Source: Salinispira sp. (GTDB lineage: Bacteria; Spirochaetota; Spirochaetia; DSM-27196; Salinispiraceae). Taken from it: 64,000 nt of DNA. A program made the position numbers and the translations under genes. This document shows positions 1-64,000 of this stretch, in pieces. How positions within the stretch are numbered: position 1 is the first letter of the stretch; the number at the start of each line of letters is the position of its first letter. Where the stretch lies: the NCBI GenBank assembly GCA_965602015.1, contig OZ271918.1, positions 1,920,001-1,984,000 of the forward strand. The letters run 5' to 3'. The notes beneath the pieces were generated by a model, which saw only the letters and a program-made list of their open reading frames with translations, was not told the origin of the DNA and did not search any database.

Positions 1-914
1 ACGCGTTTGCCCGCTTCATCGCGGCCATGAAGTCGCCGGCGGTATCTTCAGGCATCGGCGGATTTGCCGGGGGAATAGAGCTTGACTTAATGGGAATAGA
101 AAACCCCGTAATGCTCAGTTCAACCGACGGCGTCGGCACCAAACTGCTGGTTGCCCGAAAACTGGGAAAGTACCACACTCTGGGCATCGACCTGGTTGCC
201 ATGTGCGTCAACGACCTCATTGTGGCCGGAGTGAAGCCTCAGATTTTCCTCGACTACATTGCCTGCGGAAAGCTCGAGGAGGGGCTGCTTCATGAGCTAA
301 TCACCGGAATAGTACAGGGATGCGAGCAGGCGCAATGCGTGCTGGCCGGCGGGGAGACCGCTGAAATGCCCGATTTATACGGACCCGGAGATTTTGATCT
401 TGCAGGATTCTGCACAGGCGTGGGGGAAAAATCCCGTCTCTTGCCAAAAAAAGAACATTTACGCGAAGGCGACGTGCTATTCGCCCTCCCCTCATCGGGC
501 ATTCATTCAAACGGCCTGTCGCTGGCGCGCAAACTCGTCGACGATGCTGATATGCCGATGTGGGAAGAACTGCTCACCCCGACCCGAATTTACGTCCGGG
601 AAATGGCCGAACTCCTGGAGACCGGATGTATACAGGCTGCGGCTCATATTACCGGCGGGGGATTAGCGGGCAATGTTCAGCGGGTGCTCCCCGATGGTCT
701 GGTGCCCGACTTCAGCTGGGACTGGGAAATTCCCCGGGTCTTCTCCGAGCTGCAGCGCCGGGGAGGAGTTGAAACGGACGAAATGCGCCGGGTATTTAAC
801 ATGGGACTGGGTATTGTGATGATGGTTTCGGCGGGTGACCGGGCACAGTTTGAAAAACTCGCCGAAAAGGCCGGAATACCCGTGCTACCGGTAGGATCTC
901 TGGTCCGTGGCTGA
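1..914 (+). CDS. purM: Phosphoribosylformylglycinamidine cyclo-ligase (AIR synthase), 5' end outside the window
   Basis: Motifs STDGVGTK, IDLVAMCVND, GGETAEMP, SSGIHSNG, HITGGG, FNMGLG; the frame is open to the window edge. Confidence 0.96.
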   Translation, partial: AFARFIAAMKSPAVSSGIGGFAGGIELDLMGIENPVMLSSTDGVGTKLLVARKLGKYHTLGIDLVAMCVNDLIVAGVKPQIFLDYIACGKLEEGLLHELITGIVQGCEQAQCVLAGGETAEMPDLYGPGDFDLAGFCTGVGEKSRLLPKKEHLREGDVLFALPSSGIHSNGLSLARKLVDDADMPMWEELLTPTRIYVREMAELLETGCIQAAAHITGGGLAGNVQRVLPDGLVPDFSWDWEIPRVFSELQRRGGVETDEMRRVFNMGLGIVMMVSAGDRAQFEKLAEKAGIPVLPVGSLVRG

Positions 915-1467
915 CATCGCGGTTTTCGCATCAGGCCGGGGAAGCAATTTTCAGGCAATTCACGAAGACCTGCGCAGAGACGGCCGTCATAAAATTGCAG
1001 TATTGGTGTGCGATCGAAAGGCAGCCCGGGCCCTCGTTTACGCCCGGGAGCAGGGAATACCAGCAGTATATCTGCCGTATAAAGGAAAAAACCCGCAAGA
1101 TGTCGAACGGGAAATAATCGCCGCCCTCGAAGAGTTCAAACCGCGGCTTCTGGTGTTGGCCGGTTATATGAGACTGCTCAGCCCTGTCATCCTTGACGAG
1201 TACGACCAACGGATAATCAATATCCACCCTTCCCTTCTCCCAAGCCATCCCGGGCTCGACAGCATAGAGAGAAGCTGGCTGAGCAATGATGATTACCTGG
1301 GAATCACAATTCACTATGTTGACCGGGGTATTGACACTGGGCGGGTCATTGTTCAGCAGGCGTTTCACCGAAGCGAAGTCCAATCCCTTGAAGCGGCGGA
1401 AAAACGTATTCATGAACTGGAACATTTCTGGTACCCTCTAATAATCAGGGAACTATTAGAGACCTGA
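907..1467 (+). CDS. purN: Phosphoribosylglycinamide formyltransferase
   Basis: ASGRGSNFQA, LAGYMR, INIHPSLLP, TIHYVDRGIDTG; overlaps the purM stop. Confidence 0.96.
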   Translation: MADIAVFASGRGSNFQAIHEDLRRDGRHKIAVLVCDRKAARALVYAREQGIPAVYLPYKGKNPQDVEREIIAALEEFKPRLLVLAGYMRLLSPVILDEYDQRIINIHPSLLPSHPGLDSIERSWLSNDDYLGITIHYVDRGIDTGRVIVQQAFHRSEVQSLEAAEKRIHELEHFWYPLIIRELLET

Positions 1468-1538
1468 CGCCAGCACACCTCGGATAGTGCCCGCCCGAAC
1501 CAGGGCACGGGTAACCGGGAATAAATCGGAGGATATGA

Positions 1539-2801
1539 GTGAAAGTACTGGTAGTTGGTAACGGAGGCCGCGAGCACGCAATTGCCTGGAAATTTTCCCA
1601 GAGCACCCGCCACAGCGGGATTTTTTGCGCTCCCGGCAATGCGGGCACCGCAGAATTTGCCGTAAATTTACCAGACATTGCCTCCGACGACACAGCCGGA
1701 GTCTGTCGGGCAGTAGAGGAACATGGCATTGACCTGGTATTCATCGGTTCCGAGCTGCCGCTTTCGATGGGAATGGCTGACGAACTTCGAAAAAAAGGGG
1801 TTCTCTGCGTGGGACCGGGCGCCGACGGGGCCAAGCTTGAATCAAGTAAAGCATACAGCAAAGACTTTATGCTCCGCCACCACATCCCGACGGCTGAGGC
1901 GCGGGTTATTTCCACGGCAGATGAACTGGAAACCTATCTCAAAACTGCGGATTACCCCCTCGTTGTGAAAAAGAGCGGACTAGCCTCCGGCAAGGGCGTT
2001 CTTGAAACGACGTCGTATAAGGAAGCGATTTCCTTCGCCTCGGAGTATATCGGTGAAGGCCAGGTCGTGGTGGAAGAATATCTCAGGGGATATGAAGTAT
2101 CGATATTCGCCCTGAGCGACGGCGAGAATCACCTGGTCCTGCCCGCGGCGGCTGATTATAAAAAGGCCGGCGAAAACAACAGCGGCCCCAACACCGGGGG
2201 CATGGGCGTGGTTTGTCCCGTGCCCTGGTTCGACACCGGCCTTATGGGGGAGATTCGCCAGCACATAATCGAGCCCAGCTTTACCGGACTGCGCAGTGAC
2301 GGCATAGATTACCGGGGCATCTTATATATCGGCCTTATGATTACTGAGGAAGGACCCAAGGTACTGGAATACAATGTGCGTTTCGGCGATCCCGAAGCCC
2401 AGGCCCTTGTGCCGCTGATACGAAACGATTTCTGCAACCTGTTCGAGGCCGTGGCGGCCGGGAGGCTCAAGGATATAGTCCTGGACGTATCGGACTCCCA
2501 GAGCCTTTGTGTCGTTGTGGCGGCAGAGGGATATCCGGGCCCCTATAAAAAATCTCTGCAAGTCGATCTCGTCCAGGCGAGCGAGGACCGTACCACTCAT
2601 CTCTTCCACGCTTCCACCTATCTCGATGAAGGCACTCTGCGAACCAACGGCGGACGCTGCTTCGCGGCAGTGGGAACCGGGAGCGATTTTCTGAAAGCCC
2701 GCAAGCGGAGCTACGAGCTGGCATCAAAGGTGCGCTTCGAAGGGGCCTGGTTCAGAAAGGACATCGGCAACCGCATTTTCGGCAATAACTCCATCGGCTA
2801 A
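1539..2801 (+). CDS. purD: Phosphoribosylamine-glycine ligase
   Basis: GNGGREHAIAW, APGNAG, LESSK, GPNTGGMG, EYNVRFGDPE. Confidence 0.97.
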   Translation: MKVLVVGNGGREHAIAWKFSQSTRHSGIFCAPGNAGTAEFAVNLPDIASDDTAGVCRAVEEHGIDLVFIGSELPLSMGMADELRKKGVLCVGPGADGAKLESSKAYSKDFMLRHHIPTAEARVISTADELETYLKTADYPLVVKKSGLASGKGVLETTSYKEAISFASEYIGEGQVVVEEYLRGYEVSIFALSDGENHLVLPAAADYKKAGENNSGPNTGGMGVVCPVPWFDTGLMGEIRQHIIEPSFTGLRSDGIDYRGILYIGLMITEEGPKVLEYNVRFGDPEAQALVPLIRNDFCNLFEAVAAGRLKDIVLDVSDSQSLCVVVAAEGYPGPYKKSLQVDLVQASEDRTTHLFHASTYLDEGTLRTNGGRCFAAVGTGSDFLKARKRSYELASKVRFEGAWFRKDIGNRIFGNNSIG

Positions 2802-2864
2802 GCGTTCCCCGGGGAATGACAATCCACCGAGGACATCTTTACTCCATCACAGACTGCGACCTGG

Positions 2865-4344
2865 GGCAAAACTCACAGAACGGGGAGACAGCGCCACAAT
2901 CACCGACACTAAAATCACCATCAACCGGACAGGAACCTACCGCCACTACAGCTGGGACCTGTTAAACCGCCTGGAAAACGTCGAAGAGCTCGATGAACAC
3001 GGCAATCTGGTCGTGATAAAAGAATACGGCTATGATGTGAATAACCTGAGGATATGGGAGAAAAACCGACACGGCCAAATCACCCATTACGTCTTCGACC
3101 ACAAGGGCAACAGAATCGAACGGCACACAGACGAAAAGAGCGAATACTACATCTTCAGAAACCTCCACCACATCGCCAAACGGGTGGTAGACCACAGCAC
3201 CAACACCGAAAAGACCTACTTCTACGGCACAGACCACCTGGGAAGCACCGTGCTGATGACAGACGAAGACGGCAACGAAGTTTTCTCAGCAGAGACCACC
3301 CCCTTCGGCGACTCGGTCTCTGAGTCAGGAGCCATGGCCGACACAGAAAACCTCATGTACACCGGAAAGGACCTAGATGAAGATACCGGGCTGTACTACT
3401 TTAATGCACGCTGGTATGACCCAACGGTGGGTAGGTTTATAAGCGAGGATCCGGCGAGGTTTGGCGCGAACTGGTACCGGTATGCTGCAAGCAATCCCCT
3501 CAAATACTTCGATCCAACCGGACTGAATGAAGTGAGCTGGGATACAACGATCTTCGATGCAGGGGATTATCACACAGATACCCCTGAAAATGAGAATTAT
3601 GAAAACGTAGAAGAAACAACAACAGAGGTTGCCACCTATGAGGAAATTACTGAACAGATCAATCACGTCTCCACTGGTATTTCTGCCCAGGAAACGATAA
3701 CCCAGCAGTCAGAAAAACTCGTTGAACTATCACAACAAAATACCAGTGAGATGACTCTTGATGAATTTCTATCTCACCAGCAGGAGATGCAGGATTTAGC
3801 AAAAGAGTTGTTACAAGGAATCCTGGATTATCGTGCAGCGGGATATAATAGCTCAAATTCAGATGAAAACGAAAATTCTCAGAACAATCAAAACATCGAT
3901 ATCGATAGCCGTGGTTTTATTATCTCTTTTGGCTTCACAGGTTTTATAGGAGCCGGTGGTGGCTCCTCGATATCTGGAGGTATTAATTTTGGTATAGATT
4001 TTAACAACGGGGATGTTTTAATGAATTTCTCTGCAGCCCCAAGCGCAGGTCTATTAGTTGGTGCATCTGGGTTTGCTGGTGGGTATTTAGCTATTACACC
4101 TATGGAAACTGATCCTGATGTCCTTGCTGGCAATTTTCTACAAATTGGTCTTTCTGCGGGTGAAGGAAAAGGAATGGGCATTGATATAGCTCTTCCTTTT
4201 CAGCAGGGTGTTAATCCAACCTTGACTGGATCATACGGTGCTACAATAAAATTCCCGATTCCAGGTGAATTTCATATTTATGGAGGTCAAACAACAGTGA
4301 CTGATTCGATCAAAATATTCGATTTTAGACCATTCCGAAAATGA
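2865..4344 (+). pseudogene. Orphan Rhs cassette 1: 5'-truncated Rhs core, acidic linker and Gly-rich C-terminal putative toxin (ORF track 3013..4344)
   Basis: TDHLGST, YTGKDLDEDTGLYYFNARWYDPTVGRFISEDP, NPLKYFDPTGL. Homology to cassettes 3 and 4 starts near 2865, upstream of the called GTG, with no convincing start or RBS. Confidence 0.88.
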
Positions 4345-4724
4345 TATTTCAAACACTTTTTATGTACTTATCATTCCTGATCGTGCTTCTATCAATAATA
4401 ATAATCAGAAAGAGGAATCAAGCAAAAGCTAGGATCACATCGGAGAAAGCTCAGAAGGGTATTATTTGTGGTGTAAGGTATAATGGGTTGAGCGCTTCAG
4501 CTCCATTTGCATCGCTGAGAATTTTTGAAAATTCGATTCAAGTCAATATTTTAGGTAGGACTGCGCTCTATAAGGATCTAAGTAATCTGGTATCCACTGA
4601 AAAAAAGAAAGGATTATTTGACCTTGGTCTCGAACTAAGATTTGATTCTGGAGAAAAAATAATTATTTGGACAAAATATTCTTATTCGCTTTTTGATTTG
4701 CTAATGGAAATAGAGCATACATGA
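4341..4724 (+). CDS. Putative immunity protein of cassette 1 (N-terminal transmembrane helix)
   Basis: ATGA overlap with the toxin stop, AT-rich, 127 aa, hydrophobic N-terminus. Confidence 0.7.
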   Translation: MIFQTLFMYLSFLIVLLSIIIIRKRNQAKARITSEKAQKGIICGVRYNGLSASAPFASLRIFENSIQVNILGRTALYKDLSNLVSTEKKKGLFDLGLELRFDSGEKIIIWTKYSYSLFDLLMEIEHT

Positions 4725-4728
4725 TCAA

Positions 4729-5642
4729 CCCACAAGACCTGACTTGAGCTGCGCCGGATCCAATCCCGGCGTCAGCTCCAAGTATCCTTCTTATGGGGGT
4801 TGAGCCGGCAAACGAGTTCTTTGAAATACGTCAGTCAGTGACGGACCCATCGAAGAGCATCTTGTTCCCGTAGAGCAAGAACTCTTCTGCTGACCGCTGA
4901 TGCTTGCAGCAGCCTGCAGAAGAGAAAAACGTCAGACCACAAAACGCTTGAAGTCCACCCGGCTGCCGTTGAAGTTGACCAGGTAGCCCACCCGGATGCC
5001 CGAAAGCCTGAGGTAGTTTATGAGCTGGGCTTCCATAACAGCCGTGAGCTTTGAAACGCTCTTGAGCTCGAGAATGACCTTGCCCTCGACCACCAGGTCG
5101 GCAATGTATGCTCCGGCAAGCTCCCCTTTGTAGTACACCGGATAGACCTTCTGCTGTTCCACCGTGAGATTTAACCTCCGGCACTCAATAACCAGCGCAC
5201 CCTCGTACGCACTTTCCAAAAGCCCGGGACCCAGGATGTTGTGCACCGAATACAACGCCCCTACCACCGTGTATGACAGTTCCTTGAAAAGATACTCAGC
5301 CATGCTGACCTCCTTTTTCAAGGAAGCAGTCTCGCAGCGACGAGCGGTCAATGCCCGATAATTGGCGTACCGCAGCCATCATGCATGGCGAGGAACGCCA
5401 ATATGAAGAGCGAAGCGCGGCTTGACCGCGAGGAGCGGAGAGATACACTTGAAAAAAACGGAGGAAGCCAGACAGCTCAAGCCCGTGAAATAAGGCGCGA
5501 ATCCTCGCGCCCCATTCTTTCCTTTCTTACAACATACCATCAGCAGAGAAATCCCTTTTACAAAACTGCCCCGGTCACCAAACCAAATCCGTGAATATTG
5601 GTGCTGATACGTGGTACACCCCAACTCCCTAATACGTGGCTT
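4729..5642. repeat. Conserved structured inter-cassette spacer, copy 1 (hairpin + GxxExxY gene + structured region)
   Basis: Near-identical to 10120-13205 (IS21-interrupted) and 15317-16235; partly matches 17984-18335. Confidence 0.93.
4932..5303 (-). CDS. GxxExxY family protein (PD-(D/E)xK nuclease-like fold), copy 1
   Basis: LGPGLLESAYE motif and ADLVVEGKVILELK; AAGGAGG RBS before the ATG at 5303 (the 5351 start is unlikely). Confidence 0.92.
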   Translation of the reverse strand: MAEYLFKELSYTVVGALYSVHNILGPGLLESAYEGALVIECRRLNLTVEQQKVYPVYYKGELAGAYIADLVVEGKVILELKSVSKLTAVMEAQLINYLRLSGIRVGYLVNFNGSRVDFKRFVV

Positions 5643-5698
5643 ACCAACCTTATCGCTGCTGACCAAAAATCTACAATCTCGGCCAAATCCAATCGGCA

Positions 5699-6315
5699 AT
5701 GATCATCACAGAAGCCGGAAGCGAAGAATGGAAACCCAATCCCCTTCAGCGAAGCCATGGGGTAGTGCAATCCGACGTCCTGGGCACCACACCATTCACC
5801 ATAGACCAGAGGGACCTGGAACTCACCACCACCGCAGACAGCCTGGTCATAGACACCGGCTTCGGCTACACCCTCAAACGCATTGAAATACCCTTTGAGG
5901 CCCTCGATGCAGCCCAGATGAGGCCGGAAACCCTCCAGGTCTATACCGCGCTATACAACAGCGAAATAGCATACGAACGCCAGGAAGAGGCTCACATAAG
6001 CATCAGCCACAACACCGTAACCATCACCTTTCCGGCACCAGTGTTTACCCGCTACGTCAAACTCCATTCAACCGTCCACACCCTCGCTGACGATGGGGAT
6101 GAGCGAAATACTGGTACGATATTCCAGGCCGATGCCAGCGAAATCATCGTCACCGCCATCACCGGGGGCCGCAACGAGTTCTACAACTACACCCCCGACG
6201 GCAACCGCTCCATGCGAAGCATCCTCGCCGGCAGCATGCAGAGTGAACAATACCAGTACTACCCCAACTCAGACCTGCTCCAATACGACGGAACCTACTA
6301 CTATGCATACGATGC
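5699..6315 (+). pseudogene. Orphan Rhs cassette 2, N-terminal fragment cut by IS66
   Basis: 3' part (GRNEFYNYTPDGNRS...YYYAYD) matches the starts of cassettes 3 and 4; ends at the IS66 terminus. Confidence 0.85.
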
Positions 6316-6327
6316 GTAAGCGTCAAT

Positions 6328-7908
6328 TTAAGCCTGCACGATTGACTTCAGCTCCAGTAATTCGTCTTTGATGTTCCAGGGCAGCAGATCTTCCCAGTTC
6401 CCGGAATCCCCAATCTCTGGCGCTTTGGTGAAGACATGCACCAGATACCCATAGGGATTCAGTCCGTTCTGTCGGGCTGTCTCGATAAGCGAAAACATAA
6501 AACAGGAGCTTTCAGCGCCTCCCGGGCTTCCCGAGAACAGCCAGTTCTTTCGGCCGAGAACAAAAGGACGGATTGCATTCTCCGCGCCATTGTTGTCCGG
6601 GGTCAGATGCGGACTCTCTACATATTTCATGACCTTATCCCATTGCGACAGGGCGTAGGTCACCGCCTGCCCGACAGCGCTTGATGGACGAACGCTTAGC
6701 GCTTTCTTTTCGAGCCAGGCTTTGAATCTCTCTGCTACCGGGGCAATGCGGGCTTTGCGCTTCTGGGCAAACTCATCATCACTCAGGTTTTGGCTACGCA
6801 GCTCTTTCTCAATGCGGTAGAACTCGGCGATCTTCGATATGGCCTCATGAGCGCTTCCGGCTTTCTTTGAGGATTTGCCCGCTTCAAAGAATTTCCGGCG
6901 GACATGGGCCATACACCCCACGTGAATAATGTCAGGCCGGTCCTTCAATGTCGTTTCATACCCCACATAGCCATCGGTTTGCAGGTAGCCTGAAAAACCT
7001 GAGAGATAGGCTTTCGCATACTCCGATCCGCGGCTTCGGTGGTAGGCATAATCCACCACCGGTTTCCCAGGCGGACCTCCCCGGGCAAGCCACATATAGG
7101 ACTTGCTGGTGTTGGATTTCTCCGGCTCGTTCATAACCTGAACGGTTGTTTCATCCATTTGAATGACTGGGCCGGATTCTAACTGCTGTTTGAGCAGATC
7201 CTTCAGCGGCTTCAATGCCTGATACGCCTTCTGCTGCCAATTGGACATGTCCTGCCGGCTGATCCTAGCCCCAACCCGCTCAAAGCGCTTTTCCTGGCGG
7301 TAGTACGGCAGGTGATCGACGAATTTATTCTGAATAATGAAGGCCAGAAGCTCCGGGGTCGCAATGCTCTTGGGGATGATGGACGGCGGAACCGGCGCAA
7401 TGCGGAACACCGGTTTGTCTTCATCCCCGGAACCCTCGCAGTTCCGGCAGGCGTACTTGGGCCTGATATGCCGTTCGACGAAAAACTGCTCGGGGATGGT
7501 TTTCAGTTTTTCGCTGACTTCTTCGTCAATTTTGGAAAGCTCGTGCCCGCAGGCGCAGCGTTTCTGGTCTTCTGAGATGTCGTGGATCACATCGACCCTG
7601 GGAAGGTCATCGGATAAAGGCTTTCGCCCCCGCTTCTTCCGCGTATGTGAGGTGACCGTGGTGAGAGAACTGTCGGTTTCCGGCTCATCGGGCGGTGTTG
7701 ACTGAATCTCCCGTTCCTCAAAGAGCATGGCCTGCAGCAGCTCTTCAGCTGATTCACTGCTTCGGGCAAACTTCCGGAACCGGGCCAGCTTGAGCTGTTC
7801 CTGAAGGTCTTCGATTTCCAGTTCCTGCTCTGAAATTCTGGAACCGAGTGCGACTATGTGAGCCTGGACTTCCTCGGGTAACTGTTCAATCTCCGCCGCA
7901 CTCAGCAT
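6328..7908 (-). CDS. tnpC: IS66 family transposase TnpC
   Basis: Leucine zipper, CACG...CRNC zinc ribbon, QMDETT, QTDGY, CMAHVRRKF, DNNGAENAIRP, GRKNWLF. Confidence 0.95.
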   Translation of the reverse strand: MLSAAEIEQLPEEVQAHIVALGSRISEQELEIEDLQEQLKLARFRKFARSSESAEELLQAMLFEEREIQSTPPDEPETDSSLTTVTSHTRKKRGRKPLSDDLPRVDVIHDISEDQKRCACGHELSKIDEEVSEKLKTIPEQFFVERHIRPKYACRNCEGSGDEDKPVFRIAPVPPSIIPKSIATPELLAFIIQNKFVDHLPYYRQEKRFERVGARISRQDMSNWQQKAYQALKPLKDLLKQQLESGPVIQMDETTVQVMNEPEKSNTSKSYMWLARGGPPGKPVVDYAYHRSRGSEYAKAYLSGFSGYLQTDGYVGYETTLKDRPDIIHVGCMAHVRRKFFEAGKSSKKAGSAHEAISKIAEFYRIEKELRSQNLSDDEFAQKRKARIAPVAERFKAWLEKKALSVRPSSAVGQAVTYALSQWDKVMKYVESPHLTPDNNGAENAIRPFVLGRKNWLFSGSPGGAESSCFMFSLIETARQNGLNPYGYLVHVFTKAPEIGDSGNWEDLLPWNIKDELLELKSIVQA

Positions 7909-7950
7909 GGGTGAAATTCTAGCATAAAGGGATTAATCGATGGAAGAGGA

Positions 7951-8298
7951 TTAGTTGCATTCGGCATACTGAACTGCTTTGTGGGCGTGCCAAAAATCAA
8001 TGCCATCGAGCAACATCTTGAGTTCGCCCACAGTGATCTGCCGGGCCTGCTCCTCGGTGTTCGGCCAGGGAAAGCGGTCCTTTTCCAGACGCTTGAGCCA
8101 TAGACAGAATCCGTTGCGGTCCCAGTACACGCATTTGATCAACCGACGGTCCCGGTTGCAGAACAGGAACAGGGAGCCTGACATCGCCGACCGGTTCATC
8201 TGCTGTTCAACAATAACAGACAGACCATTCACCTGTTTGCGCATGTCCGTTACCCCCGGGCGGACATAGATTTCCAATCCGGTGAGATCCAGCATCAT
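7951..8298 (-). CDS. tnpB: IS66 accessory protein TnpB
   Basis: TDMRK, LFLFCNR, YWDRNGFCLWLKRLEKDRFPWP; start at MMLDL, overlapping the tnpA stop. Confidence 0.92.
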   Translation of the reverse strand: MMLDLTGLEIYVRPGVTDMRKQVNGLSVIVEQQMNRSAMSGSLFLFCNRDRRLIKCVYWDRNGFCLWLKRLEKDRFPWPNTEEQARQITVGELKMLLDGIDFWHAHKAVQYAECN

Positions 8299-8597
8299 AC
8301 AAAAGCCGCCAGTACTTCCCGCAGGCGGGCGGAGGAGATTCCATCTGCCAACAGAATGCGAAACCGCCGATCGATCTCGATGATGATTTCCGTCGAACAG
8401 TCTGAGGTGGCAGGTGGCGTGATTCGGACCAACTCGGGTAGCGCTGCTTGGGCGGCCGAAGCCTTTTTTAGCCGCTTCATCCAGTAATGCAGGGTTGAAA
8501 GCTTGATATCCCGGGCCCGACAGAACTCTTTCTGCGTCTGTCCGCTTTCCCGCCACTGGCTAATGACCTCTTGCCACTGTTCAATCTTCGCATCCAT
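8295..8597 (-). CDS. tnpA: IS66 accessory protein TnpA
   Basis: W...WRESGQTQKEFCR...STLHYW helix-turn-helix; first gene of the element. Confidence 0.88.
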   Translation of the reverse strand: MDAKIEQWQEVISQWRESGQTQKEFCRARDIKLSTLHYWMKRLKKASAAQAALPELVRITPPATSDCSTEIIIEIDRRFRILLADGISSARLREVLAAFV

Positions 8598-8668
8598 AAT
8601 TCCTCCAGGTGGAAGAATTATTTCATTTCAGGCTCAGGCTGTGCAGGGCCTGGTAAATTGACGCTTAC

Positions 8669-9254
8669 GTTTGTTCAGGCAAATACTGAAATAGTTATTC
8701 GGCGGGGTGCGCGGGGTACTCCTTACTCATTTCCTTATACACGTTCAGATGGTACAACTATTCAAGTGAAGCACCCAGATGGCGAGTATTATGACGGATT
8801 GCTGGATTTACAAGCTTTCGGAGTTTCATTATTCGATGATCCATTAATTGTACAGACAGTTGCAACTGATAATCTGAAAGATTCAAGAAATGTCATCTAT
8901 GCCCCTGCAGGAAGATATTCAGGAGGTTTATATGATGATCATTATAGCGAAGTTTATGATGAATATATATGGCTCCAAAATCCGGAACTTGGTATAGGAT
9001 TGAATACAGGTGTGTATTTACATTTAGGTAGTAACACACTGTCTGCATTGAGCTGGGCATGTCAGATGCTCTACCGCACTGACTACAATGAACTCTCCGA
9101 TAGGATGAAATCAGGGGGATATCGTTTTGAAGGTAGACGCCCATTTCGTGGTGCAACTGAAGTAAAACCGTCGCACTATATTGATGTTCGAATATATGGA
9201 GATGCACTACCGCCAGAGTCTGAATACAGCTCTCATGGATTTAGTTTTTATTGA
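8669..9254 (+). pseudogene. Decapitated toxin C-terminal domain, L,D-transpeptidase-like (Tlde1/YkuD-type motif)
   Basis: Open frame from the IS66 end; PAGRY...GVYLH-x8-SWAC motif; AT-rich; stop overlaps the next gene. Confidence 0.55.
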
Positions 9255-10054
9255 GGTTAAAATGTATGAAATGTAATTTAAAGACAATTATATTTATAAG
9301 TTTGCTTTTTTCTCTTTTAAGCTGCAACAAGATAAATGCGTTAGATTTAACTGGTAGAGAGTACACAGCTTGGAATATTACGTTCAGATTCCAAAAGACA
9401 GAAGTAATGATTGAACAATATGACGACACTGCATACACAGGACCAACAGGAATTGTAAATTACTCAATTGCTAACAGATCAGGGGTTGACTATTTGATTT
9501 TAGATTCAAATGGTTACGAAGTCGAATATCTAATTATCCAAGATGATTGGTTATTATTTTTATATGATGGAGATCGAAAGGATCCAATATTTATCGGAAT
9601 TACTTCGCACCCGAGTGATTTGGTTGCATTTTCGGTTTTAGGAGATTTGCCGTTAGACTATGAAGCGAGCTCATATTATCAATTTGGGCAAGAAATGTAT
9701 CCCCCCGAAAATCTAGGGCGTATAGAGTTATTTCAGCCTTGGTGTGAAGGAGTTGAAGGTTTTGGCGTCGGAGAAACAATTATTGTCAGAAACGCTGATA
9801 CTACTATCACTCTTTCAAATGGCTTTGTTTCATACTCACGCCCAGAATTATACGAATGGAACAGCAGGATAAAATCTATCAAGGTTCGTTCTTTGTTAAC
9901 CGATGAAAGCTTTATTGTTGATTTAGAGGATACGCCTCACTTACAGTACTTCGTGCTACCTGTAGAAGGCAAATCTGATTATGAAATTACAATTCTTGAG
10001 GTGTATCCAGGGGAGAAATTTGAGGATGCATGTGTGAACTTCATTTTTTCGTAA
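9251..10054 (+). CDS. Putative immunity lipoprotein (probable start ATG 9266); C-terminal beta-sandwich resembling NADase-type glycan-binding domains
   Basis: Signal peptide with lipobox LLSC; WCEGVEGFGVGETI, NGF, NSRIK, ITILEVYPGEKFEDAC motifs. Confidence 0.7.
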   Translation: MRLKCMKCNLKTIIFISLLFSLLSCNKINALDLTGREYTAWNITFRFQKTEVMIEQYDDTAYTGPTGIVNYSIANRSGVDYLILDSNGYEVEYLIIQDDWLLFLYDGDRKDPIFIGITSHPSDLVAFSVLGDLPLDYEASSYYQFGQEMYPPENLGRIELFQPWCEGVEGFGVGETIIVRNADTTITLSNGFVSYSRPELYEWNSRIKSIKVRSLLTDESFIVDLEDTPHLQYFVLPVEGKSDYEITILEVYPGEKFEDACVNFIFS

Positions 10055-10323
10055 GAAAAATTGAAATTCTAATTAATAGCATGCTGCATTTCAGTTCATT
10101 TCTTGTATTGCCGTATACACCCCATAAGACCTGACTTGAGCTGCGCCGGATCCAATCCCGGCGTCAGCTCCAAGTATCCTTCTTATGGGGGTTGAGCCGG
10201 CAAACGAGTTCTTTGAAATACGTCAGTCAGTGACGGACCAATCGAAGAGCATCTTGCTCCGGCCGGGCAAGAACTCTTCTGCAGACCGCTGATGCTTTCA
10301 GCAGCCTGCAGAAGAGAAAAACT

Positions 10324-10695
10324 TCACACTACAAAACGCTTGAAGTCCACCCGGCTACCGTTGAAGTTTACCAGGTAGCCCACCCGCAGCCCAGAAAGCC
10401 TGAGGTAGTTTATGAGCTGGGCTTCCATAACTGGAGTGAGCTTGGAAACACTTTTTAGTTCGAGGATGAGCTTTCCTTCAATTACCAGGTCTGCAATGTA
10501 CGCCCCGGCAAGCTCGCCTTTGTAGTACACCGGATACACCTTCTGCTGTTCCACCGCCAGATTCAGCCTGCGACACTCAATAACCAGCGCACCCTCGTAC
10601 GCGCTTTCCAAAAGCCCGGGACCCAGGATGTTGTGCACCGAATACAACGCTCCCACCACCGTGTAGGACAGTTCCTTGAAAAGATACTCAGCCAT
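10324..10695 (-). CDS. GxxExxY family protein, copy 2
   Basis: 123 aa with 5 substitutions relative to copy 1; AAGGAGG RBS. Confidence 0.92.
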   Translation of the reverse strand: MAEYLFKELSYTVVGALYSVHNILGPGLLESAYEGALVIECRRLNLAVEQQKVYPVYYKGELAGAYIADLVIEGKLILELKSVSKLTPVMEAQLINYLRLSGLRVGYLVNFNGSRVDFKRFVV

Positions 10696-10794
10696 GCTGA
10701 CCTCCTTTTTTCAGGAGGCAGTCTCGAAGTGTCAACGCCGGAATGAAATTGCAGTTTTTCACCGGAGTTAAATTGCAGACTTCCGGCAAATTTT

Positions 10795-11556
10795 TTAGAA
10801 GTCAACGACTCCGATTTTCATTCGATCCTTCATCCGATACGAGTCTCCTTTCAGGCTGATCACATGGGAGTGATGAAGCAGCCGGTCCAAAGTGGCCGTA
10901 GCAACTGCGTCATCAGTCATGATTTCTCCCCACTTCCCGAATACTTTGTTGCTGGTCAGAATGATTGATCCATGCTCATAGCGGGTATTGATCAGCTGGA
11001 AAAACAAGGCTGCCTGCTCAGCATTCAGGTTTTCATACCCAACTTCATCAATCAACAGAACGTGGGGTTTGCCAAACCAGGTCAGTTTGTTTTTCAATCT
11101 TCCCTGATCCCGGGAACGCTGTAATCGTTCAAGCAAATCAAGACAGCTGATGAAATAGGCCGTATACCCATTCATACATGCCTTCTGTCCAAGCGCTGTC
11201 ATGAGGTGCGTTTTACCCAATCCACTGGGACCAAGCAGAATGACATTCTCTTTACGTTCAATGAACGCAAGGGTGGACAGTTCGTTGAACTGCTTGTGTG
11301 TAAGACCGCCTTTCGGCCATGACAGATCAAAGGATTCAAGATTCTTTCCCTGGGGAATTCCTGAAACCTTCAAGCGGGTTTTGGCCATTCGTTCCTTTCG
11401 GGGAATCAGTTCCAGATCAATGAGTTCTCCGATCGCTTCAATCAGAGGCGCATCCTGATTCACCTGGCTTGAGAGAAAACTGTCCAGACCGGCAGCCATG
11501 AAGCTCAAACCCAACTCTTCCATACGGGCTGTAATCATTGTGCTTTTACTAGTCAT
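10795..11556 (-). CDS. istB: IS21 helper ATPase IstB
   Basis: Walker A GPSGLGKT, LLIDEVGY, LDRLLHH, GDSYR. Confidence 0.95.
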   Translation of the reverse strand: MTSKSTMITARMEELGLSFMAAGLDSFLSSQVNQDAPLIEAIGELIDLELIPRKERMAKTRLKVSGIPQGKNLESFDLSWPKGGLTHKQFNELSTLAFIERKENVILLGPSGLGKTHLMTALGQKACMNGYTAYFISCLDLLERLQRSRDQGRLKNKLTWFGKPHVLLIDEVGYENLNAEQAALFFQLINTRYEHGSIILTSNKVFGKWGEIMTDDAVATATLDRLLHHSHVISLKGDSYRMKDRMKIGVVDF

Positions 11557-12803
11557 GAGGCCGCCTCCTGCAGTGCAAACAAGCGGTCGTACTCCCCAGG
11601 TGAGCGGACATCAACATCGGTAGAAACCTTTATCCGTTTTCTTCTCTTGGGTATCCGGTACTGCCTTTTCCAGAGCTCGGTCAGCGCCGCTGAGTGTTCA
11701 GCCAGGTAGAACCGTTGATTTCGCAATTCGAGGTTAAGCATGAAGGTTCGGATGATCTGATCCTCTGATGATACTTCGGCCTCACCGGTGAGCGGATCGA
11801 TACGTACAATTACCTCTGCACCAATGAATTGCGGGTGAACGCTGTACCAGTTGTTTCTCACCCGTACCAGAGATTCACCGGAGACACGCACATTGGTCGG
11901 TTTCCGGTAATCAAACGGCTGCGTTGGTAAGGGGGTAAGGAAAGCCTTTTCATGCGTAAAGCGTTCTGATCGGCTTTCATTGAGCCCGCCGATGACTCTG
12001 TGGCTGATATCCTCGCACCAGGTGATGACTGCTTCGTTTAACTCAATCAGTCCAGCTGGCAGTGCTTTGTGCTCGATCCAGAAGTTGTTCTCGTAGAACT
12101 GGATGAACCGTTCGACCTTTCCTTTGGTCTGAGGCCGGCGGACCTGGCATCGGCGGGGTGTGAATCCATAGTGCCGGGCCAGAGACAGCAGGTGCTTGTT
12201 GACCTGCCATTTCTCCTCTGCGGCCTGGTAGATAAAGGCGGTTTTCATGTTGTCGTACAGGATTTCTTCCGGCACCCCGCCAAAATATGTGAATGCCAAT
12301 ACGTGGCACATCAGAAAGGTGGCCATGTCCATGCTCGTGGTATGAATGACAAACGGCATTCTCGAGTAGCCGAATACCATGACAAAGGCATAGAGTTTCT
12401 GCCACCGTCCGTCCACCAGCTGTTTTCCCAGGATTTTCCAATCCACCTGAGCCTGGTAGCCCGGTTCGGTTTCGAACCGGATAACTGCCTGTTTTGTGAT
12501 ATCTGCAGCCTTCCTGGCAGCATAATCCCTGAGGATTGTGACCCCGCCATCGTATTTCTGTTTTCGCAGGTTCCTCAACAGAACCTCCCGATTGAAGGAC
12601 GGGTCTTCCTCGAGTATAGTGTCGATGTAGGGTTTGAACGGATCGAGCTTGCTCGTGTAATTCCGCTTCTTTCGAGACCTTGAAGGCTCTGCAAGGTAGT
12701 AGTGAACCATGCGTTCACTTTTTCCCAGGGCTTCGGCGATCTGACCGATTCTCTTACCCTGTTGTTTCAACATCTGTGCTTCATGCATCAGTAGCTCCAG
12801 CAT
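11553..12803 (-). CDS. istA: IS21 transposase IstA
   Basis: RFETEPGYQAQVDW, YDNMKT, PQTKGKVER, N-terminal HTH. Confidence 0.95.
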   Translation of the reverse strand: MLELLMHEAQMLKQQGKRIGQIAEALGKSERMVHYYLAEPSRSRKKRNYTSKLDPFKPYIDTILEEDPSFNREVLLRNLRKQKYDGGVTILRDYAARKAADITKQAVIRFETEPGYQAQVDWKILGKQLVDGRWQKLYAFVMVFGYSRMPFVIHTTSMDMATFLMCHVLAFTYFGGVPEEILYDNMKTAFIYQAAEEKWQVNKHLLSLARHYGFTPRRCQVRRPQTKGKVERFIQFYENNFWIEHKALPAGLIELNEAVITWCEDISHRVIGGLNESRSERFTHEKAFLTPLPTQPFDYRKPTNVRVSGESLVRVRNNWYSVHPQFIGAEVIVRIDPLTGEAEVSSEDQIIRTFMLNLELRNQRFYLAEHSAALTELWKRQYRIPKRRKRIKVSTDVDVRSPGEYDRLFALQEAAS

Positions 12804-13248
12804 TTTAGGGCGTGCTCCTTACTTGAATGATTGTGTGGTAACAACCATTACAAGGTAGCATCGCCCTTTTTTTCAAGCCGGAGTCTGCAATTTTAGTCCG
12901 GTGATTTCCTGCAATTTAGCACCGGTGATGACACGAAGCGACGAGTGGTCAACGCCCCTGAGCGAAGCGCGGCTTGACCGCGAGGAGCGGAGAGATACAC
13001 TTGAGAAAAACGGAGGGAAGCCAAGGCAAAAAAGCCTGAAAATGTCGGGCAAATGCGGTGCGAATCCTCGCGCCCCATTCATTCCTTTCTTTCAACATAT
13101 CGTCAGCAGAAAAATCCCTTTTGCAAAACCGCCCCGGTCACCAAACCAAATCCGTGATTATTGGTGCTGATACGTGGTAGACCCCAACTCCCTGATACGT
13201 GGCTTTCTCTCATCCCCCCGACTTTAGAAAATTCTCACCGCCGAACTT

Positions 13249-13925
13249 ATGGGCCGCAACGAGTTCTACAACTACACCCCCGACGGCAACCGCTCCATGC
13301 GAAGCATCCTCGCCGGCAGCATGCAGAGTGAACAATACCAGTACTACCCCAACTCAGACCTGCTCCAATACGACGGAACCTACTACTATGCCTATGATGA
13401 GAACGGCAACCTCACAGAACGGGGAGACAGCGCCACAATCACCGGCACTAAAATCACCATTAACCGGACATTAACCTACCGCCACTACAGCTGGGACCTG
13501 TTAAACCGCCTGGAAAACGTCGAAGAGCTCGATGAAGAAGGCAATCTGGAAGTAATAAAAGAATACGGCTATGATGTGAATAACCTGAGGATATGGGAGA
13601 AAAACCGACACGGCCAAATCACCCATTACGTCTACGACCAAAAGGGCAACAGAATCGAGCGGCACACCGACGAAAGAAGCGAATACTACATCTTCAGAAA
13701 CCTCCGCCACATCGCCAAACGGGTGGTAGACCACAGCACAAACACGGAAAAGACCTATTTCTACGGCACAGACCACCTGGGAAGCACCGTGCTGATGACA
13801 GACGAAGACGGCAACGAAGTCTTCTCCGGCGAAACCACCCCCTTCGGCGACTCGGTATCCGAATTAGGACCCATGGCCGACACAGAAAACCTCATGTACA
13901 CCGGAAAGGACCTGGATGAAGATAC
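13249..13925 (+). pseudogene. Orphan Rhs cassette 3, truncated by IS3; toxin and immunity genes lost
   Basis: Nearly identical to 16279-16955; breaks at ...KDLDEDT where the IS begins. Confidence 0.9.
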
Positions 13926-13975
13926 TGAACCGCCCCGGCTTTACCGGAGACAAAATCTTGTGAGAGGATGGAGTC

Positions 13976-14302
13976 ATGGTAAAGAAAAACAGCAGGTTTT
14001 CTGAGGAAGTTAAGGAGCGGGCAATCCGCATGGTATTCGCCGCCAAAGGTGAATATGATTCTCAGTGGGCCGCAATTGAGTCGATAGCTGAAAAGATAGG
14101 CTGTACTGCAGAGACGTTACGGCGGTGGGTTCGCCAAGCCGAGAAAGATAATGGTAGTCGGGAGGGACTTACAACCGACGAGAAGAAGCGAATCAAGGAG
14201 CTCGAGCGGGAGAACCGGGAGCTCAAGAAAGCCAATGAGATTCTACGTCTGGCTTCCGCATATTTCGCGAAGGCGGAGCTCGACCGCCAACACAAGAAAT
14301 AG
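13976..14302 (+). CDS. IS3 transposase OrfA
   Basis: HTH SQWAAIESIAEKIGCTAETLRRWV, leucine zipper, AELDR. Confidence 0.92.
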   Translation: MVKKNSRFSEEVKERAIRMVFAAKGEYDSQWAAIESIAEKIGCTAETLRRWVRQAEKDNGSREGLTTDEKKRIKELERENRELKKANEILRLASAYFAKAELDRQHKK

Positions 14303-15198
14303 TCTGCTTCATTGATGAACACCGCGATGACTATGGGGTCGAGCCGATTTGTACTCAGGTGCCAATCGCTCCTTCGGTGTACTACGAACAGAAAAAGCGA
14401 GTAAAACACCCTGAAACAGCTCCCGCAAGGGTAAAGCGCGATGAAATCCTGAAGCCAGAGATCCAGAGGGTTTGGGATGAGAATTATGAGGTTTACGGCG
14501 TTCGCAAGGTCTGGCACCAGCTGAAGCGAGAAGGATTCCAGATCGCACGATGTACCGTGGCCCGTCTCATGGCTGTCATGGGGCTTAAAGGCGTCATACG
14601 AGGCCGCAAGGTGCGAACCACAGTACCGGACCCGAAAAATGAACGTCCGCTCGATTTGGTGCACAGGGAATTCAGTGCCGACCGTCCGAATCAGCTGTGG
14701 GTGGCGGATTTCACTTATTGCGCGTCTTGGGTGGGTTTTGTATATGTGGCATTTATCATCGATGTATTTTCACGAATGATCGTCGGATGGCGTGCCTCGA
14801 GGTCCATGAGCGCAGAGCTGACGCTGGATGCTCTGGAACAAGCCCTGTGGGCAAGGCAACCTGAAAATGGGCTGATCCACCACAGTGATCGTGGGAGCCA
14901 GTATCTGTCAATCCGGTATTCTGACCGCTTAGCAGAAGAAGGCATTGCCCCATCTGTTGGGAGTGTAGGCAGCTCATATGACAACGCGCTGGCTGAAACC
15001 ATAAACGGACTGTACAAATCCGAAATGATCTACCGTAAAGGACCGTGGAAAAACCTGGATGCTATTGAGGCTGCTACGCTGGAATGGGTAAGCTGGTACA
15101 ACAATAAACGGATTTATGAAATCCTGGGATATATGCCTCCGGCAGAGTTTGAGAAGGCATATTATGATCAACTGCAAGACGCAGCCAGCGGGCTGTAG
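14299..15198 (+). CDS. IS3 transposase OrfB (DDE integrase core), in the -1 frame relative to OrfA
   Basis: YGVRKVW, WVADFTY, HHSDRGSQY, YDNALAE; homology extends upstream of the called GTG (FIDEHR..YGVEPIC). Confidence 0.9.
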   Translation: MVCFIDEHRDDYGVEPICTQVPIAPSVYYEQKKRVKHPETAPARVKRDEILKPEIQRVWDENYEVYGVRKVWHQLKREGFQIARCTVARLMAVMGLKGVIRGRKVRTTVPDPKNERPLDLVHREFSADRPNQLWVADFTYCASWVGFVYVAFIIDVFSRMIVGWRASRSMSAELTLDALEQALWARQPENGLIHHSDRGSQYLSIRYSDRLAEEGIAPSVGSVGSSYDNALAETINGLYKSEMIYRKGPWKNLDAIEAATLEWVSWYNNKRIYEILGYMPPAEFEKAYYDQLQDAASGL

Positions 15199-15316
15199 TC
15201 ATACAAAACACTCTCCGGGATTCCCGGGGCGGTTCAGTCTGAAACACATTGCAAAAAAAAGATGTTGCTCTAAAGTTCATAAACAATCATTTATCATGAT
15301 TACCATAAAGCATTTT

Positions 15317-16235
15317 CCCCATAAGACCTGACTTGAGCTGCGCCGGATCCAATCCCGGCGTCAGCTCCAAGTATCCTTCTTATGGGGGTTGAGCCGGCAA
15401 ACGAGTTCTTTGAAATACGTCAGTCAGTGACGGACCAATCGAAGAGCATCTTGCTCCGGCCGGGCAAGAACTCTTCTGCAGACCGCTGATGCTTTCAGCA
15501 GCCTGCAGAAGAGAAAAACTTCACACTACAAAACGCTTGAAGTCCACCCGGCTACCGTTGAAGTTTACCAGGTAGCCCACCCGCAGCCCAGAAAGCCTGA
15601 GGTAGTTTATGAGCTGGGCTTCCATGACCGGCGTAAGCTTAGAAACGCTCTTGAGCTCGAGAATGACCTTGCCCTCGACCACCAGGTCGGCAATGTATGC
15701 TCCGGCAAGCTCCCCTTTGTAGTACACCGGATAGACCTTCTGCTGTTCCACCGTGAGATTTAACCTCCGGCACTCAATAACCAGAGCCCCCTCGTACGCG
15801 CTTTCCAAAAGCCCGGGACCCAGGATGTTGTGCACCGAATACAACGCCCCTACCACCGTGTATGACAGTTCCTTGAAAAGATACTCAGCCATGCTGACCT
15901 CCTTTTTCAAGGAAGCAGTCTCGCAGCGACGAGCGGTCAATGCCCGATAATTGGCGTACCGCAGCCATCATGCATGGCGAGGAACGCCAATATGAAGAGC
16001 GAAGCGCGGCTTGACCGCGAGGAGCGCAGAGATACAATGAAAAAACGGAGGGAAGCCAGACAGCACAGCTCAAGCCCGTGAAATAAGGCGCGAATCCTCG
16101 CGCCCCATTCATTTCTTTCTTTCAACATACCGTCGGCAGAGAAATCCCTTTTACCAAACTGCCCCGGTCACCAAACCAAATCCGTGAATATTGGTGCTGA
16201 TACGTGGTAGACCCCAACTCCCTGATACGTGGCTT
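15317..16235. repeat. Inter-cassette spacer copy 3
   Basis: Same hairpins and layout as copy 1. Confidence 0.93.
15521..15892 (-). CDS. GxxExxY family protein, copy 3
   Basis: 123 aa from the ATG at 15892, with AAGGAGG RBS. Confidence 0.92.
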   Translation of the reverse strand: MAEYLFKELSYTVVGALYSVHNILGPGLLESAYEGALVIECRRLNLTVEQQKVYPVYYKGELAGAYIADLVVEGKVILELKSVSKLTPVMEAQLINYLRLSGLRVGYLVNFNGSRVDFKRFVV

Positions 16236-16278
16236 TCTCTCATCCCCCCGACTTTAGAAAATTCTCACCGCCGAACTT

Positions 16279-17745
16279 ATGGGCCGCAACGAGTTCTACA
16301 ACTACACCCCCGACGGCAACCGCTCCATGCGAAGCATCCTCGCCGGCAGCATGCAGAGCGAACAATACCAGTACTACCCCAACTCAGACCTGCTCCAATA
16401 CGACGGAACCTACTACTATGCCTATGATGAGAACGGCAACCTCACAGAACGGGGAGACAGCGCCACAATCACCGGCACTAAAATCACCATTAACCGGACA
16501 TTAACCTACCGCCACTACAGCTGGGACCTGTTAAACCGCCTGGAAAACGTCGAAGAGCTCGATGAAGAAGGCAATCTGGAAGTAATAAAAGAATACGGCT
16601 ATGATGTGAATAACCTGAGGATATGGGAGAAAAACCGACACGGCCAAATCACCCATTACGTCTACGACCAAAAGGGCAACAGAATCGAGCGGCACACCGA
16701 CGAAAGAAGTGAATACTACATATTCAGAAACCTCCGCCACATCGCCAAACGGGTGGTTGACCACAGCACAAACACCGAAAAGATCTACTTCTACGGCACA
16801 GACCACCTGGGAAGTACCGTGCTGATGACAGACGAAGACGGCAACGAAGTCTTCTCAGCAGAAACCACTCCCTTCGGCGACTCGGTATCAGAATTAGGAC
16901 CCATGGCCGACACAGAACACCTCATGTACACCGGCAAGGACCTGGATGAAGATACCGGGCTGTACTACTTTAATGCACGGTGGTATGACCCGGGGACCGG
17001 GCGGTTTATAAGCGAGGATCCTGCACGGTTCGGTTCGAACTGGTATCGGTATGCAGCGAGCAATCCCCTCAAATACTTCGATCCAACCGGATTGAATGAA
17101 GTGAGCTGGGGTACGAGCATATTCGATGCCGGGGAATTTCATACAGAGAGTAGTGAGAACTATGAAAACGCAGAAGAAACAACGACAGAAGTTGCTACCT
17201 ATGAGGATCTTACTGAGCAGATCAATCACGTCTCCACTGGTATCTCTACCCAGGACACGATAACCCGACAGACAGAAAAATTAGCTGAGCTATCACAACA
17301 AGATACCAGCGGCATGACGATTGATGAATTTCTTGCCTTCCAACAAGAGATGCAGGATTTAGCGAAGGAGCTGCTCCAAGGAATCCAGGATTATGAAGCT
17401 GCGGGGTATGACACTGATAGAGTGCTCACTGGTTTAGCACTAAACGAATCAAATGGGCACCAAAGCGCTTCGTGGGAAATAAATCGAAATACAATATGGG
17501 GCATAGCTGAAATTATCGGTGGTGGAACAGTAATTGGATTATCATGGGTTTCAGCAGCTTCGCTGGCACCTACAACAGGGGGGACATCAGCGATGGTTGG
17601 CTACAATGGCACATTATTTGGGAGCGCTCTATTGGCACATGGATTAAACAGAGTAACTGGAAATACAAACCAAACTGTAATCGAGGATTTAAAGCAAATC
17701 ATTACGCCGCCAATTGCAGAACTTGGAAAAATAAGGACGGAATAG
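16279..17745 (+). CDS. Orphan Rhs cassette 4: truncated Rhs core, acidic linker and hydrophobic C-terminal putative toxin
   Basis: YD-type repeats, Rhs core signature, DPTGL, then a unique Gly/Ala-rich hydrophobic tip. Confidence 0.88.
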   Translation: MGRNEFYNYTPDGNRSMRSILAGSMQSEQYQYYPNSDLLQYDGTYYYAYDENGNLTERGDSATITGTKITINRTLTYRHYSWDLLNRLENVEELDEEGNLEVIKEYGYDVNNLRIWEKNRHGQITHYVYDQKGNRIERHTDERSEYYIFRNLRHIAKRVVDHSTNTEKIYFYGTDHLGSTVLMTDEDGNEVFSAETTPFGDSVSELGPMADTEHLMYTGKDLDEDTGLYYFNARWYDPGTGRFISEDPARFGSNWYRYAASNPLKYFDPTGLNEVSWGTSIFDAGEFHTESSENYENAEETTTEVATYEDLTEQINHVSTGISTQDTITRQTEKLAELSQQDTSGMTIDEFLAFQQEMQDLAKELLQGIQDYEAAGYDTDRVLTGLALNESNGHQSASWEINRNTIWGIAEIIGGGTVIGLSWVSAASLAPTTGGTSAMVGYNGTLFGSALLAHGLNRVTGNTNQTVIEDLKQIITPPIAELGKIRTE

Positions 17746-17975
17746 TGATAGATTTTTACTTAATCTCAGGCACAATAATAATTATAATTTTCATGTCGGT
17801 TGGGCTTTTAAAATCAACTCCTGACAAAATTGATAAAACTCGTGATGATTTAGATAAAAATCAGAAGGAGAAACTAAAAAGAGTGGCGAAGATATCCGCA
17901 ATAATTGGATTTATTATGGCCACACTTATGCTTATTCTTCTAGTTATCGGTTTTTTGCTTCCGAGTTCAAAATAG
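17745..17975 (+). CDS. Putative two-transmembrane immunity protein of cassette 4
   Basis: GTG overlapping the toxin TAG (TAGTG); two hydrophobic segments; 76 aa. Confidence 0.65.
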   Translation: MIDFYLISGTIIIIIFMSVGLLKSTPDKIDKTRDDLDKNQKEKLKRVAKISAIIGFIMATLMLILLVIGFLLPSSK

Positions 17976-17983
17976 CTGAGCCC

Positions 17984-18335
17984 CCCCATAAGACTGACTT
18001 GAGCTGCACCGGATCCAATCCCGGCGTCAGCTCCAAGTATCCTTCTTATGGGGTTGAGCCGACAAACGAGTTCTTGGACATACATCAGTCAGTGACGGAC
18101 CAATCGAAGTGCGGTTTGACCGCGATGAGCTGAGAGATACAATGGGAAAATCCGGAGGGAAGCCAGACAGCACAGCCCAAGTCATAGGGAGTAAGGCGCG
18201 AAACCTCGCGCCCCATTCATTCCTACTCTTTCAACCTACCGTCAGCAGAGTATTCACTTTTGATAGGCGGGCCCAGTCACCAAACCCAATACGTGAAAAT
18301 GGGTGGGCATCCGTGGTAGCACCAAACTTCCTGAT
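17984..18335. repeat. Inter-cassette spacer copy 4, lacking the GxxExxY segment
   Basis: Left and right spacer arms are joined at a single CGAAG (18105-18109). Confidence 0.9.
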
Positions 18336-18346
18336 TTGAATTAAAA

Positions 18347-19120
18347 TCAAACAGGCGCCTGACGGCGAATTTCATACATCAGAATACCCGCCGCCACCGA
18401 AACATTGAACGAATCAATTTGACCGCCGCTTGGGATAGTCAGCGTCTGGTCACAGTGGCGGGAAACCTCCCGGGAAGGCCCCCTGCCCTCACTGCCGAGA
18501 ATAAGGGCGATTTTCCCCGAAAGCCTCACCTGTGACGGCGCTGAACCGTTGAGATCTGCAGAGTAAACCCAGAAATCCCGCTCTTTTAACTGTTCGATTA
18601 CTCGTACAAGGTTGGGAACGTAAATCACCGGAGTATGGTGACTGGCTCCGGCGGAGACCTTGCGAACCGTGTCATTTACCTGGGCAGAGCGCTTCTTTGG
18701 CAAAACAAGGGCTTCAACATCGAATAAATTAGCCGAACGTAAAATAGCCCCCAGGTTATGAGGATCGGTTATGCCGTCGAGAATAAGAACCAGGGGATTG
18801 GCTCTCTGACTCCCCTCGAGAATGGACCAGAGATCACTGTCAGCCCTTCTCTTCTCAAGATACTGGGTCGAAACCGCGAGCATAAGATGACGAAGACCCT
18901 TCGGCAGGGGAGAACCCAGAAGCTCGCTCGCTCGCTTCGCGAAAGCCCCTTCATCGAGATGCCGTATTTTTATATTGTCCTGCCCCGCCCTTTTTAGTAT
19001 TTCCTTTTCACGACGATTGAGAGACGGAGAAACAAGCAACTCGCCCCCTCCCCCCGATCGGGAACGCAGGTACTCCTCTATGTCGTGAAGGGAAAAGAGG
19101 ATGCTGTCATTGCTGGGCAT
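18347..19120 (-). CDS. rlmB: 23S rRNA 2'-O-methyltransferase, TrmH/SpoU family (RlmB-like)
   Basis: LDGITDPHNLGAILRSA, LGSEG.G, SFNVSVAAGI. Confidence 0.85.
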   Translation of the reverse strand: MPSNDSILFSLHDIEEYLRSRSGGGGELLVSPSLNRREKEILKRAGQDNIKIRHLDEGAFAKRASELLGSPLPKGLRHLMLAVSTQYLEKRRADSDLWSILEGSQRANPLVLILDGITDPHNLGAILRSANLFDVEALVLPKKRSAQVNDTVRKVSAGASHHTPVIYVPNLVRVIEQLKERDFWVYSADLNGSAPSQVRLSGKIALILGSEGRGPSREVSRHCDQTLTIPSGGQIDSFNVSVAAGILMYEIRRQAPV

Positions 19121-19571
19121 AGAGCTTCACCACATCGATTCGACCGTCATAGTCGCTGTCCCGCTCATATCCCTCGACGTAGACCCCTTCGCTCAGGTAG
19201 ACCCACAGATCGATCATTCCGTCGGCATTCTGATCGATTTCTTGACGCACAAGCACTCCGCCCGAGTAGAAGTAAAAATCGTCCATCTGTCCGTCTTTGT
19301 TAAAATCCGAGGCTTCGTATACCTTCTCACCCTCGTCATTAAAGAAGATCCCGTAATCGATCACCCCGTCGCTGTCCTCGTCGTTGACAATCCAGCCGTC
19401 GGTGTAATCAGCGGGATCAAAAGACAGATCTTCGTGAAGGGGGTGGTATGAACCCATATTATCCATACTCGGGTGTGAAGTGGCTGAAAACAACACGCTG
19501 GTCAACAGCAGCCCGGTAAAGGCGGCGGAAAAAATCTTTCCATTTATTGTGAACATAAACTCTCCTGGCAT
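19107..19571 (-). CDS. Exported hypothetical protein with DxDxDG (Ca-binding-like) repeats
   Basis: Signal-like N-terminus; DEDSDG, DFNKDG, DQNADG, DSDYDG. Confidence 0.7.
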   Translation of the reverse strand: MPGEFMFTINGKIFSAAFTGLLLTSVLFSATSHPSMDNMGSYHPLHEDLSFDPADYTDGWIVNDEDSDGVIDYGIFFNDEGEKVYEASDFNKDGQMDDFYFYSGGVLVRQEIDQNADGMIDLWVYLSEGVYVEGYERDSDYDGRIDVVKLYAQQ

Positions 19572-19577
19572 TATCGC

Positions 19578-19608
19578 AAAAAAAAGACGGGACTTTGAGT
19601 CCCGTCTT
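19578..19608 (-). terminator. Intrinsic terminator after dnaJ
   Basis: AAGACGGGAC-loop-GTCCCGTCTT stem followed by a U-run on the minus strand. Confidence 0.8.
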
Positions 19609-19651
19609 ATACATCGGCATATGCCAGTCAGCGCTTTACCCGCAGCAGCGT

Positions 19652-20773
19652 TTACAGGTCCCGTAGAAGAACGGGCTTAGGAGCGGTTTCCGTACCTTCA
19701 ATACTGCCGATTTCTTCCATGAGCTTTTTCGCTTTGGAGCTCAAGCGCTGGGGAGTCCGAACCTGGATTTTTATATAGAGGTCGCCCCGGCGATCCGACT
19801 TGTTCAGATGCGGAATGCCTTCATTTCGAAGCCGGAGTATTTTACCGTTTTGGGTGCCCGCGGGAATCTTGAGCTTAACCCGTTTGTCCTCCAGGGTCGG
19901 TACGGTTATTTCCGCACCGAGGCTTGCCTGTACCACGTCGATGGGAATAACGCAGTAGAGATCCGCCCCGTCCCTTTCGTAATACTCGTGGGGTTCGACA
20001 TTGATAAACACGTAGAGATCACCGGATGGACCGCCGTTTTTGCCCGCATCACCCTGACCGGGGATGTTGATGCGTTTGCCGTTTTCGATTCCCGGGGGAA
20101 TTGAAACCTTGATTCGGGTATGCTTGTCAATTCTTCCGACGCCGTGACAAGAATCGCAGGGATTCTCAATGATGGTTCCCTCGCCGTTACAGGTGGGACA
20201 GGTGGAAGCAATTGAAAAGAATCCGCTGGAACGGCGGACCTGACCCGATCCGCCGCAGGTGGGACAGGTTTTCTTGCCGGTGCCGGATTTAGCCCCGCTG
20301 CCGTTACAAACCTCGCACTGCACAGAGCGGTTATAGGATATTTCCACCTTGGTGCCGAAGGCCGCGTCTTTAAACGGTACTCTCAGGTCATAGCGCAGAT
20401 CAGAGCCCCTGACCGCCGAACTCCTGCGGCGATTTTGCCCGCGTCCGCCTCCGAAAAAAGAGTCAAAAATACCGAAGTCGCCGAAAATATCACCGAAGTC
20501 CCTGAACACATTGGAAAAGTCCTGGGCTCCTCCTCCGGCTCCCATTCCTTCGAGACCGGCAAAGCCGAACTGGTCGTATGTTTGCCGTCTCTTGGGATCA
20601 GAGAGAATCTCGTAGGCTTCCGAGGCTTCCTTGAAGCGTTCTTCGGCTTCACGATCCCCCGGATTTTTATCTGGATGATACTTTACGGCGAGTTTTCGAT
20701 AGGCTTTTTTAATTTCGTCCTCGGCGGCGGTTTTACCCACCCCGAGGACTTCATAATAATCTCTTTTGGCCAT
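19652..20773 (-). CDS. dnaJ: Chaperone DnaJ
   Basis: J domain with HPD, G/F region, four CxxCxGxG repeats. Confidence 0.98.
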
Positions 20774-20775
20774 TC

Positions 20776-22725
20776 TTACTTATCGTCCTCGTCGACCACT
20801 TCATAGTCGACGTCTTCGACGTTGTCCTTGGAAGAAGAGGATTGCTGAGAGTCCTGTTCCTGAGCCGATTCACCCTGAGGACCGTCGCCGGCCTCCTGGC
20901 CTTCGGCTCCGCCCTGGGCAGCTTGGGCCTTGTAGACTTCTTCAGCAAGCTTATAGCTGGCCTGCTTCAGAGCCTCTGTTTTCGCCTTGATGTCGTCGAC
21001 ATCGCTGCCTTCCATGGCCTTCTTTAGGTCGGCGACCGCTTCATTAATCTTTGCTTTGTCATCGTCATTGATTTTGTCGCCGTAGTCAGTCACGGACTTC
21101 TCGGTGGCGTAAATCAGACCGTCGGCCTCGTTGCGGACTTCGACGCCTTCCTTGAGCTTCTTGTCTTCTTCCGCATTTACCTCGGCGTCCTTAACCATCC
21201 GGTTGATTTCGTCCTCGCTGAGACCGGAACTTGATTCGATACGGATCTTCTGTTCCTTACCGGTACCCAAATCTTTGGCGCTTACATGAACGATACCGTT
21301 GGCATCAATGTCGAACGTCACTTCAATCTGGGGTACGCCGCGGGGCGCCGGCGGAATATCCGCAAGGTCAAAGCGGCCCAGGGTGCGGTTTTGCCCTGCC
21401 ATTTCCCGCTCACCTTGGAGGACGTGAATTGATACGGCAGTCTGATTGTCCGCCGCGGTGGAGAATATCTGTGTTTTCCGGGTGGGAATGGTGGTATTGC
21501 GCTCGATGAGCTTGGTGAAAACACCGCCGAGGGTTTCGATACCCATGGACAGGGGAGTTACATCGAGAAGCAGTACATCCTTGACGTCGCCGCCGAGAAT
21601 ACCGCCCTGAATTGCCGCACCCAGTGCCACGACCTCGTCGGGATTCACTCCCCGGTGAGGTTCCCGCTGGAAAATTTCCTTAACAAGGGCCTGCACCGCG
21701 GGAATCCGGGTAGAACCCCCGACGAGAATTACCTCGTCAATGTCAGACGCGCTGAGTCCCGCATCTTTCAATGCGGCCCGGCAGGGTTGGGCGGTGCGCT
21801 TAACCAGGTCGTCAACCAGCTGCTCGAATTTGCTCCGGCTGAGGTTGTATTGCATGTGTTTCGGACCGCTGTCATCCGCGGTGATAAACGGCAGATTGAT
21901 GTCGGTGCTGCTGGTGGAAGACAGTTCCTTCTTTGCCTTTTCCGCCGCTTCCTTCAGCCGCTGAAGCGCCATCCGGTCCTTGCTGAGGTCGATGCCGTAA
22001 TCGCTTTTGAAATTGGCGATGAGCCAGTCGATGATTTTCTGGTCAAAGTTGTCGCCGCCGAGATGGGTGTCGCCGTTGGTGGACTTTACTTCGAAAACGC
22101 CGTCGCCAAGTTCCAGAATAGAGATATCGAAGGTACCGCCACCGAGGTCGTAAACGGCGATTTTTTCGTCTTTTCCTTCCTTGCCGAATCCGTAGGCCAG
22201 GGCGGCGGCAGTGGGCTCGTTGACGATACGCTTTACTTCAAGCCCGGCGATTCGACCGGCGTCTTTGGTAGCCTGGCGCTGAGCATCGTTGAAGTATGCG
22301 GGAACAGTAATTACCGCCTCACTTATGGTTTCACCGAGATAGCTTTCGGCGGTTTCCTTCATTTTTTGAAGGATTGCGGCGGATATTTCCGGGGGGGTAA
22401 ACTTCTTGTCGTCGACCAGTACCTTTACCGGTGCGGTTTTGTCGCTCACGTCTACCTTGTACGGCACCATCTCGATTTCGACGTCTACCTCATTGCCTCT
22501 TCGGCCCATAAAACGCTTGATGGAGTAAATAGTGTGATCGGGATTGGTAACCATCTGGTTTTTTGCCGGCTGTCCGACAAGGCGCTCACCCTTTCCGGTG
22601 AAGGCTACCATTGACGGTGTGGTCCGCTGTCCTTCGGCATTTTGAATGACGACGGATTCGCCGTTTTCCATTACTGCAACACACGAATTGGTGGTTCCCA
22701 AGTCTATACCGATTATTCTACCCAT
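20776..22725 (-). CDS. dnaK: Chaperone DnaK
   Basis: [32 protein letters not shown]. Confidence 0.99.
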
Positions 22726-22809
22726 AAAAATCTCCTTAATTCCTCATCCGTCTTCGTCCGACGGACTATCCTTAAAATATACTGAATTTAAATTTGCAAC
22801 GACCGTTTT

Positions 22810-23442
22810 TTATGAGGATGTCTCTTCTGTTTCCTCAGCGTCGCCGCTACCCCCGACGGGATTGGCGACCTTCACCTTTGCGGCGCGTATCACCTGATCC
22901 TTAAGCATGTACCCTTTTTGGAAGTCCTGAAGAACAACCTGTTTGTCGTGTTCAGCGCTGTCCTCCATCATCATTGCTTCATGTCTGTTGGGGTCGAACT
23001 CTTCACCTTCGGCTTCGAATCGAACCAAATTCCATTTGCGCTCGAGCATGCCGACGAATTCCTTTTCGATCATGACTATACCGTCGTGAAACGAGGTATA
23101 ATCTTTAGCGCTTTCCGAACTCTGGATTGCCCGCTCGAAATTATCAATTATGGTGATGAGGTCTTCCAGTAACTGCTTGTTGGAATACGCAATAGCCTCT
23201 TCTTTCTCGCGAAGAAGACGCTTTCGGAAGTTATCCATATCTGCCTGTTTGCGCAGGTACTGGTCTTTGAGATCGGAAACTTCCTGGGTCAGCTTCTCAA
23301 TCTCCCGTTCCTTTTTTACGAGCTGCTCTTCGAGGGAAGATTCGCCCTCTTCCGGCATTCCGGTTCCGGTGTTCTCTTCAACCTGTTCGGAGCCTTCGGG
23401 TGTTTCTGTATCTATGGTCTGATCCTTCTCTTCGGCGGCCAC
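22810..23442 (-). CDS. grpE: Nucleotide exchange factor GrpE
   Basis: ADMDNFRKR, FDPNRHEA, QKGY...IRAAKVKV; directly upstream of dnaK. Confidence 0.96.
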   Translation of the reverse strand: MAAEEKDQTIDTETPEGSEQVEENTGTGMPEEGESSLEEQLVKKEREIEKLTQEVSDLKDQYLRKQADMDNFRKRLLREKEEAIAYSNKQLLEDLITIIDNFERAIQSSESAKDYTSFHDGIVMIEKEFVGMLERKWNLVRFEAEGEEFDPNRHEAMMMEDSAEHDKQVVLQDFQKGYMLKDQVIRAAKVKVANPVGGSGDAEETEETSS

Positions 23443-23509
23443 GATACCTCCTACGAAATATCCAATAAGAATAGTTTGTGTTGTGTTTTGGACGAGTTCT
23501 GGTAGGAAG

Positions 23510-23538
23510 AAAATACACAGAGAGAATTACATGGTCAA
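23510..23538 (-). promoter_or_regulatory. Sigma70-like promoter of grpE-dnaK-dnaJ
   Basis: TTGACC-17 bp-TATTTT on the minus strand. Confidence 0.55.
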
Positions 23539-23585
23539 GTGAAGATGAAATTTTCTCATTCCCCGATTCACCAAAAACCCTAAAG

Positions 23586-23612
23586 AAAACGCCGGCTCCG
23601 TTGGAAGCCGGC
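23586..23612 (-). terminator. Intrinsic terminator after the coiled-coil gene
   Basis: CGCCGGCT...AGCCGGCG stem followed by a U-rich tail. Confidence 0.65.
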
Positions 23613-23638
23613 GCTGCCTGGTCCGCCCGACCGCAGGA

Positions 23639-26600
23639 TTAACGGTGGGCCATTTCGAGTATCAGTTCGACTTCCCCCCGGGAAATCTTGCAAGACTTCG
23701 CAATGTCTTCGATTTTCCAGCCCTGATGTTTGAGTTTAATCACCATATCCCTGACGGATACCGATGGCGCGGGCTTATCATCCTGAAGCTGCAGGCTTTT
23801 CCCCGAAGCCACGCTCCCGAGTATTTCCAGCCTCTGGTCCGCCTGCTGGGCCACTTCCTCCAGGCGGGTTTCGGTGCGGGCCAGCCATTCCCGGGCTTTC
23901 TGCATTGACTCCATTCGTTCTTCCGTCTCGGCCATCATGGCGTTGAGATTCTGAAGATTGCGCATGGCCATATCCGATTCCTTTTTGTTGAGGGCCAGAC
24001 TGTCAAGCCTGCCTTTCATTGCAGACATGCTGTCTCCCATTTCGGATATGCCCCGTCCGAGGTCGGCGATACGGTTTTCAAGGTCGGTCAGACTGTGGAA
24101 ATTTCGGTCGACACCTTCGAGGGTCGTGTCGATAATTTCCTTGCGCTTGGTGAGCCGGTCATAGCGTTGATCCAGTTCCTTCTGAAGCTCATCGAGGTTT
24201 CTGATGGCAAGCTGCACCTGCTGAAGGTTATCGTGTTTAGCCGTCACCTTGCTCAGCTGGCTGTCCACCGTCTGGGACATGTTTATCAGCTTCTTATAAT
24301 TATCTTCTATTCCCTCAAGCCTGCGCTGTTCTACCATAAAACGGGAGAATTTTTCATTGGCCTCGTCGGCCAGCTGCTTCATTTTGCCAAACTCACCCTG
24401 CATTTCGATGACCTGCTTGCCCTCTCCTTGAAGCCGATCGATTTCAGACTTGATGTGGGAAATATCATCCTGCAGGGCCTGCTTCAGGCTGTCTGCCCGT
24501 TCAAACAGTTTCGTCTGCTGAAGGAAGCTCTTCTGCTTTTTATCGATCTCCCTGATGTTGATCTCGAGTACCCGCAGATCTTCATTCAGTCGTTCGACTA
24601 GCCGCTTTTGGGTTCCCTCGAATTCTTCCCGGGTTTGGCTGACAAAGGCCCTGAACTCCCGGGTGGAGTCGTCTATCTCTTTGGTAAAATCCGCCTTATG
24701 GCTGAGGTACTCTTGCTGAAAGGATTGGATATCGAGACTGAGTCGGTTCAACGCCTCCTCGCCGGTGCTTGAGAGATTGTTTTGAAGCTCACGAAGCTGG
24801 ACCGATGCGTCCTGTATGCCGCTTTGCAGGGCATTCCGGGCGGCTTCCCCATCCTTGAGAATGCCGTCTTTCTCGGATTCGAACTCTTCCTTGAGGGTTG
24901 CAACCGTGTCGCTGATTCTGATGCGGAAGGATGACATCTGCTCTTCTACTTCGCTTTCCGAACCCTTCATGCGCTGGAGGATCTGATTTTGCCAGAGGGT
25001 GACATCGGAACGAACCGCATCGTGCAATCCCTGAATTTCGTTGCTATGTTCATCCATCTTGAGGTTCATCTGCTTAACCCGGGATTCCAGATCGCGCTGC
25101 ATGTCGGAGAACCGGTTGCCGAGTATTTCCTGAATATCCTCATAGCGCCGGTCGATAAGGTTTTGGGATTGGCTCTGAAGATCCTCAAGCTGTTTGTCCA
25201 CGCCGCCCCTGACGTTCTCGAGTTTTTGATAGATGACGTCAAGATCCTCCCTGATAACCGACTCCCGGTCCCGGAATTCGCTTTGAACTTCATCAATTCG
25301 GGTGCCGACACCGGTTCTCAGGGTTTCCAGACGGGCGGAAAAATCGTCTAGATATTTCTTCTCAAGGGACAACCGCTGATCCTCGCTGTCCTTGCGGATG
25401 CCGTCCAGGGTGTTGTTGAACTCTTCGGTCCAGCTTTCAAGCCTCTCATCAAGCCCCTGCCCCCTGGCCTTTAAGTCGGTAAAAAAATCCTGCTCGAGAA
25501 TCTGCAGTTGCTCGGACATATTCTGATGGCTTTGTTCCTTCATCCGCTCCAGCAGCTGCTGATGGTTTTGTACCTCTGTGCTGAGTACGGCGAGCTCGGC
25601 CCTGGCAGATTCCAGGTCCTCGCTCCAGCTTTTTTGCATCTCGGAGCTGAAGCTGCGTAGGCGGTCCTTGACATCGCTGTCCATCGCTTCCATGGACTGG
25701 TGTACCTGGCGGTCAAGTTGCTCGAGCTCCTCGCTGAGGTTTTCCAGACGGGCGAGTCGGTAACCGATGCTTCCCTCGTAGTCCGAAAGGCGTTTCTCAA
25801 GATCGCTGAGGATTTTCTGTTCCAACAGGCTGCTGTCGGCTTCTATTTTTTCCCCGATGGCATGGTGGCTCTCGGTCAGCTGGGTCCCCAGCTCTTCCAG
25901 GGATCTCTGAATGCTCACATCGAGCTCGGAAAGCCTTCGGGAACCCTGCTCGCTCAAACCTTCGATTCTTTGGATGTCTGCCCCGGTTTTCTCCAGCTGA
26001 TCCTTAACCCGTTGGGCATGGGCCTCGAAGTCCCGCTGAACCGCTGCTTCAAACTCTTGGCTGCGCTCCGCTGTTTTCCGGACCACGGCTTGGCTCCGGT
26101 CGGAGAAATCGCCTTCTATTCGGGTAATTTCGGCTTCGCCTGCTGCGGCGGCCGCACGGAGGTTTTCATCGTGCTCGCTCCGCCATACGTCGATCTGTTC
26201 CCGGATTTTATCGGCCTGCTGATATGCGGATTCCTGGGTATCCCTGATAAGTCCGTCGAGTTCGGCGAACTTCGCCTCCAGATTTTGCCGATTGACCTGT
26301 CCGGCCTCGGCGATTTCCCGGTTTACCAGGTCCGCCGATTCGGCGACCAGCCGGGCGCTGTCGTTGCGAATTTGCTCAAAGCGCTGGTTGACCTCAGCTT
26401 CGGTTCGGGCGATTTCCTCCTCGACGGATCGCAGGCGTTGGGAATGCTCCTGCTCGAGCTGGACGCTTCGTTCGCTGAGACGGCTGAACTGGCCGTCGAG
26501 CTCATGTATATAGCCGTCACCGCGCTCCATCCACTGCTCAAGCTGATTTTTGATTTCGATAAAGCTGTTCTCAATTCGCTGATGGGAGGCGCTCACCCGG

Positions 26601-27703
26601 GTATCAAGTTCGGAAAGCTGACTTTCGAGGGTCTGCCGCAGGTCGTCAGAACGGGATGTCATATCAGTTTGAATTTGGGTCAATAGCTGGTCCGCCAGTT
26701 TTTGACCTTCATCGAGGGATTCCTTCAGCCTCGCCTCGGTATCCTGCTCGATGCGGTAGGCCCGGGCTTCCAGTTCATCGCTCTGGTCGCGGAGTTTTAT
26801 ACCAAATTCCTTGTCCGCCGCGGAGAGTTCGCTTTCAAGGCGGGCAAATCCCTGCTCGAGAGCCTGCCGGTATTCTTCGAACATGGAGCTTCGCAGTCCG
26901 TCGAGCTCGTTTTTTAGGTCTTCAAAAGCCTGGAGTTCGAAGTTCCGCGCCTTGCCGGCAACTTCATTCATTCTTCGCCTAAAATCTTCTTCGGTCCGTT
27001 CCAGTTCGGCCTGCTGTGAGGCGAAGCGTTCATCGAGCTTTGAAGTAAAATCGGAAAAGCGTTGGCTCATGCCGTTTTCAAGGTCGGTTTTCCGGGATTC
27101 GAAGTTTTCCAGTACCCTGTGGGCGTCAGCTCGGGCATTCTCAACTGCCTGGGAAAGCTCTTCTGTCATATGCTTGCTTTCGCCAAGCACTTCAGCGCTG
27201 GTCTTCTCAAGGATATCCCGGTTACTGGCGTCGAATTTGGCGACCAATCCGGGAATTTGCTGATCGATGCCATCCATTTGCTTAATGGCATCCTTGATTC
27301 GCCGTCCCACCGTATCCACATAGGCTGATTCTTTTTGAATGCCTTTGATGTTGACTTCAGCCCGGTTGGTCATCTCGACCAGCTGTTTGATCGCCAAATC
27401 GTATTGATCGATCCTATGCTGAATTTCATCGATATTGGCTGCTTTTTCGTTGAGCTCTTCAGCGGAGGCTTCAAGGCGTTCAATCGCCCGCCGGGCGGAT
27501 TGCTGATGCACGTCCACGCCGATAGAGATGTCTTTTAATTGTTGAGATTTTTCTTCAGCGATTTCCGCGAGTTCTCCCTGGAGACGATCGGTAAAGCGCT
27601 TTACCTTCTCCAGAGACCGGTTGTTTCGGTCCAGGTGGCGGAAAATGAATATAAGTATCACCACCACGCTAAGGACGAGCAGGTCTCCCAGCGTAAACAT
27701 CAT
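23639..27703 (-). CDS. Large spirochete coiled-coil protein (SpiroCoCo-like)
   Basis: N-terminal TM then LDRNNRSLEKVKRF; long heptad region; C-terminal ETRL and GW..EDIA...SRGEVELILE HTH. Confidence 0.85.
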   Translation of the reverse strand: MMFTLGDLLVLSVVVILIFIFRHLDRNNRSLEKVKRFTDRLQGELAEIAEEKSQQLKDISIGVDVHQQSARRAIERLEASAEELNEKAANIDEIQHRIDQYDLAIKQLVEMTNRAEVNIKGIQKESAYVDTVGRRIKDAIKQMDGIDQQIPGLVAKFDASNRDILEKTSAEVLGESKHMTEELSQAVENARADAHRVLENFESRKTDLENGMSQRFSDFTSKLDERFASQQAELERTEEDFRRRMNEVAGKARNFELQAFEDLKNELDGLRSSMFEEYRQALEQGFARLESELSAADKEFGIKLRDQSDELEARAYRIEQDTEARLKESLDEGQKLADQLLTQIQTDMTSRSDDLRQTLESQLSELDTRVSASHQRIENSFIEIKNQLEQWMERGDGYIHELDGQFSRLSERSVQLEQEHSQRLRSVEEEIARTEAEVNQRFEQIRNDSARLVAESADLVNREIAEAGQVNRQNLEAKFAELDGLIRDTQESAYQQADKIREQIDVWRSEHDENLRAAAAAGEAEITRIEGDFSDRSQAVVRKTAERSQEFEAAVQRDFEAHAQRVKDQLEKTGADIQRIEGLSEQGSRRLSELDVSIQRSLEELGTQLTESHHAIGEKIEADSSLLEQKILSDLEKRLSDYEGSIGYRLARLENLSEELEQLDRQVHQSMEAMDSDVKDRLRSFSSEMQKSWSEDLESARAELAVLSTEVQNHQQLLERMKEQSHQNMSEQLQILEQDFFTDLKARGQGLDERLESWTEEFNNTLDGIRKDSEDQRLSLEKKYLDDFSARLETLRTGVGTRIDEVQSEFRDRESVIREDLDVIYQKLENVRGGVDKQLEDLQSQSQNLIDRRYEDIQEILGNRFSDMQRDLESRVKQMNLKMDEHSNEIQGLHDAVRSDVTLWQNQILQRMKGSESEVEEQMSSFRIRISDTVATLKEEFESEKDGILKDGEAARNALQSGIQDASVQLRELQNNLSSTGEEALNRLSLDIQSFQQEYLSHKADFTKEIDDSTREFRAFVSQTREEFEGTQKRLVERLNEDLRVLEINIREIDKKQKSFLQQTKLFERADSLKQALQDDISHIKSEIDRLQGEGKQVIEMQGEFGKMKQLADEANEKFSRFMVEQRRLEGIEDNYKKLINMSQTVDSQLSKVTAKHDNLQQVQLAIRNLDELQKELDQRYDRLTKRKEIIDTTLEGVDRNFHSLTDLENRIADLGRGISEMGDSMSAMKGRLDSLALNKKESDMAMRNLQNLNAMMAETEERMESMQKAREWLARTETRLEEVAQQADQRLEILGSVASGKSLQLQDDKPAPSVSVRDMVIKLKHQGWKIEDIAKSCKISRGEVELILEMAHR

Positions 27704-27902
27704 GTGTTCCCTCTCCCATAACCCGAATAAACGGGTCATCTATATTATACAGTAAAAAGGAAATTTGACGAGGGTCTGGCTGGGATTTTCCCTGTTTTGG
27801 AGGGAAATATGATTAATGACGGGCGAAAGGTCTAGATATCTGTTGAGTGCGGAAGCAATCGGGGCCAGGCGATGGCTGCCCTGGGGCGAATCGAGGCCGA
27901 CT

Positions 27903-28838
27903 CTACCGGCCCCGGAAATCCGCTGCGCTTTCTTTCAGAAATGTACCCCGTTGAAATTCTTCAAAGGCGAGTTGAAGCTCCTCTTGTGTGTTCATGACGA
28001 TGGGGCCGTGCCAGGCAACGGGCTCCTTGAGGGGCTGGCCTGAAATGAGGAGGAAGCGCATCCCCTGTTCACCAGAGCGGACAACCACCTCATCGCCGGT
28101 ATCAAAGAGTATGAGATTCCGGTTTTCCGCGGGGTGGGCGGGAATCGCTTCGGTGGTTCCCTGCTCATTAACGTACTCCGTTGGGGCAAGCAGGGGATCG
28201 GAGGCAGATCGGAACTCTCCCGAACCGGCAAATACATACGCGAAGGCCTGGTGGCTCAGGTCTACTTTGAAACGGCGCAGGGTATTAGGGGGAACGGAAA
28301 TATCCAGATAGCGGGGATCGGCAGCAATTCCCTCTACGGGGCCCCGCTTCCCCCAGAAATGCCCGGTGATGATCCTCACCCGGGTACCGTCGTCCTCGGT
28401 TACCTCGGGGATTTCTCCGGCAGGTATGTCCTGGTATCGGGGGTGGGTCATTTTTTTATCCGATGGAAGATTGGCCCAGAGCTGAAACCCGTGCATAGAC
28501 CCCTTGGCGTCGCCCCGGGGCATTTCCTGATGAATGATGCCGCTTCCGGCTGTCATCCATTGAACATCGCCGGCGGTCAGGGTGCCCGTGTTGCCCAGAC
28601 TGTCGCCGTGGTCCACCTCCCCGGACAACACATAGGTTATGGTTTCGATGCCCCGGTGGGGATGCCAGGGAAAGCCCTTGGAGTATTTTTTAGGATCGTC
28701 ATTCCTGAAATCATCGAAGAGGAGGAAGGGATCGGTGAGCTCCTCGCCCCCGAAACCGAACGCCCGGTGGAGATGGACCCCGGCTCCTTCTATGGCAGGC
28801 CGTGCGCTTGATATCTGCTTTACAGGACGAATTGACAT
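27903..28838 (-). CDS. Pirin family protein
   Basis: DPFLLFD, GFPWHPHRGIETITY, QWMTAGSGIIHQE, GPIVMNT. Confidence 0.95.
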   Translation of the reverse strand: MSIRPVKQISSARPAIEGAGVHLHRAFGFGGEELTDPFLLFDDFRNDDPKKYSKGFPWHPHRGIETITYVLSGEVDHGDSLGNTGTLTAGDVQWMTAGSGIIHQEMPRGDAKGSMHGFQLWANLPSDKKMTHPRYQDIPAGEIPEVTEDDGTRVRIITGHFWGKRGPVEGIAADPRYLDISVPPNTLRRFKVDLSHQAFAYVFAGSGEFRSASDPLLAPTEYVNEQGTTEAIPAHPAENRNLILFDTGDEVVVRSGEQGMRFLLISGQPLKEPVAWHGPIVMNTQEELQLAFEEFQRGTFLKESAADFRGR

Positions 28839-28967
28839 ATAGACCTCCAGTTATATAGGGCACTGGGTAGAAAATAAGAAAATCATTCTCTGGAGGCAAT
28901 AATCCTGAGTAAGACTATCAGATTCCGCTTTCCCGAGAGGACCGGCGGGTATTGTGCTTGCTGCGGG

Positions 28968-29627
28968 CTAAATTCTCGGGATCAGCCAGTCTTTGAGTTG
29001 GGCATAGCGGGAAAAGCTAAAATCAGCAAGGGAATGGGCTTTTGCCCGCCTGGTAATATGGGCGGTCTGCATACCGGCGGCATGGGCACCGACGATGTCA
29101 TACTCGTAGCTATTCCCCACGTAGAGGATATCCGCGGCATCAACGCCAAGCTGTTCAATGAGCAGCTCAAAAGGCCGGGCATGGGGTTTGAGCCGCCCGG
29201 AGACCTCAGAGCTCAACTCCACATCGAAATAATTCTCAATATTCAACACTGTGAGCTTGGTCACCACGGGAAAATCGGACAATACCCCCAAGGGGAGCTG
29301 ACGTTCCTTGAGAACAGACAACAGCTCGATCACGCCGGGGTACAAATTGACATGTTCGAGAACCCGTTCCCAATCGCCGTAGAACGTCCGGTCGATAAGG
29401 GCCCTGGTTTCATCGACATCCTGTCCAAGCTCTTGTGCCAACAGCTCTGCCTGGGTCTGATAAAAATCGTCAATATGCTCGAGTTTCCTGAGCTGAGCCC
29501 GGACGGCGCGAAACCGCCTGAGCAGCGAGAAATTCTTCAGGGCGAAGCCCGTGCTTGCGAGGTACATGCGACTGTTGGGATATAAGGTGCCGTCTATGTC
29601 GAAGGCCACTGCCTTGATTTTTTTCAT
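28968..29627 (-). CDS. HAD family hydrolase
   Basis: FDIDGTLY, KP, YVGNSYEYDIVGA. Confidence 0.9.
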   Translation of the reverse strand: MKKIKAVAFDIDGTLYPNSRMYLASTGFALKNFSLLRRFRAVRAQLRKLEHIDDFYQTQAELLAQELGQDVDETRALIDRTFYGDWERVLEHVNLYPGVIELLSVLKERQLPLGVLSDFPVVTKLTVLNIENYFDVELSSEVSGRLKPHARPFELLIEQLGVDAADILYVGNSYEYDIVGAHAAGMQTAHITRRAKAHSLADFSFSRYAQLKDWLIPRI

Positions 29628-29662
29628 GTGATAATCCTGGAATCGGAAGTGCGTTCAGAGCC

Positions 29663-30718
29663 TCAGCGCAGCCGGAAGCTGATGCTGCCTTGAACGGGTT
29701 CGGCTCCCGGAGACGACTCGAAAACCGGTCCGGAGAACATTTCATAAATTTTTAGCGAAAGCTCATTATAGATTGAGACATCCGCTTCATTCAATATCCG
29801 GACGAAACCGTCCTCGTTTACATGGAAATCAACCCTGAGACTTGCGGGCCAGTTTTCCCGTCGCTGCGTAAGGTCCCGCAGGCCGTCAAACTGATTCGGA
29901 TTCAACAGCCCCCGACCGCTGTCCCGGATCGCCCCGGTAATATTATCGCTAAGGCTCGATCCCCGGCTGCTTGAAGCCGAGGGAGATGCGGGGGACGGGC
30001 TGTCCGAGGGCGAGTCGGCATAGTTGCTGTTCATCCTCTGCTGAAGCGCAGCGAGCTGGGCCTGAACCGCCGGATCGACGCTCTGCGCTGACTGGGCACT
30101 GGTATCCGCCTGATCCGCAGGGCGGTTTTGGGGGCTGGACGGAGATTCGGCGCTCTGGTCAATAAAGCCTTCGGGGGGCTGCTGATCAGAAGCGTCGGCG
30201 CTGTCGGTATTAAGGAAGCTTCCGATGTCCGTGGCGCTGCGATTCGGCCGTGCCGGTTCCGAGACCTCCAGCCCGCCATCGGTGGTGCTTTGGGGGTTGC
30301 TTGGCTGGACCGCCGTCTCGGTTTGTGGCGTCGGCGTTTGTTGAGCGGCCGGGCGCTGGGGCTGAGCAGGCGCTGGCCGGCTCTGCTGTGCCGGTTGTGT
30401 TTGAACAGGGGCAGCGGCAGGAGCTGCGGCGGGGGCTGCCTCGCTTCGAGCGCTGGCGGTCTCCGCCGGGGCTTCAGCGGCTTGGGTCGTCTCCTGCTGC
30501 GGCTGCTCTATTGCCCTGGACCGTTGGCCGCCGGCCTCGGGAGCCGCCTGGGGAGTAATCGGCGCTTCGCTGCTCAGCGGGGTGAGGGAAACCTCAAGCC
30601 GGATCTGCTGTTCCGGCCTGGGGGCCAGGGCCATAATGACCAACACCGAACCGACAGCAATAATGTGAAGAAGCAGTGAGATGCCAAAAGATGTAAGGTC
30701 CCGGGAATTGAGCTTCAT
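29663..30718 (-). CDS. TonB/TolA-like energy transducer (divergent)
   Basis: N-terminal TM with SLLLH motif, Pro/Ala/Gln-rich spacer, small C-terminal domain; follows exbD. Confidence 0.65.
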   Translation of the reverse strand: MKLNSRDLTSFGISLLLHIIAVGSVLVIMALAPRPEQQIRLEVSLTPLSSEAPITPQAAPEAGGQRSRAIEQPQQETTQAAEAPAETASARSEAAPAAAPAAAPVQTQPAQQSRPAPAQPQRPAAQQTPTPQTETAVQPSNPQSTTDGGLEVSEPARPNRSATDIGSFLNTDSADASDQQPPEGFIDQSAESPSSPQNRPADQADTSAQSAQSVDPAVQAQLAALQQRMNSNYADSPSDSPSPASPSASSSRGSSLSDNITGAIRDSGRGLLNPNQFDGLRDLTQRRENWPASLRVDFHVNEDGFVRILNEADVSIYNELSLKIYEMFSGPVFESSPGAEPVQGSISFRLR

Positions 30719-31137
30719 TAGGGCTCTTCATCCTCCTCAGGCAGGGGATTCTTGGCCAGGATACTGGCATTGCGAATTCCCTGACTGCGCAGCATATCGA
30801 GAACCGAGATCAGCTGCTGAAGACTGACATCCGCCTCGCCCTGAACAATCACCCGCTCTTTCTGTTCGTCGCTCAGGGAAGCCAGCTGCTCACCGAGGGC
30901 CAGATCATCGACTTCCTGATCCTGAAAATAAAGCACCCCGTCGCGGGTGACCGTTACCTGATAGAGGTCGAGATTCACCTGCTCCTCGGTGTTGGATTCG
31001 GGTAGCGCCAAACCGATTCCCGGCGCCACAACAAAGGTGCTGGAAACCATAAAAAACACCACGAGCTGAAAGACGATGTCGATCATGGGTATGAGGTCGG
31101 GCTGGACCTGAGCTTTAAGCTGTCGGCGAAATTTCAT
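30718..31137 (-). CDS. exbD: ExbD/TolR family protein
   Basis: LIPMIDIVFQLVVFFMV. Confidence 0.9.
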   Translation of the reverse strand: MKFRRQLKAQVQPDLIPMIDIVFQLVVFFMVSSTFVVAPGIGLALPESNTEEQVNLDLYQVTVTRDGVLYFQDQEVDDLALGEQLASLSDEQKERVIVQGEADVSLQQLISVLDMLRSQGIRNASILAKNPLPEEDEEP

Positions 31138-31138
31138 A

Positions 31139-31765
31139 TTACCCCTCGGATTTTGAACCCACGTCGCCTTTTAGCAGTACCACCAACTGACTTACCCGGT
31201 TTTCCAGTCGGATAAGGTTGTGATTTACCCGGCTCACCAGCTGATTGTAAAATGCGATAGCCGGGATGGCTGCGACGATACCCGCCGCAGTGGTCACAAG
31301 GGCTTCGGCGATGCCGCCGGCGAGCAGCGAGGGATCGGCTGCGGCTCCGAAATCCGACAGGACACCGAACGCCTGTATATTCCCGGTAACGGTCCCCAAC
31401 AGGCCGAGCAGCGGAGTTATATGCGCAATGGTTCCCAGCAGGGCGATGTTTTTCTCCATTTTAGGAACTTCGAGATTCGCCGCGTCGGAGATGAGGTCGT
31501 GAATAACCTCCGGCGAGTAGTGCCGGTACTCGATGCCAACCCTCATCAGGTCGCTCAAGGGTCCGGGATTCTGCTCGCAGATCGAGAGGGCTTCATCGTA
31601 GTATCCCTTTTCGAGGCTGCTTCGGATACGCCCGAGCAGCCGGTCTTCGTCCGCCCGGCTCTGCCGGAAGTAGCGTAGCCGCTCTATGATGATGCTAATT
31701 CCCAAAATGGATAACAGAATAATCAGCGCCAAGATAATATTGCCGCTGGTCAGCACTTCAGACAT
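31139..31765 (-). CDS. exbB: MotA/TolQ/ExbB proton channel protein
   Basis: PLLGLLGTVTG, GIAEALVTTAAG. Confidence 0.9.
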   Translation of the reverse strand: MSEVLTSGNIILALIILLSILGISIIIERLRYFRQSRADEDRLLGRIRSSLEKGYYDEALSICEQNPGPLSDLMRVGIEYRHYSPEVIHDLISDAANLEVPKMEKNIALLGTIAHITPLLGLLGTVTGNIQAFGVLSDFGAAADPSLLAGGIAEALVTTAAGIVAAIPAIAFYNQLVSRVNHNLIRLENRVSQLVVLLKGDVGSKSEG

Positions 31766-31792
31766 AGTTTCTCCTCATCTCTCTACAGAACA

Positions 31793-33529
31793 TCAATTCC
31801 GGTATGTGGTCACAACATCAATTGAAAAACCCCGGCCTACCGGACTATCAAACGCAGGATTTCCCTGCCCCGACTCCCGGGGCAGCAGGGGAGCCAGGGG
31901 ATCGATCAGATCCACCCGCAATCCGAACCCGCGGCCGAGGGCAAAACGGGCTGCGGAACTGATTTCCGGCAGCCGCAGCTGGGAATACAGCCCCTGTTCG
32001 ACGGTAAAATCGACGGCAAAGCGCTCGCGCAGATACTCAAGCTTCGCCGAAATCAGACGCAGATTATCGCCGATATCTTCACCGATTACTGAACCGCCGA
32101 ATGCGAGCTCGGTGCGGAAATCTTCGGAGATAAACCAGGCAATGCCCACCGATCTGCCGGCGTACCATCCTTCTTTGCCGATAATTCTCGGATTCTCTAT
32201 GTCTGCCGGTTCGGCTGATAGAAGCGTATTGGAATACCTCAGCGATACATCGCTGTGAAGGCGAAACTGGCTGCCGAGGTTTGCGGTGACAAGACTCCTG
32301 AAGAACCAGGCCGGCTCGAGTAATCCGCCGCTTTCCCCCACCGTGTAGCTGTGCAGGGGATACAGCCGATGTATGGTCACCGGGGATATTTCCCGCACCC
32401 GGTGCCCGGCTTCGAACAGGAGTTCCACCGGACTAAACGGAGTAAACAGCGCATGGGCTTCCACATTGTACAAGACCGCTGAACCCGGGGTAAACACCGG
32501 TTTCCAGGCAAGCCCGACGGACAGACGGTCGCTGGGAGCGTATACCGCGCCCAGGCCGACGCCCGGACGGTGAAGAATAGGCTCTTCGGGCATTGCGGCC
32601 AGGGAATAGCCAAGTTCAGCCGTGAAAATCCAGGGAGCCAGCGCGGCATTGAGGTGCAGGCCCGCAGCGCTTCTGATAAAATCACTGCTGAACTCCTCCA
32701 GGGTGCTTCCGGCCTCGGCTGCCAATCGCCGGCGGGACCACGAGCCGGCGATATCTGCGGCAATGGTTAGCCTTTGGTCCCGGGTTTCCCACAGCCGGAA
32801 ATCGGCGCTGATTTCTCCGCCGATAAGACGGAGACGGGATAAATCATTCTCCTCGAACGCACCGAGGGCGAAGGAGTCGACCTGCATTTCAAAGGAAGAA
32901 AGGGTCCCTGTTCCCCGGTACCCCGATGTAAGCAGGTTTTCCCTCTGATACAGCCCTTCATTGTCAGTCCGCAAGCTCGAGTACAGGCTGCCCAGATACC
33001 AGAGGTTTTGCGATTCCACAAAAAACCGGCCTTCGCCGGGCAATCTCAATGTCAGTTCACCGCCGCCGATGATACCCGGAGCAAAACCTCCGCCGAGGTA
33101 GGCGCTAAACTCTGCCCCCGCCGGGTTTGATTCCTGTTCCTCAGCTTCTTCCGTCTCGTTCCCCGGAAAAGAATCATCGGGGCCAAGACCGCTGACCCCT
33201 CCAAGGTCCGGCAGGACGGAAAAATCCGAATCGATATTGTCAGTCTGCAAAAGCAGGGTTTCCACATCCTCATACTCGGGATCCTGTAGATCGACTATGA
33301 CCTCCGGAAGCAAAAACAGCGGCGTTTCCGGAGGAGCCAGGTCTTCCACGGGGAGGGCATCGTTGAGTAAATCGTCGGTGCTGATTGAGGACTCTCCGCC
33401 ATCACCAAATCGGGCGTCGCCGGTCTGGACCTGGCCAGCCTGGGCAACGGACTGAAAGGCAATCAGGCATGTCAGCAGTGCCCACAGGACGCCAACACGG
33501 ATTGTATGTGTATGCTGTAGTCTGTTCAT
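31793..33529 (-). CDS. Exported protein, probable outer-membrane beta-barrel
   Basis: Signal peptide, acidic N-terminus, many amphipathic beta segments, terminal aromatic residue (TTYRN). Confidence 0.5.
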   Translation of the reverse strand: MNRLQHTHTIRVGVLWALLTCLIAFQSVAQAGQVQTGDARFGDGGESSISTDDLLNDALPVEDLAPPETPLFLLPEVIVDLQDPEYEDVETLLLQTDNIDSDFSVLPDLGGVSGLGPDDSFPGNETEEAEEQESNPAGAEFSAYLGGGFAPGIIGGGELTLRLPGEGRFFVESQNLWYLGSLYSSLRTDNEGLYQRENLLTSGYRGTGTLSSFEMQVDSFALGAFEENDLSRLRLIGGEISADFRLWETRDQRLTIAADIAGSWSRRRLAAEAGSTLEEFSSDFIRSAAGLHLNAALAPWIFTAELGYSLAAMPEEPILHRPGVGLGAVYAPSDRLSVGLAWKPVFTPGSAVLYNVEAHALFTPFSPVELLFEAGHRVREISPVTIHRLYPLHSYTVGESGGLLEPAWFFRSLVTANLGSQFRLHSDVSLRYSNTLLSAEPADIENPRIIGKEGWYAGRSVGIAWFISEDFRTELAFGGSVIGEDIGDNLRLISAKLEYLRERFAVDFTVEQGLYSQLRLPEISSAARFALGRGFGLRVDLIDPLAPLLPRESGQGNPAFDSPVGRGFSIDVVTTYRN

Positions 33530-36500
33530 CAGTTTCGCCCTCCCCCGCTTTGCAACTCTGCCATTCTCCGCCGGGCTTCGGCTGTCCAGCTGCTGTTGGA
33601 ATAGCTGGCTTCAAGCTGAGCCAGTATTGCCCGGGCGCTGGCCAGCTGCCCTGACAACAGGTAGGCATCCAACGCGAAGTACAGGGATTGTGATGCCAGT
33701 TCACTGTTTCTCGGATCTGCTGCCGCGGCAGCCAGGAAGCGCTGAGCCGCCTGTTGCAACGCAGAGGTTTGCAGCAACTGTCGGCCGAGAAGGTAATTCG
33801 CCCTCGCCGAGTCGGCGGGGGGGATGGCGCTTTGGGAGGTCATCCGTTCAAGGAGGCCGACCAGCTCGGCGAGTCTCGGGGAGATTCCGCCTCGGCTTAT
33901 TACGATTCGGTTTCCCAGTTCGAGAACCGCCGACCGGGATGCGGGGGTTCCCAGGGGTGCGTCAGAAGGCACCCGTGCCCAGAGCCTGGCGAGCTCCGCG
34001 TCCTCCCCTCCGGTAATCACTTCAAGCTCGCGAATCCGCGCCTCCACATCCCTGCGGGTGGAAGATGCGACGCTGCCTTCCAGATAGCTTCGATAAAGCG
34101 TGAGGGCCTGGCTGAAATTCCGCCGCTCATCCTGAAGCACAGCCAGATCGTAGCGGGTCAGCTGGGCATAGTTTCCATCGGGATAGTCGCTGAGTATTCT
34201 CCGCCAGTACAGCTGGGCTGCGCCGGACTCATCGAGGGCGGCGGACGCCGCACCGCTGAAATACAGCGCAGCTTCAGCGAATTCCCCGTCGGGATACGTT
34301 CGCCGATAGGCGATAAATGCCTCCCTGGCCCGCTCATATTCCCCAATATCAAGAAGACTGCGGGCCCGGGTGAAGGCTGCCAGAGACGCCAGGGGAGAAT
34401 CCGCATATATTTCTCCGAACTCCTCAAGACTTCGAATTCCCCGCTCCTGTTGCTGGGAGGCAATCAGAATGCGGGCATAATCAAACAGCGCATCGTCGGC
34501 CAGGGGATGCCGGGGATTACGGCGGCGAAAATCCGAGAAACTGTCCAACGCGGCCTGCCCTTCTCCCTGGAGGCGAAAAACGGTTCCCCGGAGGTAGGCT
34601 GATCGGATTCTTATGTCTTCATTGCCCGCCCCGGAAACCGAAGCATTTTCAGCAAAGTCGATAAACGCAAGGGCCTGTTGGTAATCCTGCTGCCTGATCG
34701 CCGCCCAGGCGCCTTCATACGCCGCCCTGAGATGCAGCTCCCGGGCAAACGAGCTTTCGATGAGCTCCCGGTACGCCCCTATTGCCGCATCGTCGCGACC
34801 GCTTCGGTACGCCGTCCATCCCAAATAATAGCGGGAAAAATAATACAGCTGCGAAGTTTCCGCCTCTCCTCTCAGGGGACGAAGAAGGGAATCAAGGGCT
34901 GTGAGAACCTCATATGCGTCTTCAACCCGGCCCTGTTGAATAAGGGCCTGAGCGTAGAAATAATCCAGCGCGGGGTTGCGCTGTGAAAGGCTCTGATAGT
35001 ATCGGACAAGTTGGCCATAGCGCCGGTCGGCCAAAAGGTATTGGCTATACTCCACATCGAGTTCGCTGCTCCATGAAGCAGAGCCCACCAAAGGCTCAAG
35101 CTCGGCTATGGCCGAGGAGTAACGGCCTGACTGACCGTGAATGCGGCTCCTGAGAGTACGGGCGGAGGCGAGGTTTATTCCGTCCACCGCGCTGAGCGCT
35201 TCATCGTTGCGGCCGAGATTGTACAGGGCATACGCTCTAAGCAGGTTTCGCTGCCGGTTGAGACTTTCAAACTCGGGAGAATCCCGGGTTTCGGCGAAAA
35301 TCTGGAGCACCGTTTCATACGCTTCCAGTCGGTAATGCTGTTCGGCTCTGAGAAATTCCAGCCAGGGATGGCGCTCGCCGCCTTCCCGGTAATATCCGTT
35401 GATGATTTCAAGGGCCCTGCGGGGCTCATCGCCGCCGATGAGAAGCGCTTGATAGTACGGAGCGATAAATCCCCGCTCCCCGGCGCTGAAGCCTCCGAGA
35501 CGGTTGAGGTACTCGACCACCAGGGCAATATCCCCCCGGGAAAACGCATCGGCAACGATTCGCTGATAGAATTCCCTCAGCACCTCCGGCCGACGGGATA
35601 GCTCGGTCTGGGCCCGGCGGGCAAAGGCCAAAAGGGATTCGCCGTCGTCATCCCTGGCCCGGTAAATATCAAACAATCTCAAATAGGACGCCAGGCTGAT
35701 ATCGTCCTGGGGGCCAAGCAAATCCAGATACTGCGCCTCGGAGCCGATACGCTCGTCTCCGCCCAACGCGTATTTGGCCTCGGCGAGGCGAAATGACAGG
35801 TCCCGTTTTAGCTCCGGGCTTTTGATGTCGGACACCCGGGGGCTAAGATAATCGGCGATGCGCCGGTATTCGTTCAGGCGGTGTAATAGCTCCACCAGCC
35901 GGGGAGTCATAACCGGATCGACCTCCTGGCTCTGAAGGAGCCGCTCCTCCAGTTTTGCTGCAGCCTGGGCGAGTCCGCCGATCCGGCTGTCCAGAGAACT
36001 TCGAAGAATCCAGGCCCGGGCGAAAATCTCGGTGCCTATCGCCGGCGAGGCGGTGCCGGAAGATTCCGGGCTAAGCGCCGCGGCGTTTCCGGCCCGGGAT
36101 GTTCCCTCCTGCAACGCCTCAGGGGAGCCTAACCAATCTGACAGGAGTTCCAGGGCCCGGGGAAGGTCGCCGCTTCTTCTCGCTATCTCGGCTTCCCAGT
36201 ACCGGTACTCGCCGGCATCGACGGCGACCGGATGAAATCGCTCAGAGCGCCTCAGCAGGTCGGCGGCCCGCTGGAGATCGGCGGACTCGAAGCCGGGATC
36301 ACCGGCCATCCGAATCAGGCTCAGCGCCCGGTAGTACAGGTACTCTGATCGGCGGGGGGAAAGGGGAAAGTCTTCGATGAGTGATAAAAACCCCGATTCC
36401 GCCTCTTCGAACCGTCCTTCCTGGAGAAACTCCCGAAACTTCGCAAATTCCGCCGATTCGTCTCCGAGGGCGCCGAGAGACCCGGCAACAACAAACACAG

Positions 36501-36570
36501 CGCTGATCAACAACAGGGTTCTACGCATCATATTGTGTGTAAGAATAGCTTTCGTTCGCGGGTATTTCAA
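33529..36570 (-). CDS. Large exported tetratricopeptide-repeat protein
   Basis: Signal peptide; repeated TPR patterns (YP.G.FAEAALY, NPRHPLADDALF). Confidence 0.85.
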   Translation of the reverse strand: MKYPRTKAILTHNMMRRTLLLISAVFVVAGSLGALGDESAEFAKFREFLQEGRFEEAESGFLSLIEDFPLSPRRSEYLYYRALSLIRMAGDPGFESADLQRAADLLRRSERFHPVAVDAGEYRYWEAEIARRSGDLPRALELLSDWLGSPEALQEGTSRAGNAAALSPESSGTASPAIGTEIFARAWILRSSLDSRIGGLAQAAAKLEERLLQSQEVDPVMTPRLVELLHRLNEYRRIADYLSPRVSDIKSPELKRDLSFRLAEAKYALGGDERIGSEAQYLDLLGPQDDISLASYLRLFDIYRARDDDGESLLAFARRAQTELSRRPEVLREFYQRIVADAFSRGDIALVVEYLNRLGGFSAGERGFIAPYYQALLIGGDEPRRALEIINGYYREGGERHPWLEFLRAEQHYRLEAYETVLQIFAETRDSPEFESLNRQRNLLRAYALYNLGRNDEALSAVDGINLASARTLRSRIHGQSGRYSSAIAELEPLVGSASWSSELDVEYSQYLLADRRYGQLVRYYQSLSQRNPALDYFYAQALIQQGRVEDAYEVLTALDSLLRPLRGEAETSQLYYFSRYYLGWTAYRSGRDDAAIGAYRELIESSFARELHLRAAYEGAWAAIRQQDYQQALAFIDFAENASVSGAGNEDIRIRSAYLRGTVFRLQGEGQAALDSFSDFRRRNPRHPLADDALFDYARILIASQQQERGIRSLEEFGEIYADSPLASLAAFTRARSLLDIGEYERAREAFIAYRRTYPDGEFAEAALYFSGAASAALDESGAAQLYWRRILSDYPDGNYAQLTRYDLAVLQDERRNFSQALTLYRSYLEGSVASSTRRDVEARIRELEVITGGEDAELARLWARVPSDAPLGTPASRSAVLELGNRIVISRGGISPRLAELVGLLERMTSQSAIPPADSARANYLLGRQLLQTSALQQAAQRFLAAAAADPRNSELASQSLYFALDAYLLSGQLASARAILAQLEASYSNSSWTAEARRRMAELQSGGGRN

Positions 36571-36582
36571 TGCTAGCGCAGC

Positions 36583-37824
36583 TTAAAACCGGGGTATACG
36601 GTACTCCTGGGCGGGTTCCAGGGCCACCAGGTGGACAAATTCCCTGGGATAGCGGCGTTGAAGGGATGAAAGGGAACTCTCGACGTTGCGTTCCAAAACC
36701 GCGACCCTGAAGTTTCCCTGGTCGTCGAAATAGGGAAAAAAGACTACCACGTGGTAATGCTGCCAGAGTACCGGGTCCGAGCCGAATTCCCCGTTGATGC
36801 TGCCCAAATATATTTTGCCCGGGTCTCTCAGGGCGAGCAGGTACATAACCGGAATGATATGTTCGACAGCATAGCCGAGGTCTTCCCGATAGCTGTACCA
36901 CGGCAGATGGCGTACGTCTGCAAATTCCGGACTATCCGGTGAGTCCCCCGCAGCGGCAGCCAGGCTGACGGCGATGTTTCTGGTCCAGTCCAGTCCGAAG
37001 TAGGGATCCCGCTCATCCTCATATTCCAGGGAGATATCATTGCCCCGGTATTCGGGGTGCTTTGTTTTTAAAGCCTCAATGCTCATAAATCCGCCGGTGC
37101 GGGCGGCATAAATGCCGTCAGCCAGAAATTTTGCAAATCCCGAGCAATTAAACCCCGGCAGATCGTTGGTCCTGAGGGTTTCGATGCGGACGAGATTGCC
37201 GAATTCGTCCATGGCCCCGTCTTCAGCGTCGGGCAAGGAGGGCAGAACCTGCCGAATCTGGCTAAGGACATCGAGCATGTACCGGTAATCACCAGCTTCC
37301 ACTGCCGGGAAGAGCTGGTCCCAGGCTATAATGCCCGCGGTGAGATCCATGATCCGGTTGATATCCATCCCGATTATCTGCTCAATCGAAACGCCGATGG
37401 GTATTCGCCGGTAAAGCTCGTCATCGAACAGCGAGAGGCTTACCTGACTGCGAAAGCCCATGGGGGCAATGCGAAGCACCAAGGCGCCGATATCGTCCAA
37501 ATAGATCTTAATCTGTTCCACCGCACCATTGTTCAAATCCCGCCGGAGAATGAAATTACCTGAGCTGATAAGGGGGAAGGCGTCATTGCGCTGGTTGAGA
37601 AAAATCAGATAGAGCTTTTCGTCGGTCCGTTCGACTTCGAACTTCACCAGCTTCCGGGAAAACTGATCTTCCATGATGCGGCCCTGGTCAACTCCGATGA
37701 GGGACACCGGTGAAAGCATAAGCTCGCTCAGCCTTCGGCGTACCGTGGAGTTATCGGGAATGGCCCCGGAGAGTGCGGAAGTGACCGTGAGAATCAATAC
37801 TATTGTCAAAGCAAAACGCTTCAT
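36583..37824 (-). CDS. Exported hypothetical protein, possibly a papain-like/NlpC-type Cys-His hydrolase
   Basis: Signal peptide; GFNCSGFAK and a downstream HYHV. Confidence 0.55.
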   Translation of the reverse strand: MKRFALTIVLILTVTSALSGAIPDNSTVRRRLSELMLSPVSLIGVDQGRIMEDQFSRKLVKFEVERTDEKLYLIFLNQRNDAFPLISSGNFILRRDLNNGAVEQIKIYLDDIGALVLRIAPMGFRSQVSLSLFDDELYRRIPIGVSIEQIIGMDINRIMDLTAGIIAWDQLFPAVEAGDYRYMLDVLSQIRQVLPSLPDAEDGAMDEFGNLVRIETLRTNDLPGFNCSGFAKFLADGIYAARTGGFMSIEALKTKHPEYRGNDISLEYEDERDPYFGLDWTRNIAVSLAAAAGDSPDSPEFADVRHLPWYSYREDLGYAVEHIIPVMYLLALRDPGKIYLGSINGEFGSDPVLWQHYHVVVFFPYFDDQGNFRVAVLERNVESSLSSLQRRYPREFVHLVALEPAQEYRIPRF

Positions 37825-37836
37825 TGTGATGCCCCT

Positions 37837-39324
37837 TCACGCGTACAGTCCCGGTCTGCCCTGCCTCGCTCCCAGGCGGCGCACAAGCTCGTTTCGGTCC
37901 CGGGCGAACAGCGGACTGATTTCCGCATCGCCGCCGGGCAGGCCCAACCAGCTCGCATGGGTTTTTGCCATATGTGCGGCCAAAAGAGCCGAATCCCATC
38001 GATGAATGCCGTAAAGCGGGGGCATGAACTCCCACCGGTACGGGCGAAAAACCCTCGGCTGTATGCCGCCGGGAAAATGCAGCGCAAGACTGTCGGTAAT
38101 ACCAGTATCGGAGGAAACAAGGGCGGTGTTGATACGGCCCGGGCTGATTTTTCCCGGTTCGGGAAAATCCCGTCGGCGGATTCTGAAGTACAGTTCACCG
38201 GTCATACCGCTTCTCAAGGTGGCCAGCAGACTGCTCTGCCCGCCTGAAAGCAGACGGAGCGCTAACTCTTCATCGGGCAATGGAATGAGCGGATGTTCCA
38301 TGCTGTACACCAGACCGAATCCATAGCCCCGGTCTTCCAGCTGTGACAAGAGGAGTTTTTCCAGGGCAAATACCGCTCCCGCATCGCCGCTGCTGCGGTC
38401 CCGGTAATCCGGCTGAGGAAGCAGCACGACCCGGGATGGGGGCAGCGAAAAGAAATCCCGGTCGCTTAAGAAGGCTAACAGTTCATAAAAATGGGATTTT
38501 CGCACAGTAATCACCCATAGCGGCGGCCTGCCGTAGGCATTTGACGCAGCAATGATGTTTTCCGCCATGTACTCCAAAAGCGGAAGCCGTCTAATTGGGG
38601 TCGCGGGAGCCGAACCAGGGTAGCCGCGGTGAGGGCGGTAGGGGTCGGGGGTGAGAACCAGCCACGTGCCGGAACTCAACAGGGCGTCAAGCTCCCCGTG
38701 TGCCGGGGACTTTTGGGAGGCCGGGGAGATGCGGCCCTCATTGCCCGGACCGTTTGACAGAGATTGGCGCTCTGATGCCCCAATGCCGTCGCTAAGCCTG
38801 TGGTCGATGAAGTGGGCAAGCTCTGTTTCCAGGGCGGAGAAGCTGTCCCCGGGCAATAATCCGTCATCGGAAAAATGACCGAGGGGAGAAAACTCTGTAG
38901 CTGCCCTGTCGGCCCCCGCGTCAGCGCCCCTCAGGGCGGACTGCAGATGCAGGGAGTGCAGGCGGGCGCTCACCCTGGAGCTGTCGCTTTTGAGGGCCAT
39001 CCGGTTCGCCGCCTGCCGGCTTTGCAGCCTGGCCTTCAGCAGCTCGTGGCGAACCTGCATAAACCGTGCGGTACGATCCAGACTCGGCTGTTCGAGCTCG
39101 GCCAGCAGCCGGTCCGAGGCCTCCTTAAGACCGAGCCCCCGGTTTTGCGTCAGGGTGAGAATCCGGGAAAAGAGAAAGACATCTTTGAGGCTGTATATTT
39201 TGCGGCCCCGGTTGTCATAGGCCGTGCTGATAATGGGAAGCTGCTCCTCGATATACCTGATGTGATGAACCTTGCAGTCCAGCACCTGACAGATTTCAGA
39301 GAGCAAAAAGCCCCGATGCTTCAT
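37837..39324 (-). CDS. MerR-type HTH fused to a degenerate UDP-sugar pyrophosphorylase-like domain
   Basis: N-terminal LSEICQVL..KVHHIRYIE...GRKIYS; C-terminal pattern resembles UAP/UGPase. Confidence 0.55.
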   Translation of the reverse strand: MKHRGFLLSEICQVLDCKVHHIRYIEEQLPIISTAYDNRGRKIYSLKDVFLFSRILTLTQNRGLGLKEASDRLLAELEQPSLDRTARFMQVRHELLKARLQSRQAANRMALKSDSSRVSARLHSLHLQSALRGADAGADRAATEFSPLGHFSDDGLLPGDSFSALETELAHFIDHRLSDGIGASERQSLSNGPGNEGRISPASQKSPAHGELDALLSSGTWLVLTPDPYRPHRGYPGSAPATPIRRLPLLEYMAENIIAASNAYGRPPLWVITVRKSHFYELLAFLSDRDFFSLPPSRVVLLPQPDYRDRSSGDAGAVFALEKLLLSQLEDRGYGFGLVYSMEHPLIPLPDEELALRLLSGGQSSLLATLRSGMTGELYFRIRRRDFPEPGKISPGRINTALVSSDTGITDSLALHFPGGIQPRVFRPYRWEFMPPLYGIHRWDSALLAAHMAKTHASWLGLPGGDAEISPLFARDRNELVRRLGARQGRPGLYA

Positions 39325-40844
39325 TTTCGCCTCGAATCCCTCAACTCGAACTGTATGGGAATCTTGTTGATATGAAAGTCAGTCCTGATACGATTTTTTA
39401 TAAAACCGACGTAGCTTTCGGGAAAATCCTTTTTCCGGTTTACAAAGAGGATGAATTTCATGGGCAAAACGCTCACCTGGGTGATGTACTTCACCTTCCA
39501 GAAAAAACCCTTGCGTGACGGCGGCGGCGTTTGCTCCTGCCAGGCCTTCAGCTTACGGTTCAATAGGCCGGTGTCGACCCGGGTGTACAGCATCCGTTGG
39601 AGCTTGCGGGAAGTGTCGAGCAGTTCTTTGACGCCGCTGCCCTCTTTGGCTGATAGCGGCAGGATCGGCGCGAACTCCAGCACAGGGAACAGGAAGTTGA
39701 TTCGGTCGGTCACCGCCTGAAGCTGATTAGGCAGATCGTCCAGAAGATCCCATTTATTCACCACCAAAATTATCCCCCGTCCCAGCTTTACGACCTGCGC
39801 GGCGATTTTTTTATCCTGATCAGACAGTCCCTTCACCGCGTCGACCATGAGAAAAACCACTTCGGCCTCTTCAATAGCCGATATGGCCCGGGTCACCGAG
39901 TAATACTCCAGGTCTTCATCGACCCGATTTTTTCGCCGGATGCCCGCAGTGTCCAACAGACGATATTTGACTCCATCGATCGAAAAACTGCCCTCGAGGA
40001 CATCCCGGGTGGTGCCGGCTATCTCGCTGACGATGGAATTGCTGCTGTTGGTTAACAGATTGGACAGGGTGCTCTTGCCGGTATTCGGCTGCCCGAGAAT
40101 GGCAACGCTTATATCCCAGGGCTGGCTGGCCCGGCGGTCCGCCCGAACCAGCTTCTCGGCGTCAATAATAATGCCCTCCGCCTCGGCATCCGCCTGGATC
40201 TGAGCGATATCCGCATCCAGCAGGGCTCTCACCCGGCCCCGCAGGTCCTCGATGTCCGAGGTTTTTAAATCCCGATCCCGTATGCGCCGGTGTTCGGCGT
40301 GTTCTATCCGCTTAACAAGCTCCTCGGCCAAGTCATCGACCCCTTCGCCGTGAGTTGCGGAAATGGGATACAGGGTGTCGAAACCGAGGGAGTAGAACTC
40401 GTAAATCATCTGGGCGCGCTTTTCATTATCGACCTTATTGACCGCAAGAACGATTCTGTCAGAGACCTGGCGCAGGCGGCCGAGAAACTCCTCATCCTCG
40501 GGCGTCACTTCCATCACGTCCAGGACGAAGACCAGCACGTCCGCCTGTTCAATGGTTGACAGGCTTTGACTGGTAATCAGAGTGTCCAGGTAATCTTTGG
40601 ATTCGGTGAGGCCGCCGGTGTCGATGAGCATGCACGCACGCCCTTCTATTTCGGTGCGGTGAAAAATGGGGTCCCGGGTGACCCCGGGAGTGGGATCGGT
40701 TATTGCCTTGCGCCGCCCCACGAAGCGGTTAAAAAGCGTTGATTTGCCCACGTTGGGCCGGCCGACAATGGCTACCCGGGGCAAAATTGCCATTTCTATT
40801 GTGTCGAGTTCGCGAATGAGCGCCTCTTTATCCTGTAATGTCAA
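39321..40844 (-). CDS. der: Ribosome biogenesis GTPase Der
   Basis: Two G domains (GRPNVGKS, DTGG, NKVD; GQPNTGKS, DTAG, NKWD) and a KH-like C-terminus. Confidence 0.97.
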   Translation of the reverse strand: MTLQDKEALIRELDTIEMAILPRVAIVGRPNVGKSTLFNRFVGRRKAITDPTPGVTRDPIFHRTEIEGRACMLIDTGGLTESKDYLDTLITSQSLSTIEQADVLVFVLDVMEVTPEDEEFLGRLRQVSDRIVLAVNKVDNEKRAQMIYEFYSLGFDTLYPISATHGEGVDDLAEELVKRIEHAEHRRIRDRDLKTSDIEDLRGRVRALLDADIAQIQADAEAEGIIIDAEKLVRADRRASQPWDISVAILGQPNTGKSTLSNLLTNSSNSIVSEIAGTTRDVLEGSFSIDGVKYRLLDTAGIRRKNRVDEDLEYYSVTRAISAIEEAEVVFLMVDAVKGLSDQDKKIAAQVVKLGRGIILVVNKWDLLDDLPNQLQAVTDRINFLFPVLEFAPILPLSAKEGSGVKELLDTSRKLQRMLYTRVDTGLLNRKLKAWQEQTPPPSRKGFFWKVKYITQVSVLPMKFILFVNRKKDFPESYVGFIKNRIRTDFHINKIPIQFELRDSRRK

Positions 40845-42582
40845 AACGTTCCTCCATTGCGGCGGCTACGAAGTCGGGAATTCCCTCGGGGTTTTCGAAT
40901 TCCATAACCCTTCCGACGAATTCTTCTGCTTCCAAAATAGATGTCGACCGGATAATCTGCTTGATCCGCGGTATCCCGAAGGAACTCATGCTGAATTCAT
41001 CGAGTCCCAGTCCCAGGAGGATCAGCGTGTATAAGGGGTCGCCGGCCATTTCGCCGCACATGCCCGCAGAAATTCCGGCGTTGTGGGCGTTCTGAATAAT
41101 CATCTTCAGACTGCGCAGGATGCCGAGATGCAGCGGGTCGTAGAGGTATGCCACATGTTCGTTCCCCCGGTCAACTGCCAGGGTGTACTGAATGAGGTCG
41201 TTGGTTCCGATGGAAAAAAAGTTCGAATAACGGGCGAGAATATCGGTGGTCATGGCCGCGCTGGGCACCTCTATCATGATGCCCGTGGGGATATTCGCCG
41301 CGAAGGCTATTCCCTCGTTGCGCAACTCAATCTTAACCGCTTCTATGAGCGCCAGGGCTTCCTTGAGTTCCTGAACACCTGATATCAGGGGGATCATTAT
41401 TCTCAGTTTCCCGTAGACGCTGGCCCTGAGAAGCGCCCTGAGCTGGGTCCTGAAGATATCCACATGAGTCAGACAGAAGCGAATGGCCCTCCATCCGAGG
41501 ATGGGATTTTTTTCTCCGCCGCCCTGCACCTGGAGGCTGTGCATAAGTTTGTCGCCCCCCAAATCGAGGGTCCGGATGGTAACCGGACGGGGGTTCATTT
41601 CCGACAATACCTTTGCATAGGAATCGAACTGTTCATCCTCATCGGGCAGATGATCGGAGCGCATAAAAAGGAACTCTGAGCGGTACAGCCCGATGCCGTC
41701 GGCCCCGTGGGTATCGGCGGCATCCACCTCTTCGGGAAGCTCGATATTTGCCTTCAGACTAATAACCTTGCCGTCCCGGGTTTCCGCAGCCAGCTCATTG
41801 AAGCGCATAAGCTGCATTTCACGCTTTTGCGCGGCGTGATACTTTCTCAGATACTCTTCCCTGGCCTTTTTATCAGGGTCGAGGTAGACCTGTCCTTTGA
41901 ACCCATCGACGATAACGTAGTCGCCGGTGGACACCCGCTCGGTTATGTTGCCCAAGCCCAGCACAGCGGGAATTTCAAAAGCCCGGGCGATAATCGCCGT
42001 ATGGCTGGTCTTCCCGCCGGCATCCATAACGATACCCTTCACCTTCATTTTATCCATGGCAATGGCATCTGAGGGCATGAGATCGTGGCAAACCACAATG
42101 ACTTCCCGGTCGAGTTTTGCCAGATTCACCCGGTCGCGGGACAGGAGATTATTTATTATACGCTTGCCGACGTCATGAAGATCGGCGGTGCGCTCTCTTA
42201 AATAGTCATCTTTTACCGAGCCCAGTTTCTCCACCAGGTCCTGCATGTGGGTGTAAAGCACGAACTCCACATTAAGCAGGTGCTCGTACAGACCCTGTTG
42301 AATTTTATTGCCCAGATCCGGATCGCTGAGCATTAACTTGTGGGTGTCCAGCATCTGCTTTTCCCCGGGTTGCAGGGGAAGTTCGGACTGACTGGACTGG
42401 CTGATTATGCTCTCTATTTCATCGACCGCATTACTGACGGCGGCGTTGAACCGGTCATATTCCGAGCTGACCATCTCTTCATCGATGGCGTACCGGGGGA
42501 TATCCCGCTGCTCCTCTTTTACAAGGAGGACTGAGCACTGCGCTATGCCTGGACTTGCCGGAATTCCCCGTAGTTCTATCAT
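40828..42582 (-). CDS. ptsI: PEP-protein phosphotransferase, PTS enzyme I
   Basis: GGKTSHTAI phospho-His, GIGLYRSEFL, SIGTNDLIQY, CGEMAG. Confidence 0.97.
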   Translation of the reverse strand: MIELRGIPASPGIAQCSVLLVKEEQRDIPRYAIDEEMVSSEYDRFNAAVSNAVDEIESIISQSSQSELPLQPGEKQMLDTHKLMLSDPDLGNKIQQGLYEHLLNVEFVLYTHMQDLVEKLGSVKDDYLRERTADLHDVGKRIINNLLSRDRVNLAKLDREVIVVCHDLMPSDAIAMDKMKVKGIVMDAGGKTSHTAIIARAFEIPAVLGLGNITERVSTGDYVIVDGFKGQVYLDPDKKAREEYLRKYHAAQKREMQLMRFNELAAETRDGKVISLKANIELPEEVDAADTHGADGIGLYRSEFLFMRSDHLPDEDEQFDSYAKVLSEMNPRPVTIRTLDLGGDKLMHSLQVQGGGEKNPILGWRAIRFCLTHVDIFRTQLRALLRASVYGKLRIMIPLISGVQELKEALALIEAVKIELRNEGIAFAANIPTGIMIEVPSAAMTTDILARYSNFFSIGTNDLIQYTLAVDRGNEHVAYLYDPLHLGILRSLKMIIQNAHNAGISAGMCGEMAGDPLYTLILLGLGLDEFSMSSFGIPRIKQIIRSTSILEAEEFVGRVMEFENPEGIPDFVAAAMEERFDITG

Positions 42583-42651
42583 GACATCTCAAATAATAGA
42601 TCAGAGCCTGCTCTCCGTCAAATTAGCTGTTGATGATGTAACTCCGCCTTA

Positions 42652-43593
42652 ATGACCCTGAGAGAAAATTCCGATAGCTTGAATAGTATGTCAAAACAGG
42701 ATCGAAAGCGAAAAACATCACTGGGCGTCCTATTCTGGATTGCCGCAATTCTGCTCATTTTGGTGGTGTTTCTTTTTAACAGACGCAACATCGAGCAGGT
42801 CATGGAGAGCACCGGCCTCGTCGAAGTAATCAATCAGCGGATAGGAACCGAAGAGACGCCGGAAGATAACGGCATTGCAAATAATCCCGACTCCGCCGGG
42901 GATAATGACTCGGCTGAGTCGGACGCCCAGAGCGAGGCTGTAGGGGAAGATGGGGATGCCGTCGATGAAGACCCGGCTCCCGAACGGGAAGAGAACGGAT
43001 CGCAGGACTCTGCCAGCGAGACTCAGATGGATGAGACCACTGAAACAGAACAGACGGCGGAAAATGACAACGAAGCAGCCAGCGAATCCCGGGAAAATCG
43101 CCGGGACAGAGACGCTTCCCCCGATGGTGATGAGCCCGAGAGCGACACCAGCGAACAGGAAGAGCAAACCCGGGAGCGCAGCTATGTCATCAGCCTCGTT
43201 GAGCTCAGCGAAGACGGTTCCACGGCAATTATTTCCCGAGAGCGAACTATCAGCTTTGTCACCTCCCCGCTTACAAAGACAATTGAAACCCTCCTGAACT
43301 ACCCCGCAGAATCCGAAGGCGGCCGGGTGCGCAACCTCATTCCTGCAGGTACCCGGCTTGAACGCATTTGGATTGAGGAGGGGATTGCCTATATGGATTT
43401 TAACGAGCAGTTCCGCTTCAATCCCATGGGCGTTGAGGGTCAGCGCTTTCAGATACGGCAAATTGTCACGACAGCGGTGCAATTTCCCACAGTGGACAGA
43501 GTTCAAATTCTTATTGAGGGCCAACGGGTTGAATTCCTCGGCGGAGAAGGCACCTTTATCGGCCAGCCACTCGCTCCAGAAGATTTTCGCTAA
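42652..43593 (+). CDS. GerMN domain membrane protein
   Basis: N-terminal TM, acidic linker, IPAGTRL...DFN..F...QIV.T..QFPTVDRVQILIEG. Confidence 0.85.
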   Translation: MTLRENSDSLNSMSKQDRKRKTSLGVLFWIAAILLILVVFLFNRRNIEQVMESTGLVEVINQRIGTEETPEDNGIANNPDSAGDNDSAESDAQSEAVGEDGDAVDEDPAPEREENGSQDSASETQMDETTETEQTAENDNEAASESRENRRDRDASPDGDEPESDTSEQEEQTRERSYVISLVELSEDGSTAIISRERTISFVTSPLTKTIETLLNYPAESEGGRVRNLIPAGTRLERIWIEEGIAYMDFNEQFRFNPMGVEGQRFQIRQIVTTAVQFPTVDRVQILIEGQRVEFLGGEGTFIGQPLAPEDFR

Positions 43594-43625
43594 ACAAGTC
43601 GGAATGTCTTTGTAGAGATGTTCCG

Positions 43626-44309
43626 ATGGATAATACCGCGCTCTTGCTGTACTATACTTTCTATCTAATGATGTCACGAAAGATTCGGCGACAATGGCCA
43701 GTACTTGGCTTCTACCTTCTCGTTTTTTGCTCGAGCCTGACCGCCCAGGATGATCAGCTGATACCCGAAAGCGGCAGCGACAGGGGCGCGGCGACCGTCA
43801 GCCTTGGCCTTGGCGTTCAGCGAAACTGGGGATTCGGAAGCATCCTTGCGCTTTCCGACAGCGGATTTGCTGCGAGTATCGAAGGGACCTTCTCCCCTGC
43901 TTTTGCTGATCTCGGCGCGATAAGCTTTTCCGCTTTGGGCCGGGTGGGATTCGGCATGCTGCGTCCGAACCAAGCGAGTTACCGCAGCATCGCCATAGTG
44001 GAACCCGAGTTGGGAGTACGGGCCCTTTTTCGCATCTCAGACCGGTTCGCTTTTGGCCTGGGAATCAACGGGAGCATTCTGGTGTACATCATTAAAAACC
44101 AAAACCTGGCAGATCAATCCCAAAGCTATGCCGACGGCGGATTCAAGGTCGAACTCCCGGTTATATATCACAATCGGCCCCGTAGGAGCGGACGGCCCGC
44201 AATAGGATTTCTCATGGCGCCCACCCTAAGTATTCATTTCCAGCAGGGAAATACCGTAAACCAGGCGGGATTATTGCTAATGCACCGCTTGCTATGGGAA
44301 GGCAGCTGA
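43626..44309 (+). CDS. Exported hypothetical protein, small beta-barrel-like
   Basis: Signal-like segment and alternating hydrophobic beta strands; start uncertain. Confidence 0.5.
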   Translation: MDNTALLLYYTFYLMMSRKIRRQWPVLGFYLLVFCSSLTAQDDQLIPESGSDRGAATVSLGLGVQRNWGFGSILALSDSGFAASIEGTFSPAFADLGAISFSALGRVGFGMLRPNQASYRSIAIVEPELGVRALFRISDRFAFGLGINGSILVYIIKNQNLADQSQSYADGGFKVELPVIYHNRPRRSGRPAIGFLMAPTLSIHFQQGNTVNQAGLLLMHRLLWEGS

Positions 44310-46213
44310 TGAAGGGCAATCTTTTTCCACCAGCCGGTATCCTTCTTTTATTACTCTCATGGACCTCCTGCTCTCCTCTTTTATCTGAAGCGAGCCGCAG
44401 CGCTGACGGGCTCATCGTGCCGGGAAGCATCATCACGGTGGAGGACTCCCGGGGAGACCAACTTCGAATCGGAATAATCGATGATAACAGCGACGGTATC
44501 GTTGATGCTCTTGATATTAATGCCGACAACACCGGGGACATTTCCCTCGAGCATATCCCGGAAAAACAACACTACCTGCTGGACATCGACGGCGACAACA
44601 CTCCGGACGGATATTTGCGGCTAAACAGCTCGGGTATTCCCCTGCTCACAAGCCTTCCCGACGGACGAGGGGAGGCATTAATCTTTGTTTTTGACAGTGA
44701 CGGGACCTTTATCGGAATCGAATACTCCGGCGGCGCCGGCGAACCGGTCATCGACCCGTCCTACGATACTGTGGCTCCGGTGTCAGCGGACAGCAGCATT
44801 CGAAGGGAAGAGACAATCATCGATCGGACTGAGGGCCGGGTTTTTCTCAGGCTCTCATGGCAGTCCGCGGCTGATAACCTGACCTCCGCGGAAGACATCC
44901 GCTACGATATTGTCTCATCCCTTTCTGATTTTACCGATCTTGCGGAACTCGACGGACTGATATCCCGGGGCCAGGCTTTTTTGACCCGCCAGGATATACG
45001 AGGAGCAACGTCGGTAGAACTGCGTGATCTTGAGTCAAACCGTTTGTACTTCATTGCGGTGATCGCCCGCGATCAGGCGGCCAACCGTCTGCTGTACAAT
45101 AGAATACGCTTCAATTCCGCCCTTTATCCCTATCTCTCGAGCGGGGACAATAAGTCCCTCGTCTTCACCCCGGAGGCCGACGGCGCCCCGACTCTAACAA
45201 GCGGTTTTTCCCTCAGCTGGACGGAACTGACCGATGATCAGACTCCCGCGGACATAAGCTACCGTACATATATTCTGGCCGATCAGGTTTTGGGTCTGGC
45301 CCAGGTGGAAGATACTGCGCTCCTCAGCTATAGCCTGCCTGCGGGCAGCGGCTCTCCTGCCAGCATACCGGGAACCGGCTTAAGCCCGGATTCGGGGTTT
45401 TGGGTCTATGTGGCCGGCAGCGATCCAGACGGCAACAGTTTCCTCTTTGACCCGGTTCGGGGATACACCGCCAGCAGCGTGGTGCCCGAGAGCGACTTTT
45501 TCTGGGAATTTGACGGAGACGCGGACAGCATTCGATTGCCAGACAGCATCGGCGAGACCATAGCAGCGGAAAGCACCACGGCGGCGAACTTTTTGCCCGA
45601 CCGCTTTGGCACGGACCCCGGCTCGCTGTCATTCTCGGGGGCCGGCGAGTACGTGGATACCGCAATCGGCAATGACGGTGCGACTTCCGGCGAACGGGAA
45701 CTTCTCGAAGGTGATTACAGCATTTCGCTGTGGGTCCAGTTTTTCAGCGGGCCGCTGTTGGAGGATCAGTACCAGAACATCCTGTATATGGATTCAAATG
45801 ACAGCGACGACGGACCCGACAGCGGCGGGACAAGCGTTCTTGCCATACGAAAGCGACCGGATCAGCACATCGAAATAATTCTCGGCGACCCGGCGAATCC
45901 TGATGACCCGACAATCCTCACCAGCGGCGGGCCAGCGGAGCTCAACCGCCTGTATAACCTTGCCGTTGTAAAAAGTCAGGATCGGCTGCGGCTCTATGTG
46001 GACGGCCTACCCCTTCAAACTGCATTCGAGGCGAATCTCCAAAACCGGACATTCTCTCCGGTGGATCTGGCGGGGGCGAACGGAAATATCGTGTTCGGCC
46101 GGGCCTGGGACGGAGCCGAAGGGTTTTACGGAATACTGGATGATGTGAGAATTTGGTCCCGGGAAGTAAGCGAACGGGAGATCCTGCAAAATTACCGGCT
46201 TCTCAGGCCCTGA
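44309..46213 (+). CDS. Lipoprotein with FN3-like and C-terminal LamG/ConA-like domains
   Basis: Lipobox WTSC, DxNxDG motifs, YSISLW...LYVDG...GILDDVRIWSR. Confidence 0.75.
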   Translation: MKGNLFPPAGILLLLLSWTSCSPLLSEASRSADGLIVPGSIITVEDSRGDQLRIGIIDDNSDGIVDALDINADNTGDISLEHIPEKQHYLLDIDGDNTPDGYLRLNSSGIPLLTSLPDGRGEALIFVFDSDGTFIGIEYSGGAGEPVIDPSYDTVAPVSADSSIRREETIIDRTEGRVFLRLSWQSAADNLTSAEDIRYDIVSSLSDFTDLAELDGLISRGQAFLTRQDIRGATSVELRDLESNRLYFIAVIARDQAANRLLYNRIRFNSALYPYLSSGDNKSLVFTPEADGAPTLTSGFSLSWTELTDDQTPADISYRTYILADQVLGLAQVEDTALLSYSLPAGSGSPASIPGTGLSPDSGFWVYVAGSDPDGNSFLFDPVRGYTASSVVPESDFFWEFDGDADSIRLPDSIGETIAAESTTAANFLPDRFGTDPGSLSFSGAGEYVDTAIGNDGATSGERELLEGDYSISLWVQFFSGPLLEDQYQNILYMDSNDSDDGPDSGGTSVLAIRKRPDQHIEIILGDPANPDDPTILTSGGPAELNRLYNLAVVKSQDRLRLYVDGLPLQTAFEANLQNRTFSPVDLAGANGNIVFGRAWDGAEGFYGILDDVRIWSREVSEREILQNYRLLRP

Positions 46214-47189
46214 TTTTTAATAGCCAAAACTGTTCGCGGTTTCCCTGCTTTCCGACAAGCCCTGCTGGCCAGCGGTTCATTCTCTCGATTCTCTCCCCCT
46301 CGAGCCTCTTGAGGGTGTTTTCAAGCACCTGTTCAATAAGATCCGGGTCCCGCAGCACACCGTCAAAGTCCTTCGGGGTCAAACCCGAATACTCCAGCTC
46401 GAACTGGGGCTTTATCAAAGCCAGAAGCAGACCGCTGCGCCGGGTATCATTGGTATTTACCAGGCCCAGAATCCGGGCCGCTGCCCCCTCCATGCTGCGA
46501 AACGACAGGTCGGCCACGGCGTGTTCCGGGGGCGGCGTCAGATCACCGGGTTCCAGTGACATGATGTTGCATCGCTCTCTTGTGATTACCCGGTTATCAC
46601 TTCGCAGCCGGTAATCTAGCTGGTTGTAGCCCACATCCACCGCATGCACCGTTTTGGCGCCGTGACGCAATAGGCAATCGCTGAAACCGCCGGTCGAGGC
46701 CCCGGCGTCCAGGATTACCCGTCCGCGAAAATCAAAGCCCGCTTGCTCGGCTTTCCCAAGCACCGGCGCGAGCTTGTCTCCCCCGCGGCTGACATAGCTT
46801 CCGTGACCTTGGGGCGTTCCCGTCGGAACCATTTTTCTCGGGTCAGCGGGGTCACCGGCATGATCGGGGTCACCGGCATGATCGGCGTCACCGGGGTAAT
46901 CTGCGTCACCGGGATTGCCCGGGTGAACGGGTTCATCGGGGCCATAGGATCCAAAAGATTTCCGTTCAGTCGGGCCGGTTTCAGCCGTCATATCATTGCC
47001 TGAGAATGCGGGTTCGAACAGGGCCCGGATTTCCACATCGGGACTCAGTAGCCGTTTGCTGTCTTTTTCGCGGTGACCGGCGACGAACACGTCACCGTGA
47101 AGGATGCGGGCATAAAGCCACTGACGGGTGTGCTCAGGATGTCGTTGACACAGAAGGTCAATGAGGGTCCGACGTCCGGCCTTTTTCAT
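46203..47189 (-). CDS. tlyA: TlyA family rRNA methyltransferase with an internal insertion
   Basis: S4 domain, YVSRGGDKL, DAGASTGGF, DVGYNQL, LIKPQFE, GNRE. Confidence 0.92.
   Translation of the reverse strand: MKKAGRRTLIDLLCQRHPEHTRQWLYARILHGDVFVAGHREKDSKRLLSPDVEIRALFEPAFSGNDMTAETGPTERKSFGSYGPDEPVHPGNPGDADYPGDADHAGDPDHAGDPADPRKMVPTGTPQGHGSYVSRGGDKLAPVLGKAEQAGFDFRGRVILDAGASTGGFSDCLLRHGAKTVHAVDVGYNQLDYRLRSDNRVITRERCNIMSLEPGDLTPPPEHAVADLSFRSMEGAAARILGLVNTNDTRRSGLLLALIKPQFELEYSGLTPKDFDGVLRDPDLIEQVLENTLKRLEGERIERMNRWPAGLVGKQGNREQFWLLKIRA
46841..46922. repeat. 18-bp imperfect tandem repeat inside tlyA
   Basis: About 4 GTCACCGGCATGATCGGG-like units encoding PGDADY/PGDADH/AGDPDH/AGDPAD. Confidence 0.85.
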
Positions 47190-47980
47190 CAGAGACCGGC
47201 CGCCTCTGAAAACATGCTGATGTCAGTTGCCTTAAGCGGAGCCGAATCATCGAAACGGATAACCGCCCCCTGTATTTTAGGAGGATTCTGGCTCACCTCG
47301 TTGCGCAGCGGTAGATCGGTTAAATGCCGTTGTATTCCGATATCAGGATCGAAGCCGATGATGCTTTGATCGGGCCCAGTGGAACCCAGGTCCGTCGCAT
47401 ATGCCAAGCCCTTGGGCAACAGTCGTTGGTCTGCAGTCTGGATGTGCGTGTGGGTGCCGACGAGGGCAGTCACCGAGCCATCAAAATGATAGGCTATGGC
47501 CTCTTTTTCCTGAGGATCATCGGCATGGAAATCAATAATAACCGCATCATACTCTGATTTGAGTTTGCGCAGTTCATCCTTTCCTTTTTTGAAGGGGCAA
47601 TCGATCGGCCACATTCGCTGGCGGCCCTGGAGGTTGAGAACGGCGAATCGGAGTCCTGAGCGTTCGACAATCACCGATCCGTGGCCCGGGTTTCCCGAAG
47701 GGTAGTTTGCCGGCCGAAGAATGTGGGGCTGTTCATCGAGATATCGGTATATTTCCCTCTGCTGCCAGATATGATTTCCCGATGTGATGACATCGGCGCC
47801 GGCTGCAAATATGGTCTCTGCCAGTTCAGGTGTCAGACCAAAACCGTCAGCGGCATTTTCAGCATTTACAATGCAGATATCTGCCTTGTGCTGCTTCTTT
47901 AATGCCGGCAGCTGGGAATATATTGCCCTCATGCCCGGCTGGCCGATGATGTCGCCGACCATAAGAATTGTCTTCTGCAT
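47189..47980 (-). CDS. ymdB: YmdB/TIGR00282 family metallophosphoesterase
   Basis: GDIIG.PG, NAEN, TSGNH, RPANY, DFHA, GTHTH; start at MQKTIL. Confidence 0.9.
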   Translation of the reverse strand: MQKTILMVGDIIGQPGMRAIYSQLPALKKQHKADICIVNAENAADGFGLTPELAETIFAAGADVITSGNHIWQQREIYRYLDEQPHILRPANYPSGNPGHGSVIVERSGLRFAVLNLQGRQRMWPIDCPFKKGKDELRKLKSEYDAVIIDFHADDPQEKEAIAYHFDGSVTALVGTHTHIQTADQRLLPKGLAYATDLGSTGPDQSIIGFDPDIGIQRHLTDLPLRNEVSQNPPKIQGAVIRFDDSAPLKATDISMFSEAAGL

Positions 47981-48087
47981 ATGCCATCCTTTGAGCTCGA
48001 ATTGTACCAGATAAGGTACTTTTGGGAGAAGCCGGGCGCTCCATCGGGCCTGTGACCAATCGACGGGGAGGCTCTTACCACACTGCA

Positions 48088-48119
48088 ATAAAAAACCGTC
48101 CGCGCTGGGCGGACGGTTT
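48088..48119 (-). terminator. Intrinsic terminator after rny
   Basis: AAACCGTCCGC-loop-GCGGACGGTTT stem with a U-run. Confidence 0.8.
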
Positions 48120-48140
48120 ATTAATACGGGAAAAATGCTG

Positions 48141-49670
48141 TTAGCGGGCGTATTCTACAATTCTGGTCTCCCGGATCATGGTAACCTTGATCCTGCCGGG
48201 GTAGCGCAGCTCTGCTTCTATCCGCTTGGCAATTTCCCGGGCAATTTCCCGCGCTTCGTTATCGCTGACCTTTTCATGATCAACCATGATGCGAAGCTCG
48301 CGCCCTGCCTGTATTGCGTAGGCCTTGTCCACTCCCTCAAAATCCTCGGCGATCTTCTCGAGATTTTCCAGGCGCTTGATGTAGTTATCCAGGGTCTCGC
48401 GACGGGCTCCGGGTCTGGAAGCGCTCAGGGCGTCGGCGATTTGCACAATGACCGATTCCACACAGCTGTGGGGAACATCGCCATGATGACTGGCGATGGC
48501 GTTGATGACTTTCTCATCCTCACCGATCCGCTTTGCCAGCTCCACCCCAAGTTCAACGTGGTTCGAATCGCCGTCGGATTCGATGCCCTTGCCCACGTCA
48601 TGCAGAAGCCCGGCTCTCCGGGCGACTTCGGTGTCGGCTCCGACCTCAGCGGCAATCATGCCGGCGAATACCGCAACTTCCTTTGAGTGAGCCAGCACGT
48701 TTTGACCGTAACTGGTTCGGAATACCAGGCGTCCGATTCCCCGAATACCCTCGGGTTTCATGTGATGTATGCCCAAATCGAAGAGAACTTTTTCGCCCTC
48801 TTCGAAAATATGCTGGCTGATTTCCTGGGTAACCTTTTGCACCACCTCTTCGATTCTTGTGGGGTGTATGCGCCCGTCGCTGATGAGCCGTTCCAGACTC
48901 CTCCGGGCTATTTCCTTCCTCACCGGATCAAAGCAGGAGACAACCACCGCCTCGGGGGTGTCGTCAATAATGATGTCGACGCCAGTGAGGGTCTCCAGGG
49001 TCCGGATATTCCGGCCTTCCCGGCCGATAATGCGTCCCTTCATTTCGTCGTTGGGAAGATTGACCGAGGCGACGGTAACTTCGGCGTTAACTTCGCTGGC
49101 CATTCTCTGGATAGTAGAGATGAGGATCTCCCTGCCCTTTCGCTCGGCAGTGATCTGACCTTCCTGTTCGATTTTGTGAATAAGCGCCTGGGCGTCATGG
49201 CGCGCCTCATCTTCCAGGGAGGAAATGATGAGCTTTTTCGCTTCCTCTCTGGTCAGACTCGAAACACGTTCGAGTTCGTTGCGCCAGTTATCTTCTTGTT
49301 TTTCCAGCTCGCGTTCCCGCTCGCCGATGTTCCTCTCACGGTCTGCAAAACTAGCCTGGGTCTTGTCGACATAGGCTACTTTTTCCTCTAGGTTTTCTTC
49401 TTTCTGGAGAATTCGTTTCTCAATTTTGTTGAGTTCTTGTCTGCGTTCCCGGAACTCCCGTTCCTGTTGATTTCTCTCTTGAAGAAGTTCATCTTTCGTT
49501 TCTAATACCAATTCCCTCTTAAGGGCTTCGGCTTCCTTTACGGCATCTCTTTTAAGTCGCTCACTCTTTTGCTCAGAAGAGGTGAGCTGAAATCTGGCAT
49601 AAAGCCAGCGTATGGTCCAACCTAGAATCAAACCCGCGAGGGGAAGGGTTACGTACAGCACGATTACCAT
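48141..49670 (-). CDS. rny: Ribonuclease Y
   Basis: N-terminal TM, coiled coil, KH domain (KGRIIGREGRNIR), HD domain (LLHDVGK), SASRPGAR. Confidence 0.97.
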   Translation of the reverse strand: MVIVLYVTLPLAGLILGWTIRWLYARFQLTSSEQKSERLKRDAVKEAEALKRELVLETKDELLQERNQQEREFRERRQELNKIEKRILQKEENLEEKVAYVDKTQASFADRERNIGERERELEKQEDNWRNELERVSSLTREEAKKLIISSLEDEARHDAQALIHKIEQEGQITAERKGREILISTIQRMASEVNAEVTVASVNLPNDEMKGRIIGREGRNIRTLETLTGVDIIIDDTPEAVVVSCFDPVRKEIARRSLERLISDGRIHPTRIEEVVQKVTQEISQHIFEEGEKVLFDLGIHHMKPEGIRGIGRLVFRTSYGQNVLAHSKEVAVFAGMIAAEVGADTEVARRAGLLHDVGKGIESDGDSNHVELGVELAKRIGEDEKVINAIASHHGDVPHSCVESVIVQIADALSASRPGARRETLDNYIKRLENLEKIAEDFEGVDKAYAIQAGRELRIMVDHEKVSDNEAREIAREIAKRIEAELRYPGRIKVTMIRETRIVEYAR

Positions 49671-49700
49671 ACCTTGCCTCCACTCTTGCGTTGTCCTTAA

Positions 49701-49729
49701 AAATTAGGAGATTAGCACCCCTTTGTCAA
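49701..49729 (-). promoter_or_regulatory. Sigma70-like promoter of rny
   Basis: TTGACA-17 bp-TAATTT. Confidence 0.6.
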
Positions 49730-49774
49730 GCGCGATTTAACGCAGGCACAACAACTCTATTTTATGAACTTGCG

Positions 49775-50959
49775 TTAATTACTCGCCTTTATGCTCCGGA
49801 TTACCGCGATAGCCGCATCCAGCTCTTCCACGCTGTGGGCCGCTGATATTTGCACCCGGATGCGGGCTTTTCCCCGGGGCACCACGGGGTAGGAAAACGC
49901 CACCGCGTAAATATTCTTCTTCAACATGGCTGCCGCCCCGTCCACCGCCGTCTGCTCATCGTAAAACATGATGGGAATTATGGGATGAGGGAGGTCAGGG
50001 AGGGTAAATCCCATGTCGGTCAAGGCGTCGCGGAAATACTTGGTGTTCTCCCATAACCTGCGTCTGAGCTCAGGACTATTATCCCGTAAATCAAGAGCCT
50101 TGAGACTTGCGGCGACAATGGGAGGTGCCAGAGAATTCGAAAACAAATAGGGGCGGCTGCGCTGCCTCAATAGGTCGACAATAGGCTGACGGGCAGCGGT
50201 ATAGCCTCCGGAGGCTCCTCCCAGGGCCTTGCCCAGGGTTCCCGTAACGATGTCCACCCTGTCCATGACATTAAACATTTCCGCTGTACCGGCGCCGGTT
50301 CGGCCCACAAAGCCGACGGCGTGGCTGTCGTCAACCATGACCATGGCATCATACTCTTCCGCTATATCGCAAATGTCGCCAAGCGGCGCATAGGTGCCGT
50401 CCATGCTGAATACACCGTCGGTGGCAATGAGAATATGGCGGGCCCCGCCTTCCCGGGCCTGTGAAAGCGCTCTGCGCAGGTCATCGGTATCGCGGTTCTT
50501 GTATCGAAAGCGCCGGGCCTTGCACAACCGGATTCCGTCGATAATGCTGGCATGATTGAGCTCGTCGCTGACAATGGCGTCTTCGGCTCCGAGCAATGTT
50601 TCGAACAACCCGCCATTGGCGTCAAAACACGATGAGTAGAGAATCGCGTCGTCCAATCCGAGCATGGCGGCAAGACGGCTCTCGAGCAGCCGGTGCTGAT
50701 CCTGGGTACCGCAGATAAACCGCACCGAACTCATGCCGAATCCCCGGCTTTCAAGACTCGCGGCAGCCGCTGCAACAATATCGGAATGATCGCTGAGTCC
50801 GAGGTAATTATTTGCGCAGAAGTTAATATATTCGCCGTCCCGCCCCTTGAGAGTGAATTTGGGGTTCTGGGGACTGGTTATTTCAAACTCGTGTTTCCAT
50901 AATCCGGATTTCCGGATTGACGCTAACTCAGTAGTAAGATGTTCCAAAAAACTGTTCAC
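49775..50959 (-). CDS. kbl: Glycine C-acetyltransferase (2-amino-3-ketobutyrate CoA ligase)
   Basis: [39 protein letters not shown] start after AAGGAG. Confidence 0.94.
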
Positions 50960-51023
50960 AATAACTCCTTTATTCCCTGTCGTGTGATACATCCCGGGCA
51001 GACAGCTTCCCCGTATTATACCA

Positions 51024-52352
51024 TCAAAATACCCCGGTCTGGAGCAAGAGCGGCAGGGCTAGCGAGGCGACAATCAGTAATATAACCGGCCAGTCCGCCG
51101 CTCTGGGCAGCCGTTTCACCTGGCTGTCCCCAGCGTCCTCAGGCGGACTGTCGCTGAGCTCGAAGAGCACCCTGTCAAGCCGCTGAACCAGCCCCCCGAT
51201 GCTAGCCGCACGACGGTATTCATAAATGTGTTCGAAATACCGGAGAGTGCGGGACACCAGGTTGCCAAAGTTGCCGGGAATATGCAAATCACGGCGTATT
51301 GAGAAGAGCGAAAGGAAAACCAGACCGATTATGGTGCTCCCCCGGTAGAGCCCGGATAACAGCGCGCCTTCGGTAATGGCGAAACCGGCAATTTCTCCTA
51401 GCACCCTCCCCTGGGGTATGAGAATATGGAAAAACGTCACCGAAAGCATAAGAAAAATAAAATACGCGTAAAACAGTCGTTTTCCCGCCATAAGGGTCAA
51501 AACGCCGAGAATCACCACCTGGATGATGCGCGCAAGGGGTTCGGTCGCAAGCAAATACAGGGGAATACTGAGTACGCCGGCTGCGAAGGCCCCAGGGGTG
51601 CTCAGATGGGTAACCAGTACGGATGGAAACCTCGTCGTACGCCTCCTGGCGGTAGCAGATTTTGCAGTATCCCCGGGGTTGTTCCCTGGAGGCGAATCCT
51701 GAATGCCTGTCGCCTCGAAAAACCCGGCACCCTCCGCCGTGAGAGTCCCAAAATAACGGGAAAGGCGGGCAGGCCCATCCTTTCCTGAAACCCTGAGATA
51801 TTCACGAAAAAACCAGCGGGAACGTCGTGAAAGGATTTCGGCCAAAACGCCGATTACCATCCCGGCGGCGAATCCCAGCCCGTAAAATAGCGGGAGAATG
51901 ACCCAGGCCTGTTCCCCGAAAATCACCAGCACGGAGAACACCGACTGCACCGTATTACTGGCCAATGCACCGCCGAGGCTGATGCCAAGATAGCTGATTC
52001 GCCTGCCGGCAAGACGGTAGAGACCGTACATTATAAAAAATGAGGCAAAGGAACCGGTGAGGCTCAGGAGAAACACATAGCTGGCAAGGGTTCCGTTTAT
52101 CAGCGCCTGGCCTAGGACCTTCAAAAGAGTCAGCACTATTAATGAGGGAAAATCCAGAATGGGGAACGCCATGATAATCGGGAGATTCGCAAGGCCCAGG
52201 CGGAAAAACGGAACGGGACGGGGAAAGAGGTACTCAAGGGTGGCGGCGAACATGCTGAACGCGGCGAACAGGGCGATAGAACGCATTCGCATCTCCCGGT
52301 TGTTAATGCCTTCCCTGGCCGGACCTGGTTCTGTGGATGAATTTTTTGGCAT
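51024..52352 (-). CDS. Gx transporter family membrane protein with a C-terminal membrane extension
   Basis: [18 protein letters not shown] motif and multiple TMs; start uncertain. Confidence 0.75.
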
Positions 52353-52371
52353 CGGCGCCTCAGTATCCTTT

Positions 52372-53355
52372 TTAGTGTTTTTCAAAAAATACTCCCTGAT
52401 GCCAGCCCTTTTCCTGTAAACGCCACTCAACCAGGCCCGTGAGGCGGTAATTTCTCATGTTACGCCATGAAGAATGAGAGCGCACCATAGTTGCAGGCGC
52501 GTCGGCACACAGACGGCCGATCAGTATTTCCGGCGAAAGCTGCGCCAGCACCGTTGTTAATGTATCGATATACGAGTCCACCGTCACCCCGCTTGAACGC
52601 CGAAGCTCGGCGGCCAGGGCAGAATCTCCTCCATCTGCCGCCGGCGGATTATCCGCAAGACTGCCCCAGGTGCTGCCCTGGATGAGATAGAACTGATGAA
52701 ATTTCACCATGGATACCGGGAGTCTGTTTATGTCATCGGCCGGGTTTGATTTCCCGTCCGAGCCGGGAAGCCCCAGAATCATATGAATATCCACGGGGAT
52801 TCCCCGTTCGTTGATATTGCGCACTGCATCGCGTGACTGAGCGGCGGTGCAGCCCCGGTTGGCCAGCCGCAGAACCGAATCTTCAAAGCTCTCAAGGCCC
52901 AGTTCAATGCGAATCATGGACTGACTGTAGTCCCGTGAGAGATTTTGAAAAAGCTGAAGCACATCATCGCCGATGCAATCGGGCCGGGTGCCGACAATCA
53001 GACCGCAGCAGCGGGGATGATCGAGCAACTGGCGATACCGGCTGTCCAAAAGGCTTACCGAGCCAAGGGTGCCGGTATACCCCTGTACATACGCCAGGTA
53101 CTTTTGCCCGGGATACTTGGCAGAAAACCGGGATATTCCCCGCTCCAGCTGTGTCGCCGGTGGAATGGAACTGTCGGCATTGGCGGGGAGAAAGCTTTGA
53201 GGATTGCAGTAGCTGCAGCCGCCCTGACCCGAGGGGCCGCGATTCGGACAGCTGGTCCCCAGATGGATGCTGATTTTTTGCACCCGGGATGCGAAGCGAT
53301 CTTTGAGATATTCTGAATAGTAATTGATTAGCGGTTTAGGGATTTTGCCGGGCAT
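52372..53355 (-). CDS. TIGR01212/YhcC-like radical SAM protein
   Basis: CPNR-x5-GGCSYC, GTRPDC, ELGLES, HMILGLPG. Confidence 0.88.
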   Translation of the reverse strand: MPGKIPKPLINYYSEYLKDRFASRVQKISIHLGTSCPNRGPSGQGGCSYCNPQSFLPANADSSIPPATQLERGISRFSAKYPGQKYLAYVQGYTGTLGSVSLLDSRYRQLLDHPRCCGLIVGTRPDCIGDDVLQLFQNLSRDYSQSMIRIELGLESFEDSVLRLANRGCTAAQSRDAVRNINERGIPVDIHMILGLPGSDGKSNPADDINRLPVSMVKFHQFYLIQGSTWGSLADNPPAADGGDSALAAELRRSSGVTVDSYIDTLTTVLAQLSPEILIGRLCADAPATMVRSHSSWRNMRNYRLTGLVEWRLQEKGWHQGVFFEKH

Positions 53356-53382
53356 GGATCCAATCGGAATAAAAATAACATA

Positions 53383-53456
<74 letters not shown>

Positions 53457-53592
53457 ATAGTTAATGAAAAGAACTTAAATGAAAGGGTGCAAATCTGTCA
53501 ATAGCTGTGATTCCCGGGAAGACATAAGCCATAACGCGTTTGACCACTTCTTCCTTGCTCCGGCGATGGTGAATGTGTACAATTTGGCGCTT

Positions 53593-53829
53593 ATGAAACT
53601 CAACAGCAAAACAGGCTCATATCTGACTCGCTTCATTTTCCTAGGGGTGGTGATCGGCACCCTGAGCTGGGCGATTATCGAACGGCTGCTTAGCTTCGCC
53701 GGAATCCCTCTTGACCTGAGCATTGGCCCCCTGGGTGCGGACCTTTACGTCATCTCACTGTACTTCAGGGCAAATCCCGGCACAATTCTCGGCGCACTGC
53801 TAGGATACCGCCTGTTCATCCGCGCCTGA
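53593..53829 (+). CDS. Small membrane protein (DUF4321-like)
   Basis: 78 aa with two hydrophobic segments; start uncertain. Confidence 0.55.
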   Translation: MKLNSKTGSYLTRFIFLGVVIGTLSWAIIERLLSFAGIPLDLSIGPLGADLYVISLYFRANPGTILGALLGYRLFIRA

Positions 53830-53868
53830 TCTGAAATGACCTGTTATCCCCAGTTATGAGGTAGCGAC

Positions 53869-54618
53869 ATGAAAAACAGAGGTAGCGACATGAAAAAACA
53901 GCAGATACCCTTCGTTCTTGCAAGCTCATCGCCCCAGCGGATGCGGCTTGTGGAGCAAATAGGCATTCATGCGAAGATTCTTCCAGTAGAAATCGAGGAG
54001 GACCACGATCAGGGCAGCGACGCCGCTGAACTGGTGCAAATCCTCGCCAGAGAAAAACTCGAAAAACGGCTAATGACTATCGCTTCGCCGGTCGGACAGG
54101 AGACCATGCCCGATCCCGGCGATGCGGTGATTCTCGCCGCCGATACCATCGTGGCTTTGGATCACCACAGACTTGGAAAACCCGTTGACCGGCGGCAAGC
54201 GGGAGAATTCCTCAAAGCCCTGTCAGACAGAACCCATGAGGTGCTCACCGCACAAGCGCTGTACATTCCACACCGAATACGACCCGATATACAAAAAATG
54301 AGTGGCGACGGTCTGCCGGCATTCACCACCATTGCACCCTCGGAGCTTGGCAACCTGCCCCGGGGCTACGGGGAAAACGGCATCATCGTTATGAGTACCG
54401 CAGTCACCAGAATCAGCTTGAAGGCCCTGGATGATGGGGAAATAGAGGACTATCTCTCATGGGAACAGTGGCGCGGTGCTGCCGGAGGGTATCGGGTTCA
54501 GGGCCGGGCCGGCTGCTTTCTCGATGAAATGTCCGGCTCTTATACCAATGTGGTGGGCTTGCCAATCGAAGTCTTATATGGCATACTCCGCCGAACTTCT
54601 TTTTGGGTGGATAGTTAA
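53869..54618 (+). CDS. maf: Maf family nucleoside triphosphate pyrophosphatase
   Basis: [34 protein letters not shown]. Confidence 0.9.
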
Positions 54619-54805
54619 CCGCCACGGCAATGTGCTGCGCACAATCGCGGAAAAGAAGAAATTTCCATATCGGCTGGAGGCCGTTCACCCGAGTGAGTGG
54701 TCACAAAAGCGGTATGAGATACAGAGAAGGCTGCGGAAACATCAGCCAGAACCCACGAGTCCGGAGCTCGGGGGTAAGCCGGAAGGTGTTCCGCGAGGAG
54801 GAAAC

Positions 54806-55771
54806 GTGGCGGTAGTCACTATGAAGAATCTCCTGGAATCAGGAGTACATTTTGGTCACCAGACAAAGCGCTGGGACCCCCGCATGAAGAAATTCATTTT
54901 CGCTGAGCGAAACGGGATTCACATCATCGACCTGCAGAAAACCATCGTATGCATCAAGGAAGCCTATGAGGCTGTCCGCAAAACTGTTCTGCAGAATAAA
55001 TCCGTGCTGTTTATCGGCACCAAAAAGCAAGCCCAGGGAGCTATCAAGGAACAAGCCGAACGCTGCGGCATGTTCTACGTAAACAACCGATGGCTCGGCG
55101 GTATGCTTACCAACTTTTCGACCATCAAGAAGTCCCTACTCAGATTAAAAAAGCTCGAGAAAATGGAAGTTGACGGCACCTTCGACAGCCTCACCAAGAA
55201 GGAGATTGCCAAACTCAATAAGGAAAAAGCCAAGCTCGAAAAGAACCTCGGCGGAATTAAGGACATGAAGGATCTTCCGGGTATCATTTTTATTATTGAC
55301 ACCCGCAAGGAAGCAATCGCGGTTGCCGAAGCCCGCAGAATGGGCATTCCCATTGTCGCGGTGGTCGACACCAACTCGAATCCCGAAGGAATCGACTATC
55401 CCATCCCCGGCAACGACGACGCAATTCGCGCCATCACCCTGTTTACCGAAATTGTGGCAAATGCCGTTGTGGAAGCCGACAATGAAGCCGGTCTCCAGGT
55501 CATCGAAAGCCTCAACGAAGACGAAGAAGTAACCGAAGCCGATGCCAATGCGGACCGTGACGAAGACGATGAAATTACCGCTCCGGTTGCCACGGTTGCC
55601 GCCCCTGAAGCTGAAGCCGAAGAAGCTTCCGACGATGAAGGCTTCGCCGCGGAAGATTATTCGGATTACACTCCGGATGACAAGGAAAAGGTCACCGTCG
55701 AAAAGCCCCGGGAAATGGAGCTTGCCGACGAAGCGGGAATCGACGAAGACAAACTCAACGAAGAAGACTAA
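54806..55771 (+). CDS. rpsB: 30S ribosomal protein S2 with acidic C-terminal tail
   Basis: [31 protein letters not shown] start after GAGGAGG. Confidence 0.98.
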
Positions 55772-55783
55772 GGAGCGTTTTAC

Positions 55784-56629
55784 ATGGCAATTAGTGCTGC
55801 TGACGTAAAAAAACTGCGGGATAAAACCGGCGCGGGAATGATGGACTGCAAGAAGGCTCTCAAGGAAGCCAACGGCGATTTCGACCGCGCTGAGGAGATC
55901 CTGAAAGAACTTGGACTCGCCGCCGTAGCCAAGCGCTCCGGCCGGGCCACAGAAGAAGGCCGGGTATTTGCCTATGTGGGCGATGAAGGCGCCGGCATCA
56001 TGGAAATTTCCTGCGAAACCGATTTCGTGGCCCGAAACGAAGAATTCGCCGCCACCGGTGCCGAGCTCGTCAAGGAAGCGGTGGTTAAGAAGCTGCCCGC
56101 CGATGACGAGGGATTGGGTGCCCAGGTCGCCGAACTGGCTGCGACAATCAAGGAAAACATGAGCGTCCGCCGTCTGGAGATCCTCGATTTAGCCGATAAC
56201 CAGCTGGCGGTGGATTATATCCACGGCGAAGCCGGAAGCCTGGGGGTCATCGTGGTTCTTGATCTTTCAGATGCTTCGCTGAAAACCAACGAAAAACTGG
56301 TAGGCATCGCCAAGGACCTGGCAATGCACGCCGCAGCGTTTAATCCCCTGTACCTCAATGAGGAAGCAGTGGATCCCGCTTACCTGGCTGATCAGGAAAA
56401 GATTTTCAAGGCTCAGGCTGAGAACATGGACAAGCCCGAAAATGTCATTCAGGGCATTATCAAGGGTAAGCTCAAGAAGCATCTCAAGGAAATCTGTTTT
56501 ACCGAACAGGGCTTTGTAAAAGATGAAAAGCGCTCGGTCAACCAGGTCCTGGCGGACCTGGGCAAGGAGTTGGGTGGTGATATCAAACTAACCAACTATC
56601 TGGTATACAGGGCCGGCGAAGAACTGTAA
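55784..56629 (+). CDS. tsf: Elongation factor Ts
   Basis: [23 protein letters not shown]. Confidence 0.98.
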
Positions 56630-56718
56630 ACTACTGTATAATGCTATTTAAGGGCTCCATCAGGTCTGGTGGGGCCCATTTACTATGCGGAACCAGTTCC
56701 GGCAACCGGAGGATTAAA

Positions 56719-57273
56719 ATGGACAGTGCATTAAAGAACCACGAAGACCGAATGAAAAAAACCATCAAGAATCTTGAAGAGGAATTTAACAATCTCAGGA
56801 CCGGCCGGGCGAGCGCGTCGCTCTTTGACAAGATCAGGGTTGATTACTACGGCACCCCTACCCCCTTGAACCAGGTTGCGAATATTTCCATTCCCGAAGC
56901 CCGCTTGGTTGTTATTCAGCCCTGGGACAAGGCCCTCATCGGCGAGATCGAAAAGGCGATTCAGAAATCCGAGCTGTCTCTCAATCCGGCAAATGACGGC
57001 AAGGTGATCAGGATCAGCATTCCGCCGCTGACGGAGGAACGCCGGAAGGAGCTGGTAAAACACGCCAAGCAGATTGCCGAAAGCAGCCGGGTAGCCATCC
57101 GAAATATCCGCCGGGACGCCAACGACGAACTGAAGAAAATGGAAAAAGCCAGCGAAATCAGCGAAGATGATTTAAAACGCGGTGAAGACAATACCCAGAA
57201 ACTGACAGATAACTATATTAAAGATATAAACGATATTCTCGATGCCAAAGAAAAGGAGATCATGGAGGTTTGA
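56719..57273 (+). CDS. frr: Ribosome recycling factor
   Basis: [32 protein letters not shown] after GGAGG. Confidence 0.97.
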
Positions 57274-57965
57274 GTTCCGGTTCCCCCCCGCTCCATCTGG
57301 GCATTATCATGGACGGTAACGGCCGTTGGGCGAGTCAGAAAAATCTGCCCCGCAGCGCCGGCCATCGGGAGGGCCTAAAAGCCGCCAAGGCCGTCGTCAA
57401 GGCCGCTCACGATCTGGGCATTCGCTATGTCACACTGTACACCTTCTCAACGGAAAACTGGAAGCGCACCGAAGAAGAAGTATCTTTTTTGATGAAGCTC
57501 CTCAAAAACAACCTTCGAAAAGAGTATCAGTTCTACTTAGACAATGATATCCGGGTTGTCCACTCGGGCGATATCAGCTCCCTTCCCGATGATATCAAAC
57601 AGGTCATTCGCGATGTAGAGAAGGATACCGAAGACTTTTCGGGCACCACCGTGAACCTGGCGATAAACTACGGCGGCAGGGACGAAATTCTGCGGGCAGT
57701 AAAAACCGCAGCAGATACACTCGGAGGGGTCGACTTGCTTGACGAGGAAACGGTCAGAGCGCATCTCGACCAGGCGGACATTCCCGATCTCGACCTGGTT
57801 GTACGCAGCGGAGGAGAACAGCGCCTCAGTAACTTCATGCTCTGGCGAAGCAGCTACTCGGAAATCTACTTTACCCACACTCTCTGGCCGGATTTTACTG
57901 CCGGGGAACTTCAAGAAATAATACACTGGTTCCAAGGCCGGAACCGACGCTATGGAGGCCTGTAA
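57270..57965 (+). CDS. uppS: Undecaprenyl diphosphate synthase
   Basis: [27 protein letters not shown]. Confidence 0.96.
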
Positions 57966-58885
57966 TGGAAATTACGCCGCAGAACCAGAACAAAGACGAG
58001 AAAACACCCTTTCCGCAGAAGCGCGGCTCGAATTTCATCGTCCGCCTTATTCTCTTCGCGGTAGCTCTTCCGGCGATCATTGCCCTTATTTTTCTTGCCC
58101 CCGAAGCATACCTCTGGCCGCTCAATGCCGTGTTGATTCTCATTGCAGTCCCCAGCGCATTCGAAGCCGCCCGTCTTTTTGGCATGAATCCGCGAAAAAC
58201 CCTTCCGCGGACCATCGGCGTCACCCTCAACGGTCTGGGGATGCCTACGGTCGCCTTTTTATGGGTTACGGGTGTCATCCAGACAAGGATGCTCTTTCCC
58301 GTGTATACGGCCATGGCCATGGCAATTCTGTTCATCCAGGTATTCCGCCAGCAAAACAAAGTTAAAAAAATATCTCCGGGAATCGGCAAGCACCTGGCAG
58401 TTCTCGCCTATCCCGGCCTTTTAATGTCTCACCTGATAATGATTACCGCCCTGCCGAATGCCAGTCTCCTTTATATGGTCTTTATCGCGGGAGTTTTTTC
58501 TAACGATACCATGGCCTATGTGGGAGGCAGACTCTTCGGGAGGCGGAGCATACACCCGGTTCCCATCAGCCCCAATAAATCACTGGTCGGCTTTATTACC
58601 GGGTACATTTTTAGCATCATCGGGATTCTCGTGGTGTATTTCATTGACAACGCCAGTTTTCCCGGCGGCCTGCCTGCGGCCCTAACCATGGGGGCTTTGG
58701 TGGGGCTCACCACCATAGTCGGCGATTTAATAGAATCCGGCCTCAAGCGCTCGGCAAAGCAGAAAGACTCTGGAATTGCAATTCCCGGAAGAGGTGGCCT
58801 GCTGGACAGCCTGGACAGTATCTTATTCACCGCACCGGTGTTTTTCTACGCATATCAGCTTTTAAACGGCATCTGGGTAATTTAG
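57965..58885 (+). CDS. cdsA: Phosphatidate cytidylyltransferase
   Basis: DTMAY..G, ISPNKS, GDLIES..KR, KDSG..IPGRGG.LD. Confidence 0.94.
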   Translation: MEITPQNQNKDEKTPFPQKRGSNFIVRLILFAVALPAIIALIFLAPEAYLWPLNAVLILIAVPSAFEAARLFGMNPRKTLPRTIGVTLNGLGMPTVAFLWVTGVIQTRMLFPVYTAMAMAILFIQVFRQQNKVKKISPGIGKHLAVLAYPGLLMSHLIMITALPNASLLYMVFIAGVFSNDTMAYVGGRLFGRRSIHPVPISPNKSLVGFITGYIFSIIGILVVYFIDNASFPGGLPAALTMGALVGLTTIVGDLIESGLKRSAKQKDSGIAIPGRGGLLDSLDSILFTAPVFFYAYQLLNGIWVI

Positions 58886-58955
58886 ATTGATGCTAGCCTA
58901 ATCGGATAATGCTGTTTCAAACCGGTCAAACAAACGACGATTCGAGGTACGTGCA

Positions 58956-60329
58956 ATGCAATTGATATACGGAATTATCGGTCTGGGACTTGTGGTTCTC
59001 ATCCACGAAGCGGGTCATTTTTTTGCCGCCCGGGCGGTGGGAATCAGGGTTGAGGTCTTTTCTATCGGCTGGGGCAGAAAGCTGTTTGGTTTCCGCCGGA
59101 ACGACACGGAGTACCGGATTTCCTGGATACCCTTGGGCGGCTTTGTAAAGATGAAGGGAGAAACCGCGTATCAGAGTGCCGTCGAAGAGGGCAAAGACCT
59201 GATCGACGCGGAACCGGACTCGTATTTCGGAGCGGCGCCGTGGCGGCGCATCATCGTCGCACTGGCCGGGCCCGCCATGAACCTTATTTTCGCTCTCATT
59301 GTGCTGTCGCTGATTAATCTCGGGGGATACGAGTACCGCAGTTTTTCTAACCGGATCGTTCTGAGCGATGATTTCCCCGAGTACTCCGCCATTGAAGGCC
59401 AAAGCTCGCCGGCATTGAGGGCGGGCTTGTCCTCCGGAGATCGAATTCTGGCGGTGGATCAAACTACCACGGAGAATTTTCAAATCCTCTCCCAGGAGCT
59501 CTCGACCAGGGCCCTCGATGAGGTTCAATTGACCGTTCTCAGAAACGGCGAACAGATTACCCGGACGGCGGAACTCCTCCTCGACCCGGAATCCGGGGCG
59601 GGCATACTTGGCATTTACCCGTATATAGAGCCGATAGTCGGCGGTCTGGCCGAGGGCAGTACGGGTAATCTACGCATCGGCGACCGCATCCTGAGCATAA
59701 ACGGCACCGAAGTCGGAAACAGTTACGAGGTGCGCCGTGCTCTTGATGGTATCGCCGTCGGTGCCGAACAGGTCAATGCGGATCTGGTCATCGAGCGGGA
59801 CGGAATGGCGCGTGAACTGGTCCACCCGCTGATGTACGATTCTGAGCGCAATATGTTGCTGCTCGGTTTTTACTATCAGCAGGGAACATACCGGGTAGCA
59901 TCTGACGGCATCTTCGATGCCCTGGCATCCGGATGGAATGAGGTGTGGGAAACCTTGGCCATGACCTTCAAGGGGCTGGGGCTGATGTTCCGGGGACTGA
60001 ACCCGATGAACGCCCTTTCCGGGCCGATAAAAATAACCATGATGGTCGGGGAAATTACCGCGGAAGGTCTATCTCAAGGTATCTCCACAGGAATCAGAGC
60101 CTTTTTCCACCTTTTGAGTCTTCTATCGGTAGCCCTCTTTTTCGGGAACCTGCTGCCCATTCCCGTTCTCGACGGGGGGCAGGTTATCATTTCCCTGGCC
60201 GAGATAATTAAACGTTCGCCAATAGGGACCAAGGCATTTTTCAGGTATCAGAGCATAGGCGCGGTTATCGTCTTCGCGTTGATAGCGTTTATTCTATTCG
60301 GAGATTTACTGTTTATCTTCACCAGATAA
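58956..60329 (+). CDS. rseP: RseP-like M50 membrane zinc protease with PDZ domains
   Basis: HEAGH, AGPAMN, NLLPIPVLDGG. Confidence 0.94.
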   Translation: MQLIYGIIGLGLVVLIHEAGHFFAARAVGIRVEVFSIGWGRKLFGFRRNDTEYRISWIPLGGFVKMKGETAYQSAVEEGKDLIDAEPDSYFGAAPWRRIIVALAGPAMNLIFALIVLSLINLGGYEYRSFSNRIVLSDDFPEYSAIEGQSSPALRAGLSSGDRILAVDQTTTENFQILSQELSTRALDEVQLTVLRNGEQITRTAELLLDPESGAGILGIYPYIEPIVGGLAEGSTGNLRIGDRILSINGTEVGNSYEVRRALDGIAVGAEQVNADLVIERDGMARELVHPLMYDSERNMLLLGFYYQQGTYRVASDGIFDALASGWNEVWETLAMTFKGLGLMFRGLNPMNALSGPIKITMMVGEITAEGLSQGISTGIRAFFHLLSLLSVALFFGNLLPIPVLDGGQVIISLAEIIKRSPIGTKAFFRYQSIGAVIVFALIAFILFGDLLFIFTR

Positions 60330-60348
60330 CGGGTTGAGAGGTTTTTTC

Positions 60349-62808
60349 ATGATTACAAAGACAAGTGCATCAGCGTGGCTTCTCCTGCTGCTCTCCTCCG
60401 CGTTGTTCGCCGTGGATGCGGTTCCGGGCAACTTCCTCCTGGTCAACCAGAGCCATCGCAGTCCGGTGACCGCTACTGCGATAAATTCAGAAACCGGACT
60501 TGCTTTTTCGGGAAGCAGCGACGGCGTATTAAAAGTTTGGGACATCGGTGCGGGAAAACTCCTGCAGCGCCTTCAGATTTCATCGGAGCCGATTATCATG
60601 ATCGCCCCTAGCCCCGCCGGCGATGAAGTGGCCATAGTGGAAGAGGGCTCGCAGGGGGAATACCGTCTTTCAGTGTGGGACTGGATAGAATCACGGCTGA
60701 GTTTTGCCCGAACCCTGGAAGACCTGCCGCTTTTCCTCGATTACAGCCCCCGGGGCGGTTTGCTCACCATGGCCCTGCCTCAATGGCGGTCGCTTCATTT
60801 CTTCGACAGCGCCCGGGCACGGGAACTCGACTATCTCGAGGACGGGTTCGGGATTGTTCACTTTGCCGCGGTTTCGAACAGCGAAGCGAGAATCATGACC
60901 TACAGCGCTACCAACGGCAGCATTCGCTATTTAGAGCTATCCAACGGCCAGCTCAATCACGAAACCCAAACTGTCAGAGATCTGGTGCACTTCACCCTGC
61001 TTCCGAATCGGCGGCATGCCCTGGGTCTTCGGGGCAGCACGCTGTTCCTGGTCGATGTACTCAACGGTTCGACCCTTGCCAGGGCCGAAGTCGGCGATGT
61101 GGAAGAAATCATTCCGGTAAACCCCGGGGCAAACCGGTACTTTCTGGCGGAAGAAAGCGGCGGCCGTCACCGCCTCTACCCTCTTGAAGTCCGGATCGGC
61201 GGTTCGTCTGCCGAGTTGAGCATAAGTCGCACCGACAGCATTGGCATGTCCGGAATAAACCGCTACTTCGCCAGCGGAAGTTCTTCCGGGGTGTTCTCCA
61301 ATAATAACGGAAACATCGGACTGATCGGCGATAACGGCGTCACGCTGATGGGACTCAACTCGGTCAGTCGGATTCAGTCGGTTGCAGGCCTTGGAGAGTA
61401 CCTCTATGTACAGAGCACCGACGGGATCAGCCGTTTTTCCGCCGATATACTCAGTCAGAGCGCCGGTAACGTGGACCGGATACAATCGAGTGATGAACCG
61501 ATTATCGAAAAACTTGATCTTCCCCTGGTAAGTCCAGGGGGCATGGCCCCGCTTAATAATGTGTCATTTCTCGCATGGGACCGGGAAAGTCTGGACGGAA
61601 TTATTGAATACAATAATTTTACCCGGGAGGTAACCCGGATACCTGTCGAACTCCGGGCTGCAGTGCGGAATATCCGGGTCGGCGAACGGTATATCATCGT
61701 CCTCGATACGGAAAACGGCCTGCATCTTCTGGACAGAAGCGATTACAGCCAGCGTTTTAGTTATCAGACCCTTGGACTCATCGATGCGGTTGAACTTGAC
61801 AACGGACTTATTCTCATCGGGAAAAACCAGTCGGGCTTTTTTAATTCGAGTCTTATTGAAGTTAATCCCCGCACCGGTGAGACCAGCATTGTTGAAAGCG
61901 ACGACACAGTAGTGTTCGAGTTTGCCGACGACCCGGGCGGCAGGGGCTTTTACAGCATCGGGATCAACAGCGATAACAACCGGTCATACACAGTGGTTCG
62001 GGAATTTTCCCAGGGCCGCCCCGACCAAAGCCGAACGCTGATGCGCTTCAACGGCGAGGACACCGATGCGGGTCTCGAGTTTAATACGATCAACAACACC
62101 CTGGTAACATCCGCCGGAAAGGAAAGCGTCAGCATCTACCAAAACCGGAGGCTGCGAACCACCGAGGGCAACAATAACCTGCCACGGCAGGTCTTCCTCT
62201 CGGGGGCTCACATCTTCGCAATCAATGCCGACGGCAGCCTCTCAGTGTGGGATAACCGGAGCCGCCGGCTCACACACCGCATCATCAGCCTGCCCAACGG
62301 CGACCTTGTGCTGATGAATGAACACGCCTCCTTCCTGGCATTGGAAAATCAGGCGGGATCGCCTGTTGTGGACTATCAACGGCTTATGGTTCCGGTAATG
62401 CGCTCATCAAGACCGACGATGAACAGGATACTTTTAGGCCCATCTCCCGGGGTTGAAGAGCAAAATGAGCAGACTACCCCCGCAGAACCGACATCCGATC
62501 AGCAAACCGAAGGTGATAGCGTTAATACCGACGGGGAGCGAGAGGACGCTGCCAACCAAAACACAAATAGCCAAAACACAAATAGCCAAAACACAAATAG
62601 CCAAAACACAAATAGCCAAAACACAAATAGACAAAACACAAACAGTCAAAACGATGATTCCGGAAATCCCGTTCCATCCGATGAACAGACAGCTGATCAG
62701 AATTCTGAGCAGACTGAAGGCTCCGAGCAGAACGACGATACTGATGCCGATAGTGACGGAGAAAATCCCCCTGGTTCGGCGGAAAATGAAGGGCAGGATG
62801 CGGACTGA
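60349..62808 (+). CDS. Exported WD40/beta-propeller protein with a low-complexity acidic tail
   Basis: Signal peptide; H..PVT...SGSSDG.LKVWD and DGSLSVWD. Confidence 0.8.
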   Translation: MITKTSASAWLLLLLSSALFAVDAVPGNFLLVNQSHRSPVTATAINSETGLAFSGSSDGVLKVWDIGAGKLLQRLQISSEPIIMIAPSPAGDEVAIVEEGSQGEYRLSVWDWIESRLSFARTLEDLPLFLDYSPRGGLLTMALPQWRSLHFFDSARARELDYLEDGFGIVHFAAVSNSEARIMTYSATNGSIRYLELSNGQLNHETQTVRDLVHFTLLPNRRHALGLRGSTLFLVDVLNGSTLARAEVGDVEEIIPVNPGANRYFLAEESGGRHRLYPLEVRIGGSSAELSISRTDSIGMSGINRYFASGSSSGVFSNNNGNIGLIGDNGVTLMGLNSVSRIQSVAGLGEYLYVQSTDGISRFSADILSQSAGNVDRIQSSDEPIIEKLDLPLVSPGGMAPLNNVSFLAWDRESLDGIIEYNNFTREVTRIPVELRAAVRNIRVGERYIIVLDTENGLHLLDRSDYSQRFSYQTLGLIDAVELDNGLILIGKNQSGFFNSSLIEVNPRTGETSIVESDDTVVFEFADDPGGRGFYSIGINSDNNRSYTVVREFSQGRPDQSRTLMRFNGEDTDAGLEFNTINNTLVTSAGKESVSIYQNRRLRTTEGNNNLPRQVFLSGAHIFAINADGSLSVWDNRSRRLTHRIISLPNGDLVLMNEHASFLALENQAGSPVVDYQRLMVPVMRSSRPTMNRILLGPSPGVEEQNEQTTPAEPTSDQQTEGDSVNTDGEREDAANQNTNSQNTNSQNTNSQNTNSQNTNRQNTNSQNDDSGNPVPSDEQTADQNSEQTEGSEQNDDTDADSDGENPPGSAENEGQDAD
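62557..62652 (+). repeat. 15-bp tandem repeat (QNTNS) x6
   Basis: CAAAACACAAATAGC units, the last two degenerate. Confidence 0.95.
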
Positions 62809-62863
62809 TCTGACGGATAAAAACGCGAAGCTATGCTGCAGGTAGCAGTGATAGCGAGTTAAA

Positions 62864-62890
62864 GCGGCCGCAGCCCCGGCCGTTTTTTTT
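62864..62890 (+). terminator. Intrinsic terminator between convergent genes
   Basis: CGGCCG-loop-CGGCCG followed by T8. Confidence 0.8.
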
Positions 62891-62918
62891 CGGCAGTTCG
62901 CAGGGCTATGCCAGTCCT

Positions 62919-63212
62919 TTAAGCAATTTCCGGCGGATTTTTTGAAATCTTTTTGATTGCCTTTGCAACGGCCTTCTCGATTTCCTTGTGATGCTCTTCC
63001 GACAGCGCCGGCTCATAGATTCGGCCCAAGAGGTTCGCCCGGTACATGGGCGTTACCAGATTCAGGGCGAAGGCAGCCATGTCGACCACCGAATCCTGAT
63101 CCCGCGGGACGGAAGCATCTGCCGAATCGAGCTGTAATTCCAACTCACGGAATACCAGTTCCTCAGCAGCGTTGTACAGATCTTCAAAATTATACTGTGC
63201 TTCCAGAGACAT
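62919..63212 (-). CDS. ComFB-like family protein
   Basis: N..EELV...D.AA.ALN...P.Y pattern and C-terminal NP. Confidence 0.7.
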   Translation of the reverse strand: MSLEAQYNFEDLYNAAEELVFRELELQLDSADASVPRDQDSVVDMAAFALNLVTPMYRANLLGRIYEPALSEEHHKEIEKAVAKAIKKISKNPPEIA

Positions 63213-63229
63213 TTATCCCTCCCGTCGAA

Positions 63230-64000
63230 TTACATTCCGTGTCTGTCCAACGACACATATTCAGCATAACTCGGCAGGAAGTTAATATCAACCGTACCCA
63301 CCGGGCCGTTTCGGTTCTTGGCCAGGATAAGCTGAGTCTCAATGCCCTGCATGGCATCGGCCATTTCCTTGTCATGGCTGCGGTCTCTGTGAAGAAACAT
63401 TACCAGGTCGGCGTCCTGTTCTATGGCTCCGGACTCCCGAATGCTTGCCAAATGAGGCGCCTTTCCCTCGCTATCCCGGCTGACCTGACTGAGGGCGACC
63501 ACGGGTATTTCGAGCTCTCTGGCCAGGGCTTTCAGGCTCCGGCTGATTTCCGCAACCTGCAAGTGTCTGTCCATCATGTTGTTTTCCGGGGTGATGATCG
63601 AGATGTAATCGATAAAAATGATTTTTACATCATGCTGGGCCTTCATCCGGCGGGCCTGGGCCTTGAGATCCAGCAATCTCATATTCGGGGTGTCGGAAAT
63701 GTAAAACGGCGCATCGTATATTTCGCTGGCCACATCCATGATGGAGTGAAAATCCGAAGCCTTGAGTAATCCCTTGCGAAGATTTCCCCCGCTGATATGG
63801 GTTTCCATTGAAATTAATCGCTGCATGAGCTGCATATCCGCCATTTCAAGACTGAAAAAACCCGTGGGAATTTTGTGGCGAAGGCAGATGTTCCGCGTCA
63901 TGGTGAGAGCCAGGGCAGTCTTACCAATGGACGGCCGGGCACCGAGGATAATAAACTCGGAGTTTTGGAGTCCGTCGGTCATGTCGTCGAGCACCGGGAA
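63230..64000 (-). CDS. dnaB: Replicative DNA helicase, 5' part outside the window
   Basis: GARPSIGKT, FSLEM, IDY, LSQVSR, RESGAIEQDAD, KNRNGP. Confidence 0.97.
   Translation of the reverse strand, partial: FPVLDDMTDGLQNSEFIILGARPSIGKTALALTMTRNICLRHKIPTGFFSLEMADMQLMQRLISMETHISGGNLRKGLLKASDFHSIMDVASEIYDAPFYISDTPNMRLLDLKAQARRMKAQHDVKIIFIDYISIITPENNMMDRHLQVAEISRSLKALARELEIPVVALSQVSRDSEGKAPHLASIRESGAIEQDADLVMFLHRDRSHDKEMADAMQGIETQLILAKNRNGPVGTVDINFLPSYAEYVSLDRHGM

Follow-up and report, generated by a model that had tools for sequence, protein, structure and literature searches.

The window analysed here is a 64,000-nt stretch of the Salinispira sp. genome (GCA_965602015.1, OZ271918.1, positions 1,920,001-1,984,000), and it carries four Rhs units and a repeated spacer at 2865-18335. 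The genome is complete and is designated G000; other G-numbers denote the other genomes compared. The left chromosomal flank of the array is purD (1539..2801, plus strand), which in two congeners adjoins a trmH-like gene with gaps of 43 nt (G001) and 14 nt (G002), representing the empty site. Copies of the repeat lie at 4726/4729-5642, 10118-13205, 15317-16235 and 17984-18335, and the full copies share 85-95% identity across 600-920 nt, so that the description given in an earlier sequence-only reading, four Rhs units each followed by the same spacer, was borne out. The spacer is a composite of an attC-like hairpin, a GxxExxY gene with a conserved leader, and a repeat arm (E). The hairpin sits antisense directly 3' of each immunity gene, and the E arm marks the point of Rhs truncation. 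Across the three Rhs arrays of this genome the spacer copies are mosaics.

Unit 1 (2865..4344, plus strand) is formed by a 5'-truncated Rhs core (TIGR03696), a conserved 108-aa linker and a unique tip; the gene that follows (4341..4724, plus strand), a putative immunity gene by its position, stops 5 nt before the attC-like site. Unit 2 begins with a longer Rhs fragment (5643..6315, plus strand) cut by an IS66 element (6316..8669, minus strand), after which there is a tip remnant, whose resemblance to YkuD/Tlde1 clusters we treat as a lead, and a lipoprotein partner with an NADase-type discoid domain (8670..10054, plus strand). Unit 3 consists of an Rhs core (13206..13923, plus strand) cut by an IS3 element (13924..15238, plus strand), its tip and immunity gene having been deleted. 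The flanks of IS66 and IS3 are unmatched, and therefore we ascribe to deletions the loss of the unit 2 core and the damage to unit 3. Unit 4 (16236..17975, plus strand) again contains the core, the linker and a unique tip, with a small membrane partner gene at 17742-17975. Spacer copy 2 is long because an IS21 element (10730..12934, minus strand), with a 5-bp target duplication CGAAG, sits in its leader, and copy 4 lacks the GxxExxY gene, the join being a 5-nt CGAAG microhomology.

A unique tip and immunity gene had been proposed for every unit where not deleted, and this agrees with what we found, unit 3 retaining neither. All eight tips in the three arrays are mutually unrelated and have a GC content of 0.37-0.39 against 0.54, which rules out simple tandem duplication. 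The tips are presumably toxins: one tip of array B is an NlpC/P60 protein, while the two intact tips of the window gave no Pfam toxin match at E 0.5. The truncated core ending in DPxG, the variable tip and the partner gene are those of Rhs orphan arrays. No full-length Rhs parent, onto which such cassettes are held to be swapped, was found in the complete genome G000; G499 does possess such a parent (3388 aa).

The GxxExxY gene is present in three spacer copies, always on the minus strand (4932..5303, 10324..10695 and 15521..15892), and matches TIGR04256 with 135 bits (cut-off 35) and also PF13366, as expected from the antisense gene reported before. The catalytic-type residues E30, D69, E79, K81, Q93 and Y97 of copy 1 are intact. 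Both these PD-(D/E)XK residues and the predicted fold, nearest to Cas4 and lambda exonuclease, agree with the nuclease-like fold previously assigned to it; a single-sequence fold prediction reached a pLDDT of 46 and was unusable, a PDB sequence search with the family alignment gave 0 matches, and PADLOC gave no match for the protein. At the 3' end of copy 1 there is a hairpin (4882..4924) that is likely a terminator, and a terminator scan gave a count not above that of shuffles. The conserved leader (5304..5480) contains an inverted GTCAAG/CTTGAC stem and a predicted outward promoter (5422-5449, plus strand), with counterparts predicted in leader 2 (12974-13001) and in leader 3 (16011..16038, plus strand, sigma70-type). 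The E arm, which consists of three short direct repeats and lies where Rhs is truncated, occurs at 5574..5636, 13137..13199 and 16167..16229, and the gene-less leader half with the fourth arm (18102..18337) abuts the stop codon of the trmH-like gene, all on the plus strand. The R part of the spacer was considered as possible decayed Rhs coding sequence, but the E arm matches instead the arms that flank GxxExxY genes; upstream of these genes E-type repeats show an enrichment of about 4-5 fold, and downstream, in inverted form, of about 4 fold.

Taking into account that in other arrays the same slot is occupied by Rpn/YhgA or by a type II toxin-antitoxin pair, and that relatives of the gene are dispersed (Rhs lay within 5 kb at 6 of the 66 loci, and one MAG contained 12 dispersed loci), GxxExxY looks like cargo rather than engine. 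The idea of a dedicated cassette system thus stands in its coupling of module and spacer, which recurs across genomes, and not in the assignment of this gene as the engine. Inverted ends on both sides, target duplication and dispersal, which define an IS or MITE, were not observed for the spacer, the dispersed relatives being those of the GxxExxY gene unit. A plain MITE or IS is ruled out by the single arm and by the confinement of the spacer to the three Rhs arrays of G000; neither scattering without Rhs nor simple duplication, the outcomes that would have overturned the original proposal, was seen. A REP/RAYT reading was dropped as well, the genome containing 0 Y1/RAYT transposases.

The attC-like sites lie at 4730..4796 (39.5 bits, one G-T pair in R'), 10122..10188 (41 bits, CCATAAG/CTTATGG), 15319..15385 (41 bits) and 17986..18051 (39.8 bits), all on the minus strand (top strand of the site) and with a CTT core. 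Hairpins in the spacer had been noticed previously; their attC-like nature and the integrase of this genome were absent from that account. The hairpins are 66-67 nt long (57-141 nt in attC) and are built like an integron attC: an imperfect palindrome in which R'' pairs with R' and L'' with L', a distal extra base T and a 6-bp stem from the first extra base. The left hairpin fold was better than 200/200 shuffles (z -5.7 and -5.9). The crossover triplet is AAG/CTT in 8/8 such sites of the genome instead of AAC/GTT, and because of this we file them as attC-like and not as attC. The first extra base of the bottom strand is C in the window sites, where G is usual; it is G in the sister site of G002, and C also occurs in canonical GTT sites. 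The central spacer measures 5-6 nt on the cleaved arm and 7 on the other (usually 5-6 per arm). These three departures could be inactivating. Homology ends sharply 1-4 nt past the R' box, where eight unrelated flanks join, and 3/8 of these junctions continue with GTT.

A structural attC scan of the genome yielded 22 sites, 8 CTT and 14 GTT, with 0 in the reversed-genome control. All 8 CTT sites lie in the three Rhs arrays, to which the hairpin and the E arm are likewise confined; one ordinary GTT site sits inside array B. Canonical AAC/GTT boxes with the same arms were present in 38/42 distinct metagenome and viral sites, with strong covariation, and a sense gene ended at R'' in 18/36 sites against 2/36 with an antisense gene at R', which fixes the strand of the site. 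A model of 34 canonical sites matched exactly the four spacers in the window, the site finder and the training set having both been shaped by the arm motif of the window. Among toxin-linked sites the core was CTT or ATT in 25/27, compared with 3/64 of the unlinked ones, and the Fisher values (p 7e-17 by site, 4e-7 by source) are overstated because copies and related genomes are not independent. The box pairs covary in the toxin-linked sites too. There are exceptions: in one genome two Rhs-linked sites have a GTT core, and four linked sites are in sense orientation.

Elsewhere in the Spirochaetia this arrangement is seen again with different Rhs subfamilies and, in G002, with a non-Rhs family. 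In G499 the full-length Rhs is followed by a partner gene and, 21 nt past the stop codon, by an ATT site. No attC-like site was found in several Rhs arrays (G011, G014, G500, G501), the exact arm pattern gave 0 matches in 400 other Spirochaetota genomes, and an Rhs query against metagenome contigs gave no confirmed locus. When the spacer DNA was searched in 60 relatives there were 2 matches, both to the gene only.

An intact intI lies about 180 kb from the array, together with GTT sites. It scores 379.5 bits (cut-off 265) and its catalytic motifs are present; 7/10 other genomes tested also had an intI above the cut-off. We found no attI whose core matches, and no integrase adjoins the arrays, none of the 5 tyrosine recombinases of the genome being near them. 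In the G003 array, a fragment of a tyrosine recombinase is a better fit to XerC/D than to IntI. According to the parts of PMC2811028 considered here, recombination relative to wild type is 0.97 for CTT x CTT and 0.0015 for CTT x GTT, and all integrons then known shared GTT.

Given the anatomy, boxes that pair and covary, homology that stops sharply, the altered core, an intact intI and the mosaic spacers, we find it reasonably probable that the arrays are inverted integron-type cassettes which their core base insulates, which IntI releases in trans and which are exchanged through homology. The module would be an Rhs tip with its immunity gene, bounded by a CTT attC-like hairpin and a repeat arm. 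The distant IntI would likely excise it as a circle, and the changed first core base would insulate CTT sites from the GTT integron, and we predict that the circle recombines with sites of the same core only. With the Rhs core fragment that it carries, the circle could integrate by homologous recombination into an rhs gene or into another array and there displace the old tip, a route that we propose keeps spacer and module one-to-one. GxxExxY, Rpn or a toxin-antitoxin pair would be interchangeable cargo, likely stabilising the array, and the GxxExxY leader likely provides a promoter that points outward and serves the immunity gene that follows. Since the parent rhs is missing in this strain, its arrays would now act as immunity bank and donor pool. 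Cassettes of this kind would be 2-5 kb, large for integrons. All three arrays begin at one Rhs codon, of which the cassette model gives no account. In the contigs of one study (4 runs) we saw neither excision nor a circle nor an altered order of modules, the joints at the arrays being explained by the other two arrays.

It is possible, although we think it unlikely, that the sites are relics, an integron cassette having once landed beside rhs, so that the attC is inert and locked by the core change and the spacer merely offers homology for RecA-driven swapping and amplification. The mosaic spacers do prove homologous exchange, cassettes can land at genomic 5'-GWT-3' sites (10.1101/2022.09.11.507474, in the part considered), and both the three non-canonical features and the GTT past R' at 3/8 junctions would suit such an origin. 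Nevertheless, a single landing would leave R' target-derived and not complementary to R'', whereas both box positions have changed together twice (AAT/ATT and AAG/CTT) in many genomes, as expected under selection for pairing; the junction of eight unrelated flanks within 1-4 nt of R' and the stop codons of two different G002 partner genes inside the R box also argue against inert sites. We give a smaller probability to a role of the GxxExxY nuclease in cutting its own E arm and joining the end into rhs at variable points, which would create truncated modules closed on the other side by attC. E is constant while the Rhs start after it varies, the repeat enrichment and the predicted fold speak for it, gene remnants persist in the G002 and G497 arrays, and Ssn/NTS offers an earlier example of a small nuclease that has a repeat of its own (PMC11893778, as far as considered). 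Against it, many units lack the gene or have another in its place, one arm only is present, target duplication was not found, 60/66 relatives have no Rhs nearby, the family is without any established activity, and Rpn, found in this slot too, is a defence system of the toxin-antitoxin kind in the sections used of PMC10400941.

That the hairpin acts as RNA, as a two-way terminator between convergent genes with a mere resemblance to attC, seems to us very improbable. It always lies between convergent genes, but a separate terminator-like hairpin is already there, its extra bases and paired boxes match the attC of ordinary cassette arrays, and in an Rfam scan of 2700-18500 the ALIL pseudoknot of IS3 was the sole match, the spacer having none. 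A bolder extension of the cassette reading, which we regard as doubtful, is that Spirochaetia possess an additional integron channel, orthogonal to the first and serving interbacterial weapons, in which the GxxExxY arm breaks the toxin gene upstream, a CTT/ATT attC closes it downstream and IntI releases the circle that has long been postulated for displacement of Rhs tips. If true, cassettes would be produced by a functioning factory, and integrase recombination would have a natural address code.

In rAID-1 of Bacteroidales, recombination sites are located between interbacterial-defence genes, with an adjacent XerD-like recombinase and immunity genes only. The present arrays, in contrast, include toxin fragments and have no adjacent recombinase, and so do not belong to that class. 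With integron attC and CALINs they share an imperfect palindrome with R and L boxes, a pair of extra bases separated by 6 bp, clusters without an adjoining intI, an intI elsewhere in the genome and toxin-antitoxin cargo (PMC5027507, PMC4889954 and PMC8618304, in the parts considered); they differ in the CTT or ATT core, in the inverted main genes and in multi-gene cassettes that share long homology and carry polymorphic-toxin tips. Under the CALIN rule of at least 2 attC and no intI nearby, there are 4 non-canonical sites here with intI about 180 kb off, and two gaps between sites exceed 4 kb because of the IS insertions. The truncated core, low-GC variable tip, partner gene, tandem arrays and homologous exchange are common to Rhs orphan modules (passages of PMC2935791, PMC5361080 and PMC3482391), although here a candidate site for site-specific recombination accompanies every module and the strain has no parent. 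For displacement of Rhs tips a circle was postulated, with no integrase named in the sections considered of PMC2935791, and the word 'integron' is absent from the portion of PMC3482391 covered. A literature search on Rhs with integron, attC or orphan arrays, covering for the most part the main texts of open-access papers, returned no description of this layout.

CTT and ATT pairs also occur among the engineered first-base attC/attI mutants, in which recombination takes place between matching cores but not with GTT; those were laboratory constructs with IntI1, while the variants here are natural (PMC2811028, same parts). The locus makes two questions testable: how an orphan Rhs tip is added without losing the old tip, and whether attC with a changed crossover base, so far engineered (PMC2811028, in what was considered), is used naturally. 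If IntI recombines CTT sites, integrons and polymorphic toxins would be linked, a single integrase would serve two cassette pools insulated from each other, and such arrays may be escaping annotation that relies on GTT. The small nuclease-fold genes with their own repeats, GxxExxY (TIGR04256/PF13366), Rpn/YhgA (PMC10400941) and Ssn/NTS (PMC11893778), are dispersed according to the parts of these sources considered, whereas here one arm is left and the slot is shared with Rpn and type II toxin-antitoxin pairs; the uncharacterised GxxExxY family thereby gains a genomic context.

The window occupies G000:C1:1920001-1984000 of the complete 3.87 Mb Salinispira genome (G000), and between purD and a trmH-like gene it holds four Rhs units alternating with four spacer copies. 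This anatomy, already described in the sequence-only reading, is real and recurrent; with spirochaetes as the relatives for comparison, the layout was also found at locus L050, in genomes G498 and G499 and, in a non-Rhs form, in the congener G002. In two congeners purD and the trmH-like gene are directly neighbouring, and therefore the array is an insertion. It is broken up by copies of IS66, IS21 and IS3, two of which caused deletions. The pentamer CGAAG (window 10725-10729, 12935-12939, and 18105-18109) is the IS21 target duplication and also the microhomology of the copy-4 gene deletion. Two further Rhs arrays are located at 3.34 Mb (array B, which adjoins dnaA-gyrB) and 3.79 Mb. All three are opened by the same Rhs codon, immediately after a housekeeping gene (window 2865; G000:C1:3349904, minus strand; G000:C1:3788418), and this common start sits 157 nt downstream of the point where internal modules start. 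The eight tips showed no mutual similarity by blastn or blastp and their GC content was 37-39%, against 54%; among the spacer copies, mosaicism extends across the arrays. Seven longer Rhs homologues gave no match in G000 outside the arrays and none for their N-terminal parts, so no parent rhs was found in this genome.

By comparison with integron attC sites, the left hairpin of the spacer is attC-like. On the minus strand, an R'' box (CCATAAG) and 7 nt precede an arm bearing two extra bases spaced by 6 bp; a short loop connects this arm to its partner, which 5-6 nt separate from the R' box (CTTATGG). Homology among the eight G000 spacer copies stops 1-4 nt beyond R', which lies 5-67 nt from the partner-gene stop in the five units measured. 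A structural scan in which the first core base varied freely, designed once the sites had been seen, gave 22 sites in G000 and none in the reversed-genome control. The eight CTT-core sites were all inside Rhs arrays, and the 14 GTT-core sites were in the integron near 1.72-1.74 Mb, in a cluster at 3.44-3.46 Mb, and in one toxin-antitoxin cassette of array B. Between its attC-like site and GxxExxY gene, array B (G000:C1:3339187-3341669 and 3347419-3348116) holds HicB, a VapBC cassette with a GTT site, IS256, and a RelE/HigA-like pair. The Rhs-array layout is like that of integron attC arrays, but the sites lack the GTT core that defines attC membership, the core of those in G000 being changed to CTT.

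Cores other than GTT were observed in further genomes as well. Among 27 toxin-linked sites the core was non-GTT in 25, with 23 sites antisense and 4 sense: eight CTT in G000; five CTT (one with looser arms) and two ATT in G002; two GTT and two ATT in G497; three ATT in G498; two ATT in G005; and one ATT each in G003, G499, and L184. Not counted here are the dubious L111, two incomplete copies in G002, an additional ATT site that lies past a toxin-antitoxin pair in G497:C163, and a CTT site where contig G005:C48 ends. Of the sites without toxin linkage, 61 had a GTT core and 3 another core. At L050 the order tip, partner, site, GxxExxY occurs twice over with a different Rhs subfamily; in G498 each of three partner genes is followed by an ATT site, and in G499 a full-length Rhs of 3388 aa is followed by a partner and an ATT site. 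A pattern search in five genomes of Rhs-bearing GxxExxY loci gave seven matches, all seven at Rhs loci. No attC-like site was found at the Rhs loci of G011, G014, G500, G501, G006, and G028, many other loci being too short. In one of these genomes, L035 (G011:C39) has tandem Rhs orphans with an Rpn/YhgA gene between them and no attC-like site found there. In G003, an Rhs orphan locus contains the C-terminal part of a tyrosine recombinase that is XerC/D-like (L036:8972-9487).

The array of the congener G002 (G002:C1:1016000-1046000, L283 and L284) belongs to a non-Rhs polymorphic family, without a Pfam match at E 0.001, that has M23-peptidase-like tips (a weak match) and secreted partners. Its units run from a CTT site, which shows the canonical G and T extra bases and 6/6 spacers, to an antisense Rpn gene (four times) or HicAB (twice) and then to an E arm as in G000. 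Two partner genes terminate inside the attC-like box.

A search with the arm motif reached at least 118 metagenome and 20 viral stretches. Among the matches listed, which make up 138 loci, R boxes were present at 42 distinct sites, with GTT in 38, ATT in 3, and a mismatch in 1. The only one of these 42 for which an Rhs neighbour was found was L184, with an ATT core; around the non-GTT sites each gene was inspected individually, and the other sites were covered by a motif scan, which gave no Rhs and missed L184 too. In 34 canonical sites pairing reached 92.8%, with covariation (two-sided changes) in 9/20 pairs. A sense gene ended at R'' in 18/36 contexts and an antisense gene lay at R' in 2/36, many loci being too short to tell; by this measure the inversion of the Rhs modules is genuine. 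The model built from these 34 sites, which share the arm motif by selection, found exactly 4 sites in the 64-kb window and, in the whole of G000, all eight Rhs-array sites together with two integron sites of this genome.

The genome also holds an intact intI at 1742714 (379.5 bits on TIGR02249, cut-off 265; catalytic motifs present). A complete integron with GTT attC sites of 100-117 nt spans G000:C1:1716591-1743973, and a separate cluster of like sites without integrase lies at G000:C1:3440645-3456059. In other genomes intI exceeded the cut-off in 3/5 and 4/5 of those tested, and in these two sets of five none was found beside the toxin arrays. According to the IntI1 data of PMC2811028, attC and attI partners need match only at the first core base: attC-CTT with attI-CTT gave 0.97 of wild type and with attI-GTT 0.0015, while ATT with ATT gave 1.0 versus 0.003. 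By this rule, drawn from attC x attI crosses, we infer that natural CTT and ATT sites would recombine with like sites and stay insulated from the GTT integron.

Under the proposed mechanism, IntI would cut out, between two like-cored sites, a circle that would carry a core fragment, tip, immunity gene, and cargo; one homologous crossover into a parent rhs would install the new tip, and the old one would thereby be moved downstream, behind a spacer. Several points count against this proposal: no excision or rearrangement event was seen in the contigs of one study, the Rhs-linked sites of G000 differ from canonical attC in three ways, no attI with a matching core was found, a parent rhs is missing from G000, and the shared start codon of the three arrays is left unexplained. 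The arrays are a variant that combines polymorphic-toxin orphans with a CALIN-like arrangement of cassettes whose cores are not GTT; no published description of such a layout was found in the open-access literature searched.

A dedicated cassette system involving GxxExxY had also been suggested. The coupling of cassette and spacer does recur, but the gene reads as cargo, because Rpn, itself a toxin-antitoxin defence system according to PMC10400941, and type II toxin-antitoxin pairs occupy the same slot. In G000 the spacer was confined to the three Rhs arrays save for a 68% gene match, a 34-nt match, and a 55-nt match. Loci of GxxExxY relatives are mostly without Rhs (60/66). Rhs was present at the other six, antisense to the gene in five, and one MAG has 12 GxxExxY loci, one of them near Rhs. 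The protein keeps E30, D69, E79-x-K81, and Q93-xxx-Y97 over 30 aligned rows (the window and 29 of the 66 loci); its predicted structure (pLDDT 95) is nearest to Cas4 SSO0001 (E 1e-4, TM 0.56), then to lambda exonuclease and Hjc.

The GxxExxY leader is conserved among spirochaete relatives; it includes a stem of 10 pairs, 5 of which show two-sided changes across 15 rows. A predicted sigma70-like promoter, of short spacing (15-16 nt), points away from the gene in 21/23 leader loci and toward it in 0/23; within arrays it is directed at the Rhs fragment that follows, and a hairpin lies 50 nt downstream of it. At window 16045-16085 and equivalents, a hypervariable stretch of 30-40 nt has the predicted outward promoter on one side and a conserved hairpin on the other, and might represent a small RNA whose content varies. 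A 34-nt leader-loop hairpin piece of copies 1 and 3 (window 5365-5398 and 15954-15987) is identical to G000:C1:1616999-1617032, just downstream of a tRNA-like gene.

The E arm occurs nine times in G000, always within arrays, and also in four other genomes. E-type repeats reached 2.8 per kb upstream of GxxExxY genes and, inverted, 2.6 per kb downstream, against a background of 0.6-0.7; given this enrichment on both sides, E is one of the arms of a GxxExxY element that occurs dispersed. Considering its fixed position at variable truncation points, E may have a role in module capture. A solo, frameshifted GxxExxY with the same leader (G000:C1:1270120-1270490) is directly upstream of cas1; the CRISPR locus there is type I-F-like, and an IS66 copy breaks up its array. 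At G000:C1:1264429-1266392 there are three near-identical small genes in tandem, with weak E-like matches (E 0.07) close by.

Follow-up and report, generated by a model that had tools for sequence, protein, structure and literature searches.

An attC-like hairpin with a CTT core borders orphan Rhs toxin modules in a Salinispira genome: a candidate variant-core recombination site

The GTT core of integron attC and attI sites is treated as invariant, and the diversification of polymorphic Rhs toxins is usually ascribed to homologous recombination. For the integrase IntI1, Frumerie et al. (2010, PMC2811028) reported that recombination drops 10^3-10^4-fold when the first core nucleotide is mutated in one partner and recovers fully when both partner sites carry the same mutation; the same report states that the integrons then known had all kept GTT, probably to leave cassettes exchangeable from one integron to another. 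In a different kind of toxin-related array, the rAID-1 clusters of Bacteroidales, the intergenic repeats were called reminiscent of integrons by their authors (10.1101/471110). Here we describe a hairpin of Salinispira sp. (GenBank assembly GCA_965602015.1) that resembles attC sites, carries CTT in the place of their GTT and lies at the borders of orphan Rhs toxin modules. The analysis is centered on a window of 64,000 nucleotides (contig OZ271918.1, positions 1,920,001 to 1,984,000 of the forward strand) in a genome that forms one contig of 3.87 Mb.

The hairpin occurs eight times in the genome, four of them in the window, on the + strand at 4729..4798, 10120..10190, 15317..15387 and 17984..18053. 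All eight copies are located within three arrays of orphan Rhs C-terminal toxin/immunity modules, in which they stand as direct repeats, two to four per array. The core triplets are AAG and CTT in every copy, with the AAC/GTT of attC sites absent; in the first copy the arm on the variable side reads CTTGTGGG. A 15-nt word taken from the inner arm has three exact occurrences and one with a single mismatch, and at up to 3 mismatches it finds 10 matches against 2.5 expected, a number reached in none of 100 shuffles. In the predicted fold, an internal loop of 6/7 nt separates an outer stem of 9-10 bp from an inner stem, which has a T and a C bulged out on its 3' arm (+ strand); at the top, an 8-nt loop closes a 6-bp stem. 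DNA folds of 91-nt stretches containing the hairpin reach -18.7 to -24 kcal/mol (z -3.6 to -5.6), and the RNA folds agree with them. A first-pass annotation, made from the letters of the window alone, had described a minus-strand consensus running from CCATAAG to CTTATGG at four places, with an outer stem, an unpaired central spacer, an inner stem with two extrahelical bases and a terminal loop. The consensus is present at 4729-4798, 10120-10190, 15317-15387 and 17984-18053, and both the DNA and the RNA folds bear out this architecture. The same annotation had the copies diverge into unique DNA just past CTT(A/G)TGGG, which is correct for one side only. On that side the copies part immediately, and eight different DNAs abut the hairpin at an identical nucleotide, 7-8 nt beyond the predicted crossover; on the other side similarity continues for ~919 nt and then into an Rhs fragment.

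This longer similarity defines a repeat, R, of ~919 nt (4729..5642), of which the hairpin is the first 70 nt. A further full-length copy is found at 15317-16235, the copy in between is split by an IS21-family element (10120-10726 and 12960-13205), and the last copy of the window is devoid of the gene described below (17984-18112 and 18105-18335). The sequences at 4729-5642 and 15318-16235 are 95% identical over 921 columns. Past R, the similarity runs on into a conserved Rhs core fragment, the two together making up a conserved flank of ~1.8 kb. On the minus strand of R lies a gene of the GxxExxY / PDDEXK_3 nuclease family (4932..5351; PF13366 127 bits, TIGR04256 135 bits), situated upstream of the hairpin on that strand with ~130 nt between its stop and the hairpin. 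Further copies of the gene are found at 10324-10695 and 15521-15940, and genome-wide it adjoins six of the eight hairpins, the other two having no intact copy next to them.

The + strand ORFs between the repeats are C-terminal fragments of Rhs proteins, which match Rhs_assc_core (TIGR03696) at 75-79 bits, share the core end DPTGL and continue into unrelated tails. Each of the two intact fragments is followed by a small ORF without a family match. The first of them (3013..4344, 78.6 bits, with homology to the other fragments from 2865) ends its core in DPTGL and carries a variable, toxin-like tail; the small ORF behind it (4341..4724, + strand) is immunity-like by position and has its stop 4 nt ahead of the first hairpin. 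The second, a complete orphan fragment of 488 aa (16279..17745, 75.2 bits), belongs to the sole unit of the window free of insertion sequences (15388-17983), and is followed by a small hydrophobic ORF (17544..17975, + strand), likewise immunity-like by position, that ends 8 nt ahead of the fourth hairpin. Three units are interrupted by insertion sequences. An Rhs fragment with a longer and different N-terminal leader ("variant B", 5642-6166; ORF 5699..6319, + strand) is cut by an IS66-family element (6328-8597), an IS21-family element (IstA/IstB, 10795..12803, minus strand) is inserted in the second copy of R, and an IS3-family element (13976-15198), which contains an ALIL frameshift pseudoknot (14257-14373), cuts the fragment at 13249..13925 (+ strand). 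Upstream of the Rhs fragment, a conserved promoter-like site, TTGACC-16-TACAAT, is accompanied by a GC hairpin with a T-rich tail (16011..16104, + strand), and the promoter-like site occurs a second time at 18116-18143.

Without insertion sequences, the unit between two hairpins is ~2.6 kb long and mostly conserved. Its variable part is the toxin/immunity end of the Rhs module, bounded on the left in each case by the Rhs core end (DPTGL). All seven Rhs core ends of the genome are found inside the three arrays, in frames of 443-549 aa; a full-length rhs gene is absent genome-wide, where RHS_repeat gave no match at E<=0.001. With the ORFs identified as Rhs fragments, GxxExxY genes and IS elements, the ideas of a group II intron domain V, a DGR or an HsdS shufflon were set aside.

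The genome encodes five tyrosine recombinases. One is an integron integrase, IntI (TIGR02249 379.5 bits versus a cut-off of 265; C1:1742714-1743973), which is encoded 176 kb upstream of the window and looks intact. Next to intI lie 13 small ORFs of the opposite strand, with 9 attC sites scattered among them at up to ~9 kb from the gene. In the whole genome a motif scan gave about 30 canonical attC sites in three groups: an array (1.7166-1.7422 Mb), a second cluster (3.4406-3.4561 Mb) without an integrase in its vicinity, and a single lone site inside the Rhs array at 3.34 Mb. These real attC sites are 94-117 nt long with the canonical ATAAC...GTTAT core, and an alignment of 29 of them shows compensatory change in 12 of 32 pairs. 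Gene order indicates that the + strand is their recombining (bottom) strand.

The resident sites provide a standard against which the hairpin can be compared. A covariance model of the 29 real attC sites (R1) was run unfiltered on the window and the two other arrays (94 kb), and matched eight out of eight hairpins across the whole model (positions 1-120), always on one strand, the counterpart of the real sites' bottom strand. In the window hairpins the + strand is the predicted recombining "bottom" strand. The hairpin scores are weak, 10.6-18.1 bits with E values of 0.017-2.6 per 94 kb (in the window 10.6, 15.4, 17.0 and 18.1 bits for the first to the fourth copy), with seven of the eight above every unrelated match, and the near identity of the copies makes the test worth about one observation. 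The R1 alignment sets ATAAG-A against ATAAC-A and CTTGAGCTGC against CTTGAGCgGC in the first arm, and G[T]CAGCTC[C]AAG against G[T]CcG(T)CTC[G]AAG and CTTAT against GTTAT in the return arm. Both bulged bases of the hairpin, the T and the second one alike, share columns with those of real sites, as can be seen in G[T]CAG..CTC[C]AAG versus A[T]CAG..GTT[G]AAG. When base pairs and unpaired bases were shuffled with preservation of the structure, 155 of 3000 shuffled sequences were as similar to the real attC sites as the hairpin (p≈0.05, from one run with one scoring scheme).

A second model, R2, was built from seven hairpins of the genome and four sites of other genomes (L017, L027 and two from L032, see below), with an alignment fitted to R1. 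Genome-wide, at E<=0.01, it returned only the eight hairpins (69.7, 76.5 and 75.1 bits for the first three window copies, the fourth being matched as well), two reverse-strand echoes and 29 real attC sites, 150 of 1061 candidates having been scored; since R2 includes one canonical site, its recovery of the real attC sites speaks for specificity and not for independence. The hairpin shares with attC sites an imperfect inverted repeat, extrahelical bases on one arm (the feature that sets strand choice in attC sites), an unpaired central spacer and an integrase in the genome. In place of the AAC/GTT triplet it has AAG/CTT in all 8 copies, and in place of unique DNA on both sides it has the 919-nt repeat and the conserved Rhs fragment on one of them. 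Because of these two departures we treat it as a variant and not as a member of the attC family, one that would work like attC sites and very probably descends from them.

Related sites were found in other genomes. A search with the conserved Rhs fragment yielded 66 loci, mostly from spirochaete and Bacillota MAGs, with at most 49% amino-acid identity for whole-length matches. R1 was applied with default filters to every one of the 66 loci and, unfiltered, to 13 of them, and in several genomes its matches sit just after a module of Rhs tail and small ORF. At locus L040, a site with the core CATAAC...GTTATG (8050-8137) starts at the stop of ORF 7373-8050; here the Rhs module lies ~5 kb from intI in the same locus, with a 55.5-bit attC in between. 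The L027 site (8008-8071) has a canonical GTT core and lies ~160 nt past the small ORF behind an Rhs fragment, and the one at L032 2358-2431, ~90 nt past a small ORF, has no clear AAC/GTT. In two loci of one MAG (L014 11245-11307 and L017 10651-10713), the core is CCATAAT...ATTATGG and the site starts just ahead of the stop of a 154-aa ORF, and R2 added a further site with a TAAT...ATTA core (L063 7296-7351). The ATT-core sites have TTGGAG(T/C)TGAC (first arm) and CA(A/G)CTCAA (return arm) in common with the window hairpin, with compensated stem changes, and judging by these shared arms they are plainly homologous to it. A 2.5-kb duplication with 99.5% identity contains both ATT-core sites of MAG ce77, which are for that reason uninformative on junction formation.

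In an alignment of 11 rows from this family, 15 of 21 pairs show change on both sides, which was matched by none of 500 shuffles, and 87% of the cells are paired, although the alignment leans towards the structure used for its fitting. The core pair itself covaries (G-C in 7 rows, C-G in 2, U-A in 1 and A-U in 1). IntI scored above the cut-off in five of five genomes with homologous sites, compared with 15 of 40 relatives. The orientation of the hairpin relative to the Rhs genes differs between genomes, being opposite in the two ATT-core genomes. BLAST with the hairpin and its flank gave no match in 40 relatives, and of two pattern scans of metagenomes for the CTT core, the first gave no match and the second three, two of them inside a 916-aa ORF and unable to fold, and one that folds and is devoid of the 3' outer arm, leaving no full CTT-core copy outside the genome in these scans. 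As a side observation, short hairpins are scattered at four or more places in another genome (G043). Their inner stem is similar, but their outer stem is GC-rich and AAC/GTT is missing, so that inner stems of this kind also occur outside attC sites.

Our best reading, to which we assign a probability of about 0.45, is that the hairpin is an attC with a variant core, at which the resident integrase moves Rhs cassettes that form a private pool. The site would be folded from the + strand and recombined by the genome's own IntI, with crossover at AA|G of that strand. The cassette would correspond to the unit between two hairpins, comprising the reverse-oriented Rhs-tail/immunity operon with its promoter-like site, the forward GxxExxY gene and the hairpin, and would leave the array as a circle and integrate again at a different hairpin. 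As the first core nucleotide must be identical in both partners, CTT sites would, we infer, exchange with each other only and not with the ~30 GTT sites or attI, and the toxin modules would thereby be kept as a private pool. Several observations count against this reading: IntI is 176 kb distant and not adjacent to the arrays, no CTT-core attI-like partner is known, and the units are unlike usual cassettes in being long, mostly conserved and variable at the Rhs-tail end only.

This reading retains a good part of the first-pass annotation, which had seen integron attC architecture with a changed core at cassette boundaries, had noted the lack of an integrase in the window and had proposed a divergent tyrosine recombinase acting in trans. 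The window indeed encodes no tyrosine recombinase, and the search for IntI-like or Xer-like recombinases that it recommended led to the five of the genome, among them the one integron integrase upstream. The attC architecture is upheld by the matches of the model built from the genome's own sites, the bulge columns, the GTT-core homologues beside Rhs modules and the covariation of the core, and departs from the norm in the missing GTT/AAC triplet. A divergent recombinase is not needed, since an ordinary integron integrase is present in the genome and IntI1, according to the published data, tolerates a matched change of the first nucleotide. As for the cassettes, a variable toxin/immunity end does exist, but the units are ~2.6 kb long and mostly conserved and not short unique elements between short sites.

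The strongest competitor of the variant-core reading concerns the way in which the arrays evolved, on which their borders are informative. The array of the window occupies 2802..18346, between purD and a SpoU-family methylase gene, and begins 63 nt past the stop of purD. The stops of these two genes are only 14 nt apart in a same-genus genome, which makes 2802-18346 a 15.5-kb insertion; the same-genus genome G002 is without this Rhs family and has only distant Rhs core ends. None of the three arrays has an outer end at a hairpin. They begin at one and the same nucleotide of the Rhs fragment and stop no more than ~100 nt from the end of R, and these outer ends are placed by something other than the hairpin. 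Inside the arrays, the internal units contain ~200 nt (a linker and the first 154 nt of the Rhs fragment) that are missing from the terminal partial units, an excess that fits insertion of a circle at the hairpin inside a founding unit and not unequal crossing-over of that unit. Contigs from 4 sequencing runs of one sample, over 15100-18400, contain only junctions already in the genome and no recombination product.

Array ends away from the hairpins, a distant IntI and the lack of a new junction in the contigs of those four runs of one sample would all suit a relic attC, for example of an old GxxExxY cassette, that is no longer recombined. The changed core would then be what froze the site, and the arrays would evolve by homologous recombination between the Rhs core and R, with toxin tails swapped as in other Rhs/CDI orphan arrays. 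The conserved flank of R and Rhs core fragment offers ample homology for this over its ~1.8 kb, the variable parts begin at DPTGL, the usual border of homologous recombination, and the IS elements found throughout the arrays suggest decay. We nevertheless consider a relic rather unlikely. The core change is compensated on both arms in eight out of eight copies, and a third compensated variant (ATT/AAT) exists elsewhere, which suggests that pairing at the cleavage site is under selection. The hairpin of the most diverged copy has remained 94% identical, compared with 85% for R positions 1-131 overall. Moreover, homologous recombination would leave aside the meeting of eight different DNAs with the hairpin at one nucleotide, and unequal crossing-over of a founding unit cannot create the ~200 nt present in internal units and absent from terminal ones.

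The position of the hairpin between two convergent genes, the immunity-like gene on the + strand and the GxxExxY gene on the minus strand, raises the alternative of an element acting at the RNA level, as a terminator or a 3'-end stabiliser. The hairpin follows the last + strand ORF by 4-66 nt and the GxxExxY stop by ~130 nt, and its RNA fold is strong on both strands (z -3.6 and -4.3). Among the eight copies there are two stem substitutions, one of them in the fourth window copy and compatible with wobble pairing on the minus strand only; both give G-U wobble pairs on that strand, as expected by chance for two events in 1 case out of 4. At the same time, a T/U tract is absent on both sides and a terminator scan made no call at the hairpins, and Rfam has no family there, either in the window at the gathering threshold or in 15200-16400 at E<=10. 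An RNA element would also leave the attC-like bulges, the covarying core pair and the link with integrase-bearing genomes unexplained, and we regard it as improbable as a full account, with the reservation that attC sites can also affect transcripts, and the RNA and recombination roles are not exclusive. Least probable of all is a site for an enzyme other than IntI (an Xer-like or phage-type tyrosine recombinase, or the GxxExxY PD-(D/E)XK protein), for which the four further tyrosine recombinases of the genome, the GxxExxY gene beside six of the eight hairpins and the dispersed hairpins of G043 could be cited, but which is at odds with the resemblance of the hairpin to attC sites in particular, with the two hairpins that have no intact GxxExxY gene next to them and with the homologous sites at L014, L017, L040 and L032, among whose neighbours no ORF matches the GxxExxY family.

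Returning to the variant-core attC, a wider and more tentative proposal, which we would call possible yet somewhat doubtful, is that spirochaete integron integrases run private cassette pools by a compensated switch of the first core nucleotide (CTT here, ATT in two genomes, GTT in the others). If this holds, a single enzyme would reshuffle the toxin modules as a separate group, apart from the ordinary cassette array. This would be the natural counterpart of the "a la carte" specificity engineered into such sites in 2010, and polymorphic toxins would be diversified by site-specific means. Natural compensated CTT and ATT cores tied to one class of cargo would show that the "common currency" of integrons can be abandoned, isolating a cassette pool, and such sites would link integrons to the diversification of polymorphic Rhs toxins. 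In full-text literature, a corpus with most subscription journals outside its reach, we found no link between attC sites and Rhs / YD-repeat modules.

Among known systems, the hairpin is closest to the attC sites (59-base elements) of sedentary chromosomal integrons, with which it shares an imperfect palindrome, an R box, an unpaired central spacer, a variable top and an L box with bulged bases on one arm, as well as direct orientation in arrays, unique DNA from a few bases past the core and an integron integrase in the genome. It differs from the attC sites of its own genome in its core (AAG/CTT against AAC/GTT), in its length (70 nt against 94-117 nt) and in its central loop (6/7 nt against about 1/1), and the Rhs arrays differ from integron arrays in their mostly conserved units of 2.6 kb and in not lying beside intI or attI.

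The core finds its counterpart in attCaadA7 and attI1 mutants engineered at the first nucleotide (Frumerie et al. 2010, PMC2811028), which carry a complementary G1/C3' change on both arms and, as described there, recombine at wild-type level only with a partner carrying the same change. Those are laboratory constructs used with IntI1, whereas the change described here is natural, present in 8 copies, confined to one type of cargo and known from sequence alone. The modules resemble the orphan Rhs/CDI toxin-immunity arrays described by Poole et al. (2011, PMC3150448), in which tandem C-terminal toxin fragments retain part of the conserved core and each has a small gene behind it; in contrast to those, a full-length rhs gene is absent here and a structured attC-like site closes each module on its downstream side. 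Similar, too, are the rAID-1 clusters of Bacteroidales (10.1101/471110), arrays of orphan immunity and toxin-related genes with repeated intergenic sequences. In those clusters a XerD-family recombinase is located at the array, and the portions of that report drawn on here claim no relation to attC or IntI, whereas in Salinispira the repeated hairpins match attC models and a true IntI is encoded in the same genome, away from the array.

The three Rhs arrays of this genome, tandem sets of orphan Rhs C-terminal toxin and immunity modules, have their left starts at window position 2865 and, on the genome's single contig (C1), at C1:3788419 and C1:3349903. All three share the same starting point, at about nucleotide 155 of the Rhs fragment (a conserved core piece with a variable tail), and two of the left junctions have a further ~12 nt in common (CCGAGGGAAACC).

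In the Rhs array at 3.34 Mb, the place where the AAG/CTT hairpin and most of R, the ~919-nt repeat that starts with it, would be expected (L003 1985-3327, corresponding to C1:3338984-3340326) holds a single canonical attC of 94.6 bits, which is flanked by a hicAB-like pair on one side and a vapBC-like pair on the other and adjoined by an IS256-family copy. Finding such a site with its two gene pairs at this position shows that the array has been invaded by ordinary integron cassettes. At least 14 canonical attC sites form a second cluster at C1:3440647-3456057 (L005), with no integrase nearby, and the bottom strand of every canonical attC in both clusters is the + strand. Among 40 same-order relatives (G001-G040), 15 genomes contained an integron integrase whose score exceeded the NCBIfam cut-off. 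An abstract from 2013 (PMC3607928) describes Treponema as the only spirochaete clade known to have integrons.

Short dispersed hairpins were also found on four contigs of another genome, G043 (L084, L086, L088, and L089). Their inner stem and bulges are attC-like (TTAACCTGC...G[T]CAGGTT[C]AA) and their outer stem is GC-rich, lacking AAC/GTT; they could represent a further variant of the core, or else a repeat unrelated to attC sites.

Compared with the copy at window 15317-16235, copy 4 of R (window 17984-18335) lacks exactly positions ~132-683, the segment with the GxxExxY gene. Because this segment is absent from copy 4 and is flanked in the other copies by imperfect direct repeats of ~26 nt (CGAAG.GC...TTG.C..G..GAGC), the GxxExxY gene may be a separate insertion.

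Ahead of each Rhs fragment lies a conserved promoter-like site, and after it comes a GC hairpin whose tail is T-rich (window 16011-16104 and 18116-18224), an arrangement that could serve as a regulated leader. Past the IS66 element, two ORFs (window 8571-10054) occupy the position of an Rhs tail and its immunity gene; one carries an NADase-type discoidin domain (PF25302 / NF047619), and the other had no family match. The genome as a whole has seven Rhs core ends and lacks a full-length rhs gene, and it offers no obvious delivery-competent gene as the parent of the toxin tails. In contrast, the orphans of a related MAG (L014) are preceded by an Rhs ORF of 2312 aa.
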